DNA of 64,000 nucleotides from an uncultured bacterium (GTDB lineage Bacteria > Patescibacteriota > Minisyncoccia > Phycocordibacterales > GWA1-40-21). Below, piece by piece: positions 1-64,000 of this stretch; within the stretch, counting starts at the first letter, position 1, and each line of letters starts with the position of its first letter. Made by a program: the position numbers and the translations under genes. The notes under the pieces are model-generated. The model had not been told where the DNA came from. It did no database searches and saw only the letters and a list, made by a program, of their open reading frames with translations. The stretch is taken from NCBI GenBank assembly GCA_963798465.1, contig CAWCTC010000001.1, positions 592,465-656,464 on the forward strand, written 5' to 3'.

Positions 1-192
1 ATCAAAAGCAAAAGACGACTTTCCGGATCCGGAAATTCCCGTGATGGCAATCATTTTATTTCTGGGCATCTCAACATTTATATTTTTCAAGTTGTGAGTT
101 CTAGCTCCTTTTACTATGATTTTGCCGGCTTTTTCGTCAAAAATTGTTTTGCCTGCCCCGTGTGAATTTTCACTTTGTTTTGATTTATTCAT
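1..192 (-). CDS. uvrA: Excinuclease ABC subunit A, N-terminal fragment (continues beyond window start)
   Basis: Minus-strand ATG at 192..190. Translation is [64 protein letters not shown], which has the UvrA N-terminal signature VKGARxHNLKNI and Walker A GxSGSGKS. The first ~19 aa are an extension encoded by the H2 element. Confidence 0.85.
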
Positions 193-258
193 GATATTGA
201 TTTTTATTATTTATATAAGGCTAAAAATAAGGTTATTCTTTAAAAATTCTTTACGGGG
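156..258 (-). promoter_or_regulatory. H2 element copy A: inverted arms bracketing an AT-rich loop that holds the uvrA start codon
   Basis: Sense arms are CCCCGTAAAGAATTTTT (258->242) and GAAAATTCACACGGGG (171->156). They form 6 bp + internal loop + 6 bp. The loop contains TATA-rich hexamers and the ATG. Confidence 0.55.
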
Positions 259-283
259 TTTGATTCCTTATCCATATTTATAT

Positions 284-371
284 ACCCGAAAAAATTTTGG
301 CTGACGCATTAAGCTAAATGCTTAATGCCCGTAAAATCTTTGATTTTACATCAGCCAAAACTTTAACGGGT
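284..371 (-). repeat. H1 structured inverted-repeat element copy A
   Basis: Sense arms are ACCCGTTAAAGTTTTGGCTGA ... TCAGCCAAAATTTTTTCGGGT. The interior folds into two hairpins: GTAAAATC/GATTTTAC and GCATTAAGC/GCTTAATGC. Confidence 0.6.
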
Positions 372-501
372 AAAACTTAAATTGCCCCCTGGTTTGTCCA
401 TAGGGGTTAACACGGAGCATTCTACTCTTAGTTATTTGTTTTGGCAAATTTTTACCACATTTAAAGAGAAAAATCATATAAAAATCCAGCTAAAAAAATA
501 A

Positions 502-530
502 GCTCGCAAAAAATTAATTTTTTTGCGAGC
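502..530 (-). terminator. Hairpin terminator downstream of the 60-aa zinc-ribbon gene
   Basis: GCTCGCAAAAAA-TTAA-TTTTTTTGCGAGC perfect stem directly after the stop at 540. Confidence 0.6.
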
Positions 531-539
531 TTATATAAT

Positions 540-722
540 TTATAATCTTCTTCTTCCAACATGCCATCCTCCGCAAAACTTGCACGGATAAAAATGACAT
601 TGCTTGTTCTGGTCTTTTCCGTTTAATCTCAAACCCCGGACATGAAGAAAAGCTGCTTCCTTGCTTTTATGCCGTATCTTTCCTTCACAGCTTCTCCGGC
701 GAATTCTCCGTTTGCTCGCCAT
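540..722 (-). CDS. Small basic Cys-rich (zinc-ribbon-like) protein, 60 aa
   Basis: GGAGG lies 8 nt upstream of ATG 722; the track start at 731 is a GTG abutting the SD. C-terminus is CHFYPCKFCGGWHVG. Its own TTGTAA-N17-TATAGT promoter-like site lies upstream. Confidence 0.6.
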   Translation of the reverse strand: MASKRRIRRRSCEGKIRHKSKEAAFLHVRGLRLNGKDQNKQCHFYPCKFCGGWHVGRRRL

Positions 723-793
723 TTTTTTCACCTCCTCTTCTCAAATTTAATCCAAAAAAAACTATACTCCAAATTTTATATTTTTACAAATAA

Positions 794-827
794 TAAAAAA
801 ACCGCCAGTCACTAATGACTTTGCGGT
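794..827 (-). terminator. Intrinsic terminator after the 51-aa basic ORF
   Basis: Imperfect stem ACCGCAAAGTCA/TGACTGGCGGT followed by T7 on the minus strand. Confidence 0.55.
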
Positions 828-837
828 TGTATTTCTT

Positions 838-993
838 TTATGATTTCTTTTTTCTCGCGGCAAGTAAAGCTCTTGCCACGACTATCATTTCCCTCCTTTG
901 TTTTTTCCCGCTTATCCTGAATAGCTCGCGCCATTCGCGATAAGCAGGAGTTTTTTCAATCTCAGGTTTTTTCTTCCTTTTTTTCTCAGGCAT
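838..993 (-). CDS. Small lysine/arginine-rich protein, 51 aa (below the ORF-track cutoff)
   Basis: ATG at 993 with GGAGG (1003..999) 5 nt upstream. Sequence is MPEKKRKKKPEIEKTPAYREWRELFRISGKKQRREMIVVARALLAARKKKS. It has its own promoter and terminator. Confidence 0.55.
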   Translation of the reverse strand: MPEKKRKKKPEIEKTPAYREWRELFRISGKKQRREMIVVARALLAARKKKS

Positions 994-1026
994 AAAAACC
1001 TCCTTTTTTTTGTTCGTTCGAAAGCT

Positions 1027-1055
1027 ATTATATAGTATAAAACAAATCTTGTCAA
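1027..1055 (-). promoter_or_regulatory. Sigma70-type promoter TTGACA-N17-TATAAT
   Basis: TTGACA at 1055..1050, TATAAT at 1032..1027, exact 17-nt spacer. It drives the 51-aa ORF. Confidence 0.7.
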
Positions 1056-1061
1056 GTAAAA

Positions 1062-1087
1062 ATCACCGCTTTAAACGGTGATCTTTA
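1062..1087 (-). terminator. Intrinsic terminator of the two-component operon
   Basis: ATCACCG-TTTAAAG-CGGTGAT followed by T5 on the minus strand, just after the response-regulator stop. Confidence 0.65.
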
Positions 1088-1108
1088 CTTGATATTTTTA
1101 TAAAGAAA

Positions 1109-1492
1109 TTATTTTATTATTTCAGCAACAGCATCAACGATTTCATCAAGCGAAAGAATTGCTTTTACCAAGAATTTTTTTGCTCCGAGTGAAACGCCTT
1201 TTTCAACATCATTTTTCTGGCCGAGGTTTGAAAGAATTATTATCGGAGTTCCTGCTATTTTTGGATCGGCATTTATAGCTTCCATGACTTCAAAACCACC
1301 AACTTTCGGCAACATAAGATCAAGAAGTATCAAATCAAACTTTGGATTTGCTTTTACCATTTTTATTGCTTCCTCTCCATCAGCAGCGCGCATCATCGTG
1401 GCATTGCTTTCCATGAGTTTTTTGGACAAGAGTTCGCTTAGGAAATTATCATCTTCCACGAGCAATATTTTTTTACCTGCAAAGTTTGCCAT
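1109..1492 (-). CDS. Single-domain response regulator (CheY-like receiver)
   Basis: KILLVEDD, DLILLDLMLP (phospho-accepting Asp), and ILSNLG...KFLVK (conserved Lys). Confidence 0.85.
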   Translation of the reverse strand: MANFAGKKILLVEDDNFLSELLSKKLMESNATMMRAADGEEAIKMVKANPKFDLILLDLMLPKVGGFEVMEAINADPKIAGTPIIILSNLGQKNDVEKGVSLGAKKFLVKAILSLDEIVDAVAEIIK

Positions 1493-1541
1493 TGTTTTTG
1501 ATTTATTTTTAACTGCCTATAATAATACCAAATCCTGCCTA

Positions 1542-2282
1542 TTAGTCCACAGGCAATTTCACCTCCACCATAGTTCCTTTATTCAATTCAGATTCTATTT
1601 TTATGCTTCCCTTGTGCATTTCAATGATTTTTCTTGTAGCAAATAAGCCAAGTCCGTTTTGTGTCTGGTCTAGCTCCTTTGCATTTTTGCCTCTATAAAA
1701 TTGCTCAAACATATGTTTCAAGTCGTCTCTTTCTATTCCGATACCATTGTCCTGCAAAACCAGCTTAGCCATATTTCCTTCTTCAGACAGAGTGACAGTC
1801 ACTGTGCCGTTTGGAGAATATCTGAAAGCATTATCAAAAATGTTTGTAAGCGCCAAATCTAAAAGTTTTTTATCTCCAAAAATAGTAACTGGGTCGCATT
1901 CTCTATCATATTGAAGATTTATATTTTTCTCTTTTATCAAATAGTCCAAATCTTTCAAGATTCCCTCTATAATGACGCAAACATTTATTTTTTCTTTTCT
2001 TAAATTAGCAAAACGCTCATTGGAATCCATTTCAGCGGCTTTCAATATTTCACCAATAGTATTTAGTGCTTCAATTATTTTATTATAGCTTTCATTCAAA
2101 ACATCTCTATCTTTGCATTCCTTATTTTTCAAAGCCATGTCCAAACCCCATCTTGCCCCGCTAAGCGGTGTGCGAAGTTTATGAACAAGAGCCAAAATAT
2201 AAGTCTCTTTAAATGGACTTGAGTCTGTTTTCCTTGCCCGGCTTGAATTTCCATTCTGTCCAAATATTGAAAAAAAGTTCAT
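1542..2282 (-). CDS. Cytoplasmic sensor histidine kinase (HisKA + HATPase_c, no TM segment)
   Basis: H-box LVHKLRTPLSG, N-box DNAFRYSP, G1 DNGIGI, G2 GLGLFATRKIIEMHKG. The N-terminus overlaps the H2 3' arm. Confidence 0.85.
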   Translation of the reverse strand: MNFFSIFGQNGNSSRARKTDSSPFKETYILALVHKLRTPLSGARWGLDMALKNKECKDRDVLNESYNKIIEALNTIGEILKAAEMDSNERFANLRKEKINVCVIIEGILKDLDYLIKEKNINLQYDRECDPVTIFGDKKLLDLALTNIFDNAFRYSPNGTVTVTLSEEGNMAKLVLQDNGIGIERDDLKHMFEQFYRGKNAKELDQTQNGLGLFATRKIIEMHKGSIKIESELNKGTMVEVKLPVD

Positions 2283-2340
2283 AGATAAATTATATATAAG
2301 TTTTAAAATGATAGCTACTCTTGGAAATTCTTTGCGGGGT
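2237..2340 (-). promoter_or_regulatory. H2 element copy B, around the histidine-kinase start
   Basis: Arms CCCCGCAAAGAATTTCC (2340->2324) and GGAAATTCAAGCCGGG (2252->2237). The loop contains TATATAAT and the ATG at 2282. Confidence 0.5.
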
Positions 2341-2371
2341 TTTTGAAGATGTCTAAAAATGACATGGTTTA

Positions 2372-2508
2372 TCCGAGAAAATTTTTGCCAATAAAAATTG
2401 TTTGTGTCGACTTCATAAGTACTTAAATTATAACATAACTAGATAAAATTGTGAGTTTGCTCAAATATGCAAATTTTTAACAAACATTGGCAAAAACTTT
2501 AACGGATT
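2372..2508 (-). repeat. H1 element copy B
   Basis: Arms ATCCGTTAAAGTTTTTGCCAAT ... ATTGGCAAAAATTTTCTCGGAT. The closing pair changes in a compensated way (ACCCG/CGGGT becomes ATCCG/CGGAT). The interior carries TGTTATAAT. Confidence 0.6.
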
Positions 2509-2535
2509 AATTATAACATAGAGAAAATAAGTATA

Positions 2536-3780
2536 TTATGAAAATGGTATTTCCTTTTTATCCATTGTTATAAATGACTCTTTGAAGATTTTTTTATAAG
2601 TTTTCCTAAATAAAACTGTTTTTCTGAACTCTTTGAAAAGTGGCCAATCTTTTTTGTATGCATCTTTCATATCCTTTGTTGGACCAATTTTAAGCATCAT
2701 TTTAACTGCCTCTTTTAAATCATCTTTTATAATGGCTACTGCAAGTTTTAATTCATCATCCTCTGCTGACCAATCGCGACTATTTATAAGGTCAATAGCC
2801 ATTTTTTCGGATTTTCCAAATTTCATTGATAATGCCCTGTTAATAATAAACATGAGTTTAAATTTTTCTGAGGAAACTTTTTCAAGTTTATCTGAAAAAT
2901 CTAAAAGCCTTCCAGCAGATAAATTATTATCGTTGTTTAATAAATCTGCTGTCATATTTAATAAGTAAGTATCTGCATCCTCAATTTTATTTTCTTCCAG
3001 TTTTCTCCACAATGCTTGACTCAATTCAATTCCAATACAGAGACACAAATAACAAGAATCCAAAAAATAACCGGGTGTTAGTTCAAGTTTATAACCAACT
3101 TTGATTTTTTTACTCAGTGGAATATTATTCTTTCTACATATATTTATGTATTGTTTAGTCACAATACCATCGGAATGAACAAAAAGATTTCTTCTTTCAG
3201 TTAGCTCTGTAAACTTTTTAATACCGATTTCATTAAAGTTACATTTAATTTTCAATTTTTCTTCTAACCAATCAAAACATTTTTTTCTTCCATCATACAA
3301 TAACTGTTCAATTTCTTTATTTACTAGATATTGTCTGACCTCGGTTATACTTGTAAGCTCTAAGACCTCTGAGGTGCTTATTTTTTTCTCTGTATTATTT
3401 AATAAAAAATTATTTTTTTCAAAAACAATATTTAGTAATCCTCTTAGATGATTATCAAAATAACTGACCAAAGAAATGAAAAGACCTCTTGGTACTGCGC
3501 GTATTGCTAATGAACTATTTCTGACTTTCTTTTCTAAATTCTCCAGAGTTTCCCAATCTTTAATTTTGACTAAATATTCATTCGCAAATTTCTTTTTGGT
3601 CTTTGCAGACAAAAAATTGTCCAAATTATTTTTACCATGTTTAAATTCTTTAATAAGAGGCGCCATTATTAAAGGCAATGAAAATATTAAACAATCTATA
3701 TTATATTTGAAATTCTCAGTAGCCAACTCAAAAGTTGATATCTTTATTTCTTTTTTTTTATTTTTCTTATTATCAGTCAT
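2536..3780 (-). CDS. Hypothetical protein with HEPN-like Rx4H motif (possible RNase / abortive-infection type)
   Basis: TELTERRNLFVHSDGIV fits the HEPN R-x4-6-H signature (RiboL-PSP/Abi-like context). The C-terminal half is helical and repeat-like. No TM segment or signal peptide. Confidence 0.4.
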   Translation of the reverse strand: MTDNKKNKKKEIKISTFELATENFKYNIDCLIFSLPLIMAPLIKEFKHGKNNLDNFLSAKTKKKFANEYLVKIKDWETLENLEKKVRNSSLAIRAVPRGLFISLVSYFDNHLRGLLNIVFEKNNFLLNNTEKKISTSEVLELTSITEVRQYLVNKEIEQLLYDGRKKCFDWLEEKLKIKCNFNEIGIKKFTELTERRNLFVHSDGIVTKQYINICRKNNIPLSKKIKVGYKLELTPGYFLDSCYLCLCIGIELSQALWRKLEENKIEDADTYLLNMTADLLNNDNNLSAGRLLDFSDKLEKVSSEKFKLMFIINRALSMKFGKSEKMAIDLINSRDWSAEDDELKLAVAIIKDDLKEAVKMMLKIGPTKDMKDAYKKDWPLFKEFRKTVLFRKTYKKIFKESFITMDKKEIPFS

Positions 3781-3796
3781 GTTGAATATTATATAA

Positions 3797-5831
3797 TTAT
3801 TTTTTCTTTTCCACCCTCTCCTTCAAAACCTTAATCTCATCTCTCAATATCGCCGCGGTTTCAAAATCCAAAATCTTCACCGCTGCGTTCATTTGAATTT
3901 CTTTTTGTTTTATCAGCTTCATTGGGCTCTTTTTCATCATTTCCTCATCAATTCGAACAAGCTCTTTCACGGCTTTGTCATGATCGCTTCTCATATGGTC
4001 TGTGATATCGTGAATCTTTTTGATAATCGTTTTTGGAGTAATGCCGTGCTTTGTATTGTAAGCAATTTGTTTTTCTCTTCTTCTATTTGTCTCACCTATC
4101 GCTCGTTCCATTGAGCCGGTAATACTGTCAGCATAAAGCACCACGCGTCCGAGCAACATTTCTCGCCGCACGTCCGATGGTCTGAATAAGCGAAGTATCG
4201 CTGAACGCAAAAATCCTTCCTTGTCCGCATCAAGAATTCCGATAAATTCAACTTCCGGCAAATCCAAACCTTCTCGCAAAAGGTTTACTCCGACAAGACA
4301 ATCAAACTTCCCTTTTCTGAAAGTTCGTAAGAATATCTATTCTGTCTATTGTTTTTATTTCGCTGTGCAAATATTCTGCTTTCACACCTTTTTCTTTCAA
4401 ATATTCGCTCAAATCTTCCGCCATCTTTTTTGTGAGAGTTGTGGCAATGACTCTTCCGCCGTTTTTCACAACTTTTTCTGTTTCTTCTATAAAATCAAAA
4501 ACTTGAGATTTATTTTTTCCTTTTACTTCGGTAATCGGCTTTACTTCCACAATCGGATCAATCAAGACCAGTCGGACGGATAATTTGCTCCACAATTTTC
4601 TCTGAATTTTCTTTTTCATAATCTCCCGGCGTGGCTGTAGTATAAATAATTTGATTTACTCTTTCTTCAAATTCATCAAACTTCAAAGGTCTGTTGTCTT
4701 TTGCTGATGGAAGACGAAAACCATAGTCAATCAAAGTCTTTTTTCTTGAAGCATCGCCGGCATACATTCCTCTTATCTGAGAAATAGTGACGTGTGATTC
4801 ATCTATAATAGTCAGAAAGTCTGGAGTTCCATCTTCTTTCTTTGGAAAATATTCCAGAAAGTATCTGGTGCTTCGCCCGGTGCTTTGCCGGAAAAATGTC
4901 TTGAATAATTTTCAATTCCATTGCAATAGCCGACTTCTCTTATGAGCGACAAATCGTAAGTTGTTCTTCTTCGAAGTCTTTCTGCTTCAAGATTCTTTCC
5001 CAGCTTTTTTTAATTCTTCAAGTCTGTTCTTCAAGCTCAGCTTTTATACTTTTGAAAGCTCTTTCTTGCTGTTCTTTGTCTGTAATAAAATGTTTTGCAG
5101 GAAAAATAAAAGTTGATTGTATTTCATCTTCAACAAGTTTTCGAGAAACTGAATCAATTCTTGAAATTTTCTTTATTCTATCTTCAGCAAAATCTAAGCG
5201 AATCAAAATCTTTTCATTTACCGGCATGACTTCAATAGAATTTCCAATAGCACGAAAAGTTCCCGGCTTTATATCGGAATTTGTTCTTTCAAAATGAACA
5301 TTGATAAGTTTTTTTATAAGGTCTTGCCTCGTAGTTTTTTCTCCAACTTTCAATTTTAATATTTACTTTTTCATATTCTTCTGGTGAACCCAAACCGTAA
5401 ATACAAGAAACCGATGCGACAATAATCACATCTTTTCTCGTAAGAAGTGCTTGCGTGGAAGCATGGCGAAGTCTGTCTATCTCTTCATTTATCATCGCTT
5501 CCTTTTCAATATAAGTATCGGTGACGGCATATAAGCTTCCGGCTGATAGTAGTCGTAATAAGAAACAAAATAATGCACGGCATTGTCTGGGAAAAATTCT
5601 TTGTACTCTTGTGCGAGCTGAGCTGCGAGAGTTTTGTTGTGAGCGATGACAAGCGTCGGCTTTTGAATTTTTTCAATAACATTTGCAACCGTAAAAGTCT
5701 TTCCGGAGCCAGTAACGCCAAAAAGAGTCTGCTTTTTCAAGACCTTTTTCTAACCCCGCAACCAACTCTTTAATTGCATTCGGTTGATCCCCCGCTGGCT
5801 TATATTCTGCTTTGATTTTGAATTTTGACAT
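3797..5831 (-). pseudogene. uvrB: Excinuclease ABC subunit B, disrupted by about 10 frameshifts
   Basis: Pieces occur in shifting frames: [66 protein letters not shown], and the C-terminal UVR domain. At 4290-4300 an extra A in an A-run breaks QKGKFDCLVGVNLLREG. Confidence 0.85.
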
Positions 5832-5899
5832 ATTAGAACACTAAAATAGCACAAAAAACACTTTTTGACATATCTCTGCTCTCGCAAGGATAGTCTTTT

Positions 5900-6463
5900 C
5901 TAGTTACATAGCCAATTTTTGTATTCCTCAAACTCTTTAGTTTGATCTTTATTTAAAAAATCACCATCAAGGTCGCGAAATTTTTTGTCTATGACAACAA
6001 CGCCTTTAGTACGAATAGAACATAATATGTGATCAATAAACAGATTAGTTTTATCAATAAAACTATCTATATCAATTTTTTGTGCTTCTTTGTTAAGTTT
6101 TTTTGAATCTTTGTCTAGATGTACAATAAGTTTATTTACCTGATCCTCAAATTTATCTTTCCATTCGGTAAATAAAATTTTGTGCTCTTTTTCCAATTCA
6201 TGATTTTTAACATAATTTAATAAATATGTTATTTTGTATGACCTCTCATCTGATTCAAAAAATTTTCTAAAATCAATCAACTGACCGCGAGTATAGTCCG
6301 TTATATAATAAGAGATAAATGCATTATTATATACTGCATCTTTGGTATCTTTGCCTACCAAATTCTTTTCAAACAATCTAAAAAGTGCCCTTCTTCTTAA
6401 AATAATAATCATCAACTCATGGAATACGCTAATATATTCTTGTATCTTTTTTGATTCTTCCAT
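5900..6463 (-). CDS. Hypothetical protein, weak AbiU2/HEPN-like pattern with the catalytic Arg replaced
   Basis: QVNKLIVHLDKD resembles the AbiU2 R-N-K-x-x-A-H-x-D motif, but Val replaces Arg. It lies immediately upstream of uvrB on the same strand. Confidence 0.3.
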   Translation of the reverse strand: MEESKKIQEYISVFHELMIIILRRRALFRLFEKNLVGKDTKDAVYNNAFISYYITDYTRGQLIDFRKFFESDERSYKITYLLNYVKNHELEKEHKILFTEWKDKFEDQVNKLIVHLDKDSKKLNKEAQKIDIDSFIDKTNLFIDHILCSIRTKGVVVIDKKFRDLDGDFLNKDQTKEFEEYKNWLCN

Positions 6464-6469
6464 TATATT

Positions 6470-7384
6470 TTAAGCACATCCAGGACCACAATATCCAGAT
6501 GATATGCGAATACCTCCTGTTGCAGAACCCGTAACCGGAACTAAATTATCTGAACTGTCATAAACTTGTATGTCAGACGAATTGATACTTGAGGAAATAG
6601 AAAACGGTGAATCATCTTTTGAATATATTAAATGTGTTCCTACCGTGTCAACTTTAACAGTAAACTGGCTAGGAATATTTGCCCCAAAGTTAGCGCCAGT
6701 TGTGTTGTCGGGAATAAGAAAAGTTGCAGTATTGCCTGATACTAAAGCGCTAGAGATTGGAGTTGTGTTTCCTTGATACAAATATGCATTAGTAATTTGG
6801 GCTGTACCACTTACATTTTGGGCTGTACCGCTTACATTAAAGTGAACAGTTAAACTATGAAGGTGTAAGGTGTCGTTCTGGCCTCTAACATCAAATATAA
6901 TTACTGGAATCATTGTTACAATACCTGAAGCAGAAGAGGGATTTTTTAAATCAGTATATATTGATGCTGTCGCTGAACTTGTTGTCTCTAACGGTTTACT
7001 GATTGTATTTTGATTAGCTTGTCCCTGTGCTATTTGTGCTGCTTGTTTATCTAACGCAGATTTAACTGCTGCGTCAATTTTTGATTGGGCATCCTCATTT
7101 TGTTGCTGAACAATTTTAGCATCTTCATCCGACTTAGCTTTAATAATGGCTTTTACCTGAGCATCAACTTTGGCTTTTATAATTGTGTCCATATCAACCG
7201 TGCTTGTTGCTTTAGCGATTGTTGATGTGGCAACAGTTGAAGTTGCAACTTTAATTACTTCTGTTTTTATTGGTTTATGAAATACGGACCAAGAAAAAGG
7301 ATTCCACCAAGAAGCAAATGCTAGGTTTGGCAAAATTAAAGAAATAAGCAAAAGAGATAAAACTAATTTATGTATTTTTTTCAC
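6470..7384 (-). CDS. Secreted or surface protein, hypothetical
   Basis: Likely GTG start at 7384 giving MKKIHKLVLSLLLISLILPNLAFA followed by SWWNPFSW. TGGTATAAT lies 7 nt upstream. Contains ST-rich and coiled-coil-like segments and a NVSGTAQ duplication. Confidence 0.6.
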   Translation of the reverse strand: MKKIHKLVLSLLLISLILPNLAFASWWNPFSWSVFHKPIKTEVIKVATSTVATSTIAKATSTVDMDTIIKAKVDAQVKAIIKAKSDEDAKIVQQQNEDAQSKIDAAVKSALDKQAAQIAQGQANQNTISKPLETTSSATASIYTDLKNPSSASGIVTMIPVIIFDVRGQNDTLHLHSLTVHFNVSGTAQNVSGTAQITNAYLYQGNTTPISSALVSGNTATFLIPDNTTGANFGANIPSQFTVKVDTVGTHLIYSKDDSPFSISSSINSSDIQVYDSSDNLVPVTGSATGGIRISSGYCGPGCA

Positions 7385-7407
7385 AAAAGTGATTATACCA
7401 CAAATCA

Positions 7408-8626
<1,219 letters not shown>

Positions 8627-8672
8627 AAGGTTAATATAACACAAAATTACTAGTTAGTAATAATAGTTTGTG

Positions 8673-8801
8673 TGTCTTTGCGAGCGAAGCGAAGCAATCT
8701 AGGTTTGATACATTAATTCTGGATTGCTTTACCACAAGAGTACTTCAATTTTCTAATCGCTTCGCTCAAGAAAATTTGGTCGCGCTTCGCTCGCAAAGAC
8801 A
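8673..8801. mobile_element. MITE-like palindromic element (GTCTTTGCGAGCGAAGCG arms, nested inner IR)
   Basis: TIRs TGTCTTTGCGAGCGAAGCG ... CGCTTCGCTCGCAAAGACA. Inner IR AAGCAATCTAGG ... CTGGATTGCTT. A related copy is at 61427..61523. Confidence 0.7.
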
Positions 8802-8823
8802 TAAATGATATAATCTAATCAAT

Positions 8824-9630
8824 ATGGAGCAAAAAAGAAAAACTGTCGGCTTAGTGCTTGGAAGCGGAAGCGACCGCGGAATGGCACATATTGGAGTTAT
8901 AAAAACTCTGATTAAAAATAATATTCCGATTGATTATATTTCCGGCACAAGTATCGGCGCCGTTATCGGAGCATATTACGCGCTTCACGGTGAAGTCGAT
9001 ATTCTTGAGGACACTTTCAAGCGTATCATGTCTCGCCCGTGGTATCTGCTCGATTTCGATTTCAAAAAACCGAATTTTCTTTCAAACAGAAATATTTATA
9101 ATCTGTTAAAATTTAATTTCTACAACGACAAAACTTTTTCTGACACAAAAATACCTCTTCGAATAAATGCCACGGATGTAGACTCCGGCAGCCAATATGT
9201 TTTCAAAGACGGAAAAATCATAGACGCCGTCATGTCTTCAATGTCGCTTCCGGGAATATTGCCACCGTATGAAATAGGAGAAAAACATTTGGTTGATGGC
9301 GGACTATCAGATGCAATTCCTGCAGATTTACTTTCTGAATTTAAACCGGATATAATAATAGCTGTAGACCTATATAATACAAAAATAGAACCTCTTTCAA
9401 AATATAATATGAGCACAGTATTGAACAGAGTTTATCAGATATATATTTCAAAACTTTCAGAATTCAGCAAGCAGAATTTCTGCAGAAACTGCGAGAATTA
9501 CATCATCATAAATCCAGATACAAAAGAAAATCTGACAAGCCTGACTTTCAAAAATATAGATAAAAATGTCAAAATCGGGACTGAAGAAACAGAAAAGCAT
9601 ATTGAGGAAATTAAAAAACTGTGCGCCTAA
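8824..9630 (+). CDS. Patatin-like phospholipase
   Basis: GSGSDRG oxyanion motif, GTSIG (GxSxG) nucleophile, DGGLSD catalytic Asp. TGATATAAT lies 9 nt upstream of the ATG. Confidence 0.85.
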   Translation: MEQKRKTVGLVLGSGSDRGMAHIGVIKTLIKNNIPIDYISGTSIGAVIGAYYALHGEVDILEDTFKRIMSRPWYLLDFDFKKPNFLSNRNIYNLLKFNFYNDKTFSDTKIPLRINATDVDSGSQYVFKDGKIIDAVMSSMSLPGILPPYEIGEKHLVDGGLSDAIPADLLSEFKPDIIIAVDLYNTKIEPLSKYNMSTVLNRVYQIYISKLSEFSKQNFCRNCENYIIINPDTKENLTSLTFKNIDKNVKIGTEETEKHIEEIKKLCA

Positions 9631-9640
9631 AATTAAATAC

Positions 9641-9676
9641 AAAAAAGGGCGGCACCTTCGGTGCCGCCCTTTTTTG
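9641..9676. terminator. Bidirectional GC-rich terminator (GGGCGGCACCTTCGGTGCCGCCC)
   Basis: A6 + 10-bp GC stem + T6, between convergent genes. Identical core at 26955..26977; near-identical at 60922..60944. Confidence 0.85.
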
Positions 9677-9684
9677 TATTAATT

Positions 9685-10161
9685 TTAATTACTATTTTTT
9701 ACACTAAGCAAATCAATCTTAAAAATCAAAGTTGAACTTGCTGGAATAGGACCATAATCCGTAAATCCATATCCAAGTGCTGGAGGAATTATAAGAATTC
9801 TTTCTCCTCCGACTTTCATACCTTCGACTCCGATATCCCAGCCTTTGATAACATTTCCTGCTCCGAGTGTAAATGTAAATGGAGCTTTACCGACAGTGCT
9901 GTCAAATTCCTGATCGTTTGATGCAAGAACTCCGGTATAATTTACGGTAACTTCACTTCCTGCTACAGCTGTTGTTCCTGTTCCGACGACAGTATCTTGC
10001 GATTGAAGCTGATCTCCTGATGTTTGTTCTGGTTGCATTGTTGTTTGTGTACTTTGACTATTATTAGAATTTGTAAAAAGTCCGCTTACTAAGCTCGCAC
10101 CGACCAGTACGCCAACGACGACGACTGCTATAGTAACGGCAATTGCTGTTTTTTTATTCAT
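9685..10161 (-). CDS. FKBP-type peptidyl-prolyl isomerase, N-terminally membrane-anchored
   Basis: VTVNYTGVL, FTLGAGNVIKGWDIGVEGMKVGGER, IPPALGYG, and an N-terminal hydrophobic helix. Confidence 0.85.
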   Translation of the reverse strand: MNKKTAIAVTIAVVVVGVLVGASLVSGLFTNSNNSQSTQTTMQPEQTSGDQLQSQDTVVGTGTTAVAGSEVTVNYTGVLASNDQEFDSTVGKAPFTFTLGAGNVIKGWDIGVEGMKVGGERILIIPPALGYGFTDYGPIPASSTLIFKIDLLSVKNSN

Positions 10162-10282
10162 TTTTTTTATATTTTTATAAATGATTAATACTCGTACGAT
10201 TATATCAATTTACAAAAATAAAGCCAATCATTTTTTTAGACTTTCCAAAATAATAAAACAAATGCTATAATCTGCACCACAT

Positions 10283-10972
10283 ATGAATTCAAAAAAAACT
10301 AGCCAAAATTCAGACGACGTGCTTTCTAGAAAAAATATCGAGGAAATTGTCAGCAGGAGGGAAAAAATATCAAATGAAGAATTTGATAAAGGTTATAAGC
10401 TGATTGAAAAATATCCGAGATCTGTAAGTATTCTTGGCTCTGCAAGATTTTCAGAGGACAATCAATATTACAAAAAAGCCAGAATCCTTGGATATAAAAT
10501 AGCAAAAGAGCTCGGATATGCTGTAGTCACCGGCGGAGGTCCTGGAATAATGGAAGCTGCAAATAGAGGCGCATTCGAAGCAGGCGGAGCATCAATAGGA
10601 TTCGGCATCAAGCTTCCAAAAGAACAAAGAGAAAACCAATATCTGACGGATCATGTCGATTTCGAATATTTCTTTTCCCGAAAAACCATTCTCTATTTTT
10701 CAGCCGAAGCATATGTTTACTTTCCAGGCGGTTTCGGAACTCTTGATGAGCTTTTTGAAATACTTACTTTGATACAGACAAAAAAAATAAGCAAAGCTCC
10801 AGTGATACTGGTAGGAAAAAGTTTCTGGACTCCGTTCCTGGAATTATTGAAACAAAAGCTTGCGATAGAAAACGATACAATAGATATGTCTGACACAGAA
10901 ATATACAAGATAGTCGACTCTGAAGATGAAATGATAGAAATAATCAGAAAAGCTCCGTACAGAGAAGAATAG
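10283..10972 (+). CDS. LOG family (TIGR00730) nucleotide phosphoribohydrolase
   Basis: VVTGGGPGIMEAANRGA and PGGFGTLDELFE motifs. Confidence 0.85.
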   Translation: MNSKKTSQNSDDVLSRKNIEEIVSRREKISNEEFDKGYKLIEKYPRSVSILGSARFSEDNQYYKKARILGYKIAKELGYAVVTGGGPGIMEAANRGAFEAGGASIGFGIKLPKEQRENQYLTDHVDFEYFFSRKTILYFSAEAYVYFPGGFGTLDELFEILTLIQTKKISKAPVILVGKSFWTPFLELLKQKLAIENDTIDMSDTEIYKIVDSEDEMIEIIRKAPYREE

Positions 10973-10974
10973 TT

Positions 10975-11085
10975 TTGCGTCGCATCTATATTACTTACGC
11001 GACTTTGTTTACTTATGAGCTGTACTCAGCGATTTAGTAAACAAGAAGTGCTCTTGTGGTGCGACGTGATTTCGCAAAATCAAAA
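10975..11085. repeat. Palindromic intergenic repeat related to the MITE interior family
   Basis: TTTTGCG...CGCAAAA outer IR and TTTGTTTACT...AGTAAACAA inner IR. It shares the GTCGCA...TGCGAC module with other copies. Confidence 0.5.
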
Positions 11086-11114
11086 CAGCTGGATTTGAAA
11101 GCTCGGCTGTTTTT

Positions 11115-11747
11115 TTATTTTTGTATATTTTCCTTTTCTTTATTTATTCTTGCTTTGCGCATCTTATAAAAATGTTCTCCTATTCTTGTAACGATAAAAC
11201 CTATAAAAATCCAAAAAATAATGGAAGTGGAATATCTGAAACCATTCAATTGTATCGCTATTTGAGCCGTATATCTCCTGGCAAAATAACCTATGAGTAT
11301 TATTATCGGCGCGCATAGCATGTTTGCCAAAGAATTGAAAAATAAAAATGTCCTGTCTTTGACTTTCAAATATCCAGAAAATACTGGGCCGACAAATCTC
11401 ATCAAAGGAATGCATCTGAAGACAAAAATAGTCACACCGATATTCTTTTCAAACCAAGCTCTATGCTTGCTTATAAATTTAATTTCAAGAACATCCTGTA
11501 TGAATTTATCCACATACTTATCATTTTTTATCGTCAGTTTAAATACGATAAAATCACTTATTATGAAAGCTACAATTACAAGAATTATTGTAAAAATAAG
11601 ATTTATATAGCCGGTGCTTGCAGCATAGCCGACTGTCAACAGCAAAACTTCTTCAGGAACAGGAATTATATATCCGGAAAAAATTGCCGCTATAAAAATT
11701 CCAAGATATGAAAAATGATGTATAAATACAAAAATCTGCTGTATCAT
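11115..11747 (-). CDS. DedA/VTT-domain membrane protein
   Basis: YLGIFIAAIFSGYIIPVPEEVLLLTVGY and multiple TM helices. GTGCTAGAAT lies 8 nt upstream of the ATG. Confidence 0.75.
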   Translation of the reverse strand: MIQQIFVFIHHFSYLGIFIAAIFSGYIIPVPEEVLLLTVGYAASTGYINLIFTIILVIVAFIISDFIVFKLTIKNDKYVDKFIQDVLEIKFISKHRAWFEKNIGVTIFVFRCIPLMRFVGPVFSGYLKVKDRTFLFFNSLANMLCAPIIILIGYFARRYTAQIAIQLNGFRYSTSIIFWIFIGFIVTRIGEHFYKMRKARINKEKENIQK

Positions 11748-11929
11748 GCTCTGCTATTCTAGCACATCTTTAGAAATTATCTTAAAAACATTTAACATGC
11801 TATAGTCATTAATATTATGGAGGAAGAAAACAGCAAAAAAACCCGCACAGCTTTTTTTAAAATATGATAGCAACGATGAATATAAGACTTTTATAAGATA
11901 ACACGCATAAATTTTAAATTTAAAACATT

Positions 11930-12631
11930 ATGGAAAATCTGGACGGACGAGTAAGAATAAACAAATATCTGGCAATGCAAGGCATCTCCACAAGAAGAGA
12001 AGCCGATAAGATTATTCTTGCCGGAAAAGTTACAATTAACGGCAGAAAAGCAGTCCTCGGCGACAAAGTTGGAAATGGAGACAAAGTTGAAATTACAAAA
12101 AAAATTAAAAATAATTTTTCCTACTACGCCTATTACAAGCCGAGAGGAATCATCACTCATTCTCCGCAGAAAGGAGAAAAAGATATTGCTTCATCAATAA
12201 GTTTGAAAGGCGTTTTTCCTATTGGAAGACTCGATAAAGATTCCGAGGGATTGATTATTCTCACAGATGACGGAAGGATTACTGACAGGCTTCTAAATCC
12301 AAAATACGAGCATGAAAAAGAATATCTTGTAAAAACCAGAGTTCCGATAAAACTTTCCCATTTATCAATAATGGAAAGAGGAATGGATTTGGAAGGAATA
12401 AAAACTAAGCCATGCAAAACAAAATTCATAAATGAAAATACATTTTCGATTACAATTTCTGAAGGCCAAAAACATCAGATCAGAAGAATGTGCGACGCAC
12501 TCACTTTGCCTATCGAATCCTTGAAAAGAGTCAGAATTATGAATATAAAATTGGGCAATCTAAAACCGAATGCGCACAGAAAAATCGATGATGATGAATT
12601 GAAAGAATTTTTGAAATCGCTTTCTCTTTAA
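11930..12631 (+). CDS. Pseudouridine synthase, RsuA/RluB family (S4 domain + catalytic domain)
   Basis: N-terminal S4 segment (RINKYLAMQGISTRREADKII) and catalytic GRLDKDSEGLIILTDDG. Confidence 0.8.
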   Translation: MENLDGRVRINKYLAMQGISTRREADKIILAGKVTINGRKAVLGDKVGNGDKVEITKKIKNNFSYYAYYKPRGIITHSPQKGEKDIASSISLKGVFPIGRLDKDSEGLIILTDDGRITDRLLNPKYEHEKEYLVKTRVPIKLSHLSIMERGMDLEGIKTKPCKTKFINENTFSITISEGQKHQIRRMCDALTLPIESLKRVRIMNIKLGNLKPNAHRKIDDDELKEFLKSLSL

Positions 12632-12641
12632 AACGAAAAAA

Positions 12642-12661
12642 GGTTCCGCTTTCGCGAAACC
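12642..12661. terminator. Hairpin between convergent genes
   Basis: GGTTCCGC-TTTC-GCGAAACC with one mismatch, flanked by A- and T-rich runs. Confidence 0.45.
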
Positions 12662-12667
12662 CTTTGA

Positions 12668-12952
12668 CTATTTCTTATGATGATGTCTTTGCGACTTCTC
12701 ATAACCTTTGGCGACAAACTCCGACATCTTGTTGTAAGACTTGACGTATTCGGCTTGTTCGCTTTTTTTATTTTCTTCCTCGAGAAATTTAATCGCGTCC
12801 AATATTTCCTTGAGGTGTTCTTTAGTGCCGTTTTGCTTTGCTGAATCCATAGCTTCTTTGACAGCCAGCTTGGCATACTCCACCTGTTTGCTCATAAGCG
12901 GAGTGTAAATTATCTCTATCTTCGGAAGAAAACTGCGTATTTTAGTCATCAT
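12668..12952 (-). CDS. Hypothetical protein, 94 aa
   Basis: ORF only; helical, charged composition, His-rich C-terminus. Confidence 0.4.
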   Translation of the reverse strand: MMTKIRSFLPKIEIIYTPLMSKQVEYAKLAVKEAMDSAKQNGTKEHLKEILDAIKFLEEENKKSEQAEYVKSYNKMSEFVAKGYEKSQRHHHKK

Positions 12953-13049
12953 AAAAATTCACACTTTCCGCAGATTCTATCTGCATAATTTTGTAATCAA
13001 TATGATTACTTTTCGTCCGAAATACATACTAACATTGCATTAAAAAAAA

Positions 13050-13547
13050 TCAATGTTTTACCAAAAAATAAATTACTAAAACAAAAATCGGCACGACAAA
13101 CTGGAATAATATTCCCCAGAATTTTTCATTTTTAACTTTTATAAGTGCGTGCAATCTATCATGAATTTTTTGAAAAAATGTCCACGGCTGGCATTTGAAT
13201 TTATAATATAAAAATTGGAAAAAATCCGGCATCAGTCCTCCGGCTATGCCGACGAGAGTCAATATCAAGCTTTGCTTGTTTCTGACAAAAATCAAAAAGC
13301 ATAAAAAAATCGCAAAAATAAAATCAGCGGCGATTAAAAGCAGATGCAAAGCCGATTTTGTTTCTTTAAAAATTGATTTTACGGTTTTATTCTTGGTATC
13401 TAAAAAACCGCTTATATCATAATCCGTGTGAGGCAACATATCCAAAACATAATGACTTGCAAATGCCAATCCGAAACCTAAAGCCGGATCATTGGGAAAA
13501 AGATTTGCCAGGGCGGCGCCAACAATTGCATGAGGTGTCAAAATCAT
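13050..13547 (-). CDS. Membrane protein, possibly YdjM/DUF457-like metal-dependent hydrolase
   Basis: MILTPHAIVGAAL start, HYVLDMLPHTDYD, several TM helices. The ATG overlaps the upstream stop as ATGA (13547/13544), which suggests translational coupling. Confidence 0.45.
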   Translation of the reverse strand: MILTPHAIVGAALANLFPNDPALGFGLAFASHYVLDMLPHTDYDISGFLDTKNKTVKSIFKETKSALHLLLIAADFIFAIFLCFLIFVRNKQSLILTLVGIAGGLMPDFFQFLYYKFKCQPWTFFQKIHDRLHALIKVKNEKFWGILFQFVVPIFVLVIYFLVKH

Positions 13548-14653
13548 TGCGTTTGTATGCAAGAATTAAAAGCTGTGACTTCTGCATTATATTGCGCAAC
13601 TAATATTTTTATTTCAGTGGCCAGATTATTATAAAGTGTCGCAGTAGCATTTTTTTCTGCAACATCGGCATTGTAATCCTGAGTGTCTGTTGAAGGAAGT
13701 GCTGAAATTTTTGCATCCAAATTATTTATCGTCGTCATAAGGCTGTTTGCGGAAATTTTATATTGGCTAACTTTTGCCGCTATCGTAGCGTCGGGCTCCG
13801 TGCAATCAGACAACGGCTTTCCAAAAATTTGCGCCGCTATCCAAACACTTTGGCCTTGATAAGTTCCCTGTTCCGCATCGACTCCGATTTCCGTATAATT
13901 CTTGTCGAGAATATTCGCTCTGTGTCCCGGACTGTTCATCCATGCAGTCAGAAGTCCCTGCGAGCTTCCAAAATTTCCAAGAGCAATATTTTCTCCGATG
14001 GTTATATAACCGTAGCCATTTGTCGCAGCTTCTTTTGAAACATCGTCTCCTGTAGGAGAAATGTGCGCAAAATATTGTTTTGAAAACATATCTTTAACTC
14101 TTATGACAGCAATATTGCTTAAAGTATTATTTTTTTGAAGATTAACAAGCGTCGAATCATTTTCTTCTCTTTCCTGATTCGTCAGATAAATTATTTCATC
14201 GCTATTCAAATCAGTTCCGGTAATATTCGGGTTCGGAACATTAGTATTTGATGGAGAAGTATTTACGGAAGAAGTCGTACTTGGCGTTTCAACATTAGAT
14301 ACAACGGAATTGCTATTCAAAGTCTGAACTGGCTCTTGAACTATTTTTACTGTTGATGAAGCGCTTGGAATCGTATAAGAGGTACAAACTTGCTTTCCCA
14401 AATTTGTTCTGAATTCTCCAGCTTTCCATTCACCGGTGGAAATTGACAAAATATACTGTTTGCAGAAATCGCTTTTTACTTGAGCAATTATATTGTTATT
14501 TATGAAATTGAAAATGTTCGAAATACTGTCGGTCAAAGTCTGAGCTTTTGCTACATTGCAAAATAAGGTCGCTGACAGAAAAACAAGCGATGCTATCAAT
14601 AGTTTTCTGGTGCTTGCCCTGTGCGAATTTTTACATTGTTTTAAATTTAACAT
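13544..14653 (-). CDS. Secreted CAP/SCP/PR-1 (YkwD-like) domain protein
   Basis: Signal-like N-terminus. C-terminal GENIALG...LLTAWMNSPGHRANILDKNYTEIGV. The N-terminus MLNLKQCKNSHRA is encoded by the H2 3' arm. Confidence 0.75.
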   Translation of the reverse strand: MLNLKQCKNSHRASTRKLLIASLVFLSATLFCNVAKAQTLTDSISNIFNFINNNIIAQVKSDFCKQYILSISTGEWKAGEFRTNLGKQVCTSYTIPSASSTVKIVQEPVQTLNSNSVVSNVETPSTTSSVNTSPSNTNVPNPNITGTDLNSDEIIYLTNQEREENDSTLVNLQKNNTLSNIAVIRVKDMFSKQYFAHISPTGDDVSKEAATNGYGYITIGENIALGNFGSSQGLLTAWMNSPGHRANILDKNYTEIGVDAEQGTYQGQSVWIAAQIFGKPLSDCTEPDATIAAKVSQYKISANSLMTTINNLDAKISALPSTDTQDYNADVAEKNATATLYNNLATEIKILVAQYNAEVTAFNSCIQTQ

Positions 14654-14719
14654 GATATTTATTCATTAAATACATGACAAACCTATTTTACATCATTTTT
14701 TAACAAATTCATTACGGGG
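14617..14719 (-). promoter_or_regulatory. H2 element copy C, around the SCP-protein start
   Basis: Arms CCCCGTAATGAATTTGT (14719->14703) and AAAAATTCGCACAGGG (14632->14617). The ATG at 14653 is inside the loop. Confidence 0.5.
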
Positions 14720-14829
14720 TTTTTATTCAAAAACATCATAATGCATATTATACAACATAAACGAAAAACGCACTACAGAAACGCATTTTTGCTCACATTT
14801 TTTTTATTTCCAAAAATATGCACAGATTT

Positions 14830-14921
14830 ACCCGAGAAAATTTTTGTTGATGAAAAAATTATGTATAATTTTTCAGCATTATACTAAGATATATACTGCG
14901 TTAACAAAAACTTTAACGGGT
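14830..14921 (-). repeat. H1 element copy C
   Basis: Arms ACCCGTTAAAGTTTTTGTTAA ... TCAACAAAAATTTTCTCGGGT. Two inner hairpins. The interior carries TAGTATAAT. Confidence 0.6.
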
Positions 14922-14935
14922 GATATAATTGGACC

Positions 14936-15328
14936 ATGAAATTTTTATCGTCTTTTCTCGGCTTCTTGAAATGGCATTATGGCAAAGCCTTAATTTCAAT
15001 TTTTTCATTTTGGAAAAATATTCTTATTTTCCTGTTTAATTTTTTCTCAATAAAAAGTTTAATCGGCAATTTTTTCACTCCATGGAAAAGACTCGCCGAC
15101 AGCTATCCGAAGCATTTTGATCTTGGAGTTTATTTCTCGACTTTCATCGTTAATATCCTGATGAGAATTGTTGGAATAATTTTGAGAACAATACTACTTG
15201 CTATCGGAATTACAACTTGCGCCATTTATATTATTCTTTTACCTTTTACACTTTTGATATGGCTCATATTACCTCCATTTATTGCCGGACTTATCATATA
15301 CGGACTTATACTTTTAATTTTTTCATAA
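14936..15328 (+). CDS. Small polytopic membrane protein, hypothetical
   Basis: Three to four hydrophobic helices. TGATATAAT lies 6 nt upstream of the ATG (leaderless-type arrangement). Confidence 0.6.
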   Translation: MKFLSSFLGFLKWHYGKALISIFSFWKNILIFLFNFFSIKSLIGNFFTPWKRLADSYPKHFDLGVYFSTFIVNILMRIVGIILRTILLAIGITTCAIYIILLPFTLLIWLILPPFIAGLIIYGLILLIFS

Positions 15329-15330
15329 AA

Positions 15331-15444
15331 TACTTGTCCCGTTATAAATAACGAGATGAATCAAACAGTAAATTAAATCAAAATAAAAAATATGACAAAA
15401 ATTATTTCACTAAATATTATAAGCCTTAAAATTTTATAACTGGG
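15331..15444 (+). promoter_or_regulatory. H3 intercistronic element copy 1
   Basis: TACTTGTCCCGTTATAAATAACGAGAT ... ATTTTATAACTGGG directly abuts ATG 15445. It has the same ends as 38002..38112 and a different interior. Confidence 0.5.
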
Positions 15445-17892
15445 ATGACAATCACACAATTTTTAAAACAAAGTTCCATATATAATGTCCTTGCGGTTGA
15501 ATCTTTATATTCTGAAAAATTCAGGAAAAATTTATCATTTATTTCAAAAATAATTATTTTTATTGTTGGTATTGCAATATTGCTCATATATTTTACAAAA
15601 CATTCCGATTCATATAGCAGCATAATATCAAAAGGTATCGGCCTAATTCTTGTTTGTGCAGGAATATATTTATGGTCTCATCTCACAAGCTATTATTTGG
15701 CCTCAACATATTATTTTGAAAAAGTTACAAAAAATAAATACAGCAAGGATGAACTTTACACTTTTTCCGCAGGAAGAATTCTTTATGCTGGAAGAAAAAC
15801 AGATATTCTACACGGATTTTTTGATTCTGATATTGGCAGGCTAATCCTTATCAGGCTTGGAATAAGTCCGAAAGACTCAAAATCTTTTTATAAAAATGAA
15901 AAGATAAATCCAGAAAAGGATATGCCTAAACCGGAAGATGAGATTTTGAAAGTAAAAGATATCGTAAAATATCTTTATACTAAGCCGGAATTCGCCAAAT
16001 TCTTAAATGATAAAGGAATTACTGACAAAGAACTTTTCGGCGCTGTCGAATGGGTAATTTATGAAATTGAAACTGCAGAATATAATTCGCAGTGGTGGAG
16101 ACCGGAATTTTTGGCAAAAACAAAAGGCATCGCTGATGATTGGTCTTTCGGAAAAACTTTTGTTCTAGATAGATACAGCAGAAATTTAATAAACGACAAT
16201 GAAGTTGATTCAGAAGCATTATCATTTTCAAATCGTGATGCCGAAGTGAGCCAAATTGAAAATGCCCTTTCACAGTCCAATAGTGCAAATGCAATGCTTG
16301 TCGGCGAACCAGGGCAAGGAAAAATGCAGGTCATCTGGAGTATGTGCAGAAATATTAAAAGCAAAAATATTGCTGATGCTTTGGGGAAGAAAAAACCAAC
16401 TTTGCTTATTGCAAATAATTTGGTTTCCATGTGTAAAGATAAAGATACTTTGGAAGATCAGCTTTCAAGAATATTTGTTGATGCAATAAAAGCCGGAAAT
16501 ATTATTTTAGTAATCGATAATTTTACAGAACTATTCAAGCATGCGGAAAGTTTGGGTGTTGATTTAATAAATCTTATAACTCCTTTCCTTTCCGGTTCAG
16601 CGATACAAATCGTCGCACTTGTGAACACTTCAGATTTCCACCAATATTTTGAAACGAATAAATCTTTGATGAATAATTTTGAAACTGTTTTAGTCAGGCC
16701 GCTCAATACCGATGAAATTATAAAAATAATTTATTCATCAGCCATTTCATCAGAAAACAATTACAAAATTTTCTTCACATATCAGGCAATCCAAGCTCTT
16801 GCAGAAAGTGCCGGCTATTATTTTTCAGGCGGAGTGACTTCAGATAAAGCGATGGATTTGCTTGATGAAATCGCGCCATGGGCAAAAAGAAAAGGATATA
16901 AAATTATCGGAAAAGATGAAGTTTTGGAATACATTCAGCAAAAAACAAATATTCCGACTGGTGGAAAATTGTCAGCGCAAGATAAAAATAAATTATTAAA
17001 TCTTGAAAGCTCGCTCAAAAAAAGAGTTATCGGACAAGAAGACGCGCTTATCGCTGTATCCAATTCTTTGAAAAGATCCCAAACTGGCGTGAGAAATCCC
17101 AACAAGCCAATCGGCTCTTTCCTATTCCTCGGACCAACTGGTGTCGGAAAAACTGAAACGGCAAAAGCTCTAGCTTTCACATTTTTCGGAAGCGAAACAA
17201 ATATGATGCGACTCGACATGTCCGAATATCAGACAGACGACGCGATGGAAAAACTCATCGGCTCGTTTGCTTCCGGCAAACCTGGAGTTTTTTCAAGCAT
17301 GATTCGAGAAAAACAATACGGCGTAGTTTTGCTTGATGAATTTGAAAAAACAAACAAAGATGTTTTGAATCTTTTCTTGCAGATTCTCGATGAAGGAGTT
17401 TTCTCGGATATGTCCGGCGAAAAAGTTAATACAAGAAATATTATTTTCATCGCAACTTCAAATGCCGGTGCTGATAAAATCTTCGCGATGGTTGAAGCTG
17501 GCAAAAATCCAAAAGACGCACAGGAAGAAATTATTGCCGATATTGTAAGCAAAGGATTGTTCAAACCGGAGCTTATAAATCGTTTTGATGCGACCATTAT
17601 TTACAAACCGCTTGAAAATGCCGACTTGCAGCAGATTGCAAAAATAATGCTCGGCAAGCTTGCAGACAGAATGAAAGAAAAAGGTTTGACTCTTCAAATT
17701 TCAGACGCACTTGTTGATTATGTCGTCAAAAATGGTTCAAACAAAGCCTTCGGCGCACGACCGATGAACAGATTCATCCAAGACAATGTCGAAGGAAATA
17801 TCGCAAACTTAATTTTGAAAGATGAAGCGGTTTCTGGAAAAACAATTAGTTTCTCAGTTGATGGAAATAATTTGTCAGCTAAAGTTTCGTAA
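15445..17892 (+). CDS. Clp/Hsp100-type AAA+ ATPase with N-terminal TM helices and a degenerate first ATPase domain
   Basis: D2 is intact: GPTGVGKTE, VVLLDEFEK, GARPMNR. D1 is degenerate: Walker A GEPGQGKM and Walker B ILVIDNFTE. Two N-terminal hydrophobic helices. Confidence 0.8.
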   Translation: MTITQFLKQSSIYNVLAVESLYSEKFRKNLSFISKIIIFIVGIAILLIYFTKHSDSYSSIISKGIGLILVCAGIYLWSHLTSYYLASTYYFEKVTKNKYSKDELYTFSAGRILYAGRKTDILHGFFDSDIGRLILIRLGISPKDSKSFYKNEKINPEKDMPKPEDEILKVKDIVKYLYTKPEFAKFLNDKGITDKELFGAVEWVIYEIETAEYNSQWWRPEFLAKTKGIADDWSFGKTFVLDRYSRNLINDNEVDSEALSFSNRDAEVSQIENALSQSNSANAMLVGEPGQGKMQVIWSMCRNIKSKNIADALGKKKPTLLIANNLVSMCKDKDTLEDQLSRIFVDAIKAGNIILVIDNFTELFKHAESLGVDLINLITPFLSGSAIQIVALVNTSDFHQYFETNKSLMNNFETVLVRPLNTDEIIKIIYSSAISSENNYKIFFTYQAIQALAESAGYYFSGGVTSDKAMDLLDEIAPWAKRKGYKIIGKDEVLEYIQQKTNIPTGGKLSAQDKNKLLNLESSLKKRVIGQEDALIAVSNSLKRSQTGVRNPNKPIGSFLFLGPTGVGKTETAKALAFTFFGSETNMMRLDMSEYQTDDAMEKLIGSFASGKPGVFSSMIREKQYGVVLLDEFEKTNKDVLNLFLQILDEGVFSDMSGEKVNTRNIIFIATSNAGADKIFAMVEAGKNPKDAQEEIIADIVSKGLFKPELINRFDATIIYKPLENADLQQIAKIMLGKLADRMKEKGLTLQISDALVDYVVKNGSNKAFGARPMNRFIQDNVEGNIANLILKDEAVSGKTISFSVDGNNLSAKVS

Positions 17893-17894
17893 AA

Positions 17895-18902
17895 ATGAAG
17901 AAAATAAAATTTTACGATACAACCCTAAGAGATGGTGAACAAGCTCCTGGGAACACAATGAATCCTGAAAATAAACTCTCTATAGCTAAGGAATTAGAAA
18001 AAATTGGTATAGATACTATTGAGGCTGGCTTCCCTGCTTCATCAAAAAAAGATTTCCAAGCTGTAAAATTAATCTCATCCACGATTAAAAAAACTACTAT
18101 CTGTGCATTTTCAAGATGTAATAAAAATGATATTGATTTAGCAAATGAAAGTACAATCAATGCAAAAGATAGAATGATAATGCTATTTTTTGCGGTTTCA
18201 GATATACATCTTGATAAAAAATACAAAATATCTAGAACTGATGCACTAGATAAAATGAAAGATTCTATTAGATACGCACAAAAATATTTTAAAAAAGTGA
18301 GATTTGGCTTGGAAGATGCAACGCGGGCTGATCAAAAGTATTTAAGGAAAGTTATTAATCTTTTATTAAAAGAAAAAGTAAAATACATAGGAATTGGCGA
18401 TACTGTTGGACATATAACCCCATTTGAAACTTACAATCTGGTAAAGAAAATTGTTAAACAGATAAATGGAAACTCAGAAATAGCTATTCATTGTCATAAT
18501 GATTTAGGGATGGCAACAGCAAACACGCTTGCTGCCGTTTTTGCTGGTGCAGACGAAGTTGAAACAACAATCAATGGTATAGGTGAAAGAGCTGGAAATG
18601 CATCATTTGAGGAAGTTGTTATTTCTCTTTTTGTAAGAAAAGATTTTTTTAAACGAAGTTTGGGTGTTAAAATAAATAAAATCATGCACTTGTCAGAACA
18701 TGTGTATGAAATAATCGGTAGAAAGGCTTATTTTGAAAAACCTATTGTTGGTATTAATGCTTTCAGACATGAATCAGGTATTCATATTGATGGTATCAAA
18801 AAATACACTTCAACTTATGAGATAATAAATCCACAAATTATCGGTAGAAAAAGAGAATTTGTTTCAGGTAGACATTCAGGTAAAGTGAATAAAACTAAAT
18901 AG
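17895..18902 (+). CDS. HMGL-like aldolase (2-isopropylmalate/citramalate/homocitrate synthase catalytic domain only)
   Basis: FYDTTLRDGEQAPG, HCHNDLGMATANTLAAV, GIGERAGNA. At 335 aa it lacks the LeuA C-terminal regulatory domain. Confidence 0.7.
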   Translation: MKKIKFYDTTLRDGEQAPGNTMNPENKLSIAKELEKIGIDTIEAGFPASSKKDFQAVKLISSTIKKTTICAFSRCNKNDIDLANESTINAKDRMIMLFFAVSDIHLDKKYKISRTDALDKMKDSIRYAQKYFKKVRFGLEDATRADQKYLRKVINLLLKEKVKYIGIGDTVGHITPFETYNLVKKIVKQINGNSEIAIHCHNDLGMATANTLAAVFAGADEVETTINGIGERAGNASFEEVVISLFVRKDFFKRSLGVKINKIMHLSEHVYEIIGRKAYFEKPIVGINAFRHESGIHIDGIKKYTSTYEIINPQIIGRKREFVSGRHSGKVNKTK

Positions 18903-19596
18903 TACTTTTTAAATATTTCTGTCTTTTCTCCTCTGGAAACTTCTCTATCGCATATCGAAGCGTTGTTCGTGGCATTTTTTTATAATATTTTTGCAGGAAT
19001 TTTTCTTCATCTTTTTGCGACATCTTTCCAACTTCACGAAGCATCCAACCGACAGCTTTGTGTATCAAATCATGTTTATCATTCATCAAAATCTCGGCAA
19101 TTTTAAAAGTATCTTTATATTCGCCAGCTTTAATAAAAGTATAAGTTGAAACAATTGAAATCCTTTTCTCCCAAAGATTTTTTGATTTGGCAAATTTATA
19201 TAAAATCGTTTTCGGCTTATTGAGCAGATATTTCCCAACTATTTTAGGAGCAGAAAGATCAACTAAATCCCAGTTATTTGCTTGTTGTGCATTTTTAATA
19301 TAAAAATCAAAAATTTTCTTCTGTTCTAAATCATTTGCTTTGTTAAACTTTTCAACCAGTAAAAGAAGTGCACAAAGCCTTTCTTCATGAACTTTTGAAT
19401 ACAAAATTTCTTTAATTTCAGACAAAGGTAAATCCGAAAATTTTTTTGCAACTTTCCTAGTATTCGGAACAATTATTCCGAGAAAAATATCTCCTTCGCC
19501 GTATTGGCCCTTTCCAGTTTTAAAAAATCTCTGCAAAATATTTGCTTTTTCAAAATCAGAATAAAGGCTTAATTCCCTTTTTAAATCTTCAATCAT
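18895..19596 (-). CDS. DNA alkylation repair protein (AlkD/AlkC-like HEAT-repeat glycosylase family)
   Basis: RFFKTGKGQYGEGDIFLGI, NNWDLVD, IHKAVGWMLREVGK. Confidence 0.8.
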   Translation of the reverse strand: MIEDLKRELSLYSDFEKANILQRFFKTGKGQYGEGDIFLGIIVPNTRKVAKKFSDLPLSEIKEILYSKVHEERLCALLLLVEKFNKANDLEQKKIFDFYIKNAQQANNWDLVDLSAPKIVGKYLLNKPKTILYKFAKSKNLWEKRISIVSTYTFIKAGEYKDTFKIAEILMNDKHDLIHKAVGWMLREVGKMSQKDEEKFLQKYYKKMPRTTLRYAIEKFPEEKRQKYLKSTI

Positions 19597-21479
19597 AATC
19601 TTTTAGTTTTGCTGACAAACAAGCCAAAAACTCGTGTTGAATTCAAAAGTGGAATAAAATCCGTGAGAAAATTGTAAGCTGCAGCGCCTGTTGGCTGCAA
19701 TATTCTTACAAAAACAAGCACAAGTCCAACGACGTTCGTAATTCCCCAAGTTATAAAATCCTCATTGGCAATTTCCATGACATATTTTGAAAGACTGATA
19801 AGATTTGGAATTTTTGAAAAATCATCTTTCATCAAAACAATATCCGCCGATTCTATCGCAGCATCGTAGCCGATTGCACCCATTGCAATGCCGATATCCG
19901 CAAGTGAAAGAGATGCAGCATCATTTATTCCATCGCCTACCATTATCGTCTTGTATTTATTGCTCAAAGTTTTTCTGATAAAATCCAATTTTTCCTCCGG
20001 CAGAAGATTTGCATGAAATTCCGTGAGTCCGACTTCGTCAGAAATTCTTTTTGCGACTTTTTCATTATCGCCCGTAAGCATGATTATTCTTTCCACGCCA
20101 AGTTTTTTCAATTCGTCCATGCCTTTTTTTATATTCGGTTTAAGCTCATCAGCAATGCTGAAAAAACCTTTAAGCTCTCCATCCAAAGATATCAATGTTG
20201 TATTAAAACCCTTGTCTTCTTCAAGAGAAATTTGCTTCATTATATCATCGGTCATTTTTATTCCATTGACTTGAAGATATGGCAAACTGCCAAGAATAAT
20301 TTTTTCTCCGTTAAACACGGCAGAAATCCCCTGCCCGCTATGCTCTTCAAAAGAATCGGGAGTAACTGCACCTGTATCGGGTTCTTTGTCATTTTCGATA
20401 TAAGTTACAATTGATTTTGAAATCGGATGGTCGGAAAGAATCGCCAATATTCCGGAATATTTCAAAATTTTTTGTTTGTCAGATTCATTGCAGACGATAG
20501 TATCGCAGACAAATTCTTCAACTTTCAATTTTCCTTTTGTAATAGTTCCGGTCTTATCTACAAACACAACTTTTACATCGCGCAATGCTTCGAGATAGCT
20601 CGCACCTTTTACAATTATTCCTCGCTTCGCGCAATAACTTATTGCTGTCAAAAAAGCCAAAGGCAAAGCGACAGCAATATCATCTGCACAAACGACAAGC
20701 AATATCGCAAGGACAAATAGAAGATTTCTTGTCACTAAATAAGCGATGATTGAGCCAATAAAAATTATTATCAAATACCATGTGGCAAATTTTTCAGCAG
20801 AAGTGTGAATATCCGGTTTGTCTAGCTGTGCTTCCTCGACGAGTTTGATAATTTTTTCCAACGTCGTGTCCGCTCCGGCTTTTATTGTTTCCAAAACCAA
20901 ATTTCCCGAGACAACAAGAGTTGAGCTGAAAGCATCACTGTCTTTTACCTTCGTGACTGGCATTGATTCACCTGTAAGCGAAGATTCGTCGACAGTCGCT
21001 TCGCCAGAAATAACTTTTCCATCAACAGGAATCCTTTCTCCCAAATCCACAACAACAATGTCGCCGACTTTGACTTTTTTCGGATCAACTTCGATTATTT
21101 TTCCGTCAGCTTGTTTTATTTTTACTTTTTTCGGTTTTAATTTCATCAAGCTTTCGATATTTTTTCTGGCTCTAGCTTGATTATATGTAAGAAAAATTCT
21201 TGAAGAAGTAAGCATCAGATTTATGAAAACTGCCGACATCCACTGATGAGCTAAAAGAGAAAAAATTAAAGCAACCGCAGCCAAAAGATCCACTGTGACT
21301 TGTTTATTTAAAATCGCTTTGTAAGCGCTATAAACGACGGGAACTGTGCCTATGATTGCGAGTGCGATTAAAAAATATTTTTGGAACGGAAAAAGATTCC
21401 AATAGCTTATCGGAAGAATCAACAACAAACCTACGAGCAATATGTTATCAAAATTTATTATATTATAAAATTTTTTCAT
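19593..21479 (-). CDS. P-type cation-transporting ATPase (P1B-like size and topology, atypical TM motif)
   Basis: TGES, DKTGTIT, MLTGDN, GDGINDA. CADD sits where P1B pumps carry CPC. No N-terminal metal-binding domain. Confidence 0.85.
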   Translation of the reverse strand: MKKFYNIINFDNILLVGLLLILPISYWNLFPFQKYFLIALAIIGTVPVVYSAYKAILNKQVTVDLLAAVALIFSLLAHQWMSAVFINLMLTSSRIFLTYNQARARKNIESLMKLKPKKVKIKQADGKIIEVDPKKVKVGDIVVVDLGERIPVDGKVISGEATVDESSLTGESMPVTKVKDSDAFSSTLVVSGNLVLETIKAGADTTLEKIIKLVEEAQLDKPDIHTSAEKFATWYLIIIFIGSIIAYLVTRNLLFVLAILLVVCADDIAVALPLAFLTAISYCAKRGIIVKGASYLEALRDVKVVFVDKTGTITKGKLKVEEFVCDTIVCNESDKQKILKYSGILAILSDHPISKSIVTYIENDKEPDTGAVTPDSFEEHSGQGISAVFNGEKIILGSLPYLQVNGIKMTDDIMKQISLEEDKGFNTTLISLDGELKGFFSIADELKPNIKKGMDELKKLGVERIIMLTGDNEKVAKRISDEVGLTEFHANLLPEEKLDFIRKTLSNKYKTIMVGDGINDAASLSLADIGIAMGAIGYDAAIESADIVLMKDDFSKIPNLISLSKYVMEIANEDFITWGITNVVGLVLVFVRILQPTGAAAYNFLTDFIPLLNSTRVFGLFVSKTKRL

Positions 21480-21525
21480 TTGTTTTGATAATTTTAATAG
21501 GATTATTATAGCATTTTTTAAGCAT

Positions 21526-21560
21526 AAAAAAGGGCGGCCGCTTCGCGGCCGCCCTTTTTG
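21526..21560. terminator. Bidirectional GC-rich terminator (GGGCGGCCGCTTCGCGGCCGCCC)
   Basis: A-run + 10-bp GC stem + T-run. Identical core at 46461..46483. Confidence 0.85.
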
Positions 21561-21567
21561 ATTTGTG

Positions 21568-23064
21568 TTAACCTATAAATGTAAGTGCTTTCCCTTTCTT
21601 ATTTGCTCTTCCTGTTCTGCCGATTCTATGAACATAATCTTCATAAGTCGCAGGAACATCATAATTAATTACGTGAGTAACATCAGGAATATCAAGTCCT
21701 CTTGCGGCAACATCAGTCGCGACAAGAATTTGAATCTGATCATCCTTGAATTTTCCGAGAGCTCTTTGTCTAGCACTTTGATTTTTATCTCCGTGAATTG
21801 AATCAGCCTTAAAACCTCTTTCATTCAAAGTTCTGGACAATCTTTCAACTCCATGTTTTGTTCTTCCAAAAATAAGCACCTTGCTCAATTCCGGATTATT
21901 CAAAAGTTCGTGCAAAACATCAATTTTTTCTTTTCCGTTCAATCTTACAATATCCTGATCAACACTTTTTGCGGTATCGCCAGTTTTAACTGAAACAGTA
22001 ACTGGATTATTCAAAAATGTTTTTACAAGTCCTTCAACTTCTCTCGACATCGTGGCCGAGAAAAATAGTGTGTGTCTTTTTGCAGACATCTGCGACATTA
22101 TAAGTTTCATATCGGCAATGAATCCCATATCAAGCATTCTATCAGCTTCATCAAGAACAATCGTAGAAAATGGTTTAAGATTTAAAACTCTTCTATTTAC
22201 CAAATCTTTCAATCTTCCCGGAGTTCCTATTACGAAGTTATTCCAATATTTAAGCATTGAAATCTGTCTTCCGATAGGTGCACCTCCGACACAGCAAACA
22301 GAATATATTTTCATACCTGATGTGAAGCTTTTAAGCTCATCATCAATTTGCTGAGCAAGTTCTCTCGTTGGAACAACGATAAGAATTTCTTCTTTAGGAT
22401 TTAGCAAAACTTTATTTATAAGCGGAATTAAAAATGCCGCAGTTTTTCCAGTTCCCGTATTTGCAATTCCGACAACATCTTCTCCACGCAAAACGTGAGG
22501 AATTATTTTATCCTGAATCGGAGTGGGTTCGCTATAACCTTTCGCAAAAATATTCGCTTTTATTCTGTCATCAATATTGAAATCTTTAAAAAGATGTTCT
22601 GGAACAAATTTTTCCACAACTTCTGTGATTACAGCTTTGTTTATAAATTTTGAAAAGTGAATATCAGAAACTGCGCCTCTTCCGCGAGAATTTGAAAATC
22701 TGCCTCCTCCTCTATTTCCACCGAAACGAGAATTACCTCCAAATGAAGGTCTTCCATTTCCGCTTCCATGTGAAAATCTGCTGCCGCCGAAAGACGGTCT
22801 TGAACTTCCTTGTGAACTGAAAGCTGGCCTTCTAAATTCACTTTGTCCAACTGAAGCTGGTCTCGCAGAATAAGCAGGTCTTGAGCTCGGACTTGGGTTG
22901 CTAAAATCAGCACGAGGTTTTATCTCTGCATGACTATTTGAAACTGTTGGAGAATGAGTCGTTGGACTTACTCTGCTTTCGCTTCTTGTAGATGAAAACT
23001 TTCTAGACTTTTTATTATCAAATCTGTCGAAAGACGGCATCTTTCTTTTTACTATACGCATCAT
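21568..23064 (-). CDS. DEAD-box RNA helicase with ~130-aa N-terminal Ser/Arg/Gly-rich disordered region
   Basis: PTPIQ, ANTGTGKTAAF, PTRELA, VLDEADRMLDMGF, SAT, HRIGRTGR. RGG-like repeats at the N-terminus. Confidence 0.9.
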   Translation of the reverse strand: MMRIVKRKMPSFDRFDNKKSRKFSSTRSESRVSPTTHSPTVSNSHAEIKPRADFSNPSPSSRPAYSARPASVGQSEFRRPAFSSQGSSRPSFGGSRFSHGSGNGRPSFGGNSRFGGNRGGGRFSNSRGRGAVSDIHFSKFINKAVITEVVEKFVPEHLFKDFNIDDRIKANIFAKGYSEPTPIQDKIIPHVLRGEDVVGIANTGTGKTAAFLIPLINKVLLNPKEEILIVVPTRELAQQIDDELKSFTSGMKIYSVCCVGGAPIGRQISMLKYWNNFVIGTPGRLKDLVNRRVLNLKPFSTIVLDEADRMLDMGFIADMKLIMSQMSAKRHTLFFSATMSREVEGLVKTFLNNPVTVSVKTGDTAKSVDQDIVRLNGKEKIDVLHELLNNPELSKVLIFGRTKHGVERLSRTLNERGFKADSIHGDKNQSARQRALGKFKDDQIQILVATDVAARGLDIPDVTHVINYDVPATYEDYVHRIGRTGRANKKGKALTFIG

Positions 23065-23097
23065 ATTATTAATTTACTTTTAGCCAAAACTCTCTTT

Positions 23098-23170
23098 TGT
23101 CATTCCCGCGCAGGCGGGAATCCAGGTTTAATTAAATTGATTCTGGATTCCCGTTTTCACGGGAATGACA
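23098..23170. mobile_element. MITE-like palindromic element (GTCATTCCCGCG.AGGCGGGAATCCAG family)
   Basis: TGTCATTCCCGCGCAGGCGGGAATCCAGG ... CTGGATTCCCGTTTTCACGGGAATGACA, 73 bp, within the helicase 5' leader. Confidence 0.75.
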
Positions 23171-23233
23171 ATCCAAAAAAGTTTTGTAACTAATAGATTG
23201 TTTTATCCTATTTCTATATAGGTTATTAAATGT

Positions 23234-23311
23234 AAAAATGTCGCACGGATTCTGCGACAAATGTTCTTACGCTTAATCAGTGAGATGAATCTCGGATGAG
23301 ATTTATTTACT
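23234..23311 (-). ncRNA. Candidate short transcript or leader: promoter-proximal alternative hairpins plus a terminator-like hairpin
   Basis: Lies downstream of the 23346..23318 promoter. ATCTC/GAGAT/ATCTC form three mutually exclusive pairing segments. Then GTCGCA-GAATCCG-TGCGAC + ATTTTT. Confidence 0.3.
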
Positions 23312-23317
23312 CGGTAA

Positions 23318-23346
23318 TAGTAGCAATTAAAATGTTTTTTGTCAAG
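23318..23346 (-). promoter_or_regulatory. Sigma70-type promoter TTGACA-N17-TACTAT
   Basis: TTGACA at 23346..23341, TACTAT at 23323..23318, 17-nt spacer. It points toward the DEAD-box helicase gene about 250 nt downstream. Confidence 0.6.
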
Positions 23347-23349
23347 CTT

Positions 23350-24804
23350 TTATTTCTCCAAATCAAAAACTTCAGTAATCTTCACCTGCTTTACAAATTC
23401 AGGAACGTGACTTACAAGTATCATCGCGCCTTCAAAGTCGCTCAGTGCTTTTGCTATCACAGGTAAGTGGCGGAAGTTCATATGGTTTGTCGGCTCATCA
23501 AGAATTAGAAGTCCGGGCTTTTGAAGCACAAGTCTTGCAAGTGCGACGAGACCTTTTTGTCCTTCTGAAAGACTTCCGATTTTTGTATAAATCATATCAC
23601 CTGTTATAAGAAATCCAGCAGCAATAGTTCTCATTTCCTGCTCAATATGTTTATCCATAACAGACATTAAAGAATCAAAAATAGTGTCTTCAAAATTGAG
23701 TGTTGAAAAATCCTGTCTATAATATCCGACTTTTATTCCTGGCGCAATTTTACTTCCGCTCGAGGTTTGAGATGCAATAGCTTCAAGCAAAGTTGTTTTT
23801 CCGATTCCATTCGGACCAACTAAAAGCAAATGCTGTCTTTTTTTCAGAGAAATTTTTGCCTTTCTTGGTATTTTTTTATGATTTTTGAAAATGAAAAATT
23901 CAGAAATATTTATTATTTCTCCGACTAAATCTTTTTGAGCAGGAATTTGAAATTGTCTGATTGTCCTGTCTTCCCTTCTAACATCAACTATTTCTTCTTC
24001 TAATTCATCAGCTTTTTCTCTCATCCTTCTTGCAACAAGTCTCATACGGCCTCCTTTCATCGCAAAAAAGTTTGCTTTGTCTTTATTCTCTTGAATTTCT
24101 TTTCCAAGCTGGGCATTTTTCATATTTTCTTTTTCAATTCTTGCTGTAATTTGATCTCTGACATCAAAATAGTCTCCGACATATTGTTCAACCTTTTTTG
24201 TATAAACATCCAAATATAAAACGCCGTGAGTGAACGCATTCAAAAAATCCGCATCGTGAGAAATGACGATACAAGTTTTATTATATGCAACAAGAAATTT
24301 TGTCAGGTGAGCAATTCCTTCTTTATCCAAATTGTTTGTCGGCTCATCAAGCAAAAGCAAATCTGGATCCTGAATAAGCGCGGAAGCCAAAAGAAGCCTT
24401 GCTTGCTGACCGCCAGAAAAAGTCATAACTTTCCTATCAAGCGGAGCACTCAAATTTACTACTTCAAGAACTTCTGCAATTCTCGGTTCAATATTATAAA
24501 TTTTCTCTTTAAAGCATTTTTCAAAAAATTCTCGCACGGTCAATTCCGCATCAACTCTTGGAATAACCTGTTTTGCCGTGGCAATTGTAAGCTTGTTTTG
24601 TAAAATTATTCTTCCAGATTCTGGCTTGTAATGTCCGGTAATAAGATTGAAAATTGTGCTCTTTCCTGAGCCATTTTGGCCCATAAGAGTTACTTTTGCA
24701 CCTCTTCGCAAGGTAAAATCAACCTCGCTTAAGATAGGCTTATTATGTCCGAATTCAAAAGACACTTCTTCAAATTTTAAAATTATTTCTCCGTGTTCTG
24801 CCAT
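23350..24804 (-). CDS. ABC-F family ATPase (two ABC domains, no TM domain)
   Basis: Two Walker A sites (GQNGSGKST, GPNGIGKTT), two signature motifs (FSGGQQ, LSEGQK), and a charged inter-domain linker. Confidence 0.85.
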   Translation of the reverse strand: MAEHGEIILKFEEVSFEFGHNKPILSEVDFTLRRGAKVTLMGQNGSGKSTIFNLITGHYKPESGRIILQNKLTIATAKQVIPRVDAELTVREFFEKCFKEKIYNIEPRIAEVLEVVNLSAPLDRKVMTFSGGQQARLLLASALIQDPDLLLLDEPTNNLDKEGIAHLTKFLVAYNKTCIVISHDADFLNAFTHGVLYLDVYTKKVEQYVGDYFDVRDQITARIEKENMKNAQLGKEIQENKDKANFFAMKGGRMRLVARRMREKADELEEEIVDVRREDRTIRQFQIPAQKDLVGEIINISEFFIFKNHKKIPRKAKISLKKRQHLLLVGPNGIGKTTLLEAIASQTSSGSKIAPGIKVGYYRQDFSTLNFEDTIFDSLMSVMDKHIEQEMRTIAAGFLITGDMIYTKIGSLSEGQKGLVALARLVLQKPGLLILDEPTNHMNFRHLPVIAKALSDFEGAMILVSHVPEFVKQVKITEVFDLEK

Positions 24805-24854
24805 AGATTATTCAGATTACATTATTTTTTGATAAAATGAAAGAAAATAAACTA

Positions 24855-24875
24855 CTACCGGCTAAAAGCCGGTAG
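24855..24875 (-). promoter_or_regulatory. Terminator/attenuator-like hairpin in the ABC-F 5' leader
   Basis: CTACCGGC-TTTTA-GCCGGTAG followed by a U-rich tract, about 50 nt upstream of ATG 24804. Confidence 0.35.
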
Positions 24876-24929
24876 TTTTGGATAAGACTAAAGTCCGATA
24901 TTAAATACAAATGCAGACCCATACTCGTG

Positions 24930-25043
24930 TGTCATTCCCGCGAAGGCGGGAATCCAGAATTAATAGTGTCGCACTTATATAGGACGATTGTGCGAGTGAC
25001 TTCGCTAAGTCAAACCTAGATTCCCGTATTCACGGGAATGACA
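24930..25043. mobile_element. Composite MITE (GTCATTCCCGCGAAGGCGGGAATCCAG arms with an inserted GTCGCAC...GTGCGAG module)
   Basis: Arms as in 23098..23170 and 62055..62127. The extra internal unit is also found at 35889..35933, 52566..52599 and inside 61427..61523. Confidence 0.7.
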
Positions 25044-25112
25044 AATGTCATCCAAAACTAATCTTAAAAGGACTGCCTGAAGGCGGGAGTTTTGCTCCCA
25101 AAGGTGGATAAT

Positions 25113-25152
25113 AAAAAAACCCGGATTTTTGCTGGCCAGCAAAAATCTGGGT
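25113..25152 (-). terminator. Strong intrinsic terminator
   Basis: ACCCAGATTTTTGCTGG/CCAGCAAAAATCCGGGT 17-bp stem + T7 on the minus strand, right after the stop at 25153. Confidence 0.85.
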
Positions 25153-25314
25153 TCAATCTTTTTTCTTCATTTCTCTTACTTTAAGATTTTCCTCATATAT
25201 CTTTCTTTTTTCTTCGTCCAAGAAATGCGATATGATCGCGTATTTTCTTCTCGGACGAAAAAACCTTTCCATTGCGTGACAAAACCATTTCCAAAAAATC
25301 TTCAAAGTAGTCAT
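25153..25314 (-). CDS. Small protein, 53 aa
   Basis: AGGAGGAGG lies 5 nt upstream of ATG 25314. Sequence is MTTLKIFWKWFCHAMERFFRPRRKYAIISHFLDEEKRKIYEENLKVREMKKKD. The track start at 25350 is upstream of the SD. Confidence 0.55.
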   Translation of the reverse strand: MTTLKIFWKWFCHAMERFFRPRRKYAIISHFLDEEKRKIYEENLKVREMKKKD

Positions 25315-25377
25315 TTTTCCTCCTCCTATTTTTTTATTTGCATCCGGCAATAGACTAGCACAAAACTATTTTTCTTG

Positions 25378-25482
25378 CCCAGTGTGAATTTTCATCTAAT
25401 TTAAAATTAATATAGAATTATTTTTTATTAGATATATCAATATTAAACAAAAAGAATAATTCTTGTAAAATTCTTTACTGGG
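25378..25482 (-). promoter_or_regulatory. H2 element copy (stand-alone; contains a 9-aa mini-ORF)
   Basis: Arms CCCAGTAAAGAATTTT (25482->25467) and GAAAATTCACACTGGG (25393->25378), a compensated CCCCG/CGGGG to CCCAG/CTGGG change. The ATG at 25395 gives MKIHTGQEK in a different frame from the other copies. Confidence 0.55.
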
Positions 25483-25489
25483 TGTCAAA

Positions 25490-25522
25490 TAAAAAGAGCT
25501 GGGAAAAATTTCTCCCAGCTCT
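25490..25522 (-). terminator. Intrinsic terminator
   Basis: AGAGCTGGGAGAAATTTTTCCCAGCTCT + T5 on the minus strand, after the stop at 25528. Confidence 0.75.
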
Positions 25523-25527
25523 AATCA

Positions 25528-26010
25528 TCAATTCCAGTTTGGATTTACCCCTTTGTTAAAAGATTGTGCAAAAATTTTATCAAGCCATTCCATAGAACTT
25601 GATACTTCGCAGTTAATGCTTTTGACCTTAACTACTTCCCAGTCTTTTGCCACCCTTATGATGAAAATTGAGTCCTGCGGACCAATTTCTTGCTCTAATG
25701 CATTTTTGAATAGTATGTGAGCAAGAATTTGCTTGTCTATCATTATGTCAATTTCTTTTGCCAACTTCTCGACCTTGTCTATTCTGATCATTTGATCATC
25801 AGAATTTATCAGATCAAAAAGCTTTTCATTCATAAGGTTTATTTTCTTTTCGAGAACCGAACTGTAATACACAAAAAGTTTCTTCGTCTCCTCTTTTTGT
25901 ATCACGCCGATCTTTTCTTCAAAGTCTTGCCGCGCCTTTACTGCCGGTTCTCTCACAATATCAAGAGATCTAACTGTTTTAAGCAGATCCTCAATAAATT
26001 TTAGATCCAT
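25528..26010 (-). CDS. Hypothetical protein, 160 aa
   Basis: AAGGTGGTGA SD upstream of ATG 26010. No recognisable motif. Confidence 0.55.
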   Translation of the reverse strand: MDLKFIEDLLKTVRSLDIVREPAVKARQDFEEKIGVIQKEETKKLFVYYSSVLEKKINLMNEKLFDLINSDDQMIRIDKVEKLAKEIDIMIDKQILAHILFKNALEQEIGPQDSIFIIRVAKDWEVVKVKSINCEVSSSMEWLDKIFAQSFNKGVNPNWN

Positions 26011-26084
26011 GGCAAATCACCACCTTTTTTTTATTTAAACAACTTACCGATATATAAATACCACAAAATTACTATCTAGTCAAA

Positions 26085-26837
26085 TTAAAAAAGTTTTCCG
26101 AGATAATGCTTCAAAGTATAAATCCAGTCTTCATCACCAGCTTCATTTTTCAGCTTTTCAGAAAGAAGCCATTCGAGATATCTTTTATCAGTCTTTGCAA
26201 CTTCCTCTAAAGTTTTATCTTTATATTTTCCAAAATTAAATTTACCGAACAAGCTCGGAGTCGAGGAAATTTCCACCATTTTTTCAATCGCTTTTTCATC
26301 ACTTCCCTCTTCAGCTTTTACTTTTTCAAAAAGTCGCATAAAAAGCGCATAAAGAACTTTCACATCATCTTCGGCTTCGTGTGCGTGAGCATCGACATCA
26401 AGATCCAAATAATATCTCAGATATTGCAGATTGTATTCTGGAATTTTATTTTCTTTGTCCAAAAATCTTGCCACGCGCAAAGTGTCGATATATTTCGGTG
26501 TTTTTATTCCCTCGGCTTCAAGCATTGCGATATCAAACTTCGCATTGTGAGCTACGAGAATTCCATCTTTCAAAATTTTCTTCAATTCTTTCTGCATCTC
26601 ACTTCCCTCAAAACATCCTTTATCAGCGAGCATTTTGTTTGTAATATGGGTAATACTCATAGACTTCACAGACATTGGTAATGGCGGTTTGAAATAACAA
26701 GTTTTGATTTCTTTTGATGTTTTATAGCAAACCTGGCAAAGTCTGTCTTTGCCAATTTCATTTCCAGTCGTTTCAGTATCCAAAAAAATTAATTTTCCTG
26801 TCCCGTGTGAATTTTCGCTTAGTTTTGAATTTATCAT
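26085..26837 (-). CDS. DEDD-type 3'-5' exonuclease (ExoX/DnaQ-like) with DUF3820-like C-terminal domain
   Basis: IFLDTETTG (Exo I), VAHNAKFDIAMLE (Exo II), HEAEDD (Exo III), C-terminal FGKYKDKTLEEVAKTDKRYLEWLL. The N-terminal MINSKLSENSHGTGK is encoded by H2. Confidence 0.75.
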   Translation of the reverse strand: MINSKLSENSHGTGKLIFLDTETTGNEIGKDRLCQVCYKTSKEIKTCYFKPPLPMSVKSMSITHITNKMLADKGCFEGSEMQKELKKILKDGILVAHNAKFDIAMLEAEGIKTPKYIDTLRVARFLDKENKIPEYNLQYLRYYLDLDVDAHAHEAEDDVKVLYALFMRLFEKVKAEEGSDEKAIEKMVEISSTPSLFGKFNFGKYKDKTLEEVAKTDKRYLEWLLSEKLKNEAGDEDWIYTLKHYLGKLF

Positions 26838-26905
26838 AAGATTATGTTTATTAAATATCTTTTATATTTACGATATAGATTATTCTTGTAAAATTCTTTA
26901 CGGGG
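26802..26905 (-). promoter_or_regulatory. H2 element copy, around the exonuclease start
   Basis: Arms CCCCGTAAAGAATTTT (26905->26890) and GAAAATTCACACGGG (26816->26802). TTTACA follows the 5' arm. The ATG at 26837 is in the loop. Confidence 0.55.
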
Positions 26906-26948
26906 TCCATGAACCATATTATACTAAAAATAGTTTAAAAAACTAATC

Positions 26949-26984
26949 AAAAAAGGGCGGCACCTTCGGTGCCGCCCTTTTTTG
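26949..26984. terminator. Bidirectional GC-rich terminator (same core as 9647..9669)
   Basis: AAAAAAGGGCGGCACCTTCGGTGCCGCCCTTTTTTG. Confidence 0.85.
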
Positions 26985-26999
26985 ATTTTGCATTACAAA

Positions 27000-27599
27000 T
27001 TACATTCCGAGCATCGCCTCAAACTTTGAGTAAACTTCTTTCATAAGGTCGCCTGCTTTTGGATTTCCCCAATCATGCATCCATTCTGAAACGACCGAAA
27101 GAAGAGTCGTCGGAACAACTCCAACTTGAGTCATTCTCTTTATTCCATTTTTATGTGCGCATTTTGAAGCATCACCAGCTGCATCCATGAGCCCATAAAC
27201 TTCATAACCTTCTTTAATTGCATGTAGTGCGGTGTAACAAAAACACATGCTCGTCCACAAACCTGAAATTATAATTTTCTTTTTTCCAATTTTTTTCAAC
27301 TCAGCCAAAACAGCTTCGTCTTCAAGAGCATCAAAACTTGGCATCTTTCTGTCAAAAACTTTTTGTCCGGGAAGAATTTCTGAAATTTCTTTTATTACAT
27401 CTCCATTATATTTTGGAGTGATTACTGAAAGCACTACAGGAACGTCCAAAATCTTTGCCGCTTTCACAGCTCCGACTGCTGCATTTTTAATTGTAGTTCT
27501 GTTTCCTGAACCGACTCCTCGAAACATAGCTGGCTGATAATCCACCAAAAGCAAAACGCTATTCTTCGCACTCAATAGTTCCAATTTATTTTTGTCCAT
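27000..27599 (-). CDS. Isochorismatase-family cysteine hydrolase (YcaC-like)
   Basis: VLLLVDYQPAMF and SGLWTSMCFCYTALHA (nucleophilic Cys context). Confidence 0.75.
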   Translation of the reverse strand: MDKNKLELLSAKNSVLLLVDYQPAMFRGVGSGNRTTIKNAAVGAVKAAKILDVPVVLSVITPKYNGDVIKEISEILPGQKVFDRKMPSFDALEDEAVLAELKKIGKKKIIISGLWTSMCFCYTALHAIKEGYEVYGLMDAAGDASKCAHKNGIKRMTQVGVVPTTLLSVVSEWMHDWGNPKAGDLMKEVYSKFEAMLGM

Positions 27600-27660
27600 A
27601 ATAATTAATTAAACTAATAAATAAACTTTGGACATCACGCGTCTCTAAATTCTTGCCAAA

Positions 27661-28875
27661 TTATACCACAAATGATTTTTTGCTTTTCCACATTGTAGAA
27701 ATTGCAAAGAAAATAAGTCCCAAAATAACTATTCCGCCGGAAACTAAGAATGCCGTTGTTGAGCCATATGCTTGCCACAAAAATCCGCCACCGATTCCAG
27801 CTATCAAAGCTCCAAAACCAACTGCAGCATTTAAAAGTCCCATCGCACTGCCGCGAACTTCATTGTCAGAAATTTTCGCTGTAAGCGAGCGCTGGACGCC
27901 ATCGGTAAGAGCCGGGAATAAACCGAGCAATAAGAAACTAAAAGCTAGAATCCACGGCGAATGCGCGAGATTCAGGAAAAAATAACTGATCAGAAGAATA
28001 AAGTATCCGATGAATATTATTATCCTTGTGCCGAATTTGTCGCTCATTTTTCCGGCGAACATTGAGAAGCCTGCGTATGAAAGATTATAAATCATGTAAA
28101 AAAGCGGAATGTCGGCAATCATAAGTCCGATTGATTCAGTTTTCAAAAGTATGACGGCTATCGGCAAGCTTCCGATAGATAAAATAAAAATCGCAATGAT
28201 AAATAATTTGAATTTTCCGGAAAGATTTTTGAAGCCCGAAATAAAACTTGTTTTTGCTTTTGCATTTTTAATCGCGACATCCGAAATAAAAAATAAAGTT
28301 AAAATTGTAAAAATTCCAACGACAAACGCCGTCAAAAATACCGTATTGAAATGCAAAGGGTAAAATCTCAAAATCAGATAAGCGACAAGCGGTCCGAGAA
28401 TCGAACCCATTGTGTCCATCGCCCTGTGATATCCGAAAGACCTGCCGAGCTCTTCTTTCGGCGAAGAAAGAGAAATTATCGCATCGCGCGGAGGATCACG
28501 AAATCCCTTTCCTATCCTGTCAGCGACGCGAAGTCCGAGTGCCGCGCCGACTGTTGAAGTAAAAATATAAAAAGGCCTCGTCAGAACAGAAAAAACGTAA
28601 CCGAAAACAATAAGTGGCTTTCTACTTTGGAATTTATCTGAAATAACTCCGGAAAATATTTTGAAAAAATTCGAAAGTCCTTCCGCAACTCCGTCAACGA
28701 GCCCGAGCGAAGCTGCGCCGGCTTTCAAAACAGAAGTGAAAAACGCCGGAAAAACCGCAAAGACCATCTCCGATGAAAAATCATTGAAAAGACTCGTGAG
28801 TCCAAGAAAGAAAATATTTTTCGGGAGTCCCAAAATTCTTTTTTCAGTTTTTATTTCTTGAATCGGCTGTTCCAT
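27661..28875 (-). CDS. MFS transporter
   Basis: About 12 predicted TM helices, and GKMSDKFGTR, a typical MFS loop 2-3-like motif. Confidence 0.75.
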   Translation of the reverse strand: MEQPIQEIKTEKRILGLPKNIFFLGLTSLFNDFSSEMVFAVFPAFFTSVLKAGAASLGLVDGVAEGLSNFFKIFSGVISDKFQSRKPLIVFGYVFSVLTRPFYIFTSTVGAALGLRVADRIGKGFRDPPRDAIISLSSPKEELGRSFGYHRAMDTMGSILGPLVAYLILRFYPLHFNTVFLTAFVVGIFTILTLFFISDVAIKNAKAKTSFISGFKNLSGKFKLFIIAIFILSIGSLPIAVILLKTESIGLMIADIPLFYMIYNLSYAGFSMFAGKMSDKFGTRIIIFIGYFILLISYFFLNLAHSPWILAFSFLLLGLFPALTDGVQRSLTAKISDNEVRGSAMGLLNAAVGFGALIAGIGGGFLWQAYGSTTAFLVSGGIVILGLIFFAISTMWKSKKSFVV

Positions 28876-28884
28876 ATTCTTGAA

Positions 28885-29292
28885 TTATATCATTTTTCTA
28901 TTCATCCAAGTCACGGTCAATTGCAAAACTGTGGCGAAAGAAACCCATAAAAGGTAAGGAATATTCACATAGACAATCCAGCTCACGTAAGGAAAAATCG
29001 CAAGAAAAATCCAAACTATCGTTCCCAGGACCAAAAGAATATCGAGACTGGCGAGATAATTATTCTTCAGGCCGAATTGAATCGGAACAAAAATAAAGTT
29101 GAAAATAAGATTGAGGATGAATGGAAGAAGAACAATGAATGGTATTTCATTTTTGAAAAACAAATAGCCGGCATATCCAAAAGAAATGAATATCAAAACA
29201 TAAAGAAAAGTCCACACCGGACCAAAAAGCCACGCTGGCGGTGCAAATTTCGGTTTTTTGAGTTGTGAGTACCAGGAATATGTAGTGAACAT
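28885..29292 (-). CDS. tspO: TspO/MBR family tryptophan-rich sensory protein
   Basis: WYSQLKKPKFAPPAWLFGPVWTFLY and five hydrophobic helices. Confidence 0.8.
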   Translation of the reverse strand: MFTTYSWYSQLKKPKFAPPAWLFGPVWTFLYVLIFISFGYAGYLFFKNEIPFIVLLPFILNLIFNFIFVPIQFGLKNNYLASLDILLVLGTIVWIFLAIFPYVSWIVYVNIPYLLWVSFATVLQLTVTWMNRKMI

Positions 29293-29305
29293 AATATTTA
29301 TATAA

Positions 29306-30709
29306 TTATTTGTTTAAACCATCTTGCAATTCCATATCGCTAATTACTGCACCAATTTGTTTTTGTTTTAACGACAAAAGCGGCTGAATTAAACTTATTT
29401 GAAAATCTTCTTTTCCATCTCCGTCAATATCGTATGAAATGGGACCGATATCGCCAGTCGTTGACATTGGAATTGTTGCAATTGAATATGGAGTGGTTGG
29501 AATATAAGTGTCGAGAATCGCGCAAGAATTGTCATCAGATGCGATGCGAAGACTCGCCATTCCATATTTTTTTCCAGTGATCACGATCTTTCCGTCAAAA
29601 ACATTTTCTATATCGAAAAGATTAACCGATCCGAAAGTTGATAACTGCACATCGGGTATTTCTTGCTGAGATTGTCCTTGAACAGAAAAACCAGGTATCG
29701 GCGGTAAAAATCCTGTATGATCTCCTTTTGTATCATACATATCAATAGTGGCATCATCGCTATCAACACTCAAATACAATTCACCGGTAAAAACATCCGT
29801 CGTGGTTGCATTGGTGACTACGGACGTGCTTGATGCATCACATCCATAATCCTGTGACGCCGGATAAGTTGCACTCATATCAAAAAATGGTCCAGTTCTC
29901 AAAGCTGTGAGAAGATTTTCTCTGCGTGTTGCTGCTACGCCAGAAAGCGACGACTGCACTGGGTTCGGAACAGTAATTGCTGTCGTTGTCGATTTATCAA
30001 ATGTAAATGTATTTAAAACCGCGACTGATGTAGAAGCAACTTGTTTCAAATAAGTTCCAAGAAGTGCCGGTGTATTGCTTGCCGGAGACAAATAACTTGC
30101 GTAATAAATATATCCGCTTTTGCGAGCAAAAATATTATTCTGAATGTAATTTATTTTTTTATTCAAATCTTCAATCACGTCCGTGAGCTGATATCCACTT
30201 ACTCCGCCAAGAGTCGCGGAGGTTACTTTTTCAGACAGCGTTTTTGTTTTATCATCACTATCAGAAGTAGAACTAGAATTATTGAGAAAATTTTTCGCCC
30301 AAATTTTTAAATCCCCGCCTTTTGAATTATCCTGAATTGCAGCAATATCAAAACTACCCATCAGCATCTCATTCGTAATCAATTCCGAAACTTGTTCTGT
30401 AGAACTTGCATCAGGAAAAACAATTGCTGGATTTAAAATAAATGCAACCGAAAACATGCCGGCATCGCCGATCATCGCGCCAATTTGTTTGTATGGATAT
30501 TGGAAAGAAAAACCGAGATTGCTTGAGACAGTTCCCCAATCTTTAATAATCGGAACAGTTTTTATTTTTTGAGTACTGGTCTGCAAACCAACAACTGAAG
30601 ATAAAACCGTAGCAAAATTAATATCGGCAGAAAAATATTTATCAGCTAAAAAAGAAGAGGCTACGGCAAATAAAATTATAATCCCCGCAATCAATAATAT
30701 TTTTTTCAT
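29306..30709 (-). CDS. Membrane-anchored or secreted hypothetical protein with C-terminal DxDGDG (calcium-binding-like) motif
   Basis: N-terminal TM helix. YDIDGDGKEDFQISL near the C-terminus; a similar motif (VDENGDGKIEFTL) occurs in the 32552..35447 protein. Confidence 0.55.
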   Translation of the reverse strand: MKKILLIAGIIILFAVASSFLADKYFSADINFATVLSSVVGLQTSTQKIKTVPIIKDWGTVSSNLGFSFQYPYKQIGAMIGDAGMFSVAFILNPAIVFPDASSTEQVSELITNEMLMGSFDIAAIQDNSKGGDLKIWAKNFLNNSSSTSDSDDKTKTLSEKVTSATLGGVSGYQLTDVIEDLNKKINYIQNNIFARKSGYIYYASYLSPASNTPALLGTYLKQVASTSVAVLNTFTFDKSTTTAITVPNPVQSSLSGVAATRRENLLTALRTGPFFDMSATYPASQDYGCDASSTSVVTNATTTDVFTGELYLSVDSDDATIDMYDTKGDHTGFLPPIPGFSVQGQSQQEIPDVQLSTFGSVNLFDIENVFDGKIVITGKKYGMASLRIASDDNSCAILDTYIPTTPYSIATIPMSTTGDIGPISYDIDGDGKEDFQISLIQPLLSLKQKQIGAVISDMELQDGLNK

Positions 30710-30720
30710 TGTTTGATTAA

Positions 30721-30879
30721 TTATTTTCTGTCAGTTATTATAACAGCTTTTTTATTCAAAAACTTTTTAAGATAAACGGGGTTCTTGACTGAAATTCCAT
30801 CGGCCATTTTGACTTCAATTAATTCGCCGTATTTTTCGGCTACTTTATCCAATTTTTTAATAAATTCTTTTAATTTCAT
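30721..30879 (-). CDS. Small protein, 52 aa, directly downstream of the DpnI-like gene
   Basis: ATG at 30879, 7 nt after the DpnI-like stop. Sequence is MKLKEFIKKLDKVAEKYGELIEVKMADGISVKNPVYLKKFLNKKAVIITDRK. Confidence 0.4.
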   Translation of the reverse strand: MKLKEFIKKLDKVAEKYGELIEVKMADGISVKNPVYLKKFLNKKAVIITDRK

Positions 30880-30886
30880 ACTAAGA

Positions 30887-31654
30887 TTATATTAATTTGT
30901 ATAAACCGTTACCAATAAATTCTAAATATTTTTTATTTCTCAAAAATTGCAATTGTTGCCTAATTTTCGGTTTAATATTTTTATTTTCAGGATGAATAAT
31001 TTGCAAATCTTTTTCAAAATTATAAATATCTTGTAAAGAAAACTCTTTCTTTTCTAAAGAATCAATGCAATTCATAATATCCAAAATCCAGCCTTTTGCA
31101 TCTGTCTTTTTAATTTTCTTCAAAAAGACCGTTTTCTGCCATTTTTCTAAAATATCCTTTTTTGAAATTTCTTTTCCATTTTCCACATAAAAAATCTGTC
31201 CCGCTTTTGGTATTTTTAAAAATAAGATATTTGAACCAATCCAACCGGCTCTTCTCGCTGTATTTTTCAGCGGTTTTCTTTTTTCAATAATTTCGGGAAT
31301 GAAAAAATATTTTGGGACAACAAAGAAATCATTTACACTTAGCGATTGCAAATAGGCCATGAAAAATAAATTTGGCTTTTTCGCAGAGTTTATTCTTTCA
31401 ATCATTTTTGAATAAGCTCCTGCAGGAACTTTTTTCCCAATATTCCCTTTCTTTGATTTTAGTTCGAAATCTTCCAGACATTTGTCACAATAAAAATCCG
31501 CAACAGGTTTATTATTATCATATTTTGTAATTTTTAAATTTCCACAATTTGGACAAAATATTTCATTAGAAACCCAACCCTCAGACAAAACACGAGCTTT
31601 TTGAGAAAAAGAATTGTATTTACTTGCCAATTTTACATCAAAAGATAAATTCAT
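30887..31654 (-). CDS. DpnI-family methyl-directed (G-m6A-TC) type IIM restriction endonuclease homolog
   Basis: Similar along its full length to my recollection of S. pneumoniae R.DpnI: SQKARVLSEGWV, FCPNCGN, KPVADFYC..C.EDFELKSKKGN, TARRAGWIGSNI, KGWILDIMNCID, IRQQLQFLR. Confidence 0.8.
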   Translation of the reverse strand: MNLSFDVKLASKYNSFSQKARVLSEGWVSNEIFCPNCGNLKITKYDNNKPVADFYCDKCLEDFELKSKKGNIGKKVPAGAYSKMIERINSAKKPNLFFMAYLQSLSVNDFFVVPKYFFIPEIIEKRKPLKNTARRAGWIGSNILFLKIPKAGQIFYVENGKEISKKDILEKWQKTVFLKKIKKTDAKGWILDIMNCIDSLEKKEFSLQDIYNFEKDLQIIHPENKNIKPKIRQQLQFLRNKKYLEFIGNGLYKLI

Positions 31655-31669
31655 ATAAATCTTAATTAA

Positions 31670-32107
31670 TCAATTTTTCTTTTTAAGAAAATAAACCTTT
31701 ATCACTTGAACAATAATGATAATTAGAGAAATTAAAACAAATAAGATATCAGCAAGTATGAGTACACCTCCCCTAATAGTTATACTCAAGAGAGTACCAT
31801 TGGCGCCAGTATTCGGTGTCAACATGATAAATAAAATAGAAACTGGCAACCAAATACAAGTATATATTATCCACGAACGAAAAACTCTATCATTAAGAAA
31901 ATATGTAATTAAAGAAAATGGAAATATAAATACTGAAATATATGATAAAAAAGTCAAAATAAATGAATTCAATATATCTATTAAAAATCCACAATGCCCA
32001 TTTAAATAGCAATAATTACTTATTTCATCATATCTAAATAGCAAGAAAAAAAATATTAATGTAAAAATAAAAGAAACGATTAAAATAATATTTTTTGTTT
32101 TTTTCAT
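31670..32107 (-). CDS. Four-TM membrane protein, paralog 2 of a tandem pair
   Basis: MKKTKNIILIVS start and IIIVQVIKVYFLKKKN end. Paralogous to 32112..32546. Confidence 0.6.
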   Translation of the reverse strand: MKKTKNIILIVSFIFTLIFFFLLFRYDEISNYCYLNGHCGFLIDILNSFILTFLSYISVFIFPFSLITYFLNDRVFRSWIIYTCIWLPVSILFIMLTPNTGANGTLLSITIRGGVLILADILFVLISLIIIIVQVIKVYFLKKKN

Positions 32108-32111
32108 TTTA

Positions 32112-32546
32112 TTAATTGCTTTTCTTTTTCAAAAAATAAACCTGTATAACTTGAATGATAATTATAATTAAAGAAATAATGAAGAAAAGACAATACATAA
32201 GAAAAGATACAGCGCTATTGCTCAATAAATTTGGGAAATATGATGGACCGCTGGCAAACGAAACGAGAAAAACAAGAAGCATTGTGAGCGGAATCCACCA
32301 ATATGCAAATTTCAGCCAAGCAGAAATAATTTGATCTTTCATAAAATAAGTAATGATAGAGAGAATAAAAGTTGGAAGAGAAATTAAGAGAATAGTTGCA
32401 ATGTTAAATACAATATTTCCACAATCAAAACTATCGGCATAACCTAAAATAACACAAAATTGAGAAGTTGTAATAATATTTATATATATAATTAAGCCGG
32501 CAATAATACCTGAAACTACGAGTATTATATTTTTTGTTTTTTTCAT
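32112..32546 (-). CDS. Four-TM membrane protein, paralog 1 of a tandem pair
   Basis: MKKTKNIILVVS start and IIIIQVIQVYFLKKKSN end. Confidence 0.6.
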   Translation of the reverse strand: MKKTKNIILVVSGIIAGLIIYINIITTSQFCVILGYADSFDCGNIVFNIATILLISLPTFILSIITYFMKDQIISAWLKFAYWWIPLTMLLVFLVSFASGPSYFPNLLSNSAVSFLMYCLFFIISLIIIIIQVIQVYFLKKKSN

Positions 32547-32551
32547 TTTGA

Positions 32552-35447
32552 TTAGATAAATCTTATTCCAAAAAGCACTACGGCTAAAAACATGCTCAAC
32601 ACCAGCACTAGTTTAACATTAATCGGTGAATTTCCAACAACAGCAGTTTGTTTGTCATTCTGAGAAGCTGATATTGCGCTGGCTGGAATAATGTCATCGC
32701 TTTTTACTTTAACAATTTTCGTTGAAGATGAAATGATTTCTTTTGCCGGACTTGGAGAAATTATTGGAGACGAAGTTGATAGAAATATTTTTACTGCAAC
32801 TGCTGTCGAAGACGAAATTTCTTCCGCTGTAGGCAAAACTTGCGTCGAAGTCGAAGTAGTTTGACCCGTTGAAAACGGAAGAACATAAGGATATGAAAAA
32901 CCTCCACCTCCGCCGGCGGTTATCATCGCCGGATTACTATTTGACGCCGATGCAGTGGTAGCGGTAGTTGTCGCTGGAAAATCCGGAAAAACTATATTAT
33001 TAATTTCCGGAGAAAGCGTGAATTCAATTTTACCGTCGCCATTTTCATCGACAGTCAAAGGAGAAGAACTTCCTATATCGCCTCCGGCTGGAATATCAAT
33101 CGTGGCGATTGTGCTTGTCGATGAAGGTATTCCGGTAAAAGTTGTTGAAGCGGAAATATTATTTTCCGAAACTTCCTGAACATTAAGCGTAAACGATCCG
33201 CTTGAATATCCGCTCATCACTACATTTGCTCCGGAAGAAGCCGGGACGCTTATGTAAGTCACCTCGCCGAATGTTTGATAATCGCTTCCGGGAATATTTT
33301 GTTCGACTTGATTTGTTGTTGTGGAAAAGCCGGTGAAGTTTCCTTCGTCGTCATAAACGCCAAGATAGAGCGGTGAATGAAGGATAAAGTGAAGTTGTTT
33401 TCCGATATTTATTTCCGGCGGAGATGAAGTGGAAATATATGTCGGTAACGGGTTTGAATTTTTAGAAATAATATTTTTAATAAAATCAAGGAGATTTGTT
33501 ACTTCAAGAATATTCGCGTGAGAAAAAGGAAAAAGACCTAAAGCAATTTTGAAGGGATTATCAATATTATATTTATGTAAATCCACCCAATATTTTCCAG
33601 TGGTTGTTGCTGTGTCAGTCCATAATGCACTTGGCACAACAACCGTTCCATCGCCATCGCTTGTCATCACGGGATCATATTGCAAAACAGGCTCGATGAT
33701 AGGATGAAAGAGACATGGCATAAAACCAATTTGCAAAAGACAACTTGTATAACCCTGATAATAAGAAATTGTTTTCAAAGTATCCTCTCCCCATCCGGCG
33801 ATTTCTGTCAGATCAACTCCGGCAGGCGGAGTCCAATTATCAAGCTCGCCTTCGTGAAGATTTTCCGCACTATCCAAAAGATTTTCATTTGCCGAAGTTG
33901 GAAAAACAAGCGGATTCGTCACAGGCAAATCCGCGCGCGATGAGTCGTCAAGAAAATTATCCAGGCCTTGTTCCGAATTAATTTCACTTCCATATTTTTC
34001 CCGCCAAGAAGCAAGAAAATCTGAATTATCAAACGTGACAACCGGGTCGCTGACATCATTGAAAATATTGCGAGGACGGAAGAAGATTATATGCGGATGG
34101 CATATTTTGTCCAAGTTCGCGAGCATCTTCCGGCGAGAAAGTCATTGAGAGCCAAGTCAGCGGAAGCCCTGTATCAAATCCATGAAGAATTGCTCCGATT
34201 GCATTCGGCGTTCCTGTCTGCGGAACCGCGACAAAAATTATTTGATCGATAAGTTTTGAAGCATCCGGACCAAGCGCATCAGTCAGAGCTTTTGTTACAA
34301 GTCCGCCGTTTGAATGTGCGATGATTGTAACTTTTCCAGTTTGAGAACTTGCGGCAAGTTCTCGCAATTCATTTATGATATACGGACTTGAAGTCGAGCC
34401 TTTGTCGCCAGAATAATAAATTTTCCCGTCAGAAGTTTCATTTCCATTATTTAAAATATCTGCAAGCGACAGACGCCAGTCGTATGGCGCAGCCGCCCAG
34501 TCATTTATTGTGCCGGCAGATTTCATTTTATTCATCGTAGAAATAAACGAAGAATAAACATTCCCAACATAATACGCTGTATCAATTACATCTTTTGTAT
34601 AAAAATCTGGATTATTTGGCTCGCCGTCAGAATTTAAATCGAGAACAGAATTGTCGTGCAAAATTCCTGGTTCCCAAATTTTTTCTTCATTTCCATTGCC
34701 GTCTGTTTCATAAAGTCGGCTTCCTTCAAGACCTGGAATAAATAAAACATTTGAACAGCAAGTCGGCTTCGGCGGTTCAATGACTTCCACAGTTCTTGTT
34801 GACGAAGCGATATTTCCGGCGCCATCCGATACTGTATAAACAACAGAATACGTTCCGACTGTGGTCAGATCGACATCGCTTGAAGTCGAAATATTTTCAG
34901 TGATATCTCCGTCAATAGTATCCGAAGCTGTCGCTCCCGGATCCGTATAAATTTCTGTACTGCTCGCTGAAATTTTTAATGGATTGTCTCCCAAAATATT
35001 AATTATGGGAGCAGTTGGATCAAAAATATTATTGAAAGTGCAATTCACTGTATCATATGGAAAAACTCCAATTGATAACCCATTATCACAAGTTTCTGTA
35101 GTAACCCGAGAATCCGTGCTGGTGCAACTCACATCGGACATTTTCCAACTAGAAGTAGCAACTTGAGTAAGATATAAAGTGGAGGAGCCATTAAAATTAT
35201 AAATAGTTGTACCTGTAGAATAATTGCCTTGTCCATTTTGAGTTTCTATGCCGAATTGTTGAAAACTATACAACGGTGTGAGTAACTCCAAATTGTAATT
35301 AAATTCAGCATCTCCGCCGGAGCTATTTGTGATTACGTTAACAATCGAGTAAGGCAATCGAAAAGCATAAACTTTATTTAAAATAGAAAATAAAATTGCA
35401 AACAAAAAAATAACCAAACCGAATTTATAAAAAATATTTTTTATCAT
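32552..35447 (-). pseudogene. Large surface protein with Ig-like segment and alpha/beta-hydrolase (lipase-like) domain, split by one frameshift near 34056..34126
   Basis: N-terminal TM helix. DPGATASDTIDGDIT...YTVSDGAGN (DUF5011/HYR-type Ig-like). LFIPGLEGSRLY and IIAHSNGGLV (nucleophile elbow). Two ORFs overlap by 70 nt in different frames. Confidence 0.55.
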
Positions 35448-35596
35448 TATAATTTTATTATTGCAATTTTAAAAATCAATCTGCATGCATGGTATCATAG
35501 ATTGAATAATAACTATAAAAAAATGTGGATAATTTTTAAATTAATTCAATTGATAACCGAATAAAAAATCAAAAAATAGCATGACAAATTTCTTAC

Positions 35597-35625
35597 TTGA
35601 CCTTTGGTTTAATGTATGCTAATGT
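35597..35625 (+). promoter_or_regulatory. Sigma70-type promoter TTGACC-N17-TAATGT
   Basis: Exact 17-nt spacer. The TTG of the -35 box is the spurious start of track ORF 35597..35836. Confidence 0.6.
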
Positions 35626-35668
35626 ATTAGCGAAGTTATTTAAAATTTATATCAATTGGGAGGTTTCT

Positions 35669-35836
35669 ATGGTCATTTCAAAGGAAGATTTAGAAACAAA
35701 AGCAAGGAAAGATAAGAAAAGTTTCATCGGTAAAATCACCGACCTTCAGAAAAAAATCAAAGAAGAAACGGTAAAAGAAAACTTCCCGACAAAATTCCAC
35801 GGGAGCACGGTTGGCGACGCTATGCCGGCTGACTAA
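35669..35836 (+). CDS. Small protein, 55 aa
   Basis: GGGAGG lies 5 nt upstream of ATG 35669. Sequence is MVISKEDLETKARKDKKSFIGKITDLQKKIKEETVKENFPTKFHGSTVGDAMPAD. Confidence 0.55.
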   Translation: MVISKEDLETKARKDKKSFIGKITDLQKKIKEETVKENFPTKFHGSTVGDAMPAD

Positions 35837-35854
35837 TCTCCCAAAAACTAATTA

Positions 35855-35888
35855 AACCTCAAGGTATAAACCTTGAGGTTTTCTTTTT
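35855..35888 (+). terminator. Intrinsic terminator
   Basis: AACCTCAAGG ... CCTTGAGGTT + a T-rich run. Confidence 0.8.
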
Positions 35889-35933
35889 GACTTAGCGAAG
35901 TCACATCGCACAACCGACATTATAGTGCGATGC
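35889..35933. repeat. Solo copy of the GACTTAGCGAAGTCAC...GTGCGAT repeat module
   Basis: Same unit as the interior of the composite MITEs at 24930..25043 and 61427..61523. Confidence 0.55.
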
Positions 35934-36016
35934 TATAAATTCGACAAAATAACCTTATTTATAGCCAATTTTAGTGTTTAATAAGACATATTTGTTGGTA
36001 AAGGTCAATATAATGC

Positions 36017-36044
36017 TTGACAAGATTTATTAATATGTTATCAT
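36017..36044 (+). promoter_or_regulatory. Sigma70-type promoter TTGACA-N16-TATCAT
   Basis: Read directly; upstream of the 45-aa ORF. Confidence 0.55.
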
Positions 36045-36089
36045 GTTGGCAGGAAATAAGAACAAATAAAATAAAAACGGGAGGCTATC

Positions 36090-36227
36090 ATGGCAAAGTT
36101 ATTAAAGTTTTTTTTCGGAAAGAAAAAAGTAATAGACACGGGAGCATTCATGGTGATTGAGGACTACTCACCCGAGGCCGTGACAAATAGGCTGGTAGAA
36201 ACATGGAGAAAGGAGAAAGCTGCCTAG
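36090..36227 (+). CDS. Small protein, 45 aa
   Basis: GGGAGG lies 5 nt upstream of ATG 36090. Sequence is MAKLLKFFFGKKKVIDTGAFMVIEDYSPEAVTNRLVETWRKEKAA. Confidence 0.5.
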   Translation: MAKLLKFFFGKKKVIDTGAFMVIEDYSPEAVTNRLVETWRKEKAA

Positions 36228-36236
36228 CCGACGGCC

Positions 36237-36285
36237 AAAACCGGTGAGCGAAAATTTCTTTAAGAAATTTTCGCTCACCGGTTTT
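36237..36285 (+). terminator. Very strong intrinsic terminator
   Basis: AAAACCGGTGAGCGAAAATTTCTT / AAGAAATTTTCGCTCACCGGTTTT, a stem of more than 20 bp. Confidence 0.85.
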
Positions 36286-36290
36286 AATTT

Positions 36291-36317
36291 TGTAAGAATT
36301 CCCCGCTTCATACGTCT
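36291..36317 (+). promoter_or_regulatory. ECF-type promoter TGTAAG-N16-CGTCT (copy 1, before the 18-aa micro-ORF)
   Basis: TGTAAGAATT + N12 + CGTCT, identical in both boxes and spacing to 37439..37465. It resembles Bacillus SigX/SigM-type consensus (TGTAAC/TGCAAC-N16-17-CGTC). Confidence 0.6.
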
Positions 36318-36359
36318 TCATGAGTGAAAGAACAAATTTTTTTCAAAGGAGGAAAAATC

Positions 36360-36416
36360 ATGCCAAATGATGAAGATTTTTTTAAGAGGTGGCTCAAATT
36401 ACTTTTCAGAAGGTAA
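36360..36416 (+). CDS. Micro-ORF, 18 aa, amphipathic
   Basis: AAGGAGG lies 7 nt upstream of ATG 36360. Sequence is MPNDEDFFKRWLKLLFRR. Flanked by the ECF-type promoter and its own terminator. Confidence 0.45.
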   Translation: MPNDEDFFKRWLKLLFRR

Positions 36417-36433
36417 ATGAGCTTCGTCTTAAA

Positions 36434-36466
36434 AGCCCGCACGAAACAAAACGTGCGGGCTTTTTC
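36434..36466 (+). terminator. Intrinsic terminator
   Basis: AGCCCGCACG-AAACAAAA-CGTGCGGGCT + T5. Confidence 0.8.
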
Positions 36467-36517
36467 TTTGTTTCACTTCCCTATCAAAAAAAATACATCG
36501 GCGATTTTTTTTGCAAA

Positions 36518-36544
36518 CAAAAAACACCCGCTCAATAGGTGTTT
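36518..36544 (-). terminator. Intrinsic terminator of the 36577..37311 gene
   Basis: AAACACC-TATTGAGC-GGGTGTTT + T-run on the minus strand. Confidence 0.6.
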
Positions 36545-36576
36545 CCTGTTTCTAATAAATCTTGCTGAGTATTCTA

Positions 36577-37311
36577 CTACTTATTAAATTTTTTTACAAA
36601 CCATCCGAACAGGCTAAACTTGCTGTTGTTGTTTTTCACATATTGATTCAGACTGGACATCTGATCTTTCAAGTTTTGTATATCGGTCAATGCCGTCGTC
36701 TTATCGGTTGAAGAGGCAACTCCAGAAATCTGACCGGTCAATTGTGTTATCTCCGCTTGCAACATATTTATCTGATTCATTATTGAATTAAGATTGCTGT
36801 AGTCCGGACCAATCAAAAAATTTTCGAAAGGATTTCTGCTGTCCACTTTGGTTACAGCTGCTGCAATCGTATTGGTCGAACTTGCCTCATCTGCGACAAG
36901 CGTTTTTATCTGATCGGATAAAGTTCCGAGTTTGTCTGCAACATCAAGCAAATTTTGCGTGCTTGAAGCGATATTCATTTTAAAATTTATTCCAAACTGA
37001 TCAAAAATCGGATGCCTCATCATCGTTGAAGAAGCGGTTGAAGAACCATATCTAAAACCCGGTCTTGTCGTTGAAGCATTTTTCCAATTTGCCGGTCTGT
37101 TCAAAGATGACGAAGAAAATGCTGGGGGCATTCCTCTGAAATTTCTCTCCCCTGCTCTTATCATTCTTGTAGAACTTGCGGTTGTGGAAGTTGCGACCGA
37201 AGTCGAATCCGTTGATGTCGAATCATCGGCAAAAACCAAAGACACTGGAATCAATGCAAAGGACAACGCGAGCAAAGAGCACAATATCGAACTTATTTTT
37301 TTATTTTTCAT
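36577..37311 (-). CDS. Secreted Ser/Thr-rich hypothetical protein
   Basis: Signal-like N-terminus (SSILCSLLALSFALIPVSLVFA), low-complexity ST tracts, helical C-terminal half. Confidence 0.55.
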   Translation of the reverse strand: MKNKKISSILCSLLALSFALIPVSLVFADDSTSTDSTSVATSTTASSTRMIRAGERNFRGMPPAFSSSSLNRPANWKNASTTRPGFRYGSSTASSTMMRHPIFDQFGINFKMNIASSTQNLLDVADKLGTLSDQIKTLVADEASSTNTIAAAVTKVDSRNPFENFLIGPDYSNLNSIMNQINMLQAEITQLTGQISGVASSTDKTTALTDIQNLKDQMSSLNQYVKNNNSKFSLFGWFVKKFNK

Positions 37312-37438
37312 AATTTTATTTTATTAAATTGATAATTTATTTAACGCGACCTTATAGCTGTTAAGACGCCAATAAACATTAAAGCTTACGTAGACAAAAT
37401 CATGTTTGCATTGTATCATAAAATCAAGAGATAATATA

Positions 37439-37465
37439 TGTAAGAATTAGCCTTTTTACACGTCT
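37439..37465 (+). promoter_or_regulatory. ECF-type promoter TGTAAG-N16-CGTCT (copy 2, autoregulatory position before the sigma gene)
   Basis: Ends 17 nt upstream of the GTG start at 37483. Confidence 0.6.
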
Positions 37466-37482
37466 CCATAAATAGAACAGCT

Positions 37483-37992
37483 GTGAAAGAAAAATTTATA
37501 TCACTTTACAACAAGCTTTCGGATTCCGTATTCAGATACTGCCTTTTCAGAGTATCCGACAGAGATTCTGCACTTGATATCACCCAAGAAACTTTTACAA
37601 AATATTGGGATGCGCTTGCCGGAGGCCAGAAAATAAATAATGACAGAGCGCTCATATTCACCATCGCGAGAAATTTGATAATTGACCATTACAGAAAAAA
37701 GAAATCAGTTTCGCTTGAAGCGATGACGGAAACGGAGGATGGAGAAAATTTCGAGGATTTTATCCTGGTGGAAGACAACAAAAAATACGAAATCGAATTG
37801 GAAACGGAAGCAAGATTTTTGATCAACAAGATAATTGAATTGCCAAAATCATACCAGCAAGTCGTCTATCTCAGATTCGTCGAAGATTTGAAACCGGATG
37901 AAATAGCAAAAATTCTCGGAATATCAGTGAGCGCAGCTTCGGTAAGAATCCACAGAGGAATTGAAGAATTGAAAAAATTGACGGGATACTAA
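37483..37992 (+). CDS. ECF (group 4) sigma-70 family RNA polymerase sigma factor
   Basis: Region 2 (SALDITQETFTKYW, IFTIARNLIIDHYRKK) and region 4 (YQQVVYLRFVEDLKPDEIAKILGISVSAASVRIHRG). Confidence 0.8.
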   Translation: MKEKFISLYNKLSDSVFRYCLFRVSDRDSALDITQETFTKYWDALAGGQKINNDRALIFTIARNLIIDHYRKKKSVSLEAMTETEDGENFEDFILVEDNKKYEIELETEARFLINKIIELPKSYQQVVYLRFVEDLKPDEIAKILGISVSAASVRIHRGIEELKKLTGY

Positions 37993-38001
37993 AAATAAAA
38001 A

Positions 38002-38112
38002 TACTTGTCCCGTTATAAATAACGAGATAAATCAAAATAAAGTTTAAATAAAATTTAAAGATAAGCATAATCAGGTCGACAAATATTAGAAGCATAAAAA
38101 TTTATAACTGGG
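38002..38112 (+). promoter_or_regulatory. H3 intercistronic element copy 2
   Basis: TACTTGTCCCGTTATAAATAACGAGAT ... ATTTATAACTGGG abuts ATG 38113. ACGGGAT (37981), ACGAGAT (38022) and ACTGGGAT (38107) are all complementary to the single TCCCGT. Confidence 0.5.
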
Positions 38113-38862
38113 ATGGAAGATAAAAAATTAAAAAATGTAATAGGCCAGATAAAAAAAGTTTCTCTTTCGCAAGATGAGAAAAGCAAGATTTTGCATAATC
38201 TTTCTGTCTACGCCGATTTTCACAGAGCGATATTGAGCCCGTCTTCGCTGTTTTCATATTTTAAAAATTCAAATAAAAAATTCGCATATGTTTTGGCTTC
38301 CGTAATCATACTCATACTCGCCGGAGGAACAGCAGTTTACGCATCGGAAGATTCCCTTCCCGGAGATTTGCTCTACCCTATCAAAACAAAAGTTGTCGAA
38401 CCGATTAAAGTCGCTTTGGCAACAACTCCGGCAGCAAAAGCTGATGTCGAAGCAAGTTTGGCTGTCGAAAGATTGAAAGAAGCAGAAACTTTAGATCAAA
38501 AAGGCAAATTAACTCCCAATATTAAAAAAGAAATAGATGGAAACCTATCAAATGACATGTCTAATTTTTTCAAAATAAAAAATCAGATGGAAGGAACAAC
38601 GACTGACAGCACAAGTTCTGAAATTGAAAATACAAAAATAAAAGCTGAATTTGAAAATAGGCTAGGATCTCATAAAGAGATGTTCAATAAATTGAATCAT
38701 GAAAATTCATATAATCCAGCACAAAAAATGTTCCAAGCGACATCAACCGGAACTTCGACAAATTCATATATCAGAGGAAACGCAAAAAATATGAAAATGC
38801 CTGATAGCAGAAGCACGAGCTCAGGATATACGAAAGAAAATCCATTTCAAAACAATTATTAA
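38113..38862 (+). CDS. Putative anti-sigma factor (single TM helix, DUF5667-like extracytoplasmic domain)
   Basis: Position immediately after the ECF sigma gene. TM helix FAYVLASVIILILAGGTAVYA, then LPGDLLYPIKTKVVEPIKV. Confidence 0.45.
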   Translation: MEDKKLKNVIGQIKKVSLSQDEKSKILHNLSVYADFHRAILSPSSLFSYFKNSNKKFAYVLASVIILILAGGTAVYASEDSLPGDLLYPIKTKVVEPIKVALATTPAAKADVEASLAVERLKEAETLDQKGKLTPNIKKEIDGNLSNDMSNFFKIKNQMEGTTTDSTSSEIENTKIKAEFENRLGSHKEMFNKLNHENSYNPAQKMFQATSTGTSTNSYIRGNAKNMKMPDSRSTSSGYTKENPFQNNY

Positions 38863-38908
38863 TAATGTTATAATTGGCGTGTTATATTATTCATAATAAA
38901 AAATACTC

Positions 38909-39325
38909 ATGATTTATCTTTTTGAATGGACGCCGGCCATTTCTGTCGGTGATGCGATAATCGACGCTCAGCATCAAAGACTGCTCGGCGAAGTCAATAC
39001 CCTCCTTTCATATATTGTCTCAGAAAAAAATGATGAATTGGTTATGGAAGCGGTTTCTTTTCTTGATAAATATATCAGCGAACATTTATATTATGAGGAG
39101 CAATACATGGCGGAGCATAAATTTCCAGAAATCGAGGAACATAAAAAACTGCACAAAGATTTCATCGACCATTACAAAATTTTTCATGAGCAGCTCAAAG
39201 CCGGAGTGTCGAGAGAAACCTTGGCTTTGGACATTGAACAATATATAGGAAACTGGTGGCTCAATCATATCGGCAAAGAAGATCACAAATATGCCATGTA
39301 TATCGCAAACCACGAAATAAAATAA
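38909..39325 (+). CDS. Hemerythrin-like (bacteriohemerythrin) protein
   Basis: WTPAISVGDAIIDAQHQRL, EHLYYEEQYM, HKKLHKDFI, WWLNHIGKEDHKY (His/Glu iron ligand pattern). Confidence 0.8.
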   Translation: MIYLFEWTPAISVGDAIIDAQHQRLLGEVNTLLSYIVSEKNDELVMEAVSFLDKYISEHLYYEEQYMAEHKFPEIEEHKKLHKDFIDHYKIFHEQLKAGVSRETLALDIEQYIGNWWLNHIGKEDHKYAMYIANHEIK

Positions 39326-39327
39326 TT

Positions 39328-39357
39328 AAAAATCACTCCATTAGCGGAGTGATTTTT
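39328..39357. terminator. Bidirectional terminator
   Basis: AAAAATCACTCC-ATTAGC-GGAGTGATTTTT between convergent genes. Confidence 0.75.
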
Positions 39358-39368
39358 AAACTATTTGA

Positions 39369-39485
39369 TTATAAGTTTTTTCTCTTTCTATTTGCGATTC
39401 TTGCATTTTTTGTTGCAAGTCTCTTCGTTGTCTTTTTAGAACGAGAAGCCTTATTTTTAGTATTTACTGCCATTCTTTTTGCCAT
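39369..39485 (-). CDS. Unlisted small basic protein, 38 aa, with bL34-like C-terminal motif
   Basis: MAKRMAVNTKNKASRSKKTTKRLATKNARIANRKRKNL. RLATKNAR resembles the RMATKNGR core of ribosomal protein L34. TATAAT lies 9 nt upstream of the ATG, and a terminator follows directly. Confidence 0.4.
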   Translation of the reverse strand: MAKRMAVNTKNKASRSKKTTKRLATKNARIANRKRKNL

Positions 39486-39574
39486 AATGAAAGTATTATA
39501 TACGAAAAAATAAATAATAGCAATATGGTTTTTATATAATGCAAAAAAATTAATTTGGTGATAATCTTATATTC

Positions 39575-40879
39575 ATGCGGAACAATATTGTATTTGAAGG
39601 CGCAGACCAGCTTACCTATGAAATCAGGGAAATTGTTGATATCGCAGAAAAAATTGAAAAAACCGGAGTAAAAATTGTCTGGAATAATATCGGCGATCCA
39701 GTCGCAAAAGGCGAAAAAATTCCAGAATGGATAAAAGAAATTGTCGCAGAAACAGTAAAAAATGACGACAAAAGTTATGCATATTCGCCCACTCGCGGAC
39801 TTCTGGCGACAAGAGAATATATTGCAAAAGAAAGAAATCTTGAAGGCGGAATACAAATCACTCCAGAAGATATTTTATTTTTCAATGGACTTGGAGATGC
39901 AATTTCAAAAGTTTATACATATTTAAATTCAAAAACTCGAGTCATCGGACCAAATCCTGCTTACTCAACTCACTCAAGTGCTGAAGCTGGACATGCCGAT
40001 GCTCCACACATCACTTACAAACTTGATCCAAACAATCATTGGTATCCAGATCTCGATGACATGCGCACAAAAATCAAAGCTAATAAAAATATTTGCGGAA
40101 TTTTGATAATCAATCCCGACAATCCGACAGGAATGGTTTATCCGCAAGAAATTTTGAAAAAAATTGTCGACATCGCTCGCGAGTTCAAACTTTTTATAAT
40201 TTCCGACGAAATTTATTCAAATCTTTTTTATGGAGTCGAGCACAAAAAACTCGCATCAGTCATCGGCGAAGTTCCAGGACTTGCGCTTCGCGGAATTTCA
40301 AAAGAATTTCCTTGGCCAGGTTCTCGTTGTGGCTGGGCTGAATTTTATAATTGCGATAAAGACAAAGACTTCGCAAGATATGCAAAAACTTTACTCGATG
40401 CAAAAAGACTTGAAGTCTGCTCGACAACTTTGCCTCAAAAAGTTTTGCCAAAAGTCATGAGCGATACACGATATTATCCATACTTAGCCGAGAGAAATAA
40501 AATTTATCAGAAAAAATCAGAAATTGCTTACGAAAGTTTTTCAAAAATTCCTGAGCTCATAGTTCACAAACCAAACGGCGCATATTACATGACAATAGTT
40601 TTTAAAAATGGAGTTTTAAACAACAAACAGAAACTTCTGCCAGCAAATCCTGGAGCTTGGAAAATAATAGAAGGGATTTCTGAAACAGATAAGCTTGATA
40701 AGCGTTTTGTATATCAGCTTCTAGCTTCAAAAGGAATTTGTGTAGTTCCCCTTTCTTCTGGCTTCAATTCTGATCTATATGGATTCAGAATTGTTCTGCT
40801 TGAACCAGATGAAAAAAAATTTAAACAAAATATAGAAACAATTGCGGATGCAATTAAAGAATATTTAAAAAGTAAATAA
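39575..40879 (+). CDS. Class I/II pyridoxal-phosphate aminotransferase (AlaA-like)
   Basis: Y..S.G, INPDNPTG, ISDEIY, SKEFPWPGSRCGW (PLP lysine context). Confidence 0.75.
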   Translation: MRNNIVFEGADQLTYEIREIVDIAEKIEKTGVKIVWNNIGDPVAKGEKIPEWIKEIVAETVKNDDKSYAYSPTRGLLATREYIAKERNLEGGIQITPEDILFFNGLGDAISKVYTYLNSKTRVIGPNPAYSTHSSAEAGHADAPHITYKLDPNNHWYPDLDDMRTKIKANKNICGILIINPDNPTGMVYPQEILKKIVDIAREFKLFIISDEIYSNLFYGVEHKKLASVIGEVPGLALRGISKEFPWPGSRCGWAEFYNCDKDKDFARYAKTLLDAKRLEVCSTTLPQKVLPKVMSDTRYYPYLAERNKIYQKKSEIAYESFSKIPELIVHKPNGAYYMTIVFKNGVLNNKQKLLPANPGAWKIIEGISETDKLDKRFVYQLLASKGICVVPLSSGFNSDLYGFRIVLLEPDEKKFKQNIETIADAIKEYLKSK

Positions 40880-40883
40880 TTTC

Positions 40884-41174
40884 ATGCCAAAATTAACTTT
40901 AGGCGGAAAAATCACAAATAGCCATTCTACTCTCACAGAAGTCGCTGAGAAACTTGTATATGAAGCTATTAAATCACCTCTTATATCAAAAATTGGAATT
41001 GCCAACATCACCCACATCGGCGGTGGAGGAAGAAAAAGTTTGAAATTTTTACCTATTACCGGCGGAATAAAAGCGATTGTTCGTGGAAGCGGTTCGGTGC
41101 AAGAACTTTATATTTACACAGACAAGCCGGCTGAAACTGAAGCTGAACTTGCTGAAATTTTTTCTAAAATTTAA
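40884..41174 (+). CDS. Hypothetical protein, 96 aa
   Basis: ORF directly following the aminotransferase gene; no motif recognised. Confidence 0.45.
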   Translation: MPKLTLGGKITNSHSTLTEVAEKLVYEAIKSPLISKIGIANITHIGGGGRKSLKFLPITGGIKAIVRGSGSVQELYIYTDKPAETEAELAEIFSKI

Positions 41175-41211
41175 TTTTTGTAAGTAAATTTTAATATGCT
41201 AAACTAAAACC

Positions 41212-42159
41212 ATGAAAAACATAGTCGTAATCGGCGGAGGTTCGGGAATATTCAATGTGCTTAAAGGATTGAAAAACTATCCCGTTTCCATAACTTCGAT
41301 TGTTACGACTTTTGATAATGGCGGAAGTACGGGAATATTGCGCGACGAATTCGGCACTCTTCCTCCTGGAGATTTGCGTCGCTCTCTGGTCGCACTTTCT
41401 CCCGACACTGGTGACTCGACAATCCGCGATTTATTTAATTTTCGATTCCCGAAAGACAGTTCGCTTCACGGACATAGTTTTGGAAATCTTTTTCTTCAAG
41501 CTTTGACGTCGATTTCCGGAAGCGAAGTCAGCGCGATAAAAAAGGCTTCGGAAATTTTAAATATCAAAAATAAAATTCTCCCGATTTCGATAGATAATGC
41601 ACAGCTCTGCGCAAAGCTTGAAAATGGAAAAATAATAAAAGGAGAAACGAATATTGATATTCCGAAACACGATGGCTCGATAAAAATTAAAGAACTTTAT
41701 CTGGAACCGAGCGCAATTATTTATAATGAAGCATACGATGCAATAGTTAATGCTGATTTGATAATAATCGGCCCTGGAGATTTATACACTTCCATTCTTC
41801 CGAATGTTTTAGTCGAAGGATTTTCCGATGCAATTAAAAATACCAAAGCAAAAATCGCCTATGTTCTCAACATCATGACAAAATGGGGCGAAACAAATCA
41901 TTTTTCAGCTTCAGATTTTGCAAAGACTTTGCTTTCCTATATCAAAAAAGATAAATTGGACTACATAATCTGCAATAAATCGCAAATCAATAAAACACTC
42001 ATGAAAAAATATGAGGAAGAAAAATCAGAACCAGTCTTTATAGATAATGAAGAATTGAAAAAATATTCGGAAAATATTATCGAGGAGGACGTAGCATTGC
42101 AAACAGATATCGTGAGACATGATCCCGCAAAAATATCGCGATTGATAATGAAATTATAA
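41212..42159 (+). CDS. YvcK/CofD-family (UPF0052) gluconeogenesis-factor-like protein
   Basis: IVVIGGGSG and VTTFDNGGSTGILRDEFGTLPPGDLR. Confidence 0.8.
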   Translation: MKNIVVIGGGSGIFNVLKGLKNYPVSITSIVTTFDNGGSTGILRDEFGTLPPGDLRRSLVALSPDTGDSTIRDLFNFRFPKDSSLHGHSFGNLFLQALTSISGSEVSAIKKASEILNIKNKILPISIDNAQLCAKLENGKIIKGETNIDIPKHDGSIKIKELYLEPSAIIYNEAYDAIVNADLIIIGPGDLYTSILPNVLVEGFSDAIKNTKAKIAYVLNIMTKWGETNHFSASDFAKTLLSYIKKDKLDYIICNKSQINKTLMKKYEEEKSEPVFIDNEELKKYSENIIEEDVALQTDIVRHDPAKISRLIMKL

Positions 42160-42160
42160 A

Positions 42161-43270
42161 ATGCAGATAAAAAAAGTAAAAAAAGTTGTAAAAAGTAAAA
42201 AATTTTGGCTTATTTCCAGTATAGTCTATTTGGCGTTGGCCGTAGTTTTAATTTTTCTTTTCGGCAATGTTGTATCTTCAAAATTGGATGCTGACGGACA
42301 ACTTATCAAAAATATAATCGTTCCAAAATATCCAGCATTAAATAAAAAAGATTATGATGAGAGAATAAATTTGCTATCACACCTCTCAGCGACTTCGACA
42401 TATTTACAAGACATTTCTTCAACAACAACTTCGACCTCGACAAAAAAACTTATCTGGCCGATAAAAACTCCTTATCCGGATGACGGTGCACTTTTGCCTT
42501 TCAACCGCATCGTAGCATATTATGGAAATTTTCTTTCAACAGGAATGGGCGTGCTCGGAGAATATCCCGAAGATCAAGTTCTTTCGATGCTTCAAACGGA
42601 AGTTGCTAAATGGACAGCAGCCGATCCAAGCACACCGGTAATTCCTGCGATACAATATATTGCAGTGACAGCTCAAGGTTATGCTGGAGCTGACGGAAAA
42701 TATCGTGCACGAATGCCGGATGATCAAATACAAAAAGCGATAGATATGGCGGCAAAAATAAATGGAATAGTAATTCTTGATGTTCAAATCGGCCAGTCCA
42801 CGCTTGAAGACGAAGTTCCGCTTCTTGAAAAATATCTTGAAATGCCGCAAGTTCATCTTGCCATCGATCCGGAATTCGCAATGCAGCCCGGCCAAGTGCC
42901 TGGTGATGTTTATGTCGGCACTATGGATGCAAAAGATATAAATTGGACAATTAATTATCTTGCTGGACTTGTAAAACAATACGACTTGCCGCCAAAAATT
43001 TTAGTCATACACCGATACAGAGAAGGTATGGTGACAAATTATAAAGAAATTGAAACAATACCGGAAGTGCAAACTGTTATGAACATGGATGGTTGGGGCA
43101 ATGTTCCCGGAAAGACTTCAATTTATAAAGAGTATATTGAAGATGAGCCTGTAGAATTTACCGGAATAAAACTTTTCTATAAAAATGATACCACCGGAGG
43201 CAGTACGATGATGACCACGGACCAAATCTTGAAATTAACTCCAGAACCGATTTATATCCAATATCAATAA
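42161..43270 (+). CDS. Membrane-anchored hypothetical protein
   Basis: N-terminal TM helix, then a soluble domain with no motif I can name. Confidence 0.5.
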   Translation: MQIKKVKKVVKSKKFWLISSIVYLALAVVLIFLFGNVVSSKLDADGQLIKNIIVPKYPALNKKDYDERINLLSHLSATSTYLQDISSTTTSTSTKKLIWPIKTPYPDDGALLPFNRIVAYYGNFLSTGMGVLGEYPEDQVLSMLQTEVAKWTAADPSTPVIPAIQYIAVTAQGYAGADGKYRARMPDDQIQKAIDMAAKINGIVILDVQIGQSTLEDEVPLLEKYLEMPQVHLAIDPEFAMQPGQVPGDVYVGTMDAKDINWTINYLAGLVKQYDLPPKILVIHRYREGMVTNYKEIETIPEVQTVMNMDGWGNVPGKTSIYKEYIEDEPVEFTGIKLFYKNDTTGGSTMMTTDQILKLTPEPIYIQYQ

Positions 43271-43280
43271 GAAAAATTTT

Positions 43281-43304
43281 AAAAGCAGTTGAAGAACTGC
43301 TTTT
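43281..43304 (+). terminator. Intrinsic terminator
   Basis: AAAAGCAGTT-GAAG-AACTGCTTTT. Confidence 0.7.
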
Positions 43305-43597
43305 AAAATACCAGGTTTTCTTTACGGTATAGGCGTCGGCCACCGCCGACTTCTAAACACAACTCGCTTCACTCAAGTGATTACACTTTCGCGAATCGAT
43401 CTCCGTTAAAAAATAAAGGAACGCTTGCCCTTTGTTCATATCAATTCACATATTTTTTTGATAATAGTCAATACAAGAATCAGTTTATTTTTTTAAAAAA
43501 ATTTTATATAATACAAACATAACTTTTAGTTAAGTGCACTAAATTTTAAACATCCGTAATAGGTGTTTTTTAATTTAGTTTTTATTAATTTTAATTC

Positions 43598-43730
43598 ACC
43601 CGCTAAAGTTTTTGCTGACGTGTTGAAAATGAAAATTTATTAGATTTATCTTTAGTATAAGGTTGTCTATATAAAATAAACATATTCATATAATCTCAAC
43701 ACATTTTCATCAGCAAAAATTTTCTCGGGT
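43598..43730 (+). repeat. H1 element copy D, 10 nt upstream of the ppdK start
   Basis: Arms ACCCGCTAAAGTTTTTGCTGA ... TCAGCAAAAATTTTCTCGGGT. The interior contains TCATATAAT (43689..43694) and a bulged extension TGAAAATG/CATTTTCA. Confidence 0.6.
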
Positions 43731-43739
43731 AAAAAATCA

Positions 43740-46445
43740 ATGGCAACAAAAAATAAAAAGTATGTTTATGCGTTCGAAGAAGGAGATAAAGAGATGAGAG
43801 AAATCTTGGGAGGCAAAGGTGCAAATTTGGCAGAAATGAAAACACTGGGAATAAATGTTCCACCAGGATTTACAATATCAACCGAAGCTTGCGCACTTTA
43901 TTATACAGACGGGAAAAAAATAAATTCTGAAGTCAAAAAACAAACAGATATTAAACTCGCCCAGCTTGAAAAAAAGATGGGAAAGAAACTCGGAGACGCG
44001 AACGATCCCCTTCTTGTTTCTGTCCGTTCAGGAGCTGCGGCTTCCATGCCTGGAATGATGGATACAATTTTAAACCTCGGTTTGAATGACAAATCTGTTT
44101 TAGGTTTGGCAAAAATTACAAATAATCCTCGTTTTGCATGGGATTCTTACAGAAGATTAATACAAATGTTTGGAAATGTTGTTATGGAAATGGGACATGG
44201 CGACTTTGAAGAAATATTGGAAAATGTCAAAGACACAAAAGGTGCAAAATATGATACAGACCTTACAGCAGAAGATTTACAAGAAATAGTTGTAAAATAC
44301 AAAGCAAAAATAAAAGAAACCAAAGGAACAGAATTTCCTCAAGATCCTATAAAACAAATGTATATGGCAATAAATGCCGTCTTTAATTCTTGGAATAATT
44401 ACAGAGCGATAAGATACAGAGAAATTAATAGTATCAAAGGCCTTATCGGAACAGCTGTGAATATTCAGTCAATGGTATTCGGCAATCTTGGAGATGATTC
44501 TGGAACCGGAGTTTGCTTCACAAGAAATCCTTCAACCGGAGAAGCAAAATTCTACGGAGAATATTTGATGAACGCACAAGGAGAAGATGTCGTTGCCGGA
44601 ATAAGAACTCCTCTGACTGTTGCATCACTCGCAAAACAAAATCCAAAAATATACAAAGAGCTTGTAAATACCTGCAACAAAGTCGAGAAACATTACAAAG
44701 ATATGCAGGATATGGAATTCACGATTGAAAGAGGTGTACTTTATATTCTTCAAGCAAGAAATGGAAAAAGAACAGCCGCAGCTTCCGTAAAAATTGCAGT
44801 TGATTTGGTAAAAGAAAAATTGATTTCACTCGAGACGGCAATTTTAAGAATCGATCCGAATCAATTAAATCAATTATTGCACAGACAGCTTGATCCAGTC
44901 GCAGTTTCAAAAGCCAGAATAATTGCACAAGGTCTTCCAGCTTCACCAGGAGCATCTGTCGGAGAAGTTGTATTCACCGCATCTGAAGCATTTGAAAAAG
45001 CAAAGTCAGGTCTTGATGTAATACTTGTCAGAACTGAGACATCGCCAGAAGATATCGACGGAATGCATTCTTCAAAAGGAATCTTGACGGCAAGAGGAGG
45101 AATGACATCACACGCTGCTGTTGTCGCGAGAGGAATGGGAACTCCATGCGTTGCAGGCTGTGCAGATATTCAGATAGATGAAAAAGCAAAAACACTTACG
45201 ATAAAAAGCCAAGGAATTGTAATTAAAGAAGGAGAATTTATTTCTCTTGACGGTTCAACAGGAAAAGTTTACGAAGGAAAATTAAATACAGAGGATGCTT
45301 CCCTTCTTGGAAACTTTGGAACTTTGATGACATGGTCGGATAAATTCAGAAAAATCGGAGTCAGAACAAATGCAGACACTCCTCATGATGCGGAAGTCGC
45401 AAGAAAATTCGGCGCAGAAGGTATTGGTCTTTGCAGAACTGAACACATGTTTTTTGAAGGAGCCCGCATAAAAGCGATAAGAGAAATGATACTTTCAAAC
45501 GATTTGGAAGCGAGAAAAAAAGCTTTGGCAAAATTATATCCATATCAAAAAGGAGATTTCGCCGGACTTTTTGCAGCTATGAATGGACTTTCAGTTACAA
45601 TAAGATTGCTCGATGCTCCACTCCATGAATTCTTGCCACAAAAAGAAGTAGATATAGTTGAAATAGCAAAAGAAATGAATGTCAGCGTTGCCACGCTCAA
45701 AGCAAAAATTGAAGACTTGCACGAATTCAATCCGATGCTCGGACACAGAGGCTGCAGACTTGCCATCACTTTCCCTGAAATCTATGACATGCAAGCAGAA
45801 GCTATTATTGATGCCGCAATCGAAGTGAAGAAAAATGGAAAAGCAAAAGCTGTCAGACCGGAAATAATGATTCCTATTGTTGCTACGACAAAAGAATTTA
45901 CAATATTGAGAGATAGGATTGTAAAAATTGTTGAAGAAAAAATAAAAGCATCAAAAACAAAAATTGAATACAAGATAGGAACTATGATTGAGGTTCCAAG
46001 AGCCGCTTTGATTGCAGACAAACTAGTTACAGCTGGTGCAGAATTCTTCTCATTCGGAACAAACGACTTAACACAAATGGGAGCAGGATTATCACGCGAC
46101 GACGCAGGAAAATTCTTGAAGGAATATGTCGCTCAAGATATTTTTGCTTATGATCCATTTGAAGTTTTAGATCAAGAAGGTATTGGCGAACTTATCAGAA
46201 TTGCAGTTGCAAAAGGAAGAAGCGTGAAAAAAGATTTGAAGATTGGTATTTGCGGAGAACACGGAGGAGAACCAAAAACAGTTGAATTCTGCTGTAGAGA
46301 AGGATTGAATTATGTTTCTTGTTCACCATTTAGAGTTCCAATCGCAAGACTAGCCGGAGCTCAAGCTGTAGTAAGAGAACTTATGAATAAGAAAAGTTCA
46401 GTAAAAAAATCAGCAAAAAAAACAGTTAAAAAAGGTAAGAAATAG
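43740..46445 (+). CDS. ppdK: Pyruvate, phosphate dikinase
   Basis: GGKGANLAEM, TARGGMTSHAAVVARGMG (catalytic His), GLCRTEHMF, FSFGTNDLTQ, CGEHGG. 901 aa. Confidence 0.95.
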   Translation: MATKNKKYVYAFEEGDKEMREILGGKGANLAEMKTLGINVPPGFTISTEACALYYTDGKKINSEVKKQTDIKLAQLEKKMGKKLGDANDPLLVSVRSGAAASMPGMMDTILNLGLNDKSVLGLAKITNNPRFAWDSYRRLIQMFGNVVMEMGHGDFEEILENVKDTKGAKYDTDLTAEDLQEIVVKYKAKIKETKGTEFPQDPIKQMYMAINAVFNSWNNYRAIRYREINSIKGLIGTAVNIQSMVFGNLGDDSGTGVCFTRNPSTGEAKFYGEYLMNAQGEDVVAGIRTPLTVASLAKQNPKIYKELVNTCNKVEKHYKDMQDMEFTIERGVLYILQARNGKRTAAASVKIAVDLVKEKLISLETAILRIDPNQLNQLLHRQLDPVAVSKARIIAQGLPASPGASVGEVVFTASEAFEKAKSGLDVILVRTETSPEDIDGMHSSKGILTARGGMTSHAAVVARGMGTPCVAGCADIQIDEKAKTLTIKSQGIVIKEGEFISLDGSTGKVYEGKLNTEDASLLGNFGTLMTWSDKFRKIGVRTNADTPHDAEVARKFGAEGIGLCRTEHMFFEGARIKAIREMILSNDLEARKKALAKLYPYQKGDFAGLFAAMNGLSVTIRLLDAPLHEFLPQKEVDIVEIAKEMNVSVATLKAKIEDLHEFNPMLGHRGCRLAITFPEIYDMQAEAIIDAAIEVKKNGKAKAVRPEIMIPIVATTKEFTILRDRIVKIVEEKIKASKTKIEYKIGTMIEVPRAALIADKLVTAGAEFFSFGTNDLTQMGAGLSRDDAGKFLKEYVAQDIFAYDPFEVLDQEGIGELIRIAVAKGRSVKKDLKIGICGEHGGEPKTVEFCCREGLNYVSCSPFRVPIARLAGAQAVVRELMNKKSSVKKSAKKTVKKGKK

Positions 46446-46454
46446 ACAATCAAA

Positions 46455-46489
46455 TTAAAAGGGCGGCCGCTTCGCGGCCGCCCTTTTAA
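46455..46489. terminator. GC-rich terminator (same core as 21532..21554)
   Basis: AAAAGGGCGGCCGCTTCGCGGCCGCCCTTTT. Confidence 0.85.
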
Positions 46490-46584
46490 ATTATTTATAA
46501 AGTAGTACACTTATTCTAAATCAGTTCTTTATAATTCTCTCAAATGAGAGATTAAATATAAAAATCCTTAAGGAGGTTTTGCTT

Positions 46585-46833
46585 ATGGCAACAAGACTTG
46601 ATGAATTAGAAGAAGTTATTAAAAAACACAAGGAAGAGGAGGCGAAGAAAATAGTGAGAGATGACGCTGCATATATTAAAAGGATGTGCAGAGGAAAAAG
46701 AAATTATTATTTACTGGCTGACCCTGGCTATCCTTATGAAAAAATTCGGGTAACAAAAAAAGTTTATATTGAAAATCTGTTGAGAGACAAGCAAGACAAA
46801 AGAGATGATTATTTCTTATTCCATGGATGCTAA
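46585..46833 (+). CDS. Small protein, 82 aa
   Basis: AAGGAGG lies 8 nt upstream of ATG 46585. A 10-aa ORF with its own AGGAG follows at 46851..46883. Confidence 0.5.
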   Translation: MATRLDELEEVIKKHKEEEAKKIVRDDAAYIKRMCRGKRNYYLLADPGYPYEKIRVTKKVYIENLLRDKQDKRDDYFLFHGC

Positions 46834-46891
46834 TCAAAAAGGAGAACAAAATGAAAAAAATGGAAGATAAATGGAATGCATAAAGCATTTC

Positions 46892-46924
46892 AAAAAACCG
46901 CTAGAAAAATTAGCGGCTTTTTTT
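46892..46924. terminator. Bidirectional terminator
   Basis: AAAAAACCGCTA-GAAAAAT-TAGCGGCTTTTTTT. Confidence 0.7.
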
Positions 46925-46974
46925 ATATAATGTTTTTCTTAATTTTTGTCTGATAATATATTATCAGACCGAGA

Positions 46975-47265
46975 TTAATCGGTAACTTCCGGCTCAACAT
47001 CTTCATTCTCCATTGTCGCCAATCTGATTTTTTCAACAAGTTCGCTGTTTGGAGTATCTTCACTGAAATCAACATCTAAATCGCCGGCAATAGATCGCAA
47101 TCTTTCCAAAGCTTCCGGACTTCCATCATCAACGAGAGACTGCAGATACGTAAAATCAGGATTGCCATGTTCATCTTGCCAATCTCCCATCGCACTCGTT
47201 TGAGATTTGCTCACTGGGTTTTTCTTCTGCGTAAAATTTTTATTATATTTATCGTCTTGTGCCAT
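46975..47265 (-). CDS. Acidic hypothetical protein, 96 aa
   Basis: ORF only; D/E-rich C-terminal half. Confidence 0.45.
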   Translation of the reverse strand: MAQDDKYNKNFTQKKNPVSKSQTSAMGDWQDEHGNPDFTYLQSLVDDGSPEALERLRSIAGDLDVDFSEDTPNSELVEKIRLATMENEDVEPEVTD

Positions 47266-47308
47266 ATTATTATTTTTATTAATCTGATAAATTATTCTTC
47301 AACTTCCA

Positions 47309-49222
47309 TTATAGCAAGGAATCCATTATTTTTTTAAGAGGAACTGTGGCAACTCCGACCACGCTGTCCGCACCTCCGTAATATACAAATAATTTATCTT
47401 TTCTAACAACAGTTCCGCAAGGAAAAACTACATTCGGAATAATTCCGACAAGTTCATACGGCCTTTCCGGCTGCATTATAGGCGGGCTAACTCTCGAAAT
47501 TACAATGCGAGGATTTTTCAAATCCAAAAGAGCCAGACCGACTCTGTATGTATGATGATTTGAAGAAACTCCATGATACAAAAGCAGCCATCCTTTTTTT
47601 GTTTTTATCGGAGGTGCAGTGATGCCGACCTTTTCACTGTCCCACATTCCCTTTCTCGGCAAAATTATCGGTGTAGCGACTTGCAGCGGACCTTCAATTA
47701 TATCCAAGGAATCTATAAAATCGGCGCAGATATCGCTATCAACTCTGTGAAGCATAAGATATTTTCCATTTATTTTTTCAGGAAAAATACAGGCATCCTT
47801 GTCATCTTCTTTGTTTGGCGACAAAAGAAGAGGTTCAGTCCAATCCCAATTTTTATTTTTAAAATCTTCAAGCAATATCGCGGTAACTGCAACACGCGGA
47901 GGATTTGTCCCATCATATGCCGTATAACACATATAAACTGTATCACCGATAAGAGTAAGACGAGGATCTTCACAACCAGAATTTCCCGGATGAGTTTTCA
48001 TTTCAAAAAATTTTCTAGGAACATAAATCGGCTTGTCGCTTCTTTCATCTATACTGAATCCATCTTTAGAAGATGCATATCCTATATAAGATGTATCGTC
48101 ATCAGACATGGCACGATAAAGAATGTATGTAACATTTTCTATCTGAATAGCTGCTGGATTGAAAACTCCATGCGCCTCCCAAGCTACTCCTATTCTTGGT
48201 TTCAAAATTGGATTTTTATCACATCTTGTCAAATATGTGTTTATGGCATCTGGCTTTATACCTTCGAATAAGTCGTCGAGTTTTACAACAGCTATACAGC
48301 AGAATGTATCCGCAGCCCCATAATATATTTCCAAAATATTTTTCTTGAGCAATGCTCCTGAGGGAAAAACTATGCCTGGAATTTGCCCAAATTTTTCATA
48401 AGTTTCCGATGATGCAAACATCGGACCGTGCGTTTGCCCTATTATTTTTTTAGGATTTTTTAAATCAAGTAGCAGCGCTTCAATCCCAAACTCTTTTACG
48501 AAAGGATTATTCTGTTGAAAATAATTTTCTATGTGGCTGTATATAAGTAGCCAGCCTTTTTCAGTTTTAATCGGAACTGCTCCGACTTCGACATGATCCT
48601 TGTCCGATCTTCGCGGATCTATACTGTGCAAATTTAATTCACTGTACCATTTTTCCCAATATTTTTGATCCCACATATCCTCGAGCTTATCAAATTCGGC
48701 AAAACATATTTTTGCCGGAGGCAAATCTGTATCGACAGATAAAACAGCGACATATTTTCCATTTATTTTTTCAGGAAAAAGTGCCATGGCTTTGGCATTA
48801 AAAGGAGTTACCAAATGTTTTTCTTCAATTTTTTTGAAATCTTTCGTGATGGCGACCGCAATTTTTATACAGCTGGCATCAAAAGGATAATCTGAAAGAG
48901 CAGTATAAAAAATATAAAACTTATCCCCCATTTTTGTAACTCTTGGATCTTCGCATCCGTATTTTTCCCACTCATATTCTGGAGCAATAAGCTGCATTCT
49001 TTCGGAAAAAGTCGTCCCATTCTTGCTTGACGTATATCCTATGGAGGAAATGCTCAAATCACTCCCGAAATAATCTTCAGTTGAAGACATGGCCCTATAG
49101 ACATAATGAATTATGTTTTTATCTTTTATAGGACACCAATTGAAGACAGCTTTTGCTTCCCATGGATCATTGGTATTCGGAGATAAAAGAGGATTGTGCG
49201 GTGATTTTTTTACCGTGAACAT
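47309..49222 (-). CDS. Double-domain GH130-like glycoside phosphorylase/hydrolase (two DUF377-type beta-propellers)
   Basis: Two internal copies of NP(L/I)L.P...WE...VFN....YRAMS...IGY(T/A)SSK(N/D)G....GCEDPR.T..GD..Y..YTA. No signal peptide. Confidence 0.7.
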   Translation of the reverse strand: MFTVKKSPHNPLLSPNTNDPWEAKAVFNWCPIKDKNIIHYVYRAMSSTEDYFGSDLSISSIGYTSSKNGTTFSERMQLIAPEYEWEKYGCEDPRVTKMGDKFYIFYTALSDYPFDASCIKIAVAITKDFKKIEEKHLVTPFNAKAMALFPEKINGKYVAVLSVDTDLPPAKICFAEFDKLEDMWDQKYWEKWYSELNLHSIDPRRSDKDHVEVGAVPIKTEKGWLLIYSHIENYFQQNNPFVKEFGIEALLLDLKNPKKIIGQTHGPMFASSETYEKFGQIPGIVFPSGALLKKNILEIYYGAADTFCCIAVVKLDDLFEGIKPDAINTYLTRCDKNPILKPRIGVAWEAHGVFNPAAIQIENVTYILYRAMSDDDTSYIGYASSKDGFSIDERSDKPIYVPRKFFEMKTHPGNSGCEDPRLTLIGDTVYMCYTAYDGTNPPRVAVTAILLEDFKNKNWDWTEPLLLSPNKEDDKDACIFPEKINGKYLMLHRVDSDICADFIDSLDIIEGPLQVATPIILPRKGMWDSEKVGITAPPIKTKKGWLLLYHGVSSNHHTYRVGLALLDLKNPRIVISRVSPPIMQPERPYELVGIIPNVVFPCGTVVRKDKLFVYYGGADSVVGVATVPLKKIMDSLL

Positions 49223-49224
49223 TT

Positions 49225-51117
49225 TTAAGAAAAAGTTACCTTGTTTATGGTATGCGACTGTTCAGTAATATTTTTGAAACCATCCATAAATTCTTTGAAA
49301 GGCAATGTCGCAACGCAAACAAATTTATCGCCTCCGCCGTAATATATAAACAGCGTATCACCTTTTAAAACAGCCCCACATGCATAAACTATACCAGCTT
49401 TTCCTTCATTTTCATACCACATATCCGGAGTAATTATGGGAATGGAAAAGCGGGAAATTATTTTTGTCGGATCATCCAAATCAAGAAGCATCGCGCCTAT
49501 TTTATATTTCGACGGCTCCGCTTTATCCGTTGCGTGGTAGAAAATCAGCCATCCTTTTTCGGTTTTCATCGGAGGAGTTCCGACGCTTCTCATCCTGCTA
49601 TGCCATGAAATCTTTTTAGCTGGCATTTTTTGAGGATCGGGACTTTCAAAGTTTAATCCTTCCTCACTTATGGATTTCAAATCATCGACATAATCTATTT
49701 TCACTTTGTTTTTATCAAGGTCGTGCAGATTGTGGAGTATCGCAAATTTTCCATTTATTTTTTCAGGAAAAATTACCCAATTTTTGTGTCTTCCTTTTGG
49801 AGAAATCAATTTTGGCACGCTCCATTTTTTCCAATTTTTATTCAGGAAATCTTCCTCATCAATCATGATCATTCCGACACGGATATTATCCCAACTGTCA
49901 AAAGCATTGAAAGTCACATATATTTCACCGTCAATATTTACCATTCTTGGATCCTCGCAGCCGCCCCAGCTTCCGCCAGACGGATACATCACGGGATTAT
50001 ATTTCTTGAATTTTTTCTTATCGCCAATGCGCGGATATTTCAAAGAAAAAACTGGCTCGGGATGGACATCATCAAAATTAATTCCATCACAGCTTGAAGC
50101 ATAACCGATTCTTGACATTCCGTCGCTTCCGATTGCTCTGAACAATAAATGCACTTTATCTTTTAAAGCGATTGCTGCAGGATTGAAAGTTCCCTGTGAC
50201 ATCCATTCTTTGCCTTTCAGCGACTTCGGAGAAATAACCGGATTATTATTATGTTTGCTTAATATTTTTATTTTTTCTTTTGTAAGATCCGTAGAAAATG
50301 GCACAGAAAAAGATGCGCTCAGTATTCCCGTATTTTTTGAATACCAATATATTGCAAGCTTGTCATCCGAAAAAATCATGCCTTTGCATTCAAAATCTTT
50401 TTCATAAGATATCTGGTCGTCGAATATCGGCTCATCGGAACGCCAAATGATTTTGTGCGAATCGGACAATGAAAACATCGCCACACCTATCTGTATTTTT
50501 AAAATATTATTTTCTTTTATTGAAGAATCGTAAAAAACCAGCACGCCTTTTTCCGTAACTTTTGAAGCGATGAATTTTAATCCATCCCTATCAAAAAATG
50601 CCGGCCTTGGCTTCAATACCGGTTCTTTGCTTTTTTTCCATTTGATAAAATCAGGCGAGAATACGGTGAAAATTGAAGACTCTCCATAATAAATAAAATA
50701 ATCTTTTCCGTGCTTGTGATCGGACACCGCTCCTCCCCTTTCTTTTATCTGAGATATCGATCCCTGGATTATCCATTCATTTTCTTTTTGAGAAATAGCC
50801 CAATAAAGATTCTTCGTCTTGCCATTTTTGCAGGTGAACGTGATTATTTTTTTATGATTGACTACTGAAGAAATTATATCGTCGATATCTTCCAAATTTA
50901 TTTTTTCATCTAAAAATCTATTTTTGAAGACAACGAGTTCCTTGTATTCAGAAAATCGGTTCAATTCATTTCTCTTGCCCGGGATAAGATATATTTTACC
51001 CGGCAATTCTTTTATCCTGCAGAAAATAGAATGTGCGCTGTTATGCTCGTAGAAACCCAATGGAATAATTGTTTCATTTTTTATGCTTTCCAATGTTTTT
51101 TTATTTCTCGGAGACAT
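49225..51117 (-). CDS. Double-domain GH130-like protein, paralog
   Basis: NNPVISP..W..QGTFNPAAI, RIGYASSCDG, GGCEDPRMVNIDGEIYVTFNA. The N-terminal domain is more divergent. Confidence 0.65.
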   Translation of the reverse strand: MSPRNKKTLESIKNETIIPLGFYEHNSAHSIFCRIKELPGKIYLIPGKRNELNRFSEYKELVVFKNRFLDEKINLEDIDDIISSVVNHKKIITFTCKNGKTKNLYWAISQKENEWIIQGSISQIKERGGAVSDHKHGKDYFIYYGESSIFTVFSPDFIKWKKSKEPVLKPRPAFFDRDGLKFIASKVTEKGVLVFYDSSIKENNILKIQIGVAMFSLSDSHKIIWRSDEPIFDDQISYEKDFECKGMIFSDDKLAIYWYSKNTGILSASFSVPFSTDLTKEKIKILSKHNNNPVISPKSLKGKEWMSQGTFNPAAIALKDKVHLLFRAIGSDGMSRIGYASSCDGINFDDVHPEPVFSLKYPRIGDKKKFKKYNPVMYPSGGSWGGCEDPRMVNIDGEIYVTFNAFDSWDNIRVGMIMIDEEDFLNKNWKKWSVPKLISPKGRHKNWVIFPEKINGKFAILHNLHDLDKNKVKIDYVDDLKSISEEGLNFESPDPQKMPAKKISWHSRMRSVGTPPMKTEKGWLIFYHATDKAEPSKYKIGAMLLDLDDPTKIISRFSIPIITPDMWYENEGKAGIVYACGAVLKGDTLFIYYGGGDKFVCVATLPFKEFMDGFKNITEQSHTINKVTFS

Positions 51118-51344
51118 ATTTTAAATATTTTTATTATTTTCTTATCAATTAATCTACAAAAAACTCAAACATAATGCGTTTGAGCTTTCAGAGCTTCACT
51201 GATTTTTTATGGGAAATTTACAGGAAATCTCAAACAAATTAAAACCTCTACTTTTCAAAAAAATCAGCGGAAAAATATTAGCAACCGCACATGTGACATA
51301 GACAATTATATTATTTATAAAAAATATAAGCAATAAAAAAAATG

Positions 51345-51373
51345 TTGATAACTACTAAGAAAACAGATATAAT
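51345..51373 (+). promoter_or_regulatory. Sigma70-type promoter TTGATA-N17-TATAAT, 8 nt from the ATG (leaderless-type)
   Basis: Exact spacing read from the sequence. ATG at 51382. Confidence 0.65.
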
Positions 51374-51381
51374 TCATTCAA

Positions 51382-52155
51382 ATGGATTTTCGAAAGAAAA
51401 AAATCATAGTTTTTGATCTTGATGGGACCTTGGCTGAAAGCAAACAAAGCCTAGATACAGAAACTTCAAAACTTCTAAGCGAACTGCTCAGCGTAAAAAA
51501 AGTCGCGATTATCACTGGAGGTGGTTTTCCTCAACTTCAAAAACAAGTAATAAGCGTTGTTCCCTTCGATTCGAATAAATTCAAAAATTTTTATATCTTT
51601 CCGACCAAAGGTGCGATGATGTACAAATTCGACGGAAAAAATTGGCAAAAAGTCTATAAAAAAATCCTGAGCAAGGATGACAAGAAAAAAATACTGGATG
51701 CATTCGATAAAGTTTATAAAGAAGTAGATTTTTTACCAAAAAAACATTTCGGCAATCTTCTGGAAGACAGAGAATCACAATTTACTTTTTCAGCATTGGG
51801 ACAGGATGCTCCAGTTGAATTGAAAAGAGTCTGGGATCCTGATGCGTCAAAAAGAAAAATACTCAAAGAACATCTGGATAAATATCTTCCTGATTTTGCC
51901 GTCGAAATCGGTGGAACTACATCACTAGACATTACGCAGAAAAACATCGACAAGGCATATGCGATAGAGCAGATCTGCATTTACTTGAATATGAAAATAG
52001 ATGATATTTTATTCATCGGAGATGCAATTTTTGAAGGTGGAAACGATTATTCCGTAATAAGAACAAAAGTAGATAATATTGACGTTGATAACTATAACGA
52101 GACAAAAAAAATAATAAGAGATATTATTGATGGAAAGGAATCTTATAAAAAATAA
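51382..52155 (+). CDS. HAD-IIB phosphomannomutase (eukaryotic PMM type)
   Basis: FDLDGTLAESKQSL, VAIITGGGF, EIGGTTSLDITQKNIDKAYA, FIGDAIFEGGNDYSV. These parallel PMM2 motifs FDVDGTL, GVVGGSDF, SIGGQISFDVFP and FFGDKTMPGGNDHEIF as I recall them. Confidence 0.7.
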   Translation: MDFRKKKIIVFDLDGTLAESKQSLDTETSKLLSELLSVKKVAIITGGGFPQLQKQVISVVPFDSNKFKNFYIFPTKGAMMYKFDGKNWQKVYKKILSKDDKKKILDAFDKVYKEVDFLPKKHFGNLLEDRESQFTFSALGQDAPVELKRVWDPDASKRKILKEHLDKYLPDFAVEIGGTTSLDITQKNIDKAYAIEQICIYLNMKIDDILFIGDAIFEGGNDYSVIRTKVDNIDVDNYNETKKIIRDIIDGKESYKK

Positions 52156-52164
52156 ATAATAAAT

Positions 52165-52512
52165 ATGAAAACAACTTACGACAAAAGACCATGGGGCTTG
52201 GAAGAAATTTTTACCATAAATGAGCCATCAACCGTAAAAATATTGACAATCAATCCAAAACAAAGAACTAGCCTGCAATACCACAATTTCAGAAAAGAAT
52301 TTTGGAGACTAATTGAAGGTGAAGCTATTTTTGAAATTGACGGTAAAAAGATTGAAGCAAAAATTGGAGATGAAGTAAATATTGATACAAAAATGACGCA
52401 CAGGCTGATTGGAAAAGATGCTCCGGCAAAAGTTTTAGAAATATCATTCGGAAAATTCGATGAAAACGATATTGTCAGATTGGAAGATGATTATGGACGT
52501 GCAGAAAAATAA
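52165..52512 (+). CDS. Cupin-type mannose-6-phosphate isomerase (type II PMI C-terminal domain-like)
   Basis: KRPWG, SLQYHNFRKEFW, MTHRL, DENDIVRLEDDYGR. Confidence 0.7.
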   Translation: MKTTYDKRPWGLEEIFTINEPSTVKILTINPKQRTSLQYHNFRKEFWRLIEGEAIFEIDGKKIEAKIGDEVNIDTKMTHRLIGKDAPAKVLEISFGKFDENDIVRLEDDYGRAEK

Positions 52513-52520
52513 ATTAGAAT

Positions 52521-52551
52521 AAAGAGCGGCACGCGAAGCGTGCCGCTCTTT
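52521..52551. terminator. Bidirectional GC-rich terminator
   Basis: AGAGCGGCACGC-GAAG-CGTGCCGCTCT. Confidence 0.8.
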
Positions 52552-52565
52552 ATTTATTCTATAAA

Positions 52566-52599
52566 ATCACTTCGCACAACCATTTTATAGGCGCGATGC
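52566..52599. repeat. Partial copy of the CACTTCGCACAACC...GCGCGATGC repeat module
   Basis: Similar to 35889..35933 and to the MITE interiors. Confidence 0.4.
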
Positions 52600-52602
52600 A
52601 AA

Positions 52603-53781
52603 TTAACTTAATACTTTTTGAGTTTCTACTGCAATCTGATTCATTTCATCCGTATTGATAACTTCTACTTTAACTTTGGAATCTTGCGTACTCAAATTAC
52701 AATCCACGCCATCGGTACAATCATTTATTTTCTGATCAATTAAAATCCCGAGAGATTCCAACCCGCTACAGATTCTTCTTCTCATCAAATATGATCTCTC
52801 ACCCACTGTTCCAGTAAATACGAGCATATCAAGACCGCCGAGAGCAACAAAACTCGCACCGATTTGTTTTTGTATTTTATAAACATAAGTATCGAGAGCC
52901 ATTTTTGCCGCAGCATTTTCATTTTCAACTTTCAAAAGATCCCTAATGTCATTACTAAGACCTCCGGAAAGTCCGAATAGTCCGCATTTTTTGTTGAAAT
53001 ATTGCGTAAGTTTCAATCCCTGCAATTTTAAAACTTCAGACAGATATACCACGGCACCGGCATCTATGTCTCCAACTCTGTTCGCCATTATCATTCCTTC
53101 AAGCGGAGTAAATCCCATGGATGTTTCTACACTTTTTCCATCTTTCACCGCCATGACGCTTACTCCTCCGCCGATATGGCAAACTATAAGTTTACTTGGA
53201 ATGTTTCCCTTCTTCTGCAATTTATTTACAATCGACTGAGCTGAAATCCCATGATAGCCGTATCTGTAAATATCATATTTTTCTGCATCCTTTGAATAGA
53301 TGCCATAATTCTTGGCCTTTTGAGGCATAGTGTGGTGGAATTCCGAATCGGATATGCCTACTATTTTCATATTGTTTCCAAAAAATAATTTCAATTTGAT
53401 TATCTCTTTAAAAATACCTTCAAGGTGAAGCGGGGCTTTTTTCATGGCTAATTTAAGATTGCGGATATACTCATCATCTATAATCCTATTTGTTTGAAAA
53501 TATATTCCAGGTGCGACAACTCTTATTCCGACTCCGGAAATATCATTCTTGTCGGAAATGATATTTTTTGCTTTAAATGTCTTAATCAGATAATCCAAAG
53601 AATTATTAAATTCTGATTCTAAAATTTTATTTTCTTCCGATTTATCGGAAATTCTTATCGTGGAAAGATAACCGCCGTCGCCGGTTTCAAAATGCACAAA
53701 AGCAGCTTCCTTTCCCTCATCGTATACAGCATACTTTTTTGAAGCGCTGCCGGTATTTACAATCAAATATTTTTCGCTCAT
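52603..53781 (-). CDS. ackA: Acetate kinase
   Basis: ILVVNTGSAS-type start (YLIVNTGSASKKY), GYHGIS, CHIGGGVS, and position downstream of xfp. Confidence 0.9.
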   Translation of the reverse strand: MSEKYLIVNTGSASKKYAVYDEGKEAAFVHFETGDGGYLSTIRISDKSEENKILESEFNNSLDYLIKTFKAKNIISDKNDISGVGIRVVAPGIYFQTNRIIDDEYIRNLKLAMKKAPLHLEGIFKEIIKLKLFFGNNMKIVGISDSEFHHTMPQKAKNYGIYSKDAEKYDIYRYGYHGISAQSIVNKLQKKGNIPSKLIVCHIGGGVSVMAVKDGKSVETSMGFTPLEGMIMANRVGDIDAGAVVYLSEVLKLQGLKLTQYFNKKCGLFGLSGGLSNDIRDLLKVENENAAAKMALDTYVYKIQKQIGASFVALGGLDMLVFTGTVGERSYLMRRRICSGLESLGILIDQKINDCTDGVDCNLSTQDSKVKVEVINTDEMNQIAVETQKVLS

Positions 53782-53790
53782 TTTTTTAAA

Positions 53791-56190
53791 TTATTTTTTA
53801 TAAGTCCATTTCCAATTTAATATTTCTTCTGGATCATCTCCAAAAGTCGTGATGTATGTTTTGTGGTCAGTGATTTTTTTCTGATATTTTTCTATAAGTT
53901 TTTTCGCTTTTTCCGATTCGATGATTCCATTTGCGGACAATTTTTCAACAGCTTCAATAAGTAAATTGTATCTATCCGTCTTGTTTCTTATGTGCAAATC
54001 GAGCGGAGTAGTCGTCGAACCGCTTTCTATATATCCGTGAACAGTGATTCTATGCAAAGCATTTTCATAATCAAAGAGCACTTGCTTCAAAGTTTCAGGA
54101 TATCCATGAAAGTTTAAAATTACCGGTTTATCTTTCGTAAAATATTTTTCAAATTCCGACTGGGTGATTTTCTTTGAATGGCCGACTGTGTCCGGAGAAA
54201 GTTCTATAATATTTACAAATCTTATTTTTACTTCCGGCGCTTCTTCTTTCAAAAGTTGTATCGATGCGAGCGCTTCCTTTGTGAGATATTGTCCGCAACC
54301 TCCAAAAATTACATCGGGATTTTCATCGCTTGCAAAATCCCAAATAGACAAGCCTTGTTCTATCTCTTTTTTCGCTTGTTCTTGCGTAAGCCAGACCGGC
54401 TCGACTGTTTTTTCAGAAACGATGACATTCATTTCATTTTTTGATTTCAAACATTTTTCGGCAATCATAACTGCCTCATTTTCATCAGCTGGAAAATAAA
54501 CATTTATAAAATCATGATGCAATTGCAAAACGTTATCTATAAATCCTGGATTCTGGTGCGAAAAACCGTTGTGCTCCTGCCTCCATCCGCTTGAACTTGT
54601 CATATAATTTAATGACGGGACATCTCCGCGCCACTCAGTCTTCCTGGCAATTTTCAAAAACTTGCTGTATTGGTCCGCCATGCTCGCGACAATCATTATA
54701 AAAGCCTCGTATGAAGGAAAAACTGCAAATCTTCCCGTCAAAGTGTATCCCTGCGCAAGACCGTGCAATGCATTTTCCGAAAGCATTTCTATCACTCTTC
54801 CGTCTCGTGCCAAATCAATATCCCATGGTTCTATTTTTCCAACAAAAGCTCTCGGTGTCTCAGCAAAAATATATTGTAATCTGTTTGAATAAGTTTCGTC
54901 AGGAGAAAACATCCTGAAATTTCTTTTATCTTTGTTTAATTTTACGACTTCGCCGAAGTATTGTCCGATTTTTGTCATCGCACCCATTGAAACATCGCCT
55001 GGTGCGCTAACTTTCGTCTCAAAATTTTTTATCGAGGGCAAAATTAAATCTTTTGACGTATCGCCTTTCCTGATTCCAAAAGTAACCGGATTATTTCCCA
55101 TTCTCAAACTTTCTGGGGGAAGAGCATTCTCGATTTCTTTTATAAAACCAGTTTTAGGATCGAAGAGTTCGTCAAACTTATATGATTTCATCCATTTTTC
55201 TAGATCATCAAGTTCAGTCTTATCGGTTTTCATTTCTCTTCCAACAACTTGATGAGACAAACAATTACCTTCGACTTTTCCATCGAACATTTTTCCTCTG
55301 CCTTCAATATCCCAACTGTATAAATGTTTTATTCCGGTCCAGCCTTTCGGAGTTTTCAAAATAATCATCGGAAATCTGTAATAATCTTTTATCGGCTTAT
55401 CAGAATTTGCCACAGCTTCCCTTTGAATCGATCTGATTGATGCATAAGCTTTATCCAAAGCTTTTACCATTTTGTCATAAACGGCATCCGTGTGTCCTTC
55501 AACAATAATCGGATCATAACCATAACCTCTAAATAAAGATATCAAATCTGAATTTTTCATTCTGCCAAAAATCGTCGGACCTGAAATTTTGTATCCGTTC
55601 AAATGAAGTATCGGCAAGACCGCGCCATTTTTTGCGGGATCAATAAATTTGCTCAAATGCCATGAAGTTGCAAGAGTTGCAGTTTCCGATTCGCCATCGC
55701 CGACAAGACATGCAGCGATAAGATTTGGATTGTCCAAGACAGCTCCATAAGATGTTGCGAGAGAATATCCAAGCTCTCCGCCTTCAAGAATAACTCCGGG
55801 AGTCATCGGACTTGAATGGCTTGGAAACTGATATGGCCAGCTGAAATTTTTCATTATATATCCGATTCCTTCTTCATTTTTCTGCGCTTCTTTATAATAT
55901 TTTCCTAAAGTTCCTTCAAGAAAAACATTAGACTGGAGAGCGGGAAAACCGTGTCCGGGACCAAGGACGAACATCATATTTGCATTCGTCTTTTTTATCA
56001 AATTATTCAAACATGCGTATGTAAAATTTATTCCAGGAGTAGTTCCCCAATGTCCGAGAAGCCTGTTTTTTATATTGTCAAAAGTCAGTTTGTCTTTCAA
56101 TAAAAAATTACTTTGCAAGTATATCTGACCGACTGAAAGATAATCCGCCGCGCGGACAAACTTTTTTATATTTTCTATTTCTTGCGACAT
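53791..56190 (-). CDS. xfp: Xylulose-5-phosphate/fructose-6-phosphate phosphoketolase
   Basis: GHWGTTPG, EGGELGY, GDGESETG-like GDGESET, HQNPGF-type SHQNPGF. 799 aa. Confidence 0.95.
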   Translation of the reverse strand: MSQEIENIKKFVRAADYLSVGQIYLQSNFLLKDKLTFDNIKNRLLGHWGTTPGINFTYACLNNLIKKTNANMMFVLGPGHGFPALQSNVFLEGTLGKYYKEAQKNEEGIGYIMKNFSWPYQFPSHSSPMTPGVILEGGELGYSLATSYGAVLDNPNLIAACLVGDGESETATLATSWHLSKFIDPAKNGAVLPILHLNGYKISGPTIFGRMKNSDLISLFRGYGYDPIIVEGHTDAVYDKMVKALDKAYASIRSIQREAVANSDKPIKDYYRFPMIILKTPKGWTGIKHLYSWDIEGRGKMFDGKVEGNCLSHQVVGREMKTDKTELDDLEKWMKSYKFDELFDPKTGFIKEIENALPPESLRMGNNPVTFGIRKGDTSKDLILPSIKNFETKVSAPGDVSMGAMTKIGQYFGEVVKLNKDKRNFRMFSPDETYSNRLQYIFAETPRAFVGKIEPWDIDLARDGRVIEMLSENALHGLAQGYTLTGRFAVFPSYEAFIMIVASMADQYSKFLKIARKTEWRGDVPSLNYMTSSSGWRQEHNGFSHQNPGFIDNVLQLHHDFINVYFPADENEAVMIAEKCLKSKNEMNVIVSEKTVEPVWLTQEQAKKEIEQGLSIWDFASDENPDVIFGGCGQYLTKEALASIQLLKEEAPEVKIRFVNIIELSPDTVGHSKKITQSEFEKYFTKDKPVILNFHGYPETLKQVLFDYENALHRITVHGYIESGSTTTPLDLHIRNKTDRYNLLIEAVEKLSANGIIESEKAKKLIEKYQKKITDHKTYITTFGDDPEEILNWKWTYKK

Positions 56191-56268
56191 ATGATTTTAT
56201 TTATTAAAAAATGCTGATAAATTGGCCGAACATGTCCTAGTATAGCAACTATCGGCGAAGTAATGAAA

Positions 56269-56841
56269 TTATTTTATCAACTCCTCGACATTTCCCGAAA
56301 GGTCTGTGGTGTCTCCCTCGACCTTCGAAACATCTCCGTAAATATTGGTAACATCGCCTTTTATATTTGTCACATGGCCTTTTATATTGCTGACGTAACC
56401 TTTAATGTTTGTGACATTGCCGGTTATATTTGTCACATCTCCTTGCAGATCGGAAACATCGCCAATTATTTTCGTCGTATCGCCTTCAATATGGCTTACA
56501 TCGCCGTGAATATTTGTAACATCACCGCTGATATTGGAAACATCGCCGACAATTCCGCTCAAGTCTCCGCGGATTTTTGAAACATTTCCGCGAATTTTTG
56601 ACACATCGCTTTTGATATTAGTCACATCGCCTTTTATGTTCGAAACATCGCCATGCAAGCCGGAAATATCTCCGCTGATGTTTGAAACGTCGCCGGAAAT
56701 TTTATGTATGCTCAAATCGCCGGATATTTTTGAAACATCGCCTTTTATGGATTTAAAATCGCCCATTATATTGTCATGCAAGCCTGTGACATTTTCCGTA
56801 TTCAGCTGTTTGAAAGCTATATTTATTTTTTTGAGTGTCAT
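56269..56841 (-). CDS. Heptad-repeat protein: about 22 tandem GDV(S/T)NIx units, no signal peptide
   Basis: GDVSNIS GDISGLH GDVSNIK GDVTNIK SDVSKIR GNVSKIR ... GDVTNIY GDVSKVE GDTTDLS. TGATATCAT lies 6 nt upstream of the ATG. The plus-strand ORFs 56263..56580 and 56534..56851 are shadows of the repeat. Confidence 0.7.
   Translation of the reverse strand: MTLKKINIAFKQLNTENVTGLHDNIMGDFKSIKGDVSKISGDLSIHKISGDVSNISGDISGLHGDVSNIKGDVTNIKSDVSKIRGNVSKIRGDLSGIVGDVSNISGDVTNIHGDVSHIEGDTTKIIGDVSDLQGDVTNITGNVTNIKGYVSNIKGHVTNIKGDVTNIYGDVSKVEGDTTDLSGNVEELIK
56290..56760 (-). repeat. 21-bp tandem coding repeat underlying the heptad protein
   Basis: Periodicity of GGNGAYGTNWCNAAYATHNNN read over about 470 bp. 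Confidence 0.75.
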
Positions 56842-56957
56842 GACAATATGATATCACAAAATTTTACAGATTTCTTTTTACAAAAAGCCTCACGATTCTC
56901 AATTCTTCATAAGAATAAGCGTTACCGAGCTTATTTTTAATTGGATTTAATAGAAAA

Positions 56958-58538
56958 TCACGATTTCGTGCCATAAAGTTCACGAAACGTCATCCAAATT
57001 TTCTTGTACTTACCTGTCGGAACTTCTTCTTTCAAATGATTGATATCAAAACTCGAATCTTCTTCAACAATTTTTTCAATATGATCGAGAAGCGTGCCGA
57101 TTTTAATTCCTTTTATTTCCAAAATTTCTTTCAAACCCATTCCTTGTGAAAGCATATTTTTGGTTTCTTCTATCGGCGAGATTCTTCTTTTTTTCTTTTT
57201 GTCTATTTTCGTTCCTTCCGGCGGAGCAACTTTTTTCAAAAATTCTTCCTGCTTATTTTTTATTTCTTTGTCGGAAAGAGTATAAAGCCATTGTTTATCG
57301 CCATCTGACATTTCTTTCAAATCTTCATCAAAAATAGAAACATCCTCACGAACTTCAAGCGCATTTTTATTCATTCCAAGCAAACGCAGACCCTCAAGAG
57401 TTCGCACACGAGAAAGCGCAACATAGCCCATTCCTTTTTCAAAAGATTTTGAAAGATCGACTTCAACTGCATCCAAACTCATACCTTGGCTTTTGTGCAC
57501 AGTTATAGCCCAAGCCAAGCGAAGCGGATATTGTGTGATTGTCGCTTTCACTTTTCCTTCATCTTCAATCACCCAATTTACTTTTTCCGGAATAATTATT
57601 TTTCCTGAAGTAAGCATGACTTTCGGTCCATAGTTTGAACACTCAATAACTTTTCCCAAAGTTCCATTTGCATATCCTTCTTCAAAATTATTTTTTACAA
57701 ACATCACTCTCGCTCCTTTTTTCAAACGCAAAACTTCTGGCGCAAGACAGCTTTTTTTCAATGCTTCGACAAGCGGTTTTCTTCCTTTGTCTTCCATTTG
57801 ATATGTAAAAATTTGCCCTGGAAGTTTGTTGAGCTCGGCATCATTAATAGTATCTACATTTATATTGTGAGTGTGAAGTTTTGTCGGCTCAATTCCCTCT
57901 TTCAAACAAGCATTATTTCTTGAATTCAAACAAAGTAAAGATTCTTCGCTCAAATTTCCTCCGCGAATTCCATTTAAAATTTTTATAAACTTGTCATCTT
58001 TATGTCTGAATTGTTCTTCAAGATAGCAAATTTTCAAATTAAGTTTTTTCCAAGCTTCAGACTTATATGCAAATTGAGATTCTTTTTCGCCCACTCTTGA
58101 AACCGGAGGAAGCTGGAAAAAATCTCCGCAAAGTATCACTTGCATTCCACCAAATGGAAGCTGATTTCTTTTCAAATGTCTTGCGATTCTTTCTATCAAA
58201 TCCAAGCGAAAATCGATGAATCATTGAAACCTCATCAATTATCAAAACTTCTGTTTCTCTAAATCTATCATGCAAATATTTCTTACTTTCCAAATCTTCC
58301 AAGATCATATTCTGTAAGTTCATCACGAATACCAAGTCCGCTCCAAGAATGAATCGTCGTTCCACCCATATGAGTCGCCGCAATTCCAGTCGAAGCGGTC
58401 ACGCCAACTTCAACTCCTTTATTTTTAAGGAATTTTATATATTCATTTAAAAGATGCGTTTTACCAGCTACCCGCCGCTCCTGTGATATAGCAGTTGTAT
58501 CCCATCTTCAATATTTCTAGTGCATCCTTTTGGGTCAT
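56958..58538 (-). pseudogene. Pif1/RecD-like superfamily-1 helicase, at least 3 frameshifts (one inside Walker A)
   Basis: [24 protein letters not shown] then GGTAGCTGGTAAAACG, where GSGKT is expected. IIDEVSMI, GGMQVILCGDFFQLPPV, ITVHKSQGMSLD, ALSRVR. Confidence 0.8.
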
Positions 58539-58576
58539 AGAAAACTATTTTATCATAGAAAAGAAAAAGATAACGA

Positions 58577-58604
58577 TTGACAAATTGTTTTTGTATATTA
58601 GTAT
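58577..58604 (+). promoter_or_regulatory. Sigma70-type promoter TTGACA-N16-TAGTAT
   Basis: The -35 TTG is the false start of track ORF 58577..59143. Confidence 0.55.
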
Positions 58605-58621
58605 CAAATTTAGAAGTACAC

Positions 58622-58669
58622 GAGCAGAAATGCTCAAACTCAACCCGAAAGGGAATCCTGGAAACAGGA
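58622..58669 (+). promoter_or_regulatory. 5' leader with three consecutive GAAA-tetraloop hairpins
   Basis: GAGCA-GAAA-TGCTC (58622..58635), CCC-GAAA-GGG (58644..58653), TCCTG-GAAA-CAGGA (58656..58669), then AAGGAGG (58671..58677). Confidence 0.45.
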
Positions 58670-58681
58670 CAAGGAGGAAGT

Positions 58682-59143
58682 ATGAACTACCAAAAGATGG
58701 TGCAACAGATTTTTAAAGGTTCAAGAAACATCAATAAAATGAAAGAAGATGTGATTTATCTTGTCAGTATGGTTTTTGGTTTGTTAGGCGAAATCCCAGA
58801 AATCGGAGAAGGACTTCCAAAATTAAATGGGGAATCAGAAAAAATTAGATACGTTGTTCCAATCGGAAATACTAAATACTGCAGTTGGTCAATGGAAACC
58901 ATTGAAAAAAAACCAACGGTAACATGTGTAGTTAGACTTACGTACGATGATAGGAAAATTAAAGGATGTAATAATTGGATTACTGCATACGTAAGTGGAT
59001 ACACTGTAAACCAGATTCCCTCAAATTATATACAGGATGTTTTTGATGGATTACCATCTTTTATTGAAGGTATGATTTCAAGATATCCTTATCTTGAAAG
59101 AAGATTAAAACCTTTTATAAGAGCTAGTGGAATACGGTTTTGA
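58682..59143 (+). CDS. Hypothetical protein, 153 aa
   Basis: AAGGAGG lies 4 nt upstream of ATG 58682. No motif recognised. Confidence 0.55.
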   Translation: MNYQKMVQQIFKGSRNINKMKEDVIYLVSMVFGLLGEIPEIGEGLPKLNGESEKIRYVVPIGNTKYCSWSMETIEKKPTVTCVVRLTYDDRKIKGCNNWITAYVSGYTVNQIPSNYIQDVFDGLPSFIEGMISRYPYLERRLKPFIRASGIRF

Positions 59144-59148
59144 AAAAA

Positions 59149-59178
59149 CAATGGCGGGCCCTTAAAGGCCCGCCATTT
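59149..59178. terminator. Bidirectional GC-rich terminator
   Basis: ATGGCGGGCC-CTTAAA-GGCCCGCCAT + T-run. Confidence 0.8.
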
Positions 59179-59182
59179 TAAA

Positions 59183-59869
59183 TTATTTAATTCCCTTTCT
59201 CCACTCATCAATCAATTTATGATTTCCTGAAAGTAAAACTTTTGGAACCACATATTTCTTCTTTTTATATATCAAAACTTCCGGTCTTGTATAAACTTCA
59301 CTGCTTGAAATTCTTTCTTCTTCAAGAGAGGCTTTGTTTCCAAGAACACCATCTATTTGTCTTGAGACTGAATCCATAATGAGCATAGCTGGAAGTTCCC
59401 CACCGGTAAGCACAAATGGACCAACAGTAATTTTTTCTGTTTTGAATATTTTATTCACTCTTTCATCTATCCCTTCATATCTTCCAGAAATAAAAATAAT
59501 ATCTGTAAATTTTTTTGCAGTTTCTTTTGCATAAGCAGTATCAAATTGTTTTCCACCTGGACTTAAAAATATAATTTTTACTTTATGACTTTTGCCTTTT
59601 GACTTTTTACTTGCTGAAAGCGCTTTCTCAATTGCTTTTGCAACTGGCTCGGCTTGCATCACCATTCCTGGACCACCGCCATAAGGAATATCGTCAACTC
59701 TTTTATATGGCTTGTCTTTCTTTTTTTGCGAAGGTGAAACCTTCGCAAAATCGCGTGGATTATAAAAACTTACCTTCACCTTTTTCTCTCTGATTGCCCG
59801 TGCCAAAATCGACTCATTCAAATATGAGGTAAAGGATTCTGGAAATAATGTGATTATGTGAAAATTCAC
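59183..59869 (-). CDS. trmD: tRNA (guanine37-N1)-methyltransferase
   Basis: The GTG start at 59869 gives (M)NFHIITLFPESF, the canonical TrmD N-terminus. GGGPGMVM, SPGGK, GRYEGIDERV. The track TTG start at 59908 would add 13 aa encoded by the H2 arm. Confidence 0.9.
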   Translation of the reverse strand: MNFHIITLFPESFTSYLNESILARAIREKKVKVSFYNPRDFAKVSPSQKKKDKPYKRVDDIPYGGGPGMVMQAEPVAKAIEKALSASKKSKGKSHKVKIIFLSPGGKQFDTAYAKETAKKFTDIIFISGRYEGIDERVNKIFKTEKITVGPFVLTGGELPAMLIMDSVSRQIDGVLGNKASLEEERISSSEVYTRPEVLIYKKKKYVVPKVLLSGNHKLIDEWRKGIK

Positions 59870-60007
59870 AGGGTAGTGAAATTTCAAATTGTTTTTATTG
59901 CCAAACAACTTGAAATTTTAATTAATGTTTATTTGATAAATTATAAATCTATTGATATATATAACTTTTCTAAAAACAAGGCAATGATTTGAAATTCTAC
60001 TACCCTG
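59869..60007 (-). promoter_or_regulatory. H2 element copy E (21-nt arms) ending at the trmD GTG
   Basis: CAGGGTAGTAGAATTTCAAAT (60007->59987) pairs with ATTTGAAATTTCACTACCCTG (59889->59869): 19 Watson-Crick pairs, 1 GU, 1 mismatch. CCCCG/CGGGG is replaced by CAGGG/CCCTG. Confidence 0.6.
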
Positions 60008-60014
60008 TTCATTT

Positions 60015-60142
60015 ACCCGAGAAAATTTTTGCCAATAAAAATTGCGCGACTTTAAGGTTTAACTAGATAACATTTATAACTCTAACCCAATATCACAAAA
60101 ATCGCAATTTTTGCTAGCGCGTTGGCAAAAACTTTAACGGGT
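60015..60142 (-). repeat. H1 element copy E
   Basis: Arms ACCCGTTAAAGTTTTTGCCAA ... TTGGCAAAAATTTTCTCGGGT. Flanks extend the stem (AAAT/ATTT). Confidence 0.6.
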
Positions 60143-60203
60143 AAATCAAAATACAATAAAAAACGCCAAAATACAATGATTAAAATTCAGTCGATTCTTG
60201 ATA

Positions 60204-60231
60204 TTGACTTTAGTTTAAAAAATTGTAATAT
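60204..60231 (+). promoter_or_regulatory. Sigma70-type promoter TTGACT-N16-TAATAT
   Basis: Read directly; upstream of the 83-aa ORF. Confidence 0.55.
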
Positions 60232-60267
60232 CTCTCCAGAAAGCACAAAAACAAAAGGGGTGAGAAA

Positions 60268-60519
60268 ATGGACAATCAGGAACTGGACCAGCTTGAAAAA
60301 CTCTTAGTAGAGGCGGGTATAGACACAGAGAAAGCTATGGATCTTGTTATAAAAGCCATGAAGATATCTTTAGACAAAGATATCTCGGTGATAAAAGCAC
60401 TTAGATCACTCGCTGACATAGGAGCGCCCTCGGACTCAATGAAATACCAGCTGGCCATAGCTCTACAAAATATTAACAATGTAGAGCTCGAGAGACTAAA
60501 ATCTCTCACCGCTGTCTGA
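60268..60519 (+). CDS. Small helical protein, 83 aa
   Basis: AAGGGGTGA SD-like site upstream of ATG 60268. Has its own promoter and terminator. Confidence 0.5.
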   Translation: MDNQELDQLEKLLVEAGIDTEKAMDLVIKAMKISLDKDISVIKALRSLADIGAPSDSMKYQLAIALQNINNVELERLKSLTAV

Positions 60520-60533
60520 AAAGATGTGTGAAC

Positions 60534-60560
60534 GCCGCGCCCGAAAAAGGTGCGGCTTTT
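60534..60560 (+). terminator. Intrinsic terminator
   Basis: GCCGCGCC-CGAAAAA-GGTGCGGC + T4. Confidence 0.7.
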
Positions 60561-60570
60561 CATTTGCCCA

Positions 60571-60599
60571 TTGACCTTTTTCACTAAAGACTATAGTAT
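60571..60599 (+). promoter_or_regulatory. Sigma70-type promoter TTGACC-N17-TAGTAT
   Basis: Read directly; upstream of the 76-aa ORF. Confidence 0.55.
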
Positions 60600-60642
60600 T
60601 ACGTTTGGAAGGTATTCTATTAAAAAAAGGGAGGTGATACAA

Positions 60643-60873
60643 ATGTATTTGAAGCAGGAGGAAGAATTGTGGGTAAGAAAAATCCTCGCTGATGCCAATT
60701 GCCCGGAACCAAAAATTGAGGATTATATAACGTTAATAAGAAAAATAATGGAAGAAGACAATCTTCCATTAAGCCGAGTTCTCCTCATGGTTTCGGGTGG
60801 AGATGAGGATTTCCGAAGCCTGTTGGAAAAAAATGGGCTGCTGAAAAAAATCACTCGTACGATCTTCAAATAA
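60643..60873 (+). CDS. Small protein, 76 aa
   Basis: GGGAGGTGA lies 5 nt upstream of ATG 60643. The track start at 60550 lies upstream of the promoter -10. Confidence 0.5.
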   Translation: MYLKQEEELWVRKILADANCPEPKIEDYITLIRKIMEEDNLPLSRVLLMVSGGDEDFRSLLEKNGLLKKITRTIFK

Positions 60874-60876
60874 AAA

Positions 60877-60908
60877 ACCGCACGTATTTTCTTACGGGCG
60901 GTTTTTTT
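60877..60908 (+). terminator. Intrinsic terminator
   Basis: ACCGCACGTA-TTTTCT-TACGGGCGGT + T7. Confidence 0.7.
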
Positions 60909-60915
60909 AATTAAT

Positions 60916-60950
60916 TATAAAGGGCGGCACCTCCGGTGCCGCCCTTTATA
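60916..60950. terminator. GC-rich terminator (GGGCGGCACCTCCGGTGCCGCCC variant)
   Basis: Differs in the loop by one nucleotide from the 9647 and 26955 copies. Confidence 0.8.
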
Positions 60951-60970
60951 ATTAATTTTTTGAACTTTAA

Positions 60971-61294
60971 TTAGAGCTTCAAATCTGCCATCGCTTCATC
61001 AACCGTCTTTGTGACTGGTTCTTTTGAAACGGTTGCTCTTGGTTCTGCTCCTTCTGGTTCGTTGATCTTCAGGTTCACTCTTGAATTGTTTTTCATTCCG
61101 ACAACTCTCAAAAGTGTTCTTATTGCCTTTGCGGTATTGCCTGATCTTCCGATGACTTTGCCCATATCAGCATTGTCCACAACAAGAGTTAGTAATACGC
61201 CCATTTCATCGACTGTCCTGACAATTTTTACTTTATCTGGAGCGTCGACTAAAGCCTTAACAACGAAATCTAAAAATTTTGCATCTTGTTCCAT
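60971..61294 (-). CDS. KH-domain RNA-binding protein (YlqC/UPF0109 family)
   Basis: DMGKVIGRSGNTAKAIRTLL, and the usual position after rpsP. Confidence 0.8.
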   Translation of the reverse strand: MEQDAKFLDFVVKALVDAPDKVKIVRTVDEMGVLLTLVVDNADMGKVIGRSGNTAKAIRTLLRVVGMKNNSRVNLKINEPEGAEPRATVSKEPVTKTVDEAMADLKL

Positions 61295-61426
61295 GATTGT
61301 TTTATTTTAATTCTGATTCTGAATATATTGCAGTAGTTCGACCGGTAACTTATAAAAAATACTGCTTAGAGAATATAATACCACAAGAAAAAAAGTGTGC
61401 AATAATTAAATAGACTTTATCCTTCT

Positions 61427-61523
61427 TGTCTTTGCGAGCATAGCGAAGTCACGTCGCATAACCGTCCTTATAATGTGGCGTTGTTAATTAATTCTGGATT
61501 GCTTCGCTATGCTCGCAAAGACA
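61427..61523. mobile_element. Composite MITE between rpsP and the KH gene
   Basis: TGTCTTTGCGAGCATAGCGAAG ... CTTCGCTATGCTCGCAAAGACA, with the GTCACGTCGCATAACC module inside. Confidence 0.7.
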
Positions 61524-61530
61524 CAATACA

Positions 61531-61560
61531 AAATGGCGACCACTTCGTGGTCGCCATTTT
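61531..61560. terminator. Hairpin after rpsP
   Basis: ATGGCGACCAC-TTCG-TGGTCGCCAT flanked by A and T runs. Confidence 0.7.
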
Positions 61561-61575
61561 TATTTTAGTTTTAAA

Positions 61576-61992
61576 TTATGCCTGAACTTGTGGAGCTTCT
61601 GCGGGTGCTGGTGTTTCTGCAACTGGTGTTGGTGCCGCTTCTGGAGCTGGCTTTGGCTCTTTAGCTTTTGCTTCCGCTTTCTCTGCTTCTTCCTTTGCTT
61701 TCTTTGCGTTTATAATTTTATTTTTTGGAAGCACATTTATTTTCTTTCCTGTGAGAATCTTTTGATCTACAAGAAAATTATGGACTGTATCTGAAACTTG
61801 AGCGCCTTTTGAAATCCAATATTTAACTTTCTCTCCATCAACATGATTTGTGCCCTTTCCTTTTCTTGCATCATAAGAACCCAATACTTCAACGGCTTTT
61901 CCGCTTTTTGGTCCAAATTTTGAATCTGTCAGCACGATGCGAAATGACGGTTCGTGCGTTCTTCCTACTCTTTGTAATCTAATTATTAACAT
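61576..61992 (-). CDS. rpsP: 30S ribosomal protein S16 with Ala/Pro/Glu/Lys-rich C-terminal tail
   Basis: MLIIRLQRVGRTHEPSFRIV from ATG 61992; the track start at 62019 is upstream. Confidence 0.9.
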   Translation of the reverse strand: MLIIRLQRVGRTHEPSFRIVLTDSKFGPKSGKAVEVLGSYDARKGKGTNHVDGEKVKYWISKGAQVSDTVHNFLVDQKILTGKKINVLPKNKIINAKKAKEEAEKAEAKAKEPKPAPEAAPTPVAETPAPAEAPQVQA

Positions 61993-62054
61993 AGACGATA
62001 TACTAACAAAATACGACATAAAGTCAACTGATTTTTAAAAGCAATTTATCTTTA

Positions 62055-62127
62055 TGTCATTCCCGCGAAGGCGGGAATCCAGGTTGAATTGAATTAATTC
62101 TGGATTCCCGCCTTCGCGGGAATGACA
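62055..62127. mobile_element. MITE-like palindromic element (GTCATTCCCGCGAAGGCGGGAATCCAG family)
   Basis: TGTCATTCCCGCGAAGGCGGGAATCCAGG ... CTGGATTCCCGCCTTCGCGGGAATGACA, 73 bp. Confidence 0.75.
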
Positions 62128-62174
62128 TACAAAAATATACAAATCAAGGTTTTTTTGCTATGCTTATTTCATAA

Positions 62175-64000
62175 ATGAAAAAAGATAAACAATTCTGGAG
62201 GAAGGACAGTAATGACAGCAGGAAAACTGAACATCAGGGAAAACTGAAGACTCTGACAGGAAAAATCAAAGCAATTCGCGGCCACACCGCCTATTTTATA
62301 GCCGACACAAACAATCTTGAAGTTGAAATCCCGACAAGACAGATAAACACTGCAATGTCCGGCGACAAGGTTGAAATAAAACTATTCAAGAAAAATAAAA
62401 CCGGAGTTCATGAAGGCGAAGTAATAAAAGTCATAAGTCGTGCAAAAAATTATTTTGTCGGCGTGATTGAAATTTCCGAAAAAGGAATTCTCGTCGTGCC
62501 CGATGATAGAAGAGTAAAAATTTCCGTAAAAATCGCAAAAGAAAAAGCCGGCACGCTGAAAAATGACGACAAAGTCAGAGTTAAAATTACAAAATGGGTT
62601 CAAACACCTGGTTTTTCTGAAGGAGAAATTGTAAATATTCTTGGAAAAAAAGGCGACAATTCTACAGAAATGAATTCCATCGCGGTAGATAAAGGTTTCG
62701 ACATGGATTTTTCGGAAAGAGTTTTAAATGAATCGCACAATATTTTCGAGCATAACAAAACAATTTCGCCCGAGGAAATTTCAAAAAGAAAAGATTTGAG
62801 AAATACTTTCACTTGCACGATTGATCCAAAAACCGCAAAAGATTTTGACGATGCCATTTCATTCAAGAAACTTCCAAATGGAAATCTTGAAATCGGTATT
62901 CATATCGCCGACGTTTCTTATTATGTCACTGAAAAAAGTGAGCTCGACAAAGAAGCTTACGAACGCGGTTGTTCGGTTTATTTGCCCGATAGAACGATTC
63001 CAATGCTTCCCTTTGAGCTTTCGGACAATCTTTGCTCTTTGAGTGAAGGCGACGAAAAACTTGCCTTTTCTGCAATTTTTGAAATCACCCCCCATGCAAA
63101 AGTCCATACAAGATGGTTTGGGAAATCCGTCATCAAATCCGCAAAAAGATTCACTTATGAAAGCGCGCAGGAAATATTAGATAGTGGCAACTCCTCTTTG
63201 TCATTGCAAGTGGAACGAAGTAATCCAGAAAAATTAGAAATAGATTCCCGTCTTCACGGGAATGACAACATGAAATATTTTGAAGCACTTGATACTTTGA
63301 ACAAGATTTCCAAAATATTCAGAAAGGAAAAAACGCAGAAAGGCGCGATAGATTTTGAATCAGGAAGAAATCGCTTTTGAGCTCGACACGGAAGGCAGAC
63401 CAATCAGGATTTACAAAAAACAAAGACTCGACACGCACAAGCTCGTCGAGGAATTCATGCTTCTCGCAAATAAAGAAGTCGCGGAGTTCGTTTATAAATA
63501 TGAAAAAAATTCCGGAAAACTTTTTCCTCTGCCATATCGTATTCACGATTTGCCAGACAAAGAAAGAATCGCTGAGCTTGCAGTTTTCGTAAAAGCTTTA
63601 GGCCATGAGCTTTTCATCGGACCAATCTGGAAATGTCACCGGCAAGGATATGCAGGCGCTTTTTGAGCAGATTGAAGGCAAGGCTGAGGAAGCACTGGTA
63701 AAAACCGCAGCGATCCGCTCGATGTCAAAAGCTATTTATTCAACAAAAAATATCGGTCACTTCGGACTTGGCTTTTGAATATTACGCGCACTTCACCTCG
63801 CCTATCCGAAGATATCCGGATCTTTTAGTCCACAGAATTTTAAATAAAATTTTAACAAAAGAGAGCATCGCCCACGAAAAGTCTGCTGACCTCGTGGCAA
63901 GAGAAAAAAATCTCGCATTTTATGAAAAAGCTTGTCTTCACTCGACCGACCAAGAAATAAAAGCTTCAGAAGCTGAGCGCGATGGCAGAAAATACAAACA
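62175..64000 (+). pseudogene. rnr: Ribonuclease R, at least 3 frameshifts and an in-frame MITE insertion; runs off the window end
   Basis: N-terminal OB/CSD region. RNB motifs CTIDPKTAKDFDDAIS, IGIHIADVSYYV and [23 protein letters not shown] occur in different frames. Breaks are near 63365, 63610 and 63775. Confidence 0.8.
63199..63267 (+). mobile_element. 69-bp MITE inserted in frame in the RNase R coding sequence
   Basis: TGTCATTGCAAGTGGAACGAAGTAATCCAG ... AGATTCCCGTCTTCACGGGAATGACA. 69 nt is 23 codons, read through as SLQVERSNPEKLEIDSRLHGNDN without a stop. Confidence 0.7.

Follow-up and report, generated by a model that had tools for sequence, protein, structure and literature searches.

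A Paceibacterota genome segment with SD-less, often leaderless-type ordinary genes and strong Shine-Dalgarno sites on small orphan cassettes

In Bacteroidota the anti-Shine-Dalgarno (anti-SD) sequence is sequestered, through bS21 masking in Bacteroidia, while a strong SD is retained on rpsU; their promoter consensus also differs from the sigma70 TTGACA/TGnTATAAT type. Phage morons are autonomous promoter-ORF-terminator units of deviant composition that are inserted between conserved genes. Actinobacteria and Deinococcus-Thermus are GC-rich. In GeneMarkS-2 they are placed in 'group C', where leaderless genes are mixed with SD-led ones: a Pribnow box lies 6-8 (up to ~10) nt before the start of many operon-first genes, and the SD is carried by leadered and operon-internal genes (Lomsadze et al. 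2018, PMC6028130). In Parcubacteria, the anti-SD motif was detected in only 48% of 16S genes and roughly half of the group has lost CCTCCT from its 16S, mRNA starts being outside that study (Tsurumaki et al. 2022, PMC9297842).

We analyzed a window of 64,000 nucleotides, that is, the whole stretch of DNA considered here, from a genome of Candidatus Paceibacterota (Parcubacteria, CPR). The best match of its PPDK is a Ca. Paceibacterota MAG with 79% identity, and the TrmD homologues belong to named Paceibacterota. The genome is AT-rich, with a GC content of ~35%. Several genes in the window's assembly are frameshifted, so some start or ORF calls may be affected; an alternative genetic code for the split genes was rejected, as the breaks are changes of frame rather than in-frame stops. 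Scanning the window for Rfam families and tRNAs gave no match; in five related loci, Rfam matched tRNAs only and no rRNA. Our literature search found no CPR study of leaderless genes or of an SD partition, nor mapped transcription starts for Paceibacterota; RNA-seq start-site data have reportedly been published for Nanosynbacter lyticus.

SD strength was calculated as the duplex ΔG of the upstream sequence against ACCUCCUUU, and the energies are bimodal. As the original prediction had it, SD strength follows gene class: 11 small ORFs reach -8 kcal/mol or lower, while an SD site is present on 0 of the 60 long ORFs of the window, 19 operon-internal genes included. All 60 of these lie above -7.5 kcal/mol and most above -4. 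Pfam-annotated genes carry no SD in the window or the related loci. Moreover, an SD-like site stands at merely 3 of 153 alternative in-frame downstream starts, so the missing SD is not due to wrong start calls. From these sequences we consider it probable that SD-independent initiation is the default and that SD is reserved for small self-contained orphan cassettes, which would be mobile and yet selected for their SD. The ribosome would then keep a canonical anti-SD tail that is used by one gene class only. Such a partition of SD-led and leaderless-type genes in CPR is related to the known leaderless and SD-poor systems. This lineage belongs to the same superphylum as the anti-SD-less Parcubacteria and relies likewise less on SD pairing, but one of its gene classes has kept strong, conserved SD sites that are complementary to the canonical tail over as many as 10 nt, which suggests that the lineage still has an anti-SD.

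The original prediction listed nine sites where a -10 box adjoins the start codon of a gene without SD, and all nine are present with the described motif and spacing. They are given below together with four further ones.

7382..7400, minus strand: flagged site, 304-aa secreted-type protein; TGGTATAAT at 7400-7392, 7-nt spacer, GTG at 7384-7382
8806..8826, plus strand: patatin-like phospholipase; TGATATAAT, 9 nt, ATG
10263..10285, plus strand: LOG-family protein; TGCTATAAT, 11 nt, ATG
11745..11764, minus strand: DedA/VTT membrane protein; TGCTAGAAT, 8 nt, ATG
14921..14938, plus strand: 130-aa protein without Pfam match; TGATATAAT, 6 nt, ATG
28870..28892, minus strand: MFS transporter; TGATATAAT, 8 nt, ATG (not among the nine)
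39480..39500, minus strand: 38-aa highly basic ORF (39369-39485); TATAAT, 9 nt, ATG
39560..39580, plus strand: class I/II aminotransferase; GATAAT, 9 nt, ATG
51345..51387, plus strand: HAD/PMM-type hydrolase, Pfam domain from residue 9; TTGATA-N17-TATAAT, 8 nt, ATG
56836..56856, minus strand: 190-aa coiled-coil protein; TGATATCAT, 6 nt, ATG
58527..58555, minus strand: Pif1 helicase; TGATAAAAT, 8 nt, ATG; box invariant in six orthologous loci
61984..62008, minus strand: ribosomal protein S16; TGTTAGTAT, 7 nt, ATG 61992; box conserved in six loci
62156..62184, plus strand: RNase R, divergent from S16; TGCTATGCT, 10 nt, ATG; box conserved in six loci

The SD duplex energies of the listed genes are all above -4 kcal/mol. 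The flagged site (7385-7397) comes directly after the tgt stop codon (7405-7407). The longest ORF at this place begins at ATG 7408 and overlaps the tgt stop; starting from GTG 7384, the protein has a canonical signal peptide, VKKIHKLVLSLLLISLIL, and the box falls inside a 20-nt intergenic spacer. The starts of two box-adjoining genes are fixed by Pfam domains that begin at residues 9-10, at residue 10 in the patatin-like phospholipase, where an in-frame stop also lies 18 nt upstream. The box of the MFS transporter is inside the 3' end of the upstream gene (junction of 9 nt), and the near-start boxes at 2536 and 27661 are among those in 9-16 nt junctions that read-through transcripts would cover as well.

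Two results back the proposed leaderless-type geometry: the boxes are enriched in position, and orthologues have kept them. Among the TG-extended -10 boxes of the window, 11 of 20 lie 5-11 nt before a start (binomial p=4e-4), and the same gap was found for 17 of 25 in four related species (p=1.7e-7). Exact TGNTATAAT sites fall 6-11 nt before a long-ORF start in 5 of 14 cases in the window. A near-start box precedes 42 of the 92 transcription-unit-first non-SD genes, and the difference between unit-first (46%) and operon-internal genes (26%, or 9/34, gap 5-11 nt) is not significant (p=0.07). We aligned the upstream regions of pif1, rnr and rpsP from six loci representing five species-level lineages, with box gaps of 6-10 nt. 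Nearly all invariant columns belong to the TGnTAnnnT box or to the ATG and the first codons; apart from these, a short run of T before the rpsP box and two isolated A positions upstream of rnr are unchanged, and the flanking sequence has diverged. In strain L081, the starts of the divergent S16/RNase R pair are ~60 nt apart. A metagenome scan with TGTTAGTAT-N(0-30)-ATGTTAATAAT recovered at least six genuine S16 genes, whose gap is 7 or 11 nt; the matches listed were mostly unrelated. From geometry and conservation we infer leaderless transcripts for the box-adjoining genes. In ~45% of the unit-first genes, a -10 box of sigma70 type, mostly with the TG extension, would act 6-11 nt upstream of the start codon; transcription would begin at or within ~4 nt of the AUG or GUG, and the leaderless or near-leaderless mRNA would need no SD.

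The near-start boxes might instead lie within mRNA leaders and serve there as an A/U-rich enhancer or ribosome-binding motif that works without SD, like that of GeneMarkS-2 'group B'. The upstream regions of all SD-less genes are indeed A/T-rich, boxes also occur in the above nine operon-internal genes, and a generic -35/-10 consensus scan, which is uninformative in this AT-rich DNA, was not enriched over shuffles (46 vs 39.4 +/- 6.4). However, the conserved columns are T-G-n-T-A-n-n-n-T, which is what sigma70 region 2/3 reads, the TG extension is strongly position-specific, and the S16 box has a TTGAC-type -35 upstream at the right spacing. Other genes have TGnTATAAT 25-42 nt upstream, a distance that leaves a promoter as its only possible role. 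We consider such a motif very unlikely and read the boxes as promoters.

Other ordinary genes belong to neither class. In many of them a well-matching -10 box stands 25-42 nt upstream and SD is absent, and many are located 0-25 nt behind the preceding gene; at tight operon junctions, SD was found in 0 of 19 cases in the window and 0 of 15 in the relatives. The upstream sequences of these two groups of genes are A-rich, G-poor and SD-less. Among 78 SD-less genes without a near-start box, A is abundant at -6, -5 and -3 and G is depleted. The division into two regimes made by the original prediction therefore stands insofar as both classes are real, but there are at least three, the third consisting of SD-less short A-rich leaders and tight operon junctions. 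We propose that the remaining first genes would have SD-less leaders of ~20-40 nt, as judged from the -10 boxes 25-42 nt upstream, and that operon-internal genes, at -4 to +25 nt from the preceding stop, probably depend on re-initiation or coupling.

Like group C, this genome has Pribnow boxes close to starts and combines leaderless-type with SD-led genes. Unlike group C, SD is seen at 0 of 34 tight junctions, on no Pfam-annotated genes and on none of the ordinary genes with a -10 box 25-42 nt upstream, being confined to small orphan monocistronic cassettes; the genome is AT-rich and its -10 boxes are TG-extended. The genome-wide lack of SD, the A-rich and G-poor pre-start sequence and the strong-SD minority are shared with Bacteroidota and 'group B'. 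In contrast to Bacteroidota, the promoters here are of the sigma70 TTGACA/TGnTATAAT type and often abut the start, and the SD-led exceptions are orphan cassettes instead of a ribosomal-protein autoregulatory gene.

All twelve SD sites named beforehand are present. Those at 46851 and 36360 precede only ORFs of 10 and 18 codons, respectively, which may be no genes. The eleven SD-led small ORFs of 18-160 aa are listed below. Their predicted order is a TTGAC-type -35/-10 promoter, a leader, a strong SD 4-7 nt before the ATG, the ORF and an intrinsic terminator.

540..735, minus strand: 60-aa Cys-rich protein of a phage-borne family; AGGAGGTGA, 5 nt, ATG 722, terminator
838..1060, minus strand: 51-aa basic protein; TTGACA-17-TATAAT, ~26-nt leader, AAAGGAGGT, 4 nt, ATG 993, terminator
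25153..25330, minus strand: 53-aa ORF; AGGAGGAGG, 4 nt, ATG 25314, terminator
25528..26030, minus strand: 160-aa ORF; GGTGGTGAT, 5 nt, ATG 26010, terminator
35600..35881, plus strand: 55-aa ORF; TTGACC-type promoter, GGGAGGT, 4 nt, ATG 35669, terminator
36017..36284, plus strand: 45-aa ORF; TTGACA-16-TGtTATCAT, GGGAGG, 5 nt, ATG 36090, terminator with 20-bp stem
36345..36464, plus strand: 18-codon ORF of uncertain coding status; AAAGGAGG, 7 nt, ATG 36360, terminator
46569..46916, plus strand: 82-aa ORF; AAGGAGGT, 7 nt, ATG 46585, then the doubtful 10-codon ORF (46851), terminator
58580..59180, plus strand: 153-aa ORF; TTGACA-16-TAGTAT, ~70-nt leader, AAGGAGG, 4 nt, ATG 58682, terminator
60200..60560, plus strand: 83-aa ORF; TTGACT-16-TAATAT, GGGGTGAG, ATG 60268, terminator
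60575..60910, plus strand: 76-aa ORF; TTGACC-17-TAGTAT, GGGAGGTGAT, 4 nt, ATG 60643, terminator

For pairing we used the canonical form of the 16S tail, which this genome presumably has. In 17 of 18 SD-led ORFs, 5-10 nt match the reverse complement of GATCACCTCCTTTCT exactly, with spacers of 4-7 nt, and the complementarity spans AAAGGAGGTGAT. Only 60268 departs from this, as its GGGGTGAG needs a G-U pair or a mismatch in the duplex (ΔG -8.1). Of 16 GGAGG sites outside long genes, 12 are followed by ATG within 3-10 nt; inside long genes this holds for 9 of 51 (Fisher p=4.6e-5). A private terminator is present in 11/11 SD-led ORFs vs 18/60 other genes (p=1.4e-5), and terminator-like sites in the region number 25 vs 9.0 +/- 3.1 in shuffles. 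About 7 of the 11 possess a -35 with at least 4/6 matches to TTGACA, 16-17 nt before a -10-like box, and five of these are TTGAC-type. Between the end of the predicted cassette promoters and the ATG lie 33-77 nt; two promoters have 11-12 of 12 consensus matches, and that of 36090 is the best consensus match in its region. The codon usage and GC3 of the SD-led ORFs also differ from those of long genes, in a comparison of the classes that the original prediction proposed: GC3 is 0.39 vs 0.30 (p=0.0016) and the codon log-odds 0.19 vs 0.34 (p=4e-4). The annotated frame scores best in ~10/11 of them. Overall cassette GC is 0.32-0.44, near the genome value.

The cassettes are heterogeneous and mutually unrelated. 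None of the 10 SD-led ORFs tested has a Pfam match, vs 46 of the 60 long ORFs (p=5e-6). Exact-protein look-ups for 540-722 and 1542-2282 returned no record. PHROGs and NCBIfam searches of the SD-led proteins gave phrog_14788 for the 60-aa ORF as the sole match; this family is phage-borne, being found on 14 IMG/VR contigs as well, and its viral homologues have GC contents of 43-69% and mostly lack a strong SD. The 83-aa ORF, inserted between khpA and trmD on the opposite strand, had no match in a word-indexed homologue search and is called identically in 49 blocks of a metagenome assembly collection. The 160-aa family is rare, with 7 remote homologues and full-length conservation; its AlphaFold2 model (pLDDT 77.6) has no Foldseek match in the PDB below E=0.9. 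Pseudogene fragments were rejected as an identity for the SD-led ORFs, whose private signals are complete. The cassettes' neighbours include rpsP, khpA, trmD, pif1, ABC-F, exoX, PPDK and GH130 genes, and no phage genes, integrase or structural genes lie nearby that would indicate a prophage context.

An artefact would combine chance TATAAT-like words, wrong starts that hide SD sites and spurious ORFs behind GGAGG-ATG. At a GC content of ~35%, TGNTATAAT is modestly over-represented (14 vs ~9 expected from base composition), and the assembly does have frameshifts. But the positional tests are significant, the box is conserved in orthologues, alternative starts hardly ever have an SD, and the small ORFs show the best-scoring frames, the terminators, the full-length conservation (160 aa) and the identical calls (83 aa) described above. 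This explanation is largely refuted and we give it almost no credence.

Like phage morons, the cassettes have their own predicted promoter and intrinsic terminator, deviant GC3 and codon usage, insertion points between conserved syntenic genes, polymorphic presence and one phage-borne family. Unlike morons, they are located in the chromosome backbone (rpsP, khpA, trmD, ABC-F) without a recognisable prophage, and their hallmark is an SD that the remaining genome lacks. We suggest that they are 'moron-like' cassettes, monocistronic and fast-evolving, which would occupy variable islands between conserved genes and be exchanged between strains. The full set of signals would allow expression wherever a cassette is inserted, and the SD would be kept by selection.

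In the window as in five related loci, SD is restricted to small ORFs of unknown function that bring their own promoter and terminator; in the related loci, 0 of 12 SD-led genes belong to a Pfam family. In loci L087-L090, 8 of 80 genes are SD-led and all of these lack Pfam matches (p=2.5e-5); locus L093 has four more SD-led orphans beside SD-less ABC-F, DEAD helicase and DUF2127 genes. The association is one-way: SD-led genes are all orphans, but orphans can be leaderless-type. The latter include a 108-aa gene of L081 and, among orphans or strain-specific genes of the window, those at 14936, 6470-7384 and 39485.

The cassettes could also have been purely imported, that is, recently acquired from SD-using donors such as phages or other bacteria, with unameliorated signals and no host role. 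Their higher GC3, their worse fit to core codon usage and the phage-borne 60-aa family, together with an 83-aa ORF for which no homologues were found, would agree with this. So would their content, which varies between strains at fixed syntenic slots, and a 1.4-kb segment (60008-61405) that is 98-100% identical to strain L081 between flanking genes of 89-92% identity. On the other hand, the 160-aa family has a homologue of 38% identity in L093 that is still SD-led and sits in a recurring gene neighbourhood. The cassette at 58682 is a hypervariable allele (153 vs 130 aa in L081) with 24.5% identity, and its leader and SD are conserved. Since SD is kept in both cases and phage homologues mostly lack a strong one, the SD of the cassettes appears to be maintained by this lineage and is not just a relic of import. 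The SD-led class is also found in every related locus examined, and cassette GC is close to that of the genome. The original suggestion of imported cassettes is thus supported by composition, strain-variable content and one phage-borne family, but not for the SD itself, and pure import seems unlikely.

A regulatory partition was considered as well, in which availability of the anti-SD, or its masking by a ribosomal protein or other factor, would switch between SD-less housekeeping and SD-led accessory translation, e.g. between free-living and host-attached states. The split is sharp and conserved, SD persists despite strong protein divergence, and the promoter types differ (TTGAC -35 with a leader vs a TG-extended -10 abutting the start); the sequestered anti-SD and SD-bearing rpsU of Bacteroidia offer a parallel. 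Nevertheless, none of the ribosomal and factor genes in the window bears on such a switch, and unrelated cassettes fit opportunistic self-sufficient units equally well. We regard it as quite unlikely. Just as doubtful is the broader notion of two separable channels, SD-independent (leaderless, A-rich leaders, re-initiation) for housekeeping and SD/anti-SD for a large pool of mobile, fast-evolving small orphans, that control of the anti-SD could switch as a block; if true, the accessory small proteome would be switched together, e.g. at host attachment. Such a pool would have a density of ~1 cassette per 6-10 kb and, for an assumed genome size of ~1 Mb, could number at least 100.

With SD-independent initiation as the preferred default, programs that score SD sites as evidence for a gene will place starts wrongly in CPR genomes and may call too many or too few small genes; annotation of the group gains from treating ordinary genes as SD-less and, in many cases, as probably leaderless. 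A strong SD with a private promoter and terminator would be a simple signature for fast-evolving accessory small proteins in episymbionts, and the SD-led proteins are candidates for host-interaction, immunity or phage-derived functions. The promoter and ribosome-binding-site designs may serve genetic tools for Patescibacteria. A lineage in which the anti-SD is kept for only a few per cent of the genes would lend itself to studying how initiation mechanisms evolve and become partitioned.

Strong Shine-Dalgarno (SD) sites in the window are confined to a small set of ORFs. We scored each gene by the energy of the duplex that the 20 nt preceding its start form with ACCUCCUUU. Eleven small ORFs (18–160 aa) reached -8.1 to -13.2 kcal/mol; among long ORFs, 60 of 60 were above -7.5 kcal/mol and the majority above -4. 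The SD words, such as AGGAGGTGA, GGAGGTGAT, AAAGGAGGT and, in the related-species locus L087, AAGGAGGTGA, pair with the canonical 16S tail (reverse-complement match) over 5–10 nt with spacers of 4–7 nt, and combined they span AAAGGAGGTGAT. Outside long genes, 12 of 16 GGAGG words have an ATG 3–8 nt after them, compared with 9 of 51 within long genes (ATG 3–10 nt after; p=4.6e-5). Of 153 alternative in-frame starts in long genes, just 3 have an SD-like site, two of these within the conserved N-terminus of PPDK (pyruvate phosphate dikinase), so miscalled starts do not conceal an SD. All SD sites and all -10 boxes next to start codons listed in the original prediction were found in the window as it gave them.

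The SD-led ORFs are every one monocistronic. Most were said to possess a private terminator and a TTGAC-type -35. The terminator was found throughout, as a GC-rich hairpin with a T-run within 110 nt downstream (11/11 against 18/60 other genes, p=1.4e-5). The -35 holds more loosely: about 7 of 11 carry a hexamer with at least 4/6 TTGACA matches, 16–17 nt upstream of a -10-like box whose end lies 33–77 nt ahead of the ATG, and five are TTGAC-type. By codon score, the annotated frame ranks first for about 10 of 11. The comparison of codon usage and GC proposed earlier separates the two classes, with a lower fit to core codon usage (0.19 vs 0.34, p=4e-4) and a higher GC3 (0.39 vs 0.30, p=0.0016) in SD-led ORFs. 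None of ten SD-led proteins matched in Pfam or NCBIfam searches, whereas 46 of 60 long ORFs contain Pfam domains (p=5e-6; the status of Pif1, TrmD, KhpA and S16 was drawn from annotations of metagenome assembly blocks), which agrees with the claim that SD-led genes are almost all small ORFs without known function. Comparison of these proteins with one another revealed no relatedness. One of them, the 60-aa protein MASKRRIRRRSC...CGGWHVG, is a phrog_14788 match, with homologues on 14 IMG/VR contigs.

The window has a GC content of 35%, and tRNA and Rfam scans of its 64 kb gave no match. The top match of its PPDK is a Candidatus Paceibacterota MAG (79% identity), followed by proteins of other phyla at 67% or less; the many TrmD homologues are 71–95% identical, and those with names are Paceibacterota, Pacebacteria or Minisyncoccia. 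These matches place the window in a CPR bacterium of the Parcubacteria group. An 83-aa ORF of the window recurs unchanged in 49 blocks of a metagenome assembly collection, where the contigs reach 349 kb. In the loci of four related species (L087–L090), SD-led genes make up 8 of the 80 called, each with a terminator-like hairpin. Pfam domains were found in 0 of 8 of them and in 56 of 72 SD-less genes (p=2.5e-5), so the predicted enrichment of SD on small or orphan ORFs extends to relatives; pooled with a further related locus, L093, the test gave p=7e-13. The split is robust and replicated. SD-led genes of the four species occupy the same places in a conserved backbone as in the window:

Variable slots: smc–rnr; khpA–trmD; downstream of pif1; upstream of rpmF

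Slot content varies among strains and among species, and one cassette, the 60-aa gene, belongs to a phage-borne family. Moreover, a 1.4-kb segment with two SD cassettes and khpA (60008–61405) is 98–100% identical to 2741–4139 of L081, the syntenic locus of a close strain, whereas pif1, trmD, rpsP and rnr are only 89–92% identical, a pattern that points to recent recombination or to a gene-specific sweep. The mobility implied by the proposed import of the cassettes is supported, but their SD is not a mere relic of it. The 160-aa cassette has just 7 remote homologues, all full-length, among 1.84 billion representative proteins. One (42% identity) lies in the same exoX...ABC-F neighbourhood; another, in L093 (38%), lies on the opposite side of ABC-F, with GGAGGTGAT before its start and a terminator after it. 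Three further SD-led orphans adjoin it, and the ABC-F, DEAD-helicase and DUF2127 genes there are SD-less. Likewise, a 153-aa ORF (58682–59143) and its 130-aa L081 allele (1258–1650) are only 24.5% identical, yet they share the locus, leader, AAGGAGGaagtATG start region, SD and termini; such a pair points to diversifying selection or allelic replacement. A strong SD is missing from most viral homologues of the 60-aa gene. The SD kept in these diverged copies, together with the SD-poor viral homologues, argues that the SD of cassettes is under selection in this lineage. The converse, that accessory genes are SD-led, fails, since a strain-specific 108-aa membrane protein of L081 has TGATATAAT 6 nt before its ATG and is leaderless-type.

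A generic -35/-10 scan showed no enrichment over shuffled sequence. Exact TGNTATAAT words number 14, 13 of them outside genes or at extreme gene ends; five lie 6–11 nt and five 25–42 nt upstream of a long-ORF start, the remainder farther away. Of the TG-extended -10-like boxes, 11 of 20 in the window (p=4e-4) and 17 of 25 in the four related loci (p=1.7e-7) have a gap of 5–11 nt to the start, and the gaps peak at 6–9 nt. The strongest evidence that such boxes would act as promoters comes from alignments with L081 (~90% nucleotide identity) and with 20-kb syntenic loci of the four relatives (TrmD 74–84% identical). Upstream of pif1, rnr and rpsP, invariant columns are nearly confined to a T-G-n-T-A-n-n-n-T box 6–10 nt before the ATG, the ATG and the first codons, and the surrounding sequence has diverged; rpsP also retains a TTGAC-type -35. 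The divergent rpsP and rnr start codons are only ~60 nt apart in L081, so there is scant room for leaders. The patatin and HAD starts are fixed: the Pfam domain begins at residue 10 in patatin and at residue 9 in HAD, and the patatin ATG has an in-frame stop ahead of it. The gaps, as read from sequence geometry, agree with the 6–8 nt reported for leaderless genes of Mycobacterium (PMC6028130). The site at 7385–7397, singled out earlier as leaderless-type, reads as follows:

7400–7392, minus strand: TGGTATAAT, then cactttt, then GTG at 7384–7382

The longest ORF of this gene starts at ATG 7408, with an ATGA overlap with the final tgt fragment. Starting at GTG 7384 yields a predicted textbook signal peptide, VKKIHKLVLSLLLISLILPNLAFA, and a 20-nt spacer occupied exactly by the extended -10 box; GTG 7384 is the likely start.

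The division into SD-led and leaderless-type genes is sound as far as it goes, but a third class, SD-less and without a near-start box, has to be added, including operon-internal genes. Near-start boxes precede 46% of unit-first vs 26% of operon-internal genes, an excess that is not significant (p=0.07). Where same-strand genes meet tightly (-19 to +25 nt), no SD was found, either in the window (0/19) or in relatives (0/15). The 78 genes of this class have 56–63% A at -6, -5 and -3 and are G-poor, resembling SD-poor Bacteroidota. Two kinds of genome already described are relevant: those that mix leaderless and SD-led genes (GeneMarkS-2 group C) and SD-poor ones (group B). In group C, genes of operon-internal or leadered kind carry SD (PMC6028130), whereas the third class here has none. 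Loss of the anti-SD motif is reported for about half of Parcubacteria (Tsurumaki et al. 2022, PMC9297842). Our literature search returned no account of leaderless geometry in CPR or of SD limited to orphan cassettes. The mechanism, covering the transcription start sites, the anti-SD and any regulatory meaning there may be, is inferred.

Another conserved motif of ~25 nt, (T)CATCAGCAAAAATTTTCTCGGGTAAA, stands immediately upstream of the start in PPDK and trmD and, in L088, in xfp:

Sites: 43700–43739, plus strand; 60012–60050, minus strand; 14827–14865, minus strand; 13455–13490 of L088

A related motif, AAAWTTTATAACTGGGATG, lies upstream of a ClpB-like gene (15445) and a DUF5667 gene (38113); these motifs are not SD sites, nor are they standard -10 boxes. 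An ECF-type sigma factor (GTG start) followed by the DUF5667 protein (37483–38862, plus strand) may form a sigma/anti-sigma pair, which could relate to the CTGGG/CTCGGG motifs.

A MITE-like insertion of ~140 bp (59869–60007, minus strand), whose terminal inverted repeats span 21 nt (CAGGGTAGTAGAATTTCAAAT / ATTTGAAATTTCACTACCCTG), lies exactly at the trmD start codon, changing ATG to GTG with an apparent duplication of TGAA; it is not in L081. Two REP/MITE-like palindromic families, TTCCCGCCTTCGCGGGAATGAC (23099, 23148, 24931, 25021, 62056, 62105, 63245) and GCTTCGCTCGCAAAGACA (8673, 8784, 61427, 61506), are mainly intergenic inverted pairs, with copy 63245 inside rnr. The L081 rnr product includes ...DSRLHGNDN..., which we take, by eye, to be the repeat read in frame. 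In the window, uvrB (3797–5740), tgt (7405–8644), pif1 (56958–58538) and rnr (62175–63666) are each broken into 2–4 overlapping ORFs in differing frames; the breaks reflect either pseudogenization or indel errors of the assembly. In related strains pif1 and rnr are unbroken.

A 38-aa extremely basic ORF, MAKRMAVNTKNKASRSKKTTKRLATKNARIANRKRKNL (39369–39485, minus strand), with TATAAT 9 nt upstream and no Pfam match, has the look of a small protein that binds ribosomes or nucleic acids. At 30887–32546 (minus strand), a DpnI-like methyl-directed restriction enzyme gene comes after a pair of adjoining ORFs (144 and 145 aa) that both begin MKKT and lack Pfam matches. Finally, two tandem ~630-aa genes (47309–51117, minus strand) each fuse a long N-terminal extension to a GH130 (mannoside phosphorylase) domain and adjoin PMM/HAD, mannose-6-P isomerase-like, acetate kinase and phosphoketolase genes.

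Follow-up and report, generated by a model that had tools for sequence, protein, structure and literature searches.

We analysed a window of 64,000 nt from contig CAWCTC010000001.1 (GCA_963798465.1; forward strand, 592,465-656,464), in which Pfam assigned ORFs to an RNase_T exonuclease, a histidine kinase, a CAP/SCP protein, TrmD and a fragment of the UvrA ABC protein. The exonuclease gene is interrupted near its 5' end by a short repeat, H2, and its RNase_T domain starts at residue 17. Other genes of the window carry further H2 copies, related elements (H1) and one distinct MITE (Table 1). A scan for tRNA and tmRNA gave no match.

Table 1. Coordinates in the window of the H2 and H1 elements and of the features next to them.
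Feature	Position	Strand	Remarks
H2 in exonuclease gene	26797..26905	-	109-nt insertion, CCCCGTAAAG...CACACGGGACAGG; alignment break against syntenic L038/L039
5' arm of exonuclease H2, CCCCGTAAAGAATTTT	26890..26905	-	paired to the 3' arm in MFE and alignment consensus folds
3' arm of exonuclease H2, GAAAATTCACACGGG (26816->26802), with 5-nt tail ACAGG	26797..26816	-	translated as E-N-S-H-G-T-G
In-loop ATG of exonuclease H2	26835..26837	-	opens the 250-aa exonuclease ORF (26085-26837)
Original ATG of exonuclease	26908..26910	-	now the start of a 19-codon upstream ORF with its stop in the loop
TATAAT -10 box of exonuclease	26918..26923	-	7 nt ahead of the original ATG; leaderless-type arrangement
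Intrinsic terminator of the upstream isochorismatase gene	26945..26987	-	bounds the exonuclease promoter region
H2 in uvrA	152..258	-	107 nt; loop ATG 190-192; native-type N-terminus returns on excision
H2 in histidine-kinase gene	2233..2339	-	107 nt; variant loop; ATG 2280-2282
H2 in CAP/SCP gene	14613..14719	-	107 nt; ATG 14651-14653
Stand-alone H2	25374..25482	-	109 nt; loop ATG lost (ATA); arm pair CCCAG/CTGGG
Probable decayed H2 ahead of pseudouridine-synthase (RluB-like) gene	11842..11953	+	weak HMM match (E = 0.14)
H1 upstream of CAP/SCP gene, CCCGTTAAAG...CTCGGGTAAA	14827..14920	-	clean insertion against L038, ATATCA|TCTGTG, without duplication
H1 in histidine-kinase gene, between -10 box and original ATG	2368..2506	-	absent in orthologous L018 and L037
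H1 upstream of uvrA	281..370	-	absent at the same place in L037
H1 before pyruvate phosphate dikinase gene	43599..43733	+	ends 6 nt ahead of the ATG
H1 upstream of trmD	60012..60141	-	family related to H2
Distinct MITE in trmD codon 2	59869..60007	-	139 nt; terminal repeats CAGGGTAGT/ACTACCCTG, read from sequence; no match to the H2 model

H2 is a discrete element running from CCCCGTAAAGAATTTT to GAAAATTCACACGGGGCAAG, with a length of 107–109 nt in the window copies and 104–114 nt across the family, and with arm cores at a constant spacing of 74–76 nt. An HMM built from five copies recovered the same five in the window (E = 1e-25 to 1e-28), with no other hit under E = 0.1. The 5'-arm pattern, with up to three mismatches, matched the window six times against 1.56 expected (none of 100 shuffles reached six), and the match at 5693 is probably due to chance. 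The first-pass annotation had listed six H2 copies, five of which were confirmed, while the sixth, in trmD, is a different MITE on which the H2 model is silent. The exonuclease arms (26905->26890 and 26816->26802) were as it described them; the histidine-kinase copy is real, but its arm starts at 2339 and not at 2340, and the exonuclease element does not stop at 26802 but runs 5 nt further, to 26797 (..GGGACAGG), an end fixed by the alignment of a relative.

In total, 47 HMM-validated copies were found in the window and 13 species genomes of Patescibacteria/Paceibacteria (14 genomes in all). The pattern search gave 37 hits, and those in L020 (Mariprofundaceae) and L033 (Methanosarcinaceae), which the HMM did not confirm, were taken as chance matches. 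Nested insertions, head-to-tail tandems and decayed copies were all present in the family. A long ORF is opened by 33 copies, always in one common frame, and copies at gene starts outnumber intergenic ones by ~3.5 to 1. This excess, which is not easily explained by random insertion and selection, implies either targeting or fast loss of intergenic copies. The carriers are unrelated housekeeping genes (Pfam-checked in the window). Since further carriers encode TrpRS, TruB, RluB, RNase H, a glycosyltransferase, ScpB and membrane proteins, which are functionally unrelated, we rejected the idea of an H2 regulon, including an SOS regulon based on uvrA and the exonuclease. As in MITEs, H2 is small, non-coding and multi-copy, with presence-absence differences (close relatives are empty at the same sites).

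We compared the window with the close relatives L038/L039, at 77–99% nucleotide identity across the aligned blocks. The empty exonuclease site reads TATAAT-ATGGTTC-ATGGA|AAAATTAAT. Positions 10005 and 10006 are contiguous in L038, and the corresponding window positions 26906 and 26796 flank the 109 inserted nucleotides, with nothing duplicated or lost; the site has five A's before insertion and 1+4 after it, without target-site duplication. L038 reads TATAATATGGTTCATGGAAAAATTAAT and has a 238-aa gene called from the original ATG, and the same TATAAT/original-ATG arrangement was found in the empty sites of both L038 and L012. Over window positions 14725–36097, the relative lacked the exonuclease copy and also the stand-alone copy, which sits within a 687-nt insert specific to the window. 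The CAP/SCP gene of L038 was called from an older ATG (361 aa, against 369 aa in the window); absence of H2 there is deduced from this gene call, because the L038 locus stops just short of the insertion point.

Orthologs from a wider range gave the same picture. Of the 120 closest exonuclease orthologs, about 116, one of them at 94% identity, begin MEKLIFLD (MEKLIFLDTETTG) without the tag, and 4 carry the tag at the same junction. None of 120 UvrA orthologs, including one at 93% identity, had an intact tag. The earlier suggestion that these N-terminal residues are lineage-specific extensions was thus borne out. The uvrA junction in L018 is unlike that in the window, L037 and L006, and therefore at least two insertions took place within the first ~12 codons. 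Taken together, these comparisons contradict a distribution in which H2 is confined to orthologous sites and is never gained or lost. Target-site duplication, a mark of MITEs, is lacking in H2 as a rule: a significant flank repeat was seen in just 1–2 of the 47 copies. As only L019 has a clear flanking direct repeat (a 17-nt duplication of the gene 5' end) and L034 a marginal one, there is no general duplication.

The two arms form imperfect terminal inverted repeats that pair over 13 positions in two helices, with 97.2% of the cells being standard pairs, and slid controls were only 23–67% paired. We counted 15 double-change cells against 2.7 ± 1.4 after shuffling (0 of 500 shuffles reached 15), and three base pairs covary; the compensated arm change first noticed in the stand-alone copy is hence real and general. 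Unpaired arm cells on the sense strand were mostly C.A (10), with 3 G.U. The GC clamps of the arms are strongly kept in a genome of 35% GC, and an asymmetric internal loop is conserved in the alignment. A palindrome, GTGAAAATTCAC, lies in the 3' end, 10 nt from the terminus, and no conserved 5' hairpin was visible by eye. The third-codon positions of the translated 3' arm are nearly invariant among 44 aligned copies; the nucleotide-level conservation and the portability of H2, both claimed beforehand, held.

The proposal of an invertible promoter or start-codon switch, with the arms as its recombination sites, did not survive this comparison. It would account for an ATG-holding segment bracketed by inverted repeats, and inversion has been reported for Correia elements (PMC10969869). 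However, the arms are asymmetric, and measured against them the loop points the same way in all 47 copies, with none inverted; the segment is just ~75 bp, the -10 box and original ATG lie outside it and are present in the empty site, no recombinase occurs among the 20 window ORFs scanned, and arms and loop are present together or missing together, as one block. We consider a switch of this kind extremely improbable.

The first-pass annotation had also reported an ATG in the loop in four genes and shared leader peptides, and both were as quoted. The four ATGs share register and frame, and H2 encodes ~15 in-frame codons with the consensus M-x-N-L-K-x-S-E-N-S-H-G-A-R/S-K. A 64-aa concatenate of the tag, searched against 5.8 billion proteins, gave 131 word-sharing candidates and none with E <= 10. 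Stop codons occur in nearly all frames that enter the 5' half of H2 ahead of its ATG, so that translation must restart at this ATG and the N-terminus is replaced. The ATG and the open frame are kept in gene-fused copies and were lost in 6 of ~13 unfused ones. In L042, both arms and the original ATG are gone and the ORF from the H2 ATG is intact. At the RluB locus, where L019 and L011 have an intact H2 and L009 and L015 have none, the window copy, probably a decayed one, has unpaired arms, MENLDGR resembles SENSHGA, and the gene begins within the decayed 3' arm. Judging from these two sequences, the H2 ATG is most likely functional. We rejected a termination-reinitiation design: the stops of the upstream ORFs are scattered from -66 to +66 nt around the H2 ATG, and clustering beside it is therefore unsupported.

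Regarding transcription, many copies have a -10-like box (often TGnTAnAAT) ~12–35 nt ahead of the 5' arm. In the exonuclease gene, the extended -10 promoter and the original ATG both lie upstream of the 5' arm, and the box is present in the empty site; H2 is therefore not a promoter supplier. The gene-start cassette of the earlier annotation stands in that the element brings a start codon and the ~15 first codons to unrelated genes, but not as regards the promoter; similarly, the TATAAT-like strings it listed do occur in the loops, but better promoters (TGnTATAAT) are found upstream of the 5' arm. No positional promoter signal was found upstream of the arm, where the flank passes sharply into the element at AA|CCCC. 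An operative promoter inside the loop, with transcripts starting within a portable cassette, would agree with the AT-rich, TATAAT-containing loops, with the good TGnTATAAT boxes that H1 loops often hold, and with the stand-alone copy, which lies only 13 nt past a terminator and so leaves no room for an upstream promoter. Nevertheless, the empty sites already have a -10 box 6–10 nt ahead of the original ATG, no -10-like hexamer keeps a constant distance from the H2 ATG at which it could work, and no positional signal exists in the element beyond general AT richness. Moreover, a loop promoter would leave the 5' arm untranscribed and the complementarity of the arms without a role in RNA. We find a promoter cassette quite unlikely.

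We then excised the element computationally, from CCCCG to CA[AG]G, and an ORF from an ATG up to 45 nt upstream was restored in 23 of 33 copies, against only 4–6 of 33 with out-of-phase boundaries. The restored N-termini look native, and excision from the exonuclease gene gives MEKLIFLDTETTG. The original N-termini include MEKLIFLDTETTG and MDKESNKTIFDEK. Precise restoration, together with arms that bring both junctions together and with original codons upstream of H2 whose conservation in the histidine-kinase and CAP/SCP genes was not expected, could mean that H2 is removed from the RNA or bypassed in translation and that the original protein is made from the original ATG. The in-phase property does not discriminate, however, because functioning of the H2 ATG needs in-phase landing as well. 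Take-off and landing codons mismatch (GAC and GGA in the exonuclease gene), and the retention of the H2 ATG and frame in gene-fused but not in many unfused copies, as well as the L042 gene that keeps its ORF without original ATG or arms, also speak against removal or bypass, to which we give very little credence.

The more serious question is whether H2 is mainly a host cis-regulatory RNA, a hairpin in the 5' leader of many genes to which a protein or an RNase would bind for common post-transcriptional control, with its mobile origin secondary. With the promoter upstream, the element should be transcribed, and in each of the five window copies the fold of lowest free energy is the one with the long-range stem. 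Among diverged orthologous pairs, chosen by an intact-arm pattern, the arms are 94% identical, the loops 70% and 4-fold degenerate sites 43%, so the arms are kept where synonymous sites are saturated; this hints at constraint beyond simple selfish persistence, although the copies were picked by that same pattern. The three covarying pairs and the conserved asymmetric internal loop point the same way. There is a precedent in Correia elements, whose terminal repeats pair in co-transcribed mRNA and whose hairpins are cleaved by RNase III (PMC10969869). On the other hand, the stem is thermodynamically weak (z-scores from -0.25 to -3.3), the alignment consensus fold contains the closing stem only, with no conserved structure in the loop, and the preponderance of C.A (10) over G.U (3) on the sense strand lends no support to RNA pairing on that strand. 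The carriers lack functional coherence, the element is missing at the same genes in close relatives, and decayed copies still serve intact genes. Rfam gave no match in the whole window at the gathering threshold, and an E-value scan around the element returned neighbouring-terminator noise only; H2 thus has no Rfam family, no structure beyond a closing stem and no coherent regulon that would place it among known cis-regulatory RNAs or riboswitches. We regard a primarily regulatory role as unlikely.

We conclude that H2 is probably a non-autonomous, MITE-like element with a built-in replacement start codon, the promoter and original ATG staying upstream. It lands, without target-site duplication, in an A-rich stretch within codons 2–10 of a gene, or now and then just upstream of the ATG. 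Many of its host genes have an extended -10 box only 6–10 nt ahead of the ATG, as in a leaderless or very short-leader layout. After insertion, the old ATG opens a short ORF running into the 5' arm and stopping in the AT-rich loop, and the H2 ATG, ~35 nt before the 3' end, starts an open frame leaving the element in codon phase 2. When the landing is in phase, the host protein would be made from this ATG with its first residues replaced by the tag, and most likely the interrupted gene thus stays expressed with a swapped N-terminus, H2 bringing its own ATG and ~15 codons. The whole of H2 would be transcribed as the 5' end of the mRNA, and its ATG presumably used without a Shine-Dalgarno sequence, as appears true for many genes here. 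The hairpin may serve single-stranded-DNA mobilisation, shield the mRNA 5' end, or both.

At least two related families, H1 and H2, coexist in one lineage of Paceibacteria/Patescibacteria. The likeness of the H2 arms to those of H1 pointed out in the first-pass annotation reflects such a relationship, as the two families have terminal motifs in common. H1 is complementary to H2: its place is between -10 box and ATG, and its loop often has a promoter-like box. At the CAP/SCP gene, the H1 insertion had an ambiguity of at most 1 nt and no target duplication against L038. The trmD element differs, with a 4-bp target duplication (TGAA at 60011-60008 and 59868-59865); its junction recreates a GTG start, with the TrmD domain downstream.

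As regards mobilisation, Pfam identified no transposase in the 20 window ORFs scanned. Over ~330 kb of sequence there was no arm without a partner, or with a distant one, to mark an autonomous element with matching ends, and the H2 and H1 patterns had 0 matches in the IMG/VR phage set. The left flank of H2 is A-rich, with recurrent (A)TCAAA|, GAATAAAA| and ACAA|; the right end is CAAG, and tandem copies adjoin as ..GGGGCAAG|CCCCG... PATEs and REPINs derived from IS200/IS605 are mobilised by HUH Y1 transposases, without duplication, and have hairpin ends and head-to-tail tandems; their excision is possible in principle. Similarly, the flank motif (C/A)AAA| on the 5' side of the insertion resembles the 3' tetranucleotide CAAG of H2, and flank motif and right end are, as sequence clues, suggestive of this type and nothing firmer. 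The mechanism would leave no duplication and may be of the HUH, IS200/IS605 type, although PATEs and REPINs have a separate hairpin at each end, formed on one strand, whereas the ends of H2 pair with each other.

Such an element with a replacement start codon is a new variation on a known kind of element. Among described systems, Rickettsia palindromic elements (RPE) add a conserved peptide to proteins (PMC10969869). Like H2, they are short palindromic repeats inside many unrelated housekeeping genes, and they are regarded as selfish DNA tolerated in coding sequence, which by likeness would apply to H2. Going by description, RPEs stay inside the protein as an in-frame stretch that translation passes through, whereas H2 is not read through and restarts at its own ATG; H2 is also restricted to the first ~10 codons of the gene. 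Correia/NEMIS elements of Neisseria are, like H2, MITEs of ~100–150 bp located mostly just upstream of genes. They have a TA duplication, an IHF site and outward promoters, whereas H2 has no duplication, supplies no promoter and gives a start codon with coding sequence. Mycobacterial interspersed repetitive units (MIRUs) are small operon-oriented repeats containing short ORFs that overlap the stop and start codons of the genes on either side, so that translation of the neighbours is preserved; unlike H2, they are direct, intergenic repeats, with no palindromic insertion into early codons and no rewriting of an N-terminus. Finally, putative mobile promoters are near-identical upstream regions ahead of unrelated genes in one genome. 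What the H2 copies share lies instead past the promoter and takes in the start codon and coding sequence; of the two families, H1 comes nearer to that concept. A literature search for MITEs or shared leaders in CPR/Patescibacteria yielded no paper.

More tentatively, and with less than even confidence in the whole, H1, H2 and perhaps the trmD element could stand for a way of living in ultra-compact CPR genomes that has so far not been described for mobile DNA. Leaderless genes would be targeted at the point where transcription and translation begin, and the elements would bring replacement parts for it: H1, landing between -10 box and ATG, a promoter, and H2, landing just past the ATG, a start codon and N-terminus. 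Insertion would be free of duplication and recurrent at the same nucleotide, perhaps with precise excision restoring the gene. The GC clamps of the arms might mark recognition by a candidate dedicated enzyme, or else a control hairpin shared by dozens of housekeeping mRNAs. Targeting of gene starts or precise excision, if real, would point to an undescribed mobilisation mechanism.

Introns and inteins splice themselves out of host genes. H2 would follow a different route for selfish DNA in essential genes, as it cuts the gene within its first codons and supplies a new start. For annotation, this would mean that dozens of proteins per Patescibacteria genome carry a foreign shared N-terminal peptide, and that the true original starts show up as short upstream ORFs. 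The comparison also exposed many leaderless-type starts, with TGnTATAAT 6–10 nt ahead of the ATG, that bear on translation initiation in CPR bacteria, and H2 may be seen as a natural experiment on Shine-Dalgarno-free initiation in organisms that cannot be grown alone. Assemblies, too, appear to break at such repeats.

We compared the exonuclease gene carrying H2 (a palindromic element of 104-114 nt whose arms enclose an AT-rich loop with an ATG) with its closest ortholog, a 238-aa protein of 94% identity with the N-terminus MEKLIFLDTETTG, whose contigs were syntenic with window 36097-14725 (77-99% nucleotide identity in aligned blocks). The empty site of this relative read TATAATATGGTTCATGGA^AAAATTAATTTTTTT (caret, insertion point), and there the window held 109 additional bases (26905->26797, CCCCG...GGGACAGG); the alignment break coincided exactly with the element, and no base was duplicated or lost. 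The stand-alone H2 was also missing in the relative, whose CAP/SCP gene was called from an older ATG (361 aa) and whose locus ended just short of the insertion point. H1, a second and related element, formed an equally clean insertion upstream of the CAP gene (ATATCA^TCTGTG, window versus relative).

The N-terminal extension was lineage-specific, as the first-pass annotation had supposed: about 116 of the 120 closest exonuclease orthologs lacked the tag (the peptide encoded from the loop ATG through the 3' arm), and an intact tag was found in none of the 120 UvrA orthologs listed, including one 93% identical. The four tagged exonucleases (window, P0002, P0028 and P0040) shared an identical junction and each had untagged close relatives, so that H2 either inserted repeatedly at a single nucleotide or was lost precisely. 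In UvrA, H2 followed ..TKTGFN in L018 and preceded TIFDEK in the window, L037 and L006, thus at least two independent hits occurred within the first ~12 codons. Filled and empty states were also found among RluB, TruB, HisRS-like and CAP orthologs, and RluB had a decayed state as well.

Within the window, both exonuclease arms (26905->26890 and 26816->26802) lay where they had been placed, and the 5'-arm motif had 6 matches with up to 3 mismatches against 1.56 expected (0/100 shuffles reached 6). When the five good copies were used to build an HMM, it recovered those five alone (E = 1e-25 to 1e-28); the sixth listed copy, at trmD, had no match and proved to be a different MITE. Conservation extended beyond the arms over the entire ~108-nt unit, with a constant arm-core spacing of 74-76 nt. 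The proposed gene identities were borne out by Pfam, and the loop ATGs of the four genes stood in identical register with the 3' arm translated in one common frame; the RNase_T domain of the exonuclease started at residue 17, immediately past the shared peptide.

In a pattern scan covering 185,579 species genomes, 37 loci matched. The family extended beyond the window: the HMM validated 47 copies, in the window and 13 assemblies, all of them Patescibacteria/Paceibacteria-type MAGs. Two pattern matches in other phyla were not validated. A long ORF started at the in-loop ATG in 33 copies, invariably in the frame N-S-H-G-A, while copies not fused to a gene had frequently lost the ATG. The carriers were unrelated housekeeping genes that form no regulon: UvrA, histidine kinase, DEDD exonuclease, CAP protein, glycosyltransferase, TrpRS, TruB, RluB, RNase H, HisRS-like, cysteine desulfurase-like, FAD oxidoreductase, ScpB, glutaredoxin-like and membrane proteins. 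A regulatory leader is disfavoured, since the carriers lack coherence, close relatives are without the element and no structured core was seen. Third-codon positions of the 3' arm were nearly invariant; therefore the constraint acts on nucleotides, as had been claimed, and not on the peptide. With synonymous sites this invariant and the 5' arm non-coding, we rejected a functional peptide tag. We also rejected an invertible promoter switch, the alternative raised earlier, since 0 of 47 copies were inverted and the arms were gained and lost together with the loop.

The empty exonuclease sites had a TATAAT box 7-8 nt before the ATG; therefore the promoter and original ATG are external to H2 and older than it. 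The proposal that H2 supplies the promoter failed at this point, and a promoter cassette is disfavoured. In many other H2 genes, a TGnTAnAAT-type box was followed after 6-10 nt by an ATG, itself 4-29 nt ahead of the 5' arm, a spacing that would be expected of leaderless or very short-leader mRNAs; gene starts sampled in the relative were mixed, some with a box near the ATG, a few with a Shine-Dalgarno sequence and many plain A/U-rich. Lying downstream of the host promoter, H2 would be expected to be transcribed over its entire length. The original ATG has become the start of a short ORF that ends in the loop. When the segment from CCCCG to CA[AG]G was deleted computationally, 23 of the 33 non-tandem copies regained an ORF starting at an ATG up to 45 nt upstream, against only 4-6 of 33 with out-of-phase boundaries, and the restored N-termini looked native (e.g. 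MEKLIFLDTETTG, MENKKILLSGVKPTG, MQKVIIFTDGSSRG), which fixes the boundaries of H2. The deletion also shows that H2 exits in codon phase 2, which matches the phase of the surviving insertion points. Codons of the original gene start, left behind upstream of H2, were far more conserved from species to species than either synonymous sites or the remainder of the proteins: MSFLDIFK was kept at the histidine-kinase locus of three genomes (kinases only 60% identical), and M(M/I)(F/L)LNKN at the CAP/SCP locus.

Translation probably starts at the H2 ATG, with direct evidence limited to decayed copies and an indirect argument for intact ones. L042 had lost its original ATG together with the GC clamps of the two arms, yet its exonuclease ORF from the H2 ATG was intact; the window RluB gene begins within an apparent decayed 3' arm (MENLDGR versus SENSHGA). 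Reading frames entering H2 from upstream were almost all closed, no other canonical start preceded the conserved protein core in the exonuclease and uvrA sequences, and the sequence before the H2 ATG (ATTTAATAAA-N8-12-ATG) resembled native starts without Shine-Dalgarno in this organism. Removal or bypass of H2 at the RNA level would agree with the restoration of the gene by exact deletion, but appears unlikely from the conserved H2 ATG and frame and from L042.

Across 44 aligned copies, 97.2% of the cells in the 13 proposed arm pairs were standard pairs (slid controls, 23-67%), and both-side changes occurred in 15 cells against 2.7 +/- 1.4 in shuffles (0/500 reached the observed value). Three pairs covaried (C-G to U-A or A-U; U-A to C-G; U-A to C-G), and the search pattern had left the varying arm positions unconstrained. 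For 5/5 window copies, the predicted minimum-free-energy fold was the long-range stem, though a weak one (z-scores -0.25 to -3.3), and the consensus fold of the aligned copies revealed no structural conservation inside the loop. Among unpaired sense-strand cells, C.A (10) exceeded G.U (3), which gives no support for pairing specifically in sense RNA; a DNA-level or opposite-strand hairpin would account for this excess equally well or better. Between orthologs whose 4-fold sites are saturated (43% identity), loops were 70% and the upstream flank 56% identical, against 94% for arms, a value that overstates the constraint because the search pattern required intact arms. Decayed copies exist; even so, the retention of GC clamps in a genome of 35% GC points to selection of some kind. 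Two exonuclease-borne copies from one metagenome (L042 and L044) had ~93% identical loops, and one of them had lost both clamps by GC-to-AT changes, which shows that arms can decay quickly when they are no longer constrained.

H2 behaves as a MITE, yet filled and empty sites showed no target-site duplication. Its left flank was A-rich, with recurring (A)TCAAA^, GAATAAAA^ and ACAA^; its 3' end, CAAG, resembled these flanks, and head-to-tail tandems joined as GGGGCAAG^CCCCG. The lack of duplication, A-rich flanks and tandems are reminiscent of elements that HUH enzymes mobilise in single-stranded form; those have separate end hairpins, whereas the ends of H2 pair with each other, and a Pfam scan of 20 window ORFs found no HUH-type enzyme. 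Such mobilisation may be taken as a lead only. Neither H2 nor H1 patterns occurred in viral contigs (IMG/VR, 0 copies). At one locus, L019, a 17-30-nt stretch of the gene 5' end stood on both sides of H2 (AAAGGGATTAGAAT[A/C]AA), a duplication seen in no other copy, which hints at occasional template-switch or repair-associated insertion. The stand-alone H2 lies with a terminator and a 160-aa ORF without Pfam match in a 687-nt insert, missing in close relatives and flanked by the direct repeat AAATAAAAAA. Some metagenome contigs begin ~70 nt upstream of its 5' arm, so that assemblies appear to break at repeats of this type.

The effects of prokaryotic MITEs covered in a 2024 review are promoters, IHF sites, RNase III/E processing, gene inactivation, small RNAs and in-frame fusions, the last exemplified chiefly by RPEs; no start-codon-donating MITE is described there (PMC10969869). 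Like RPEs, H2 lies within coding sequence, but it is not read through. Our literature search gave no report of comparable repeats from CPR bacteria.

The likeness noted earlier between H1 and H2 arms extended to common terminal motifs (CCCGTTAAAG...CTCGGGTAAA). H1 (CCCGTTAAAGTTTTTGCCAA ... TTGGCAAAAATTTTCTCGGGTAAA) likewise lacks target-site duplication and tends to adjoin the ATG directly; 5 of 11 copies lay 3-4 nt past a TGnTATAAT box, and the terminal A often completed the host ATG. Its own loop often had a good -10 box, and its distal stem covaried (GCCAA/TTGGC, GCTGA/TCAGC, GGCTGA/TCAGCC). The trmD MITE (139 nt, terminal repeats CAGGGTAGT and ACTACCCTG) had a 4-bp TGAA duplication and sat after nucleotide 5 of trmD, where its terminal G and the duplicated TG recreate a GTG start, so that TrmD would keep its native N-terminus MNFHIITLFPE. 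Targeting or survivorship are both possible reasons why all three occur at gene starts.

Locations of elements and other features (window positions unless a locus is named)
Feature	Location	Strand	Remark
H1	281-370, 2368-2506, 14827-14920, 60012-60141	-	also L010, L013, L027, L036
H1	43599-43733	+	
trmD MITE	59869-60007	-	unrelated to H1/H2; TGAA flanks 60008-60011, 59865-59868
Palindromic family GTCATTCCCGCGAAGGCGGGAATCCAG	23092-23181, 24924-25054, 62049-62138, 63232-63278; L012 750-822		
Conserved original codons	2340-2366, 14720-14741; L018, L037 upstream of 5' arm		
Terminator hairpins AAAAAGGGCGGCACCTTCGGTGCCGCCCTTTTT	9640-9676, 21525-21561, 26948-26984, 46454-46490, 60915-60951		two 100% identical over 37 nt
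687-nt insert	25340-26026		160-aa ORF 25528-26010
H2 with flanking duplication	L019 2511-2660	-	
Exonuclease-borne H2 pair	L042 1745-1862; L044 72-183		
Surface-protein ORFs	32552-35447	-	
Heptapeptide-repeat units	56311-56773	-	ORF 56269-56841
Pif1-like helicase ORF	56958-58383	-	

A further palindromic family (GTCATTCCCGCGAAGGCGGGAATCCAG ... CTGGATTCCCG....CGGGAATGAC) formed intergenic inverted pairs of ~85 nt, and related sequences were nested within the H2 loops of L021 and L025. Near-identical GC-rich bidirectional terminator hairpins recurred 3' of unrelated genes in the window. The surface protein (SpaA/LCAT), of 962 aa in relatives, was here split into overlapping ORFs of 524 and 463 aa, and the Pif1-like helicase ORF, with a 106-aa ORF just upstream, matched the Pfam profile in its second half only; frameshifts, pseudogenes or errors of assembly may account for both cases. 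Finally, ~14 tandem 21-nt units inside a 190-aa ORF encoded a heptapeptide-repeat protein.

Follow-up and report, generated by a model that had tools for sequence, protein, structure and literature searches.

A 64-kb stretch of AT-rich DNA (64,000 nt, GC about 36%; hereafter the window) from a bacterium of the CPR/Patescibacteria carries an ECF sigma gene and, upstream of it, an open reading frame of only 18 codons (the micro-ORF), each preceded by the same promoter-like sequence, and this raises the question of which transcripts the sigma factor might direct at the locus and what the shortest of them might encode. CPR/Patescibacteria are uncultivated, have genomes of about 1 Mb and possess few regulators. 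In the literature searched, there was no mention of DUF5667, the domain of the protein encoded next to the sigma gene, or of CPR ECF promoters; no paper linked ECF sigma factors with Parcubacteria, the co-mentions of 'ECF sigma' and 'Patescibacteria' were unrelated to this system, and the paper in which ECF sigma factors were reclassified does not mention CPR in its main text. The sequence comparisons presented below suggest that one ECF sigma factor acts at three sites within 1.2 kb, and that the third transcript is most likely, if far from certainly, an mRNA for an 18-aa peptide.

The sigma gene (37483..37992, plus strand) has a GTG start and encodes 169 aa, with Pfam matches to Sigma70_r2 (residues 8–74) and Sigma70_r4_2 (residues 117–163). 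The protein scores 81.8 bits against the NCBIfam model TIGR02937 (sigma70-ECF), the cutoff of which is 42.9, and its size and its possession of regions 2 and 4 only agree with the usual definition of ECF sigma factors, namely these two regions alone in about 170–200 aa. Among proteins of solved structure B. subtilis SigW comes nearest to it (E=1e-14); none of the NCBIfam equivalog cutoffs is reached, those of the SigX and SigM models lying far above its scores. An identical sigma factor is present in the Logan assembly L001 and a 95% relative in PLOL01000029.1 ('Patescibacteria group bacterium isolate bog_1341'), while remoter relatives carry the labels Candidatus Paceibacterota, Parcubacteria or Nomurabacteria. 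The organism occurs in peat and bog samples, among them those behind ERR11594402, PLOL01000029.1 and SRR35912369. Adjoining the sigma gene on its 3′ side is a gene for a single-pass membrane protein with a Pfam DUF5667 domain (38113..38862, plus strand), an arrangement found in 139 of 173 loci. About 55 residues at the N-terminus of the protein are cytoplasmic, and a single transmembrane segment and an external domain follow. Pfam and PDB sequence searches found no anti-sigma domain in it, and the N-terminus has no Pfam match. The role of anti-sigma factor or sensor partner is therefore presumed from position and topology only.

The preliminary description of the locus had pointed to two promoter copies with identical boxes and spacing, and this observation holds: the window contains only two exact matches to TGTAAG-N16-CGTCT, both on the plus strand (36291..36317 and 37439..37465), against a mean of 0.01 matches in dinucleotide-preserving shuffles, none of which (0/100) contained two or more. 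The likeness extends over the first ten bases, TGTAAGAATT in both copies, so that the full form reads TGTAAGAATT-N12-CGTCT. The copy at 37439..37465 ends 17 nt upstream of the GTG (37483) of the 169-aa sigma ORF, as had been noted, and the autoregulatory position assigned to it is borne out by the same motif at the same position in 111 of 161 related loci. The other copy, with a −35 element TGTAAGAA, a gap of 16 nt after GTAAG and a −10 element CGTCT, precedes the micro-ORF. When the motif is relaxed to GTAA-N16-19-CGTC it is enriched in the window (12 matches, 2.6 expected), but the nine matches outside the locus were not counted as promoters because they lie inside or antisense to genes or face an oppositely oriented gene. 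Upstream of the autoregulatory promoter, between it and a further ECF site considered below, lies a sigma-70-like promoter, TAGACA-N17-TATCAT (37391..37419, plus strand), which agrees with the consensus at 10 of 12 positions and of which ATAGACA...TTGTAT is kept across relatives. Basal expression of the sigma factor probably starts there.

Whether the two copies are promoters of the adjacent sigma factor can be judged from its relatives, for which 160 loci were taken from genome and metagenome contigs and 14 from exact-protein look-ups. Of 161 Paceibacterota loci, 111 (about 70%) have GTAAG-N16/17-CGT[CT] just ahead of the sigma orthologue, and in 106 of these 111 the spacing is 16 nt. A PWM built from 94 distinct autoregulatory sites of relatives, window-like loci being left out, has the consensus taATGTAAGAAAT...ATACGTCTTA. 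With this matrix exactly two sites in the 64-kb window reach at least 12 bits: the one before the sigma gene scores 31.0 bits and the one before the micro-ORF 27.4 bits. For comparison, the median of true autoregulatory sites is 24.4 bits, and scores of 24 bits or more were not attained anywhere in 2.8 Mb of shuffled loci. Over 943 kb of loci the matrix gave 206 matches of at least 13 bits, comprising 128 autoregulatory sites, 50 divergent ones and others. The additional strong sites in other lineages mostly precede genes for signal-peptide proteins or the DUF5667 gene, and a few stand before unrelated short ORFs that end in a terminator (14 aa in L108, 37 aa in L132 and 34 aa in L031). The ECF-type reading proposed for both copies is thus shared by a whole family of sites and recovered from relatives alone; a promoter of the form tGTAAGAAa-N13-CGTCt is strongly supported by these comparisons as the one recognised by this sigma factor, and both exact copies are very probably its promoters.

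The likeness to SigX/SigM-type promoters that had been suggested applies to the CGTC of the −10 element and to the spacing, but not to the −35 element, whose last base is G in place of the C of TGTAAC or TGCAAC; it is a resemblance and does not make these sites members of that promoter type. When sites were anchored on CGTC and no −35 was forced (n=135), GTAAG was found 90 times, GAAAG 15 times and GTAAT nine times; G[T/A]AAG accounted for 106 of the 135 sites and AAC occurred in only one. Accordingly, AAG takes the place of the AAC typical of ECF promoters in this family.

A search by eye had revealed no third copy in the window. A degenerate one is present on the minus strand, at 37364..37390 (read 37390..37364), where CGTAAGCTTT-N12-CGTCT is found if three mismatches are allowed. 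From its end to the start codon (ATG) of a divergent gene for 244 aa (36577..37311, minus strand) downstream there are 52 nt, and its 10.7 bits are at chance level by score alone, about one such site being expected per 64 kb, so that the support for it comes from its position. Minus-strand sites of at least 13 bits lie 30–230 nt upstream of the sigma gene in 50 relatives, with a conserved TTCTTACATAGACA, and in the close relatives L162, L163, L082 and L083 the divergent site reaches 17–20 bits. The 244-aa protein has a signal peptide, a region rich in serine and threonine and a C-terminal region, and it evolves fast: its orthologues are 89% identical in L002, 44% in L162 and 36% in L163. Among the relatives, 40 of 44 distinct genes downstream of the divergent promoter begin with a signal-peptide-like sequence. 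The conserved core of the regulon would therefore appear to consist of the sigma–DUF5667 operon and a divergently transcribed secreted protein. Since the divergent site is conserved across the family, the peptide cannot be regarded as the only visible target other than the sigma factor itself, as the preliminary description had proposed.

The micro-ORF has the parts of a complete, if very small, transcription unit, much as first described. Its promoter at 36291..36317 is followed by an SD sequence, AAGGAGG (36346..36352), 7 nt before the ATG at 36360, by 18 codons and a stop (36360..36416, stop codon at 36414..36416; MPNDEDFFKRWLKLLFRR) and by an intrinsic terminator of its own (36431..36472) with a 13-bp stem (36431..36464) that includes eight GC pairs and is followed by a T-run, all on the plus strand. 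Because the terminator of the upstream 45-aa gene (36239..36283) precedes the promoter, the unit has a terminator on either side; between its own terminator and the 244-aa gene there is a second terminator-like hairpin (36510..36560), which is conserved and bidirectional. MFE folds also contain an imperfect hairpin (36383..36431, plus strand) formed by codons 9–18, the stop codon and 15 nt beyond. The predicted transcript of about 150 nt folds at −53.4 kcal/mol, with z=−6.6 relative to shuffled sequences, or −2.9 when the terminator is left out. The micro-ORF was not called by any gene caller in the collections searched, and the micro-ORF peptides have no Pfam match. A frame of 30 aa that starts further upstream at a GTG (36324..36416) was rejected as the gene: in L002 a TAA before the ATG closes it, and the ATG is therefore taken as the start.

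Several roles that come to mind for so small a unit were discarded. That of a leader peptide or attenuator is contradicted by the next gene being convergent (36577..37311, minus strand); the His, Thr, Leu and Trp leader models gave weak, sub-threshold matches to the unit, and alternative pairing was limited to weak stretches of 5–6 bp. A type I toxin is not indicated either, the peptide being highly charged and no antisense promoter being predicted across the micro-ORF. With eight of 18 residues D, E, K or R, the peptide has a net charge of +2 and is without a hydrophobic segment. The amphipathic C-terminal half attributed to it reaches significance in the window peptide (µH 0.88, p≈0.02), whereas its orthologue in L162 does not show it (µH 0.47, p≈0.56), and the membrane-active role that had been considered is for this reason not endorsed. 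A likeness of the peptide to what the antisense strand of sigma region 2 would encode, seen at several loci, was set aside as being at chance level (tblastn E 1.6–15), the more so since the loci are homologous and the matches therefore not independent. An SD-led ORF at 46585 (MATR...), considered as a possible paralogue of the L162 peptide (MATT...), encodes an unrelated 82-aa protein.

The preliminary description had named conservation of the micro-ORF in related genomes as a check, and the outcome is divided. The whole unit is found in the L002 group (L002, L101 and L164–L170), in which the sigma factor is 95% identical, the promoter scores 24.0 bits and the peptide of L002 and L101 is MQNDEDYFKRWLKLLFRR. 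L162, a relative at 86%, carries the unit at the same place and likewise convergent with the homologue of the 244-aa gene; there the promoter reads TTTTGTAAGAATTCCC...ACGTCT (28.9 bits) and is followed by AAGGAGG, ATCATG, an ORF of 24 codons (MATTDKDQRDAEFKKKLIKLYLSL), the stop codon of which lies within a 13-bp hairpin, and a terminator. Compared with the window, both promoter boxes are kept in L162 while spacer and leader have diverged. In L163, also at 86%, the terminator and flanking TTCCCTAT are kept and the promoter and ORF are absent. Neither the promoter nor the remainder of the unit is present in L082, L003, L171 or L172, and in L174 and L175, judged from gene layout only, there is no room for it. 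The last four loci belong to the relatives at 70–84% among which further carriers were sought; another of these, L173, is uninformative as its contig ends too close upstream of the sigma gene. The carriers amount to three lineages and effectively to two independent comparisons. The DUF5667 proteins of the window and L162 are 59% identical and either is 49–56% identical to that of L163, and the pattern across these three may reflect a gain in the common ancestor of the window lineage and L162 or a loss in L163. Missing as it is from close relatives, the unit must be dispensable, and as far as the compared loci indicate it is a narrow, lineage-specific addition to the regulon.

Is the micro-ORF translated? 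An SD precedes only one of the 52 long ORFs of the window, and coding is favoured for this reason. Leaderless mRNAs are suggested by a TATAAT box that many of the long ORFs have 6–10 nt before the ATG. Of the seven occurrences of AAGGAGG in the 64 kb, five have an ATG 4–8 nt further on, and the strong SDs of the window belong almost exclusively to short stand-alone genes of 18–82 aa, a class into which the micro-ORF fits. SD and ATCATG are kept in all three carrier lineages despite diverged flanks. An indel of 18 nt between the window and L162 preserves the frame, the two stop codons fall at the same alignment position, and the replacements are mostly conservative (D/E, R/K, L/I, and TTA/CTT for Leu). 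The substitution pattern itself is less telling: the two differences between the window and L002 are both non-synonymous, with none synonymous, and those between the window and L162 are distributed 6:8:10 over codon positions 1, 2 and 3, with no clear signature of purifying selection at the protein level. An open frame of 18–24 codons would moreover arise by chance at the GC content of the window with a probability of about 0.2–0.3. With its SD, ATG and terminator kept in both L002 and L162, the micro-ORF is nevertheless a plausible real gene and one that is probably translated.

Alternatively, the unit could give rise to a regulatory RNA that depends on the ECF sigma factor and is not translated, the ORF being incidental; it would repress on behalf of the regulon, as MicA, RybB and MicL do for sigma-E of E. 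coli. RNAs dependent on sigma-E are well established (PMC4102768). The transcript would be in keeping with this, being compact (about 150 nt), ending in two hairpins and a U-tail and far exceeding shuffles in stability (z=−6.6), and so would the hairpin over the stop codon, which in L162 occupies the same relative position with a different sequence, and the substitutions between the window and L162, which have no third-position bias. It would leave unexplained, however, why a consensus SD should stand at the optimal distance from an ATG in all three lineages, and in a genome otherwise poor in SDs, why the indel between lineages keeps the frame and why the stops coincide. Nor does pairing with the start regions of mRNAs exceed background, be it those for the sigma factor, the DUF5667 protein and the 244-aa protein or those of the other genes in the window: RNAduplex gave −24.6, −17.8 and −15.1 kcal/mol for the three, against a mean of −21.5 ± 6 over 52 gene starts, and 18 complementary stretches of at least 11 nt were found where shuffled sequences had a mean of 8.7 and a maximum of 20. 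Searches of the 64 kb with Rfam returned no match at gathering thresholds and, at E≤10, only generic hairpin or terminator families far below threshold. A purely non-coding function is thus considered unlikely. The coexistence of coding signals (SD, ATG and frame) and conserved structure might also be accounted for by an RNA that both encodes a peptide and base-pairs, as do SgrS/SgrT, SR1/SR1P and Pos19, the last being an RpoE-dependent small coding RNA (PMC5036791); dual-function RNAs are reviewed in PMC12612679. But a candidate base-pairing target was not found in the 64 kb, the structure may be a mere stabiliser of the 3′ end, and to fit two functions into about 110 nt is less parsimonious, all of which makes this reading decidedly unlikely.

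Two further possibilities would deprive the peptide of any role. The unit lies directly 3′ of the 244-aa gene and convergent with it in all three lineages, and one sigma factor is predicted to act on both, so that transcription itself might temper the 244-aa gene, through antisense RNA from convergent read-through or through collision of RNA polymerases. The strong terminator (13 bp, eight GC pairs and a T-run) and the hairpin at 36510..36560 that stand between the two, as well as the conserved SD, ATG and open frame, for which such interference offers no reason, render this highly improbable. The promoter copy could finally be a neutral by-product without selected function, for instance of a partial duplication of the sigma promoter: both leaders have GTGAAAGAA(C)AAATTT after the −10 element, and the absence of the unit from close relatives agrees with its being dispensable. 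Yet a common 9-mer arises in 3.4% of shuffles and this one is not in the L162 leader, for which reasons no reliance is placed on an origin by duplication. In favour of selection, the promoter boxes, SD, ATG and terminator have been kept at a distance at which the identity of the neighbouring protein has fallen to 44%, and a neutral by-product is accordingly very unlikely. The reading to which we return is that of an mRNA for the 18-aa peptide.

If the transcript is indeed such an mRNA, the locus might operate in the following way. An envelope or extracytoplasmic signal would be sensed via the DUF5667 membrane protein, whereupon the sigma factor would be released. Sigma would then act on its own promoter, giving positive feedback on the sigma–DUF5667 operon, on the weaker divergent promoter, leading to the secreted 244-aa protein, and on the strong micro-ORF promoter, from which a monocistronic transcript of about 150 nt with its own terminator would be made. 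The consensus SD would draw ribosomes to this mRNA and the charged 18-aa peptide would be produced; as its transcript would be driven by sigma, we propose that the peptide is made only upon sigma release. The hairpin at the stop codon and the terminator probably serve to stabilise the 3′ end of the short mRNA. In this scheme we infer, from the sequences and the gene order, the sigma-dependence of transcription, the translation of the micro-ORF and the anti-sigma role of the DUF5667 protein. By analogy, and with low confidence, the peptide might be an accessory effector or a feedback modulator of the same stress response.

MgrB, a 47-aa membrane protein of the PhoQ/PhoP system, is comparable in concept as a very small protein induced by the system that it could modulate, but the peptide considered here has 18 aa and lacks a hydrophobic segment, and the comparison is one of analogy only. 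Pos19 of Rhodobacter sphaeroides, the ORF of which reportedly has about 50 codons, belongs to another phylum and has no sequence relationship to the present unit, the predicted transcript of which has about 150 nt and 18 codons. What the two have in common is a short stand-alone, ECF-driven transcript with a small ORF, the Pos19 RNA being 219 nt long (PMC5036791). MgrB and SafA are described in a bioRxiv preprint (10.64898/2026.05.06.723403). The enterobacterial RNAs MicA, RybB and MicL share with the unit an ECF promoter (there that of sigma-E), a short structured RNA, a terminator and membership of an envelope-stress regulon (PMC4102768); they differ in having no SD-led ORF and in pairing through Hfq-assisted seeds, whereas the present unit has kept its SD and ATG across lineages and shows no outstanding complementarity to a target within the 64 kb.

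ECF sigma factors usually autoregulate and are encoded together with their targets (PMC7826278), and the resemblance of the locus to the sigma-W, -X, -M and -V systems of B. subtilis is broad: a two-box promoter with a CGTC −10 element and a 16-nt gap, a copy of it upstream of the sigma gene, a membrane protein encoded downstream, envelope or secreted targets, and SigW as the closest solved homologue. The CGTC −10 element is common to sigma-M, -X and -V of B. subtilis, and AAC in the −35 element is typical of ECF promoters though not strictly defining (PMC5758882). Against the near-universal AAC of the B. subtilis promoters, the −35 element here is G[T/A]AAGAA, and it is followed by an A/T-rich AA[A/T] where those have a T-tract; the partner, too, sets the locus apart, as a DUF5667 protein in which an anti-sigma domain cannot be recognised. 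The AAG of the −35 element, the DUF5667 partner and the CPR host are what distinguishes the present regulon from known ones.

ECF autoregulation combined with a few local targets, a small coding RNA among them, has clear precedents, and the findings are in this sense useful rather than surprising. The motif tGTAAGAAa-N13-CGTCt of the widespread ECF–DUF5667 module lets CPR regulons be read straight from metagenome-assembled genomes, and the sigma factor and its three promoters constitute defined parts for tests in a surrogate host. The micro-ORF is probably a real gene missed by annotation pipelines, and an SD can be used in this genome as a specific flag for short stand-alone genes. A bolder reading, which we consider quite unlikely, would make the ~150-nt transcript a regulator under the control of the ECF sigma factor, of dual function or working by feedback, that acts as peptide and/or RNA on the sigma/DUF5667 module or on the co-regulated secreted protein. 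CPR organisms are thought to have very little regulation, and if this reading were true the unit would, to our knowledge, be the first regulatory small RNA/micropeptide circuit described in Patescibacteria/CPR. It would then also be one of a larger group of micro-genes, led by an SD and absent from annotations, in genomes whose mRNAs appear for the most part to be leaderless.

The gene for a secreted 244-aa protein, which diverges from the ECF sigma factor gene (36577..37311, minus strand), is 89% identical at the protein level to its counterpart in L002, 44% to that in L162 and 36% to that in L163, these being related loci that carry an orthologous sigma gene; the sigma factors themselves are 95, 86 and 86% identical, respectively. 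The secreted protein has thus evolved much faster than its regulator, in the window as among the orthologues, and no Pfam family was found for it. Directly past its stop codon, between this gene and the micro-ORF unit, lies a palindromic, A/T-flanked hairpin, AAACAAAAAACACCCGCTCAATAGGTGTTTCCTGTTTCTAATAAA (36510..36560), which looks like a bidirectional terminator. As judged by eye, the hairpin is conserved at roughly 85–90% in seven relatives (L002, L162, L163, L082, L003, L171 and L172), its loop GCTCAAT being among the conserved part. The adjoining protein is 89% identical in L002 and 33–47% identical in the other six, and the conservation of the hairpin is unusually strong for a terminator.

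In the bases just past the −10 element, the two promoters within one genome are more alike than orthologous promoters are between genomes. In the window, CGTCTTCATGA and CGTCTCCATAA follow the −10 (36313..36323 versus 37461..37471), while in L162 both promoters have CGTCTCAATA (2189..2198 versus 3476..3485). This likeness, anecdotal in that it concerns three genomes only, could stem from a start-site or discriminator preference particular to each genome, or else from gene conversion.

In most relatives the ATG of the sigma gene lies only about 9 nt past the CGTC −10 (for example, near 3480..3500 in L024, L044 and L051), which would leave the autoregulated sigma mRNA without a leader. The clade of the window has lost this ATG near the −10 and instead starts the gene at a GTG that lies 17 nt downstream and has no Shine–Dalgarno sequence. 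Across the whole window, just one of the 52 long ORFs has a Shine–Dalgarno sequence, and many have a TATAAT box 6–10 nt upstream of the ATG; the latter spacing suggests that leaderless mRNAs are widespread. Strong Shine–Dalgarno sequences occur almost solely at short stand-alone ORFs of 18–82 aa, such as those at 35669, 36090, 46585 and 60643 on the plus strand and at 25314, 993 and 722 on the minus strand.

A hemerythrin gene follows the sigma–DUF5667 pair in the clade of the window (38909..39325; L162, 4809..5225; L171, 4261..4674) and, in the window, has its own sigma-70-like promoter (38846..38874). Relatives carry cupredoxin and DAO-type oxidoreductase genes near the pair. These neighbours hint that the signal of the system is linked to oxygen, redox or metal.

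Upstream of the micro-ORF unit, 35900..36227 looks like a variable small-gene position under conserved expression signals: the sigma-70-type promoter (36017..36044), leader and strong Shine–Dalgarno sequence are conserved and the small ORF differs in each relative, being of 45 aa in the window (36090..36227), unrelated in L002, and of 29 and 64 aa in L162 and L163. Very short, unrelated ORFs are also driven by ECF-type sites in distant relatives (L108, 3241..3400, 14 aa; L132, 3164..3400, 37 aa; L031, 2496..2300, minus strand, 34 aa). Those of L108 and L132 are followed by a terminator. These ECF regulons may have acquired tiny genes repeatedly and independently.
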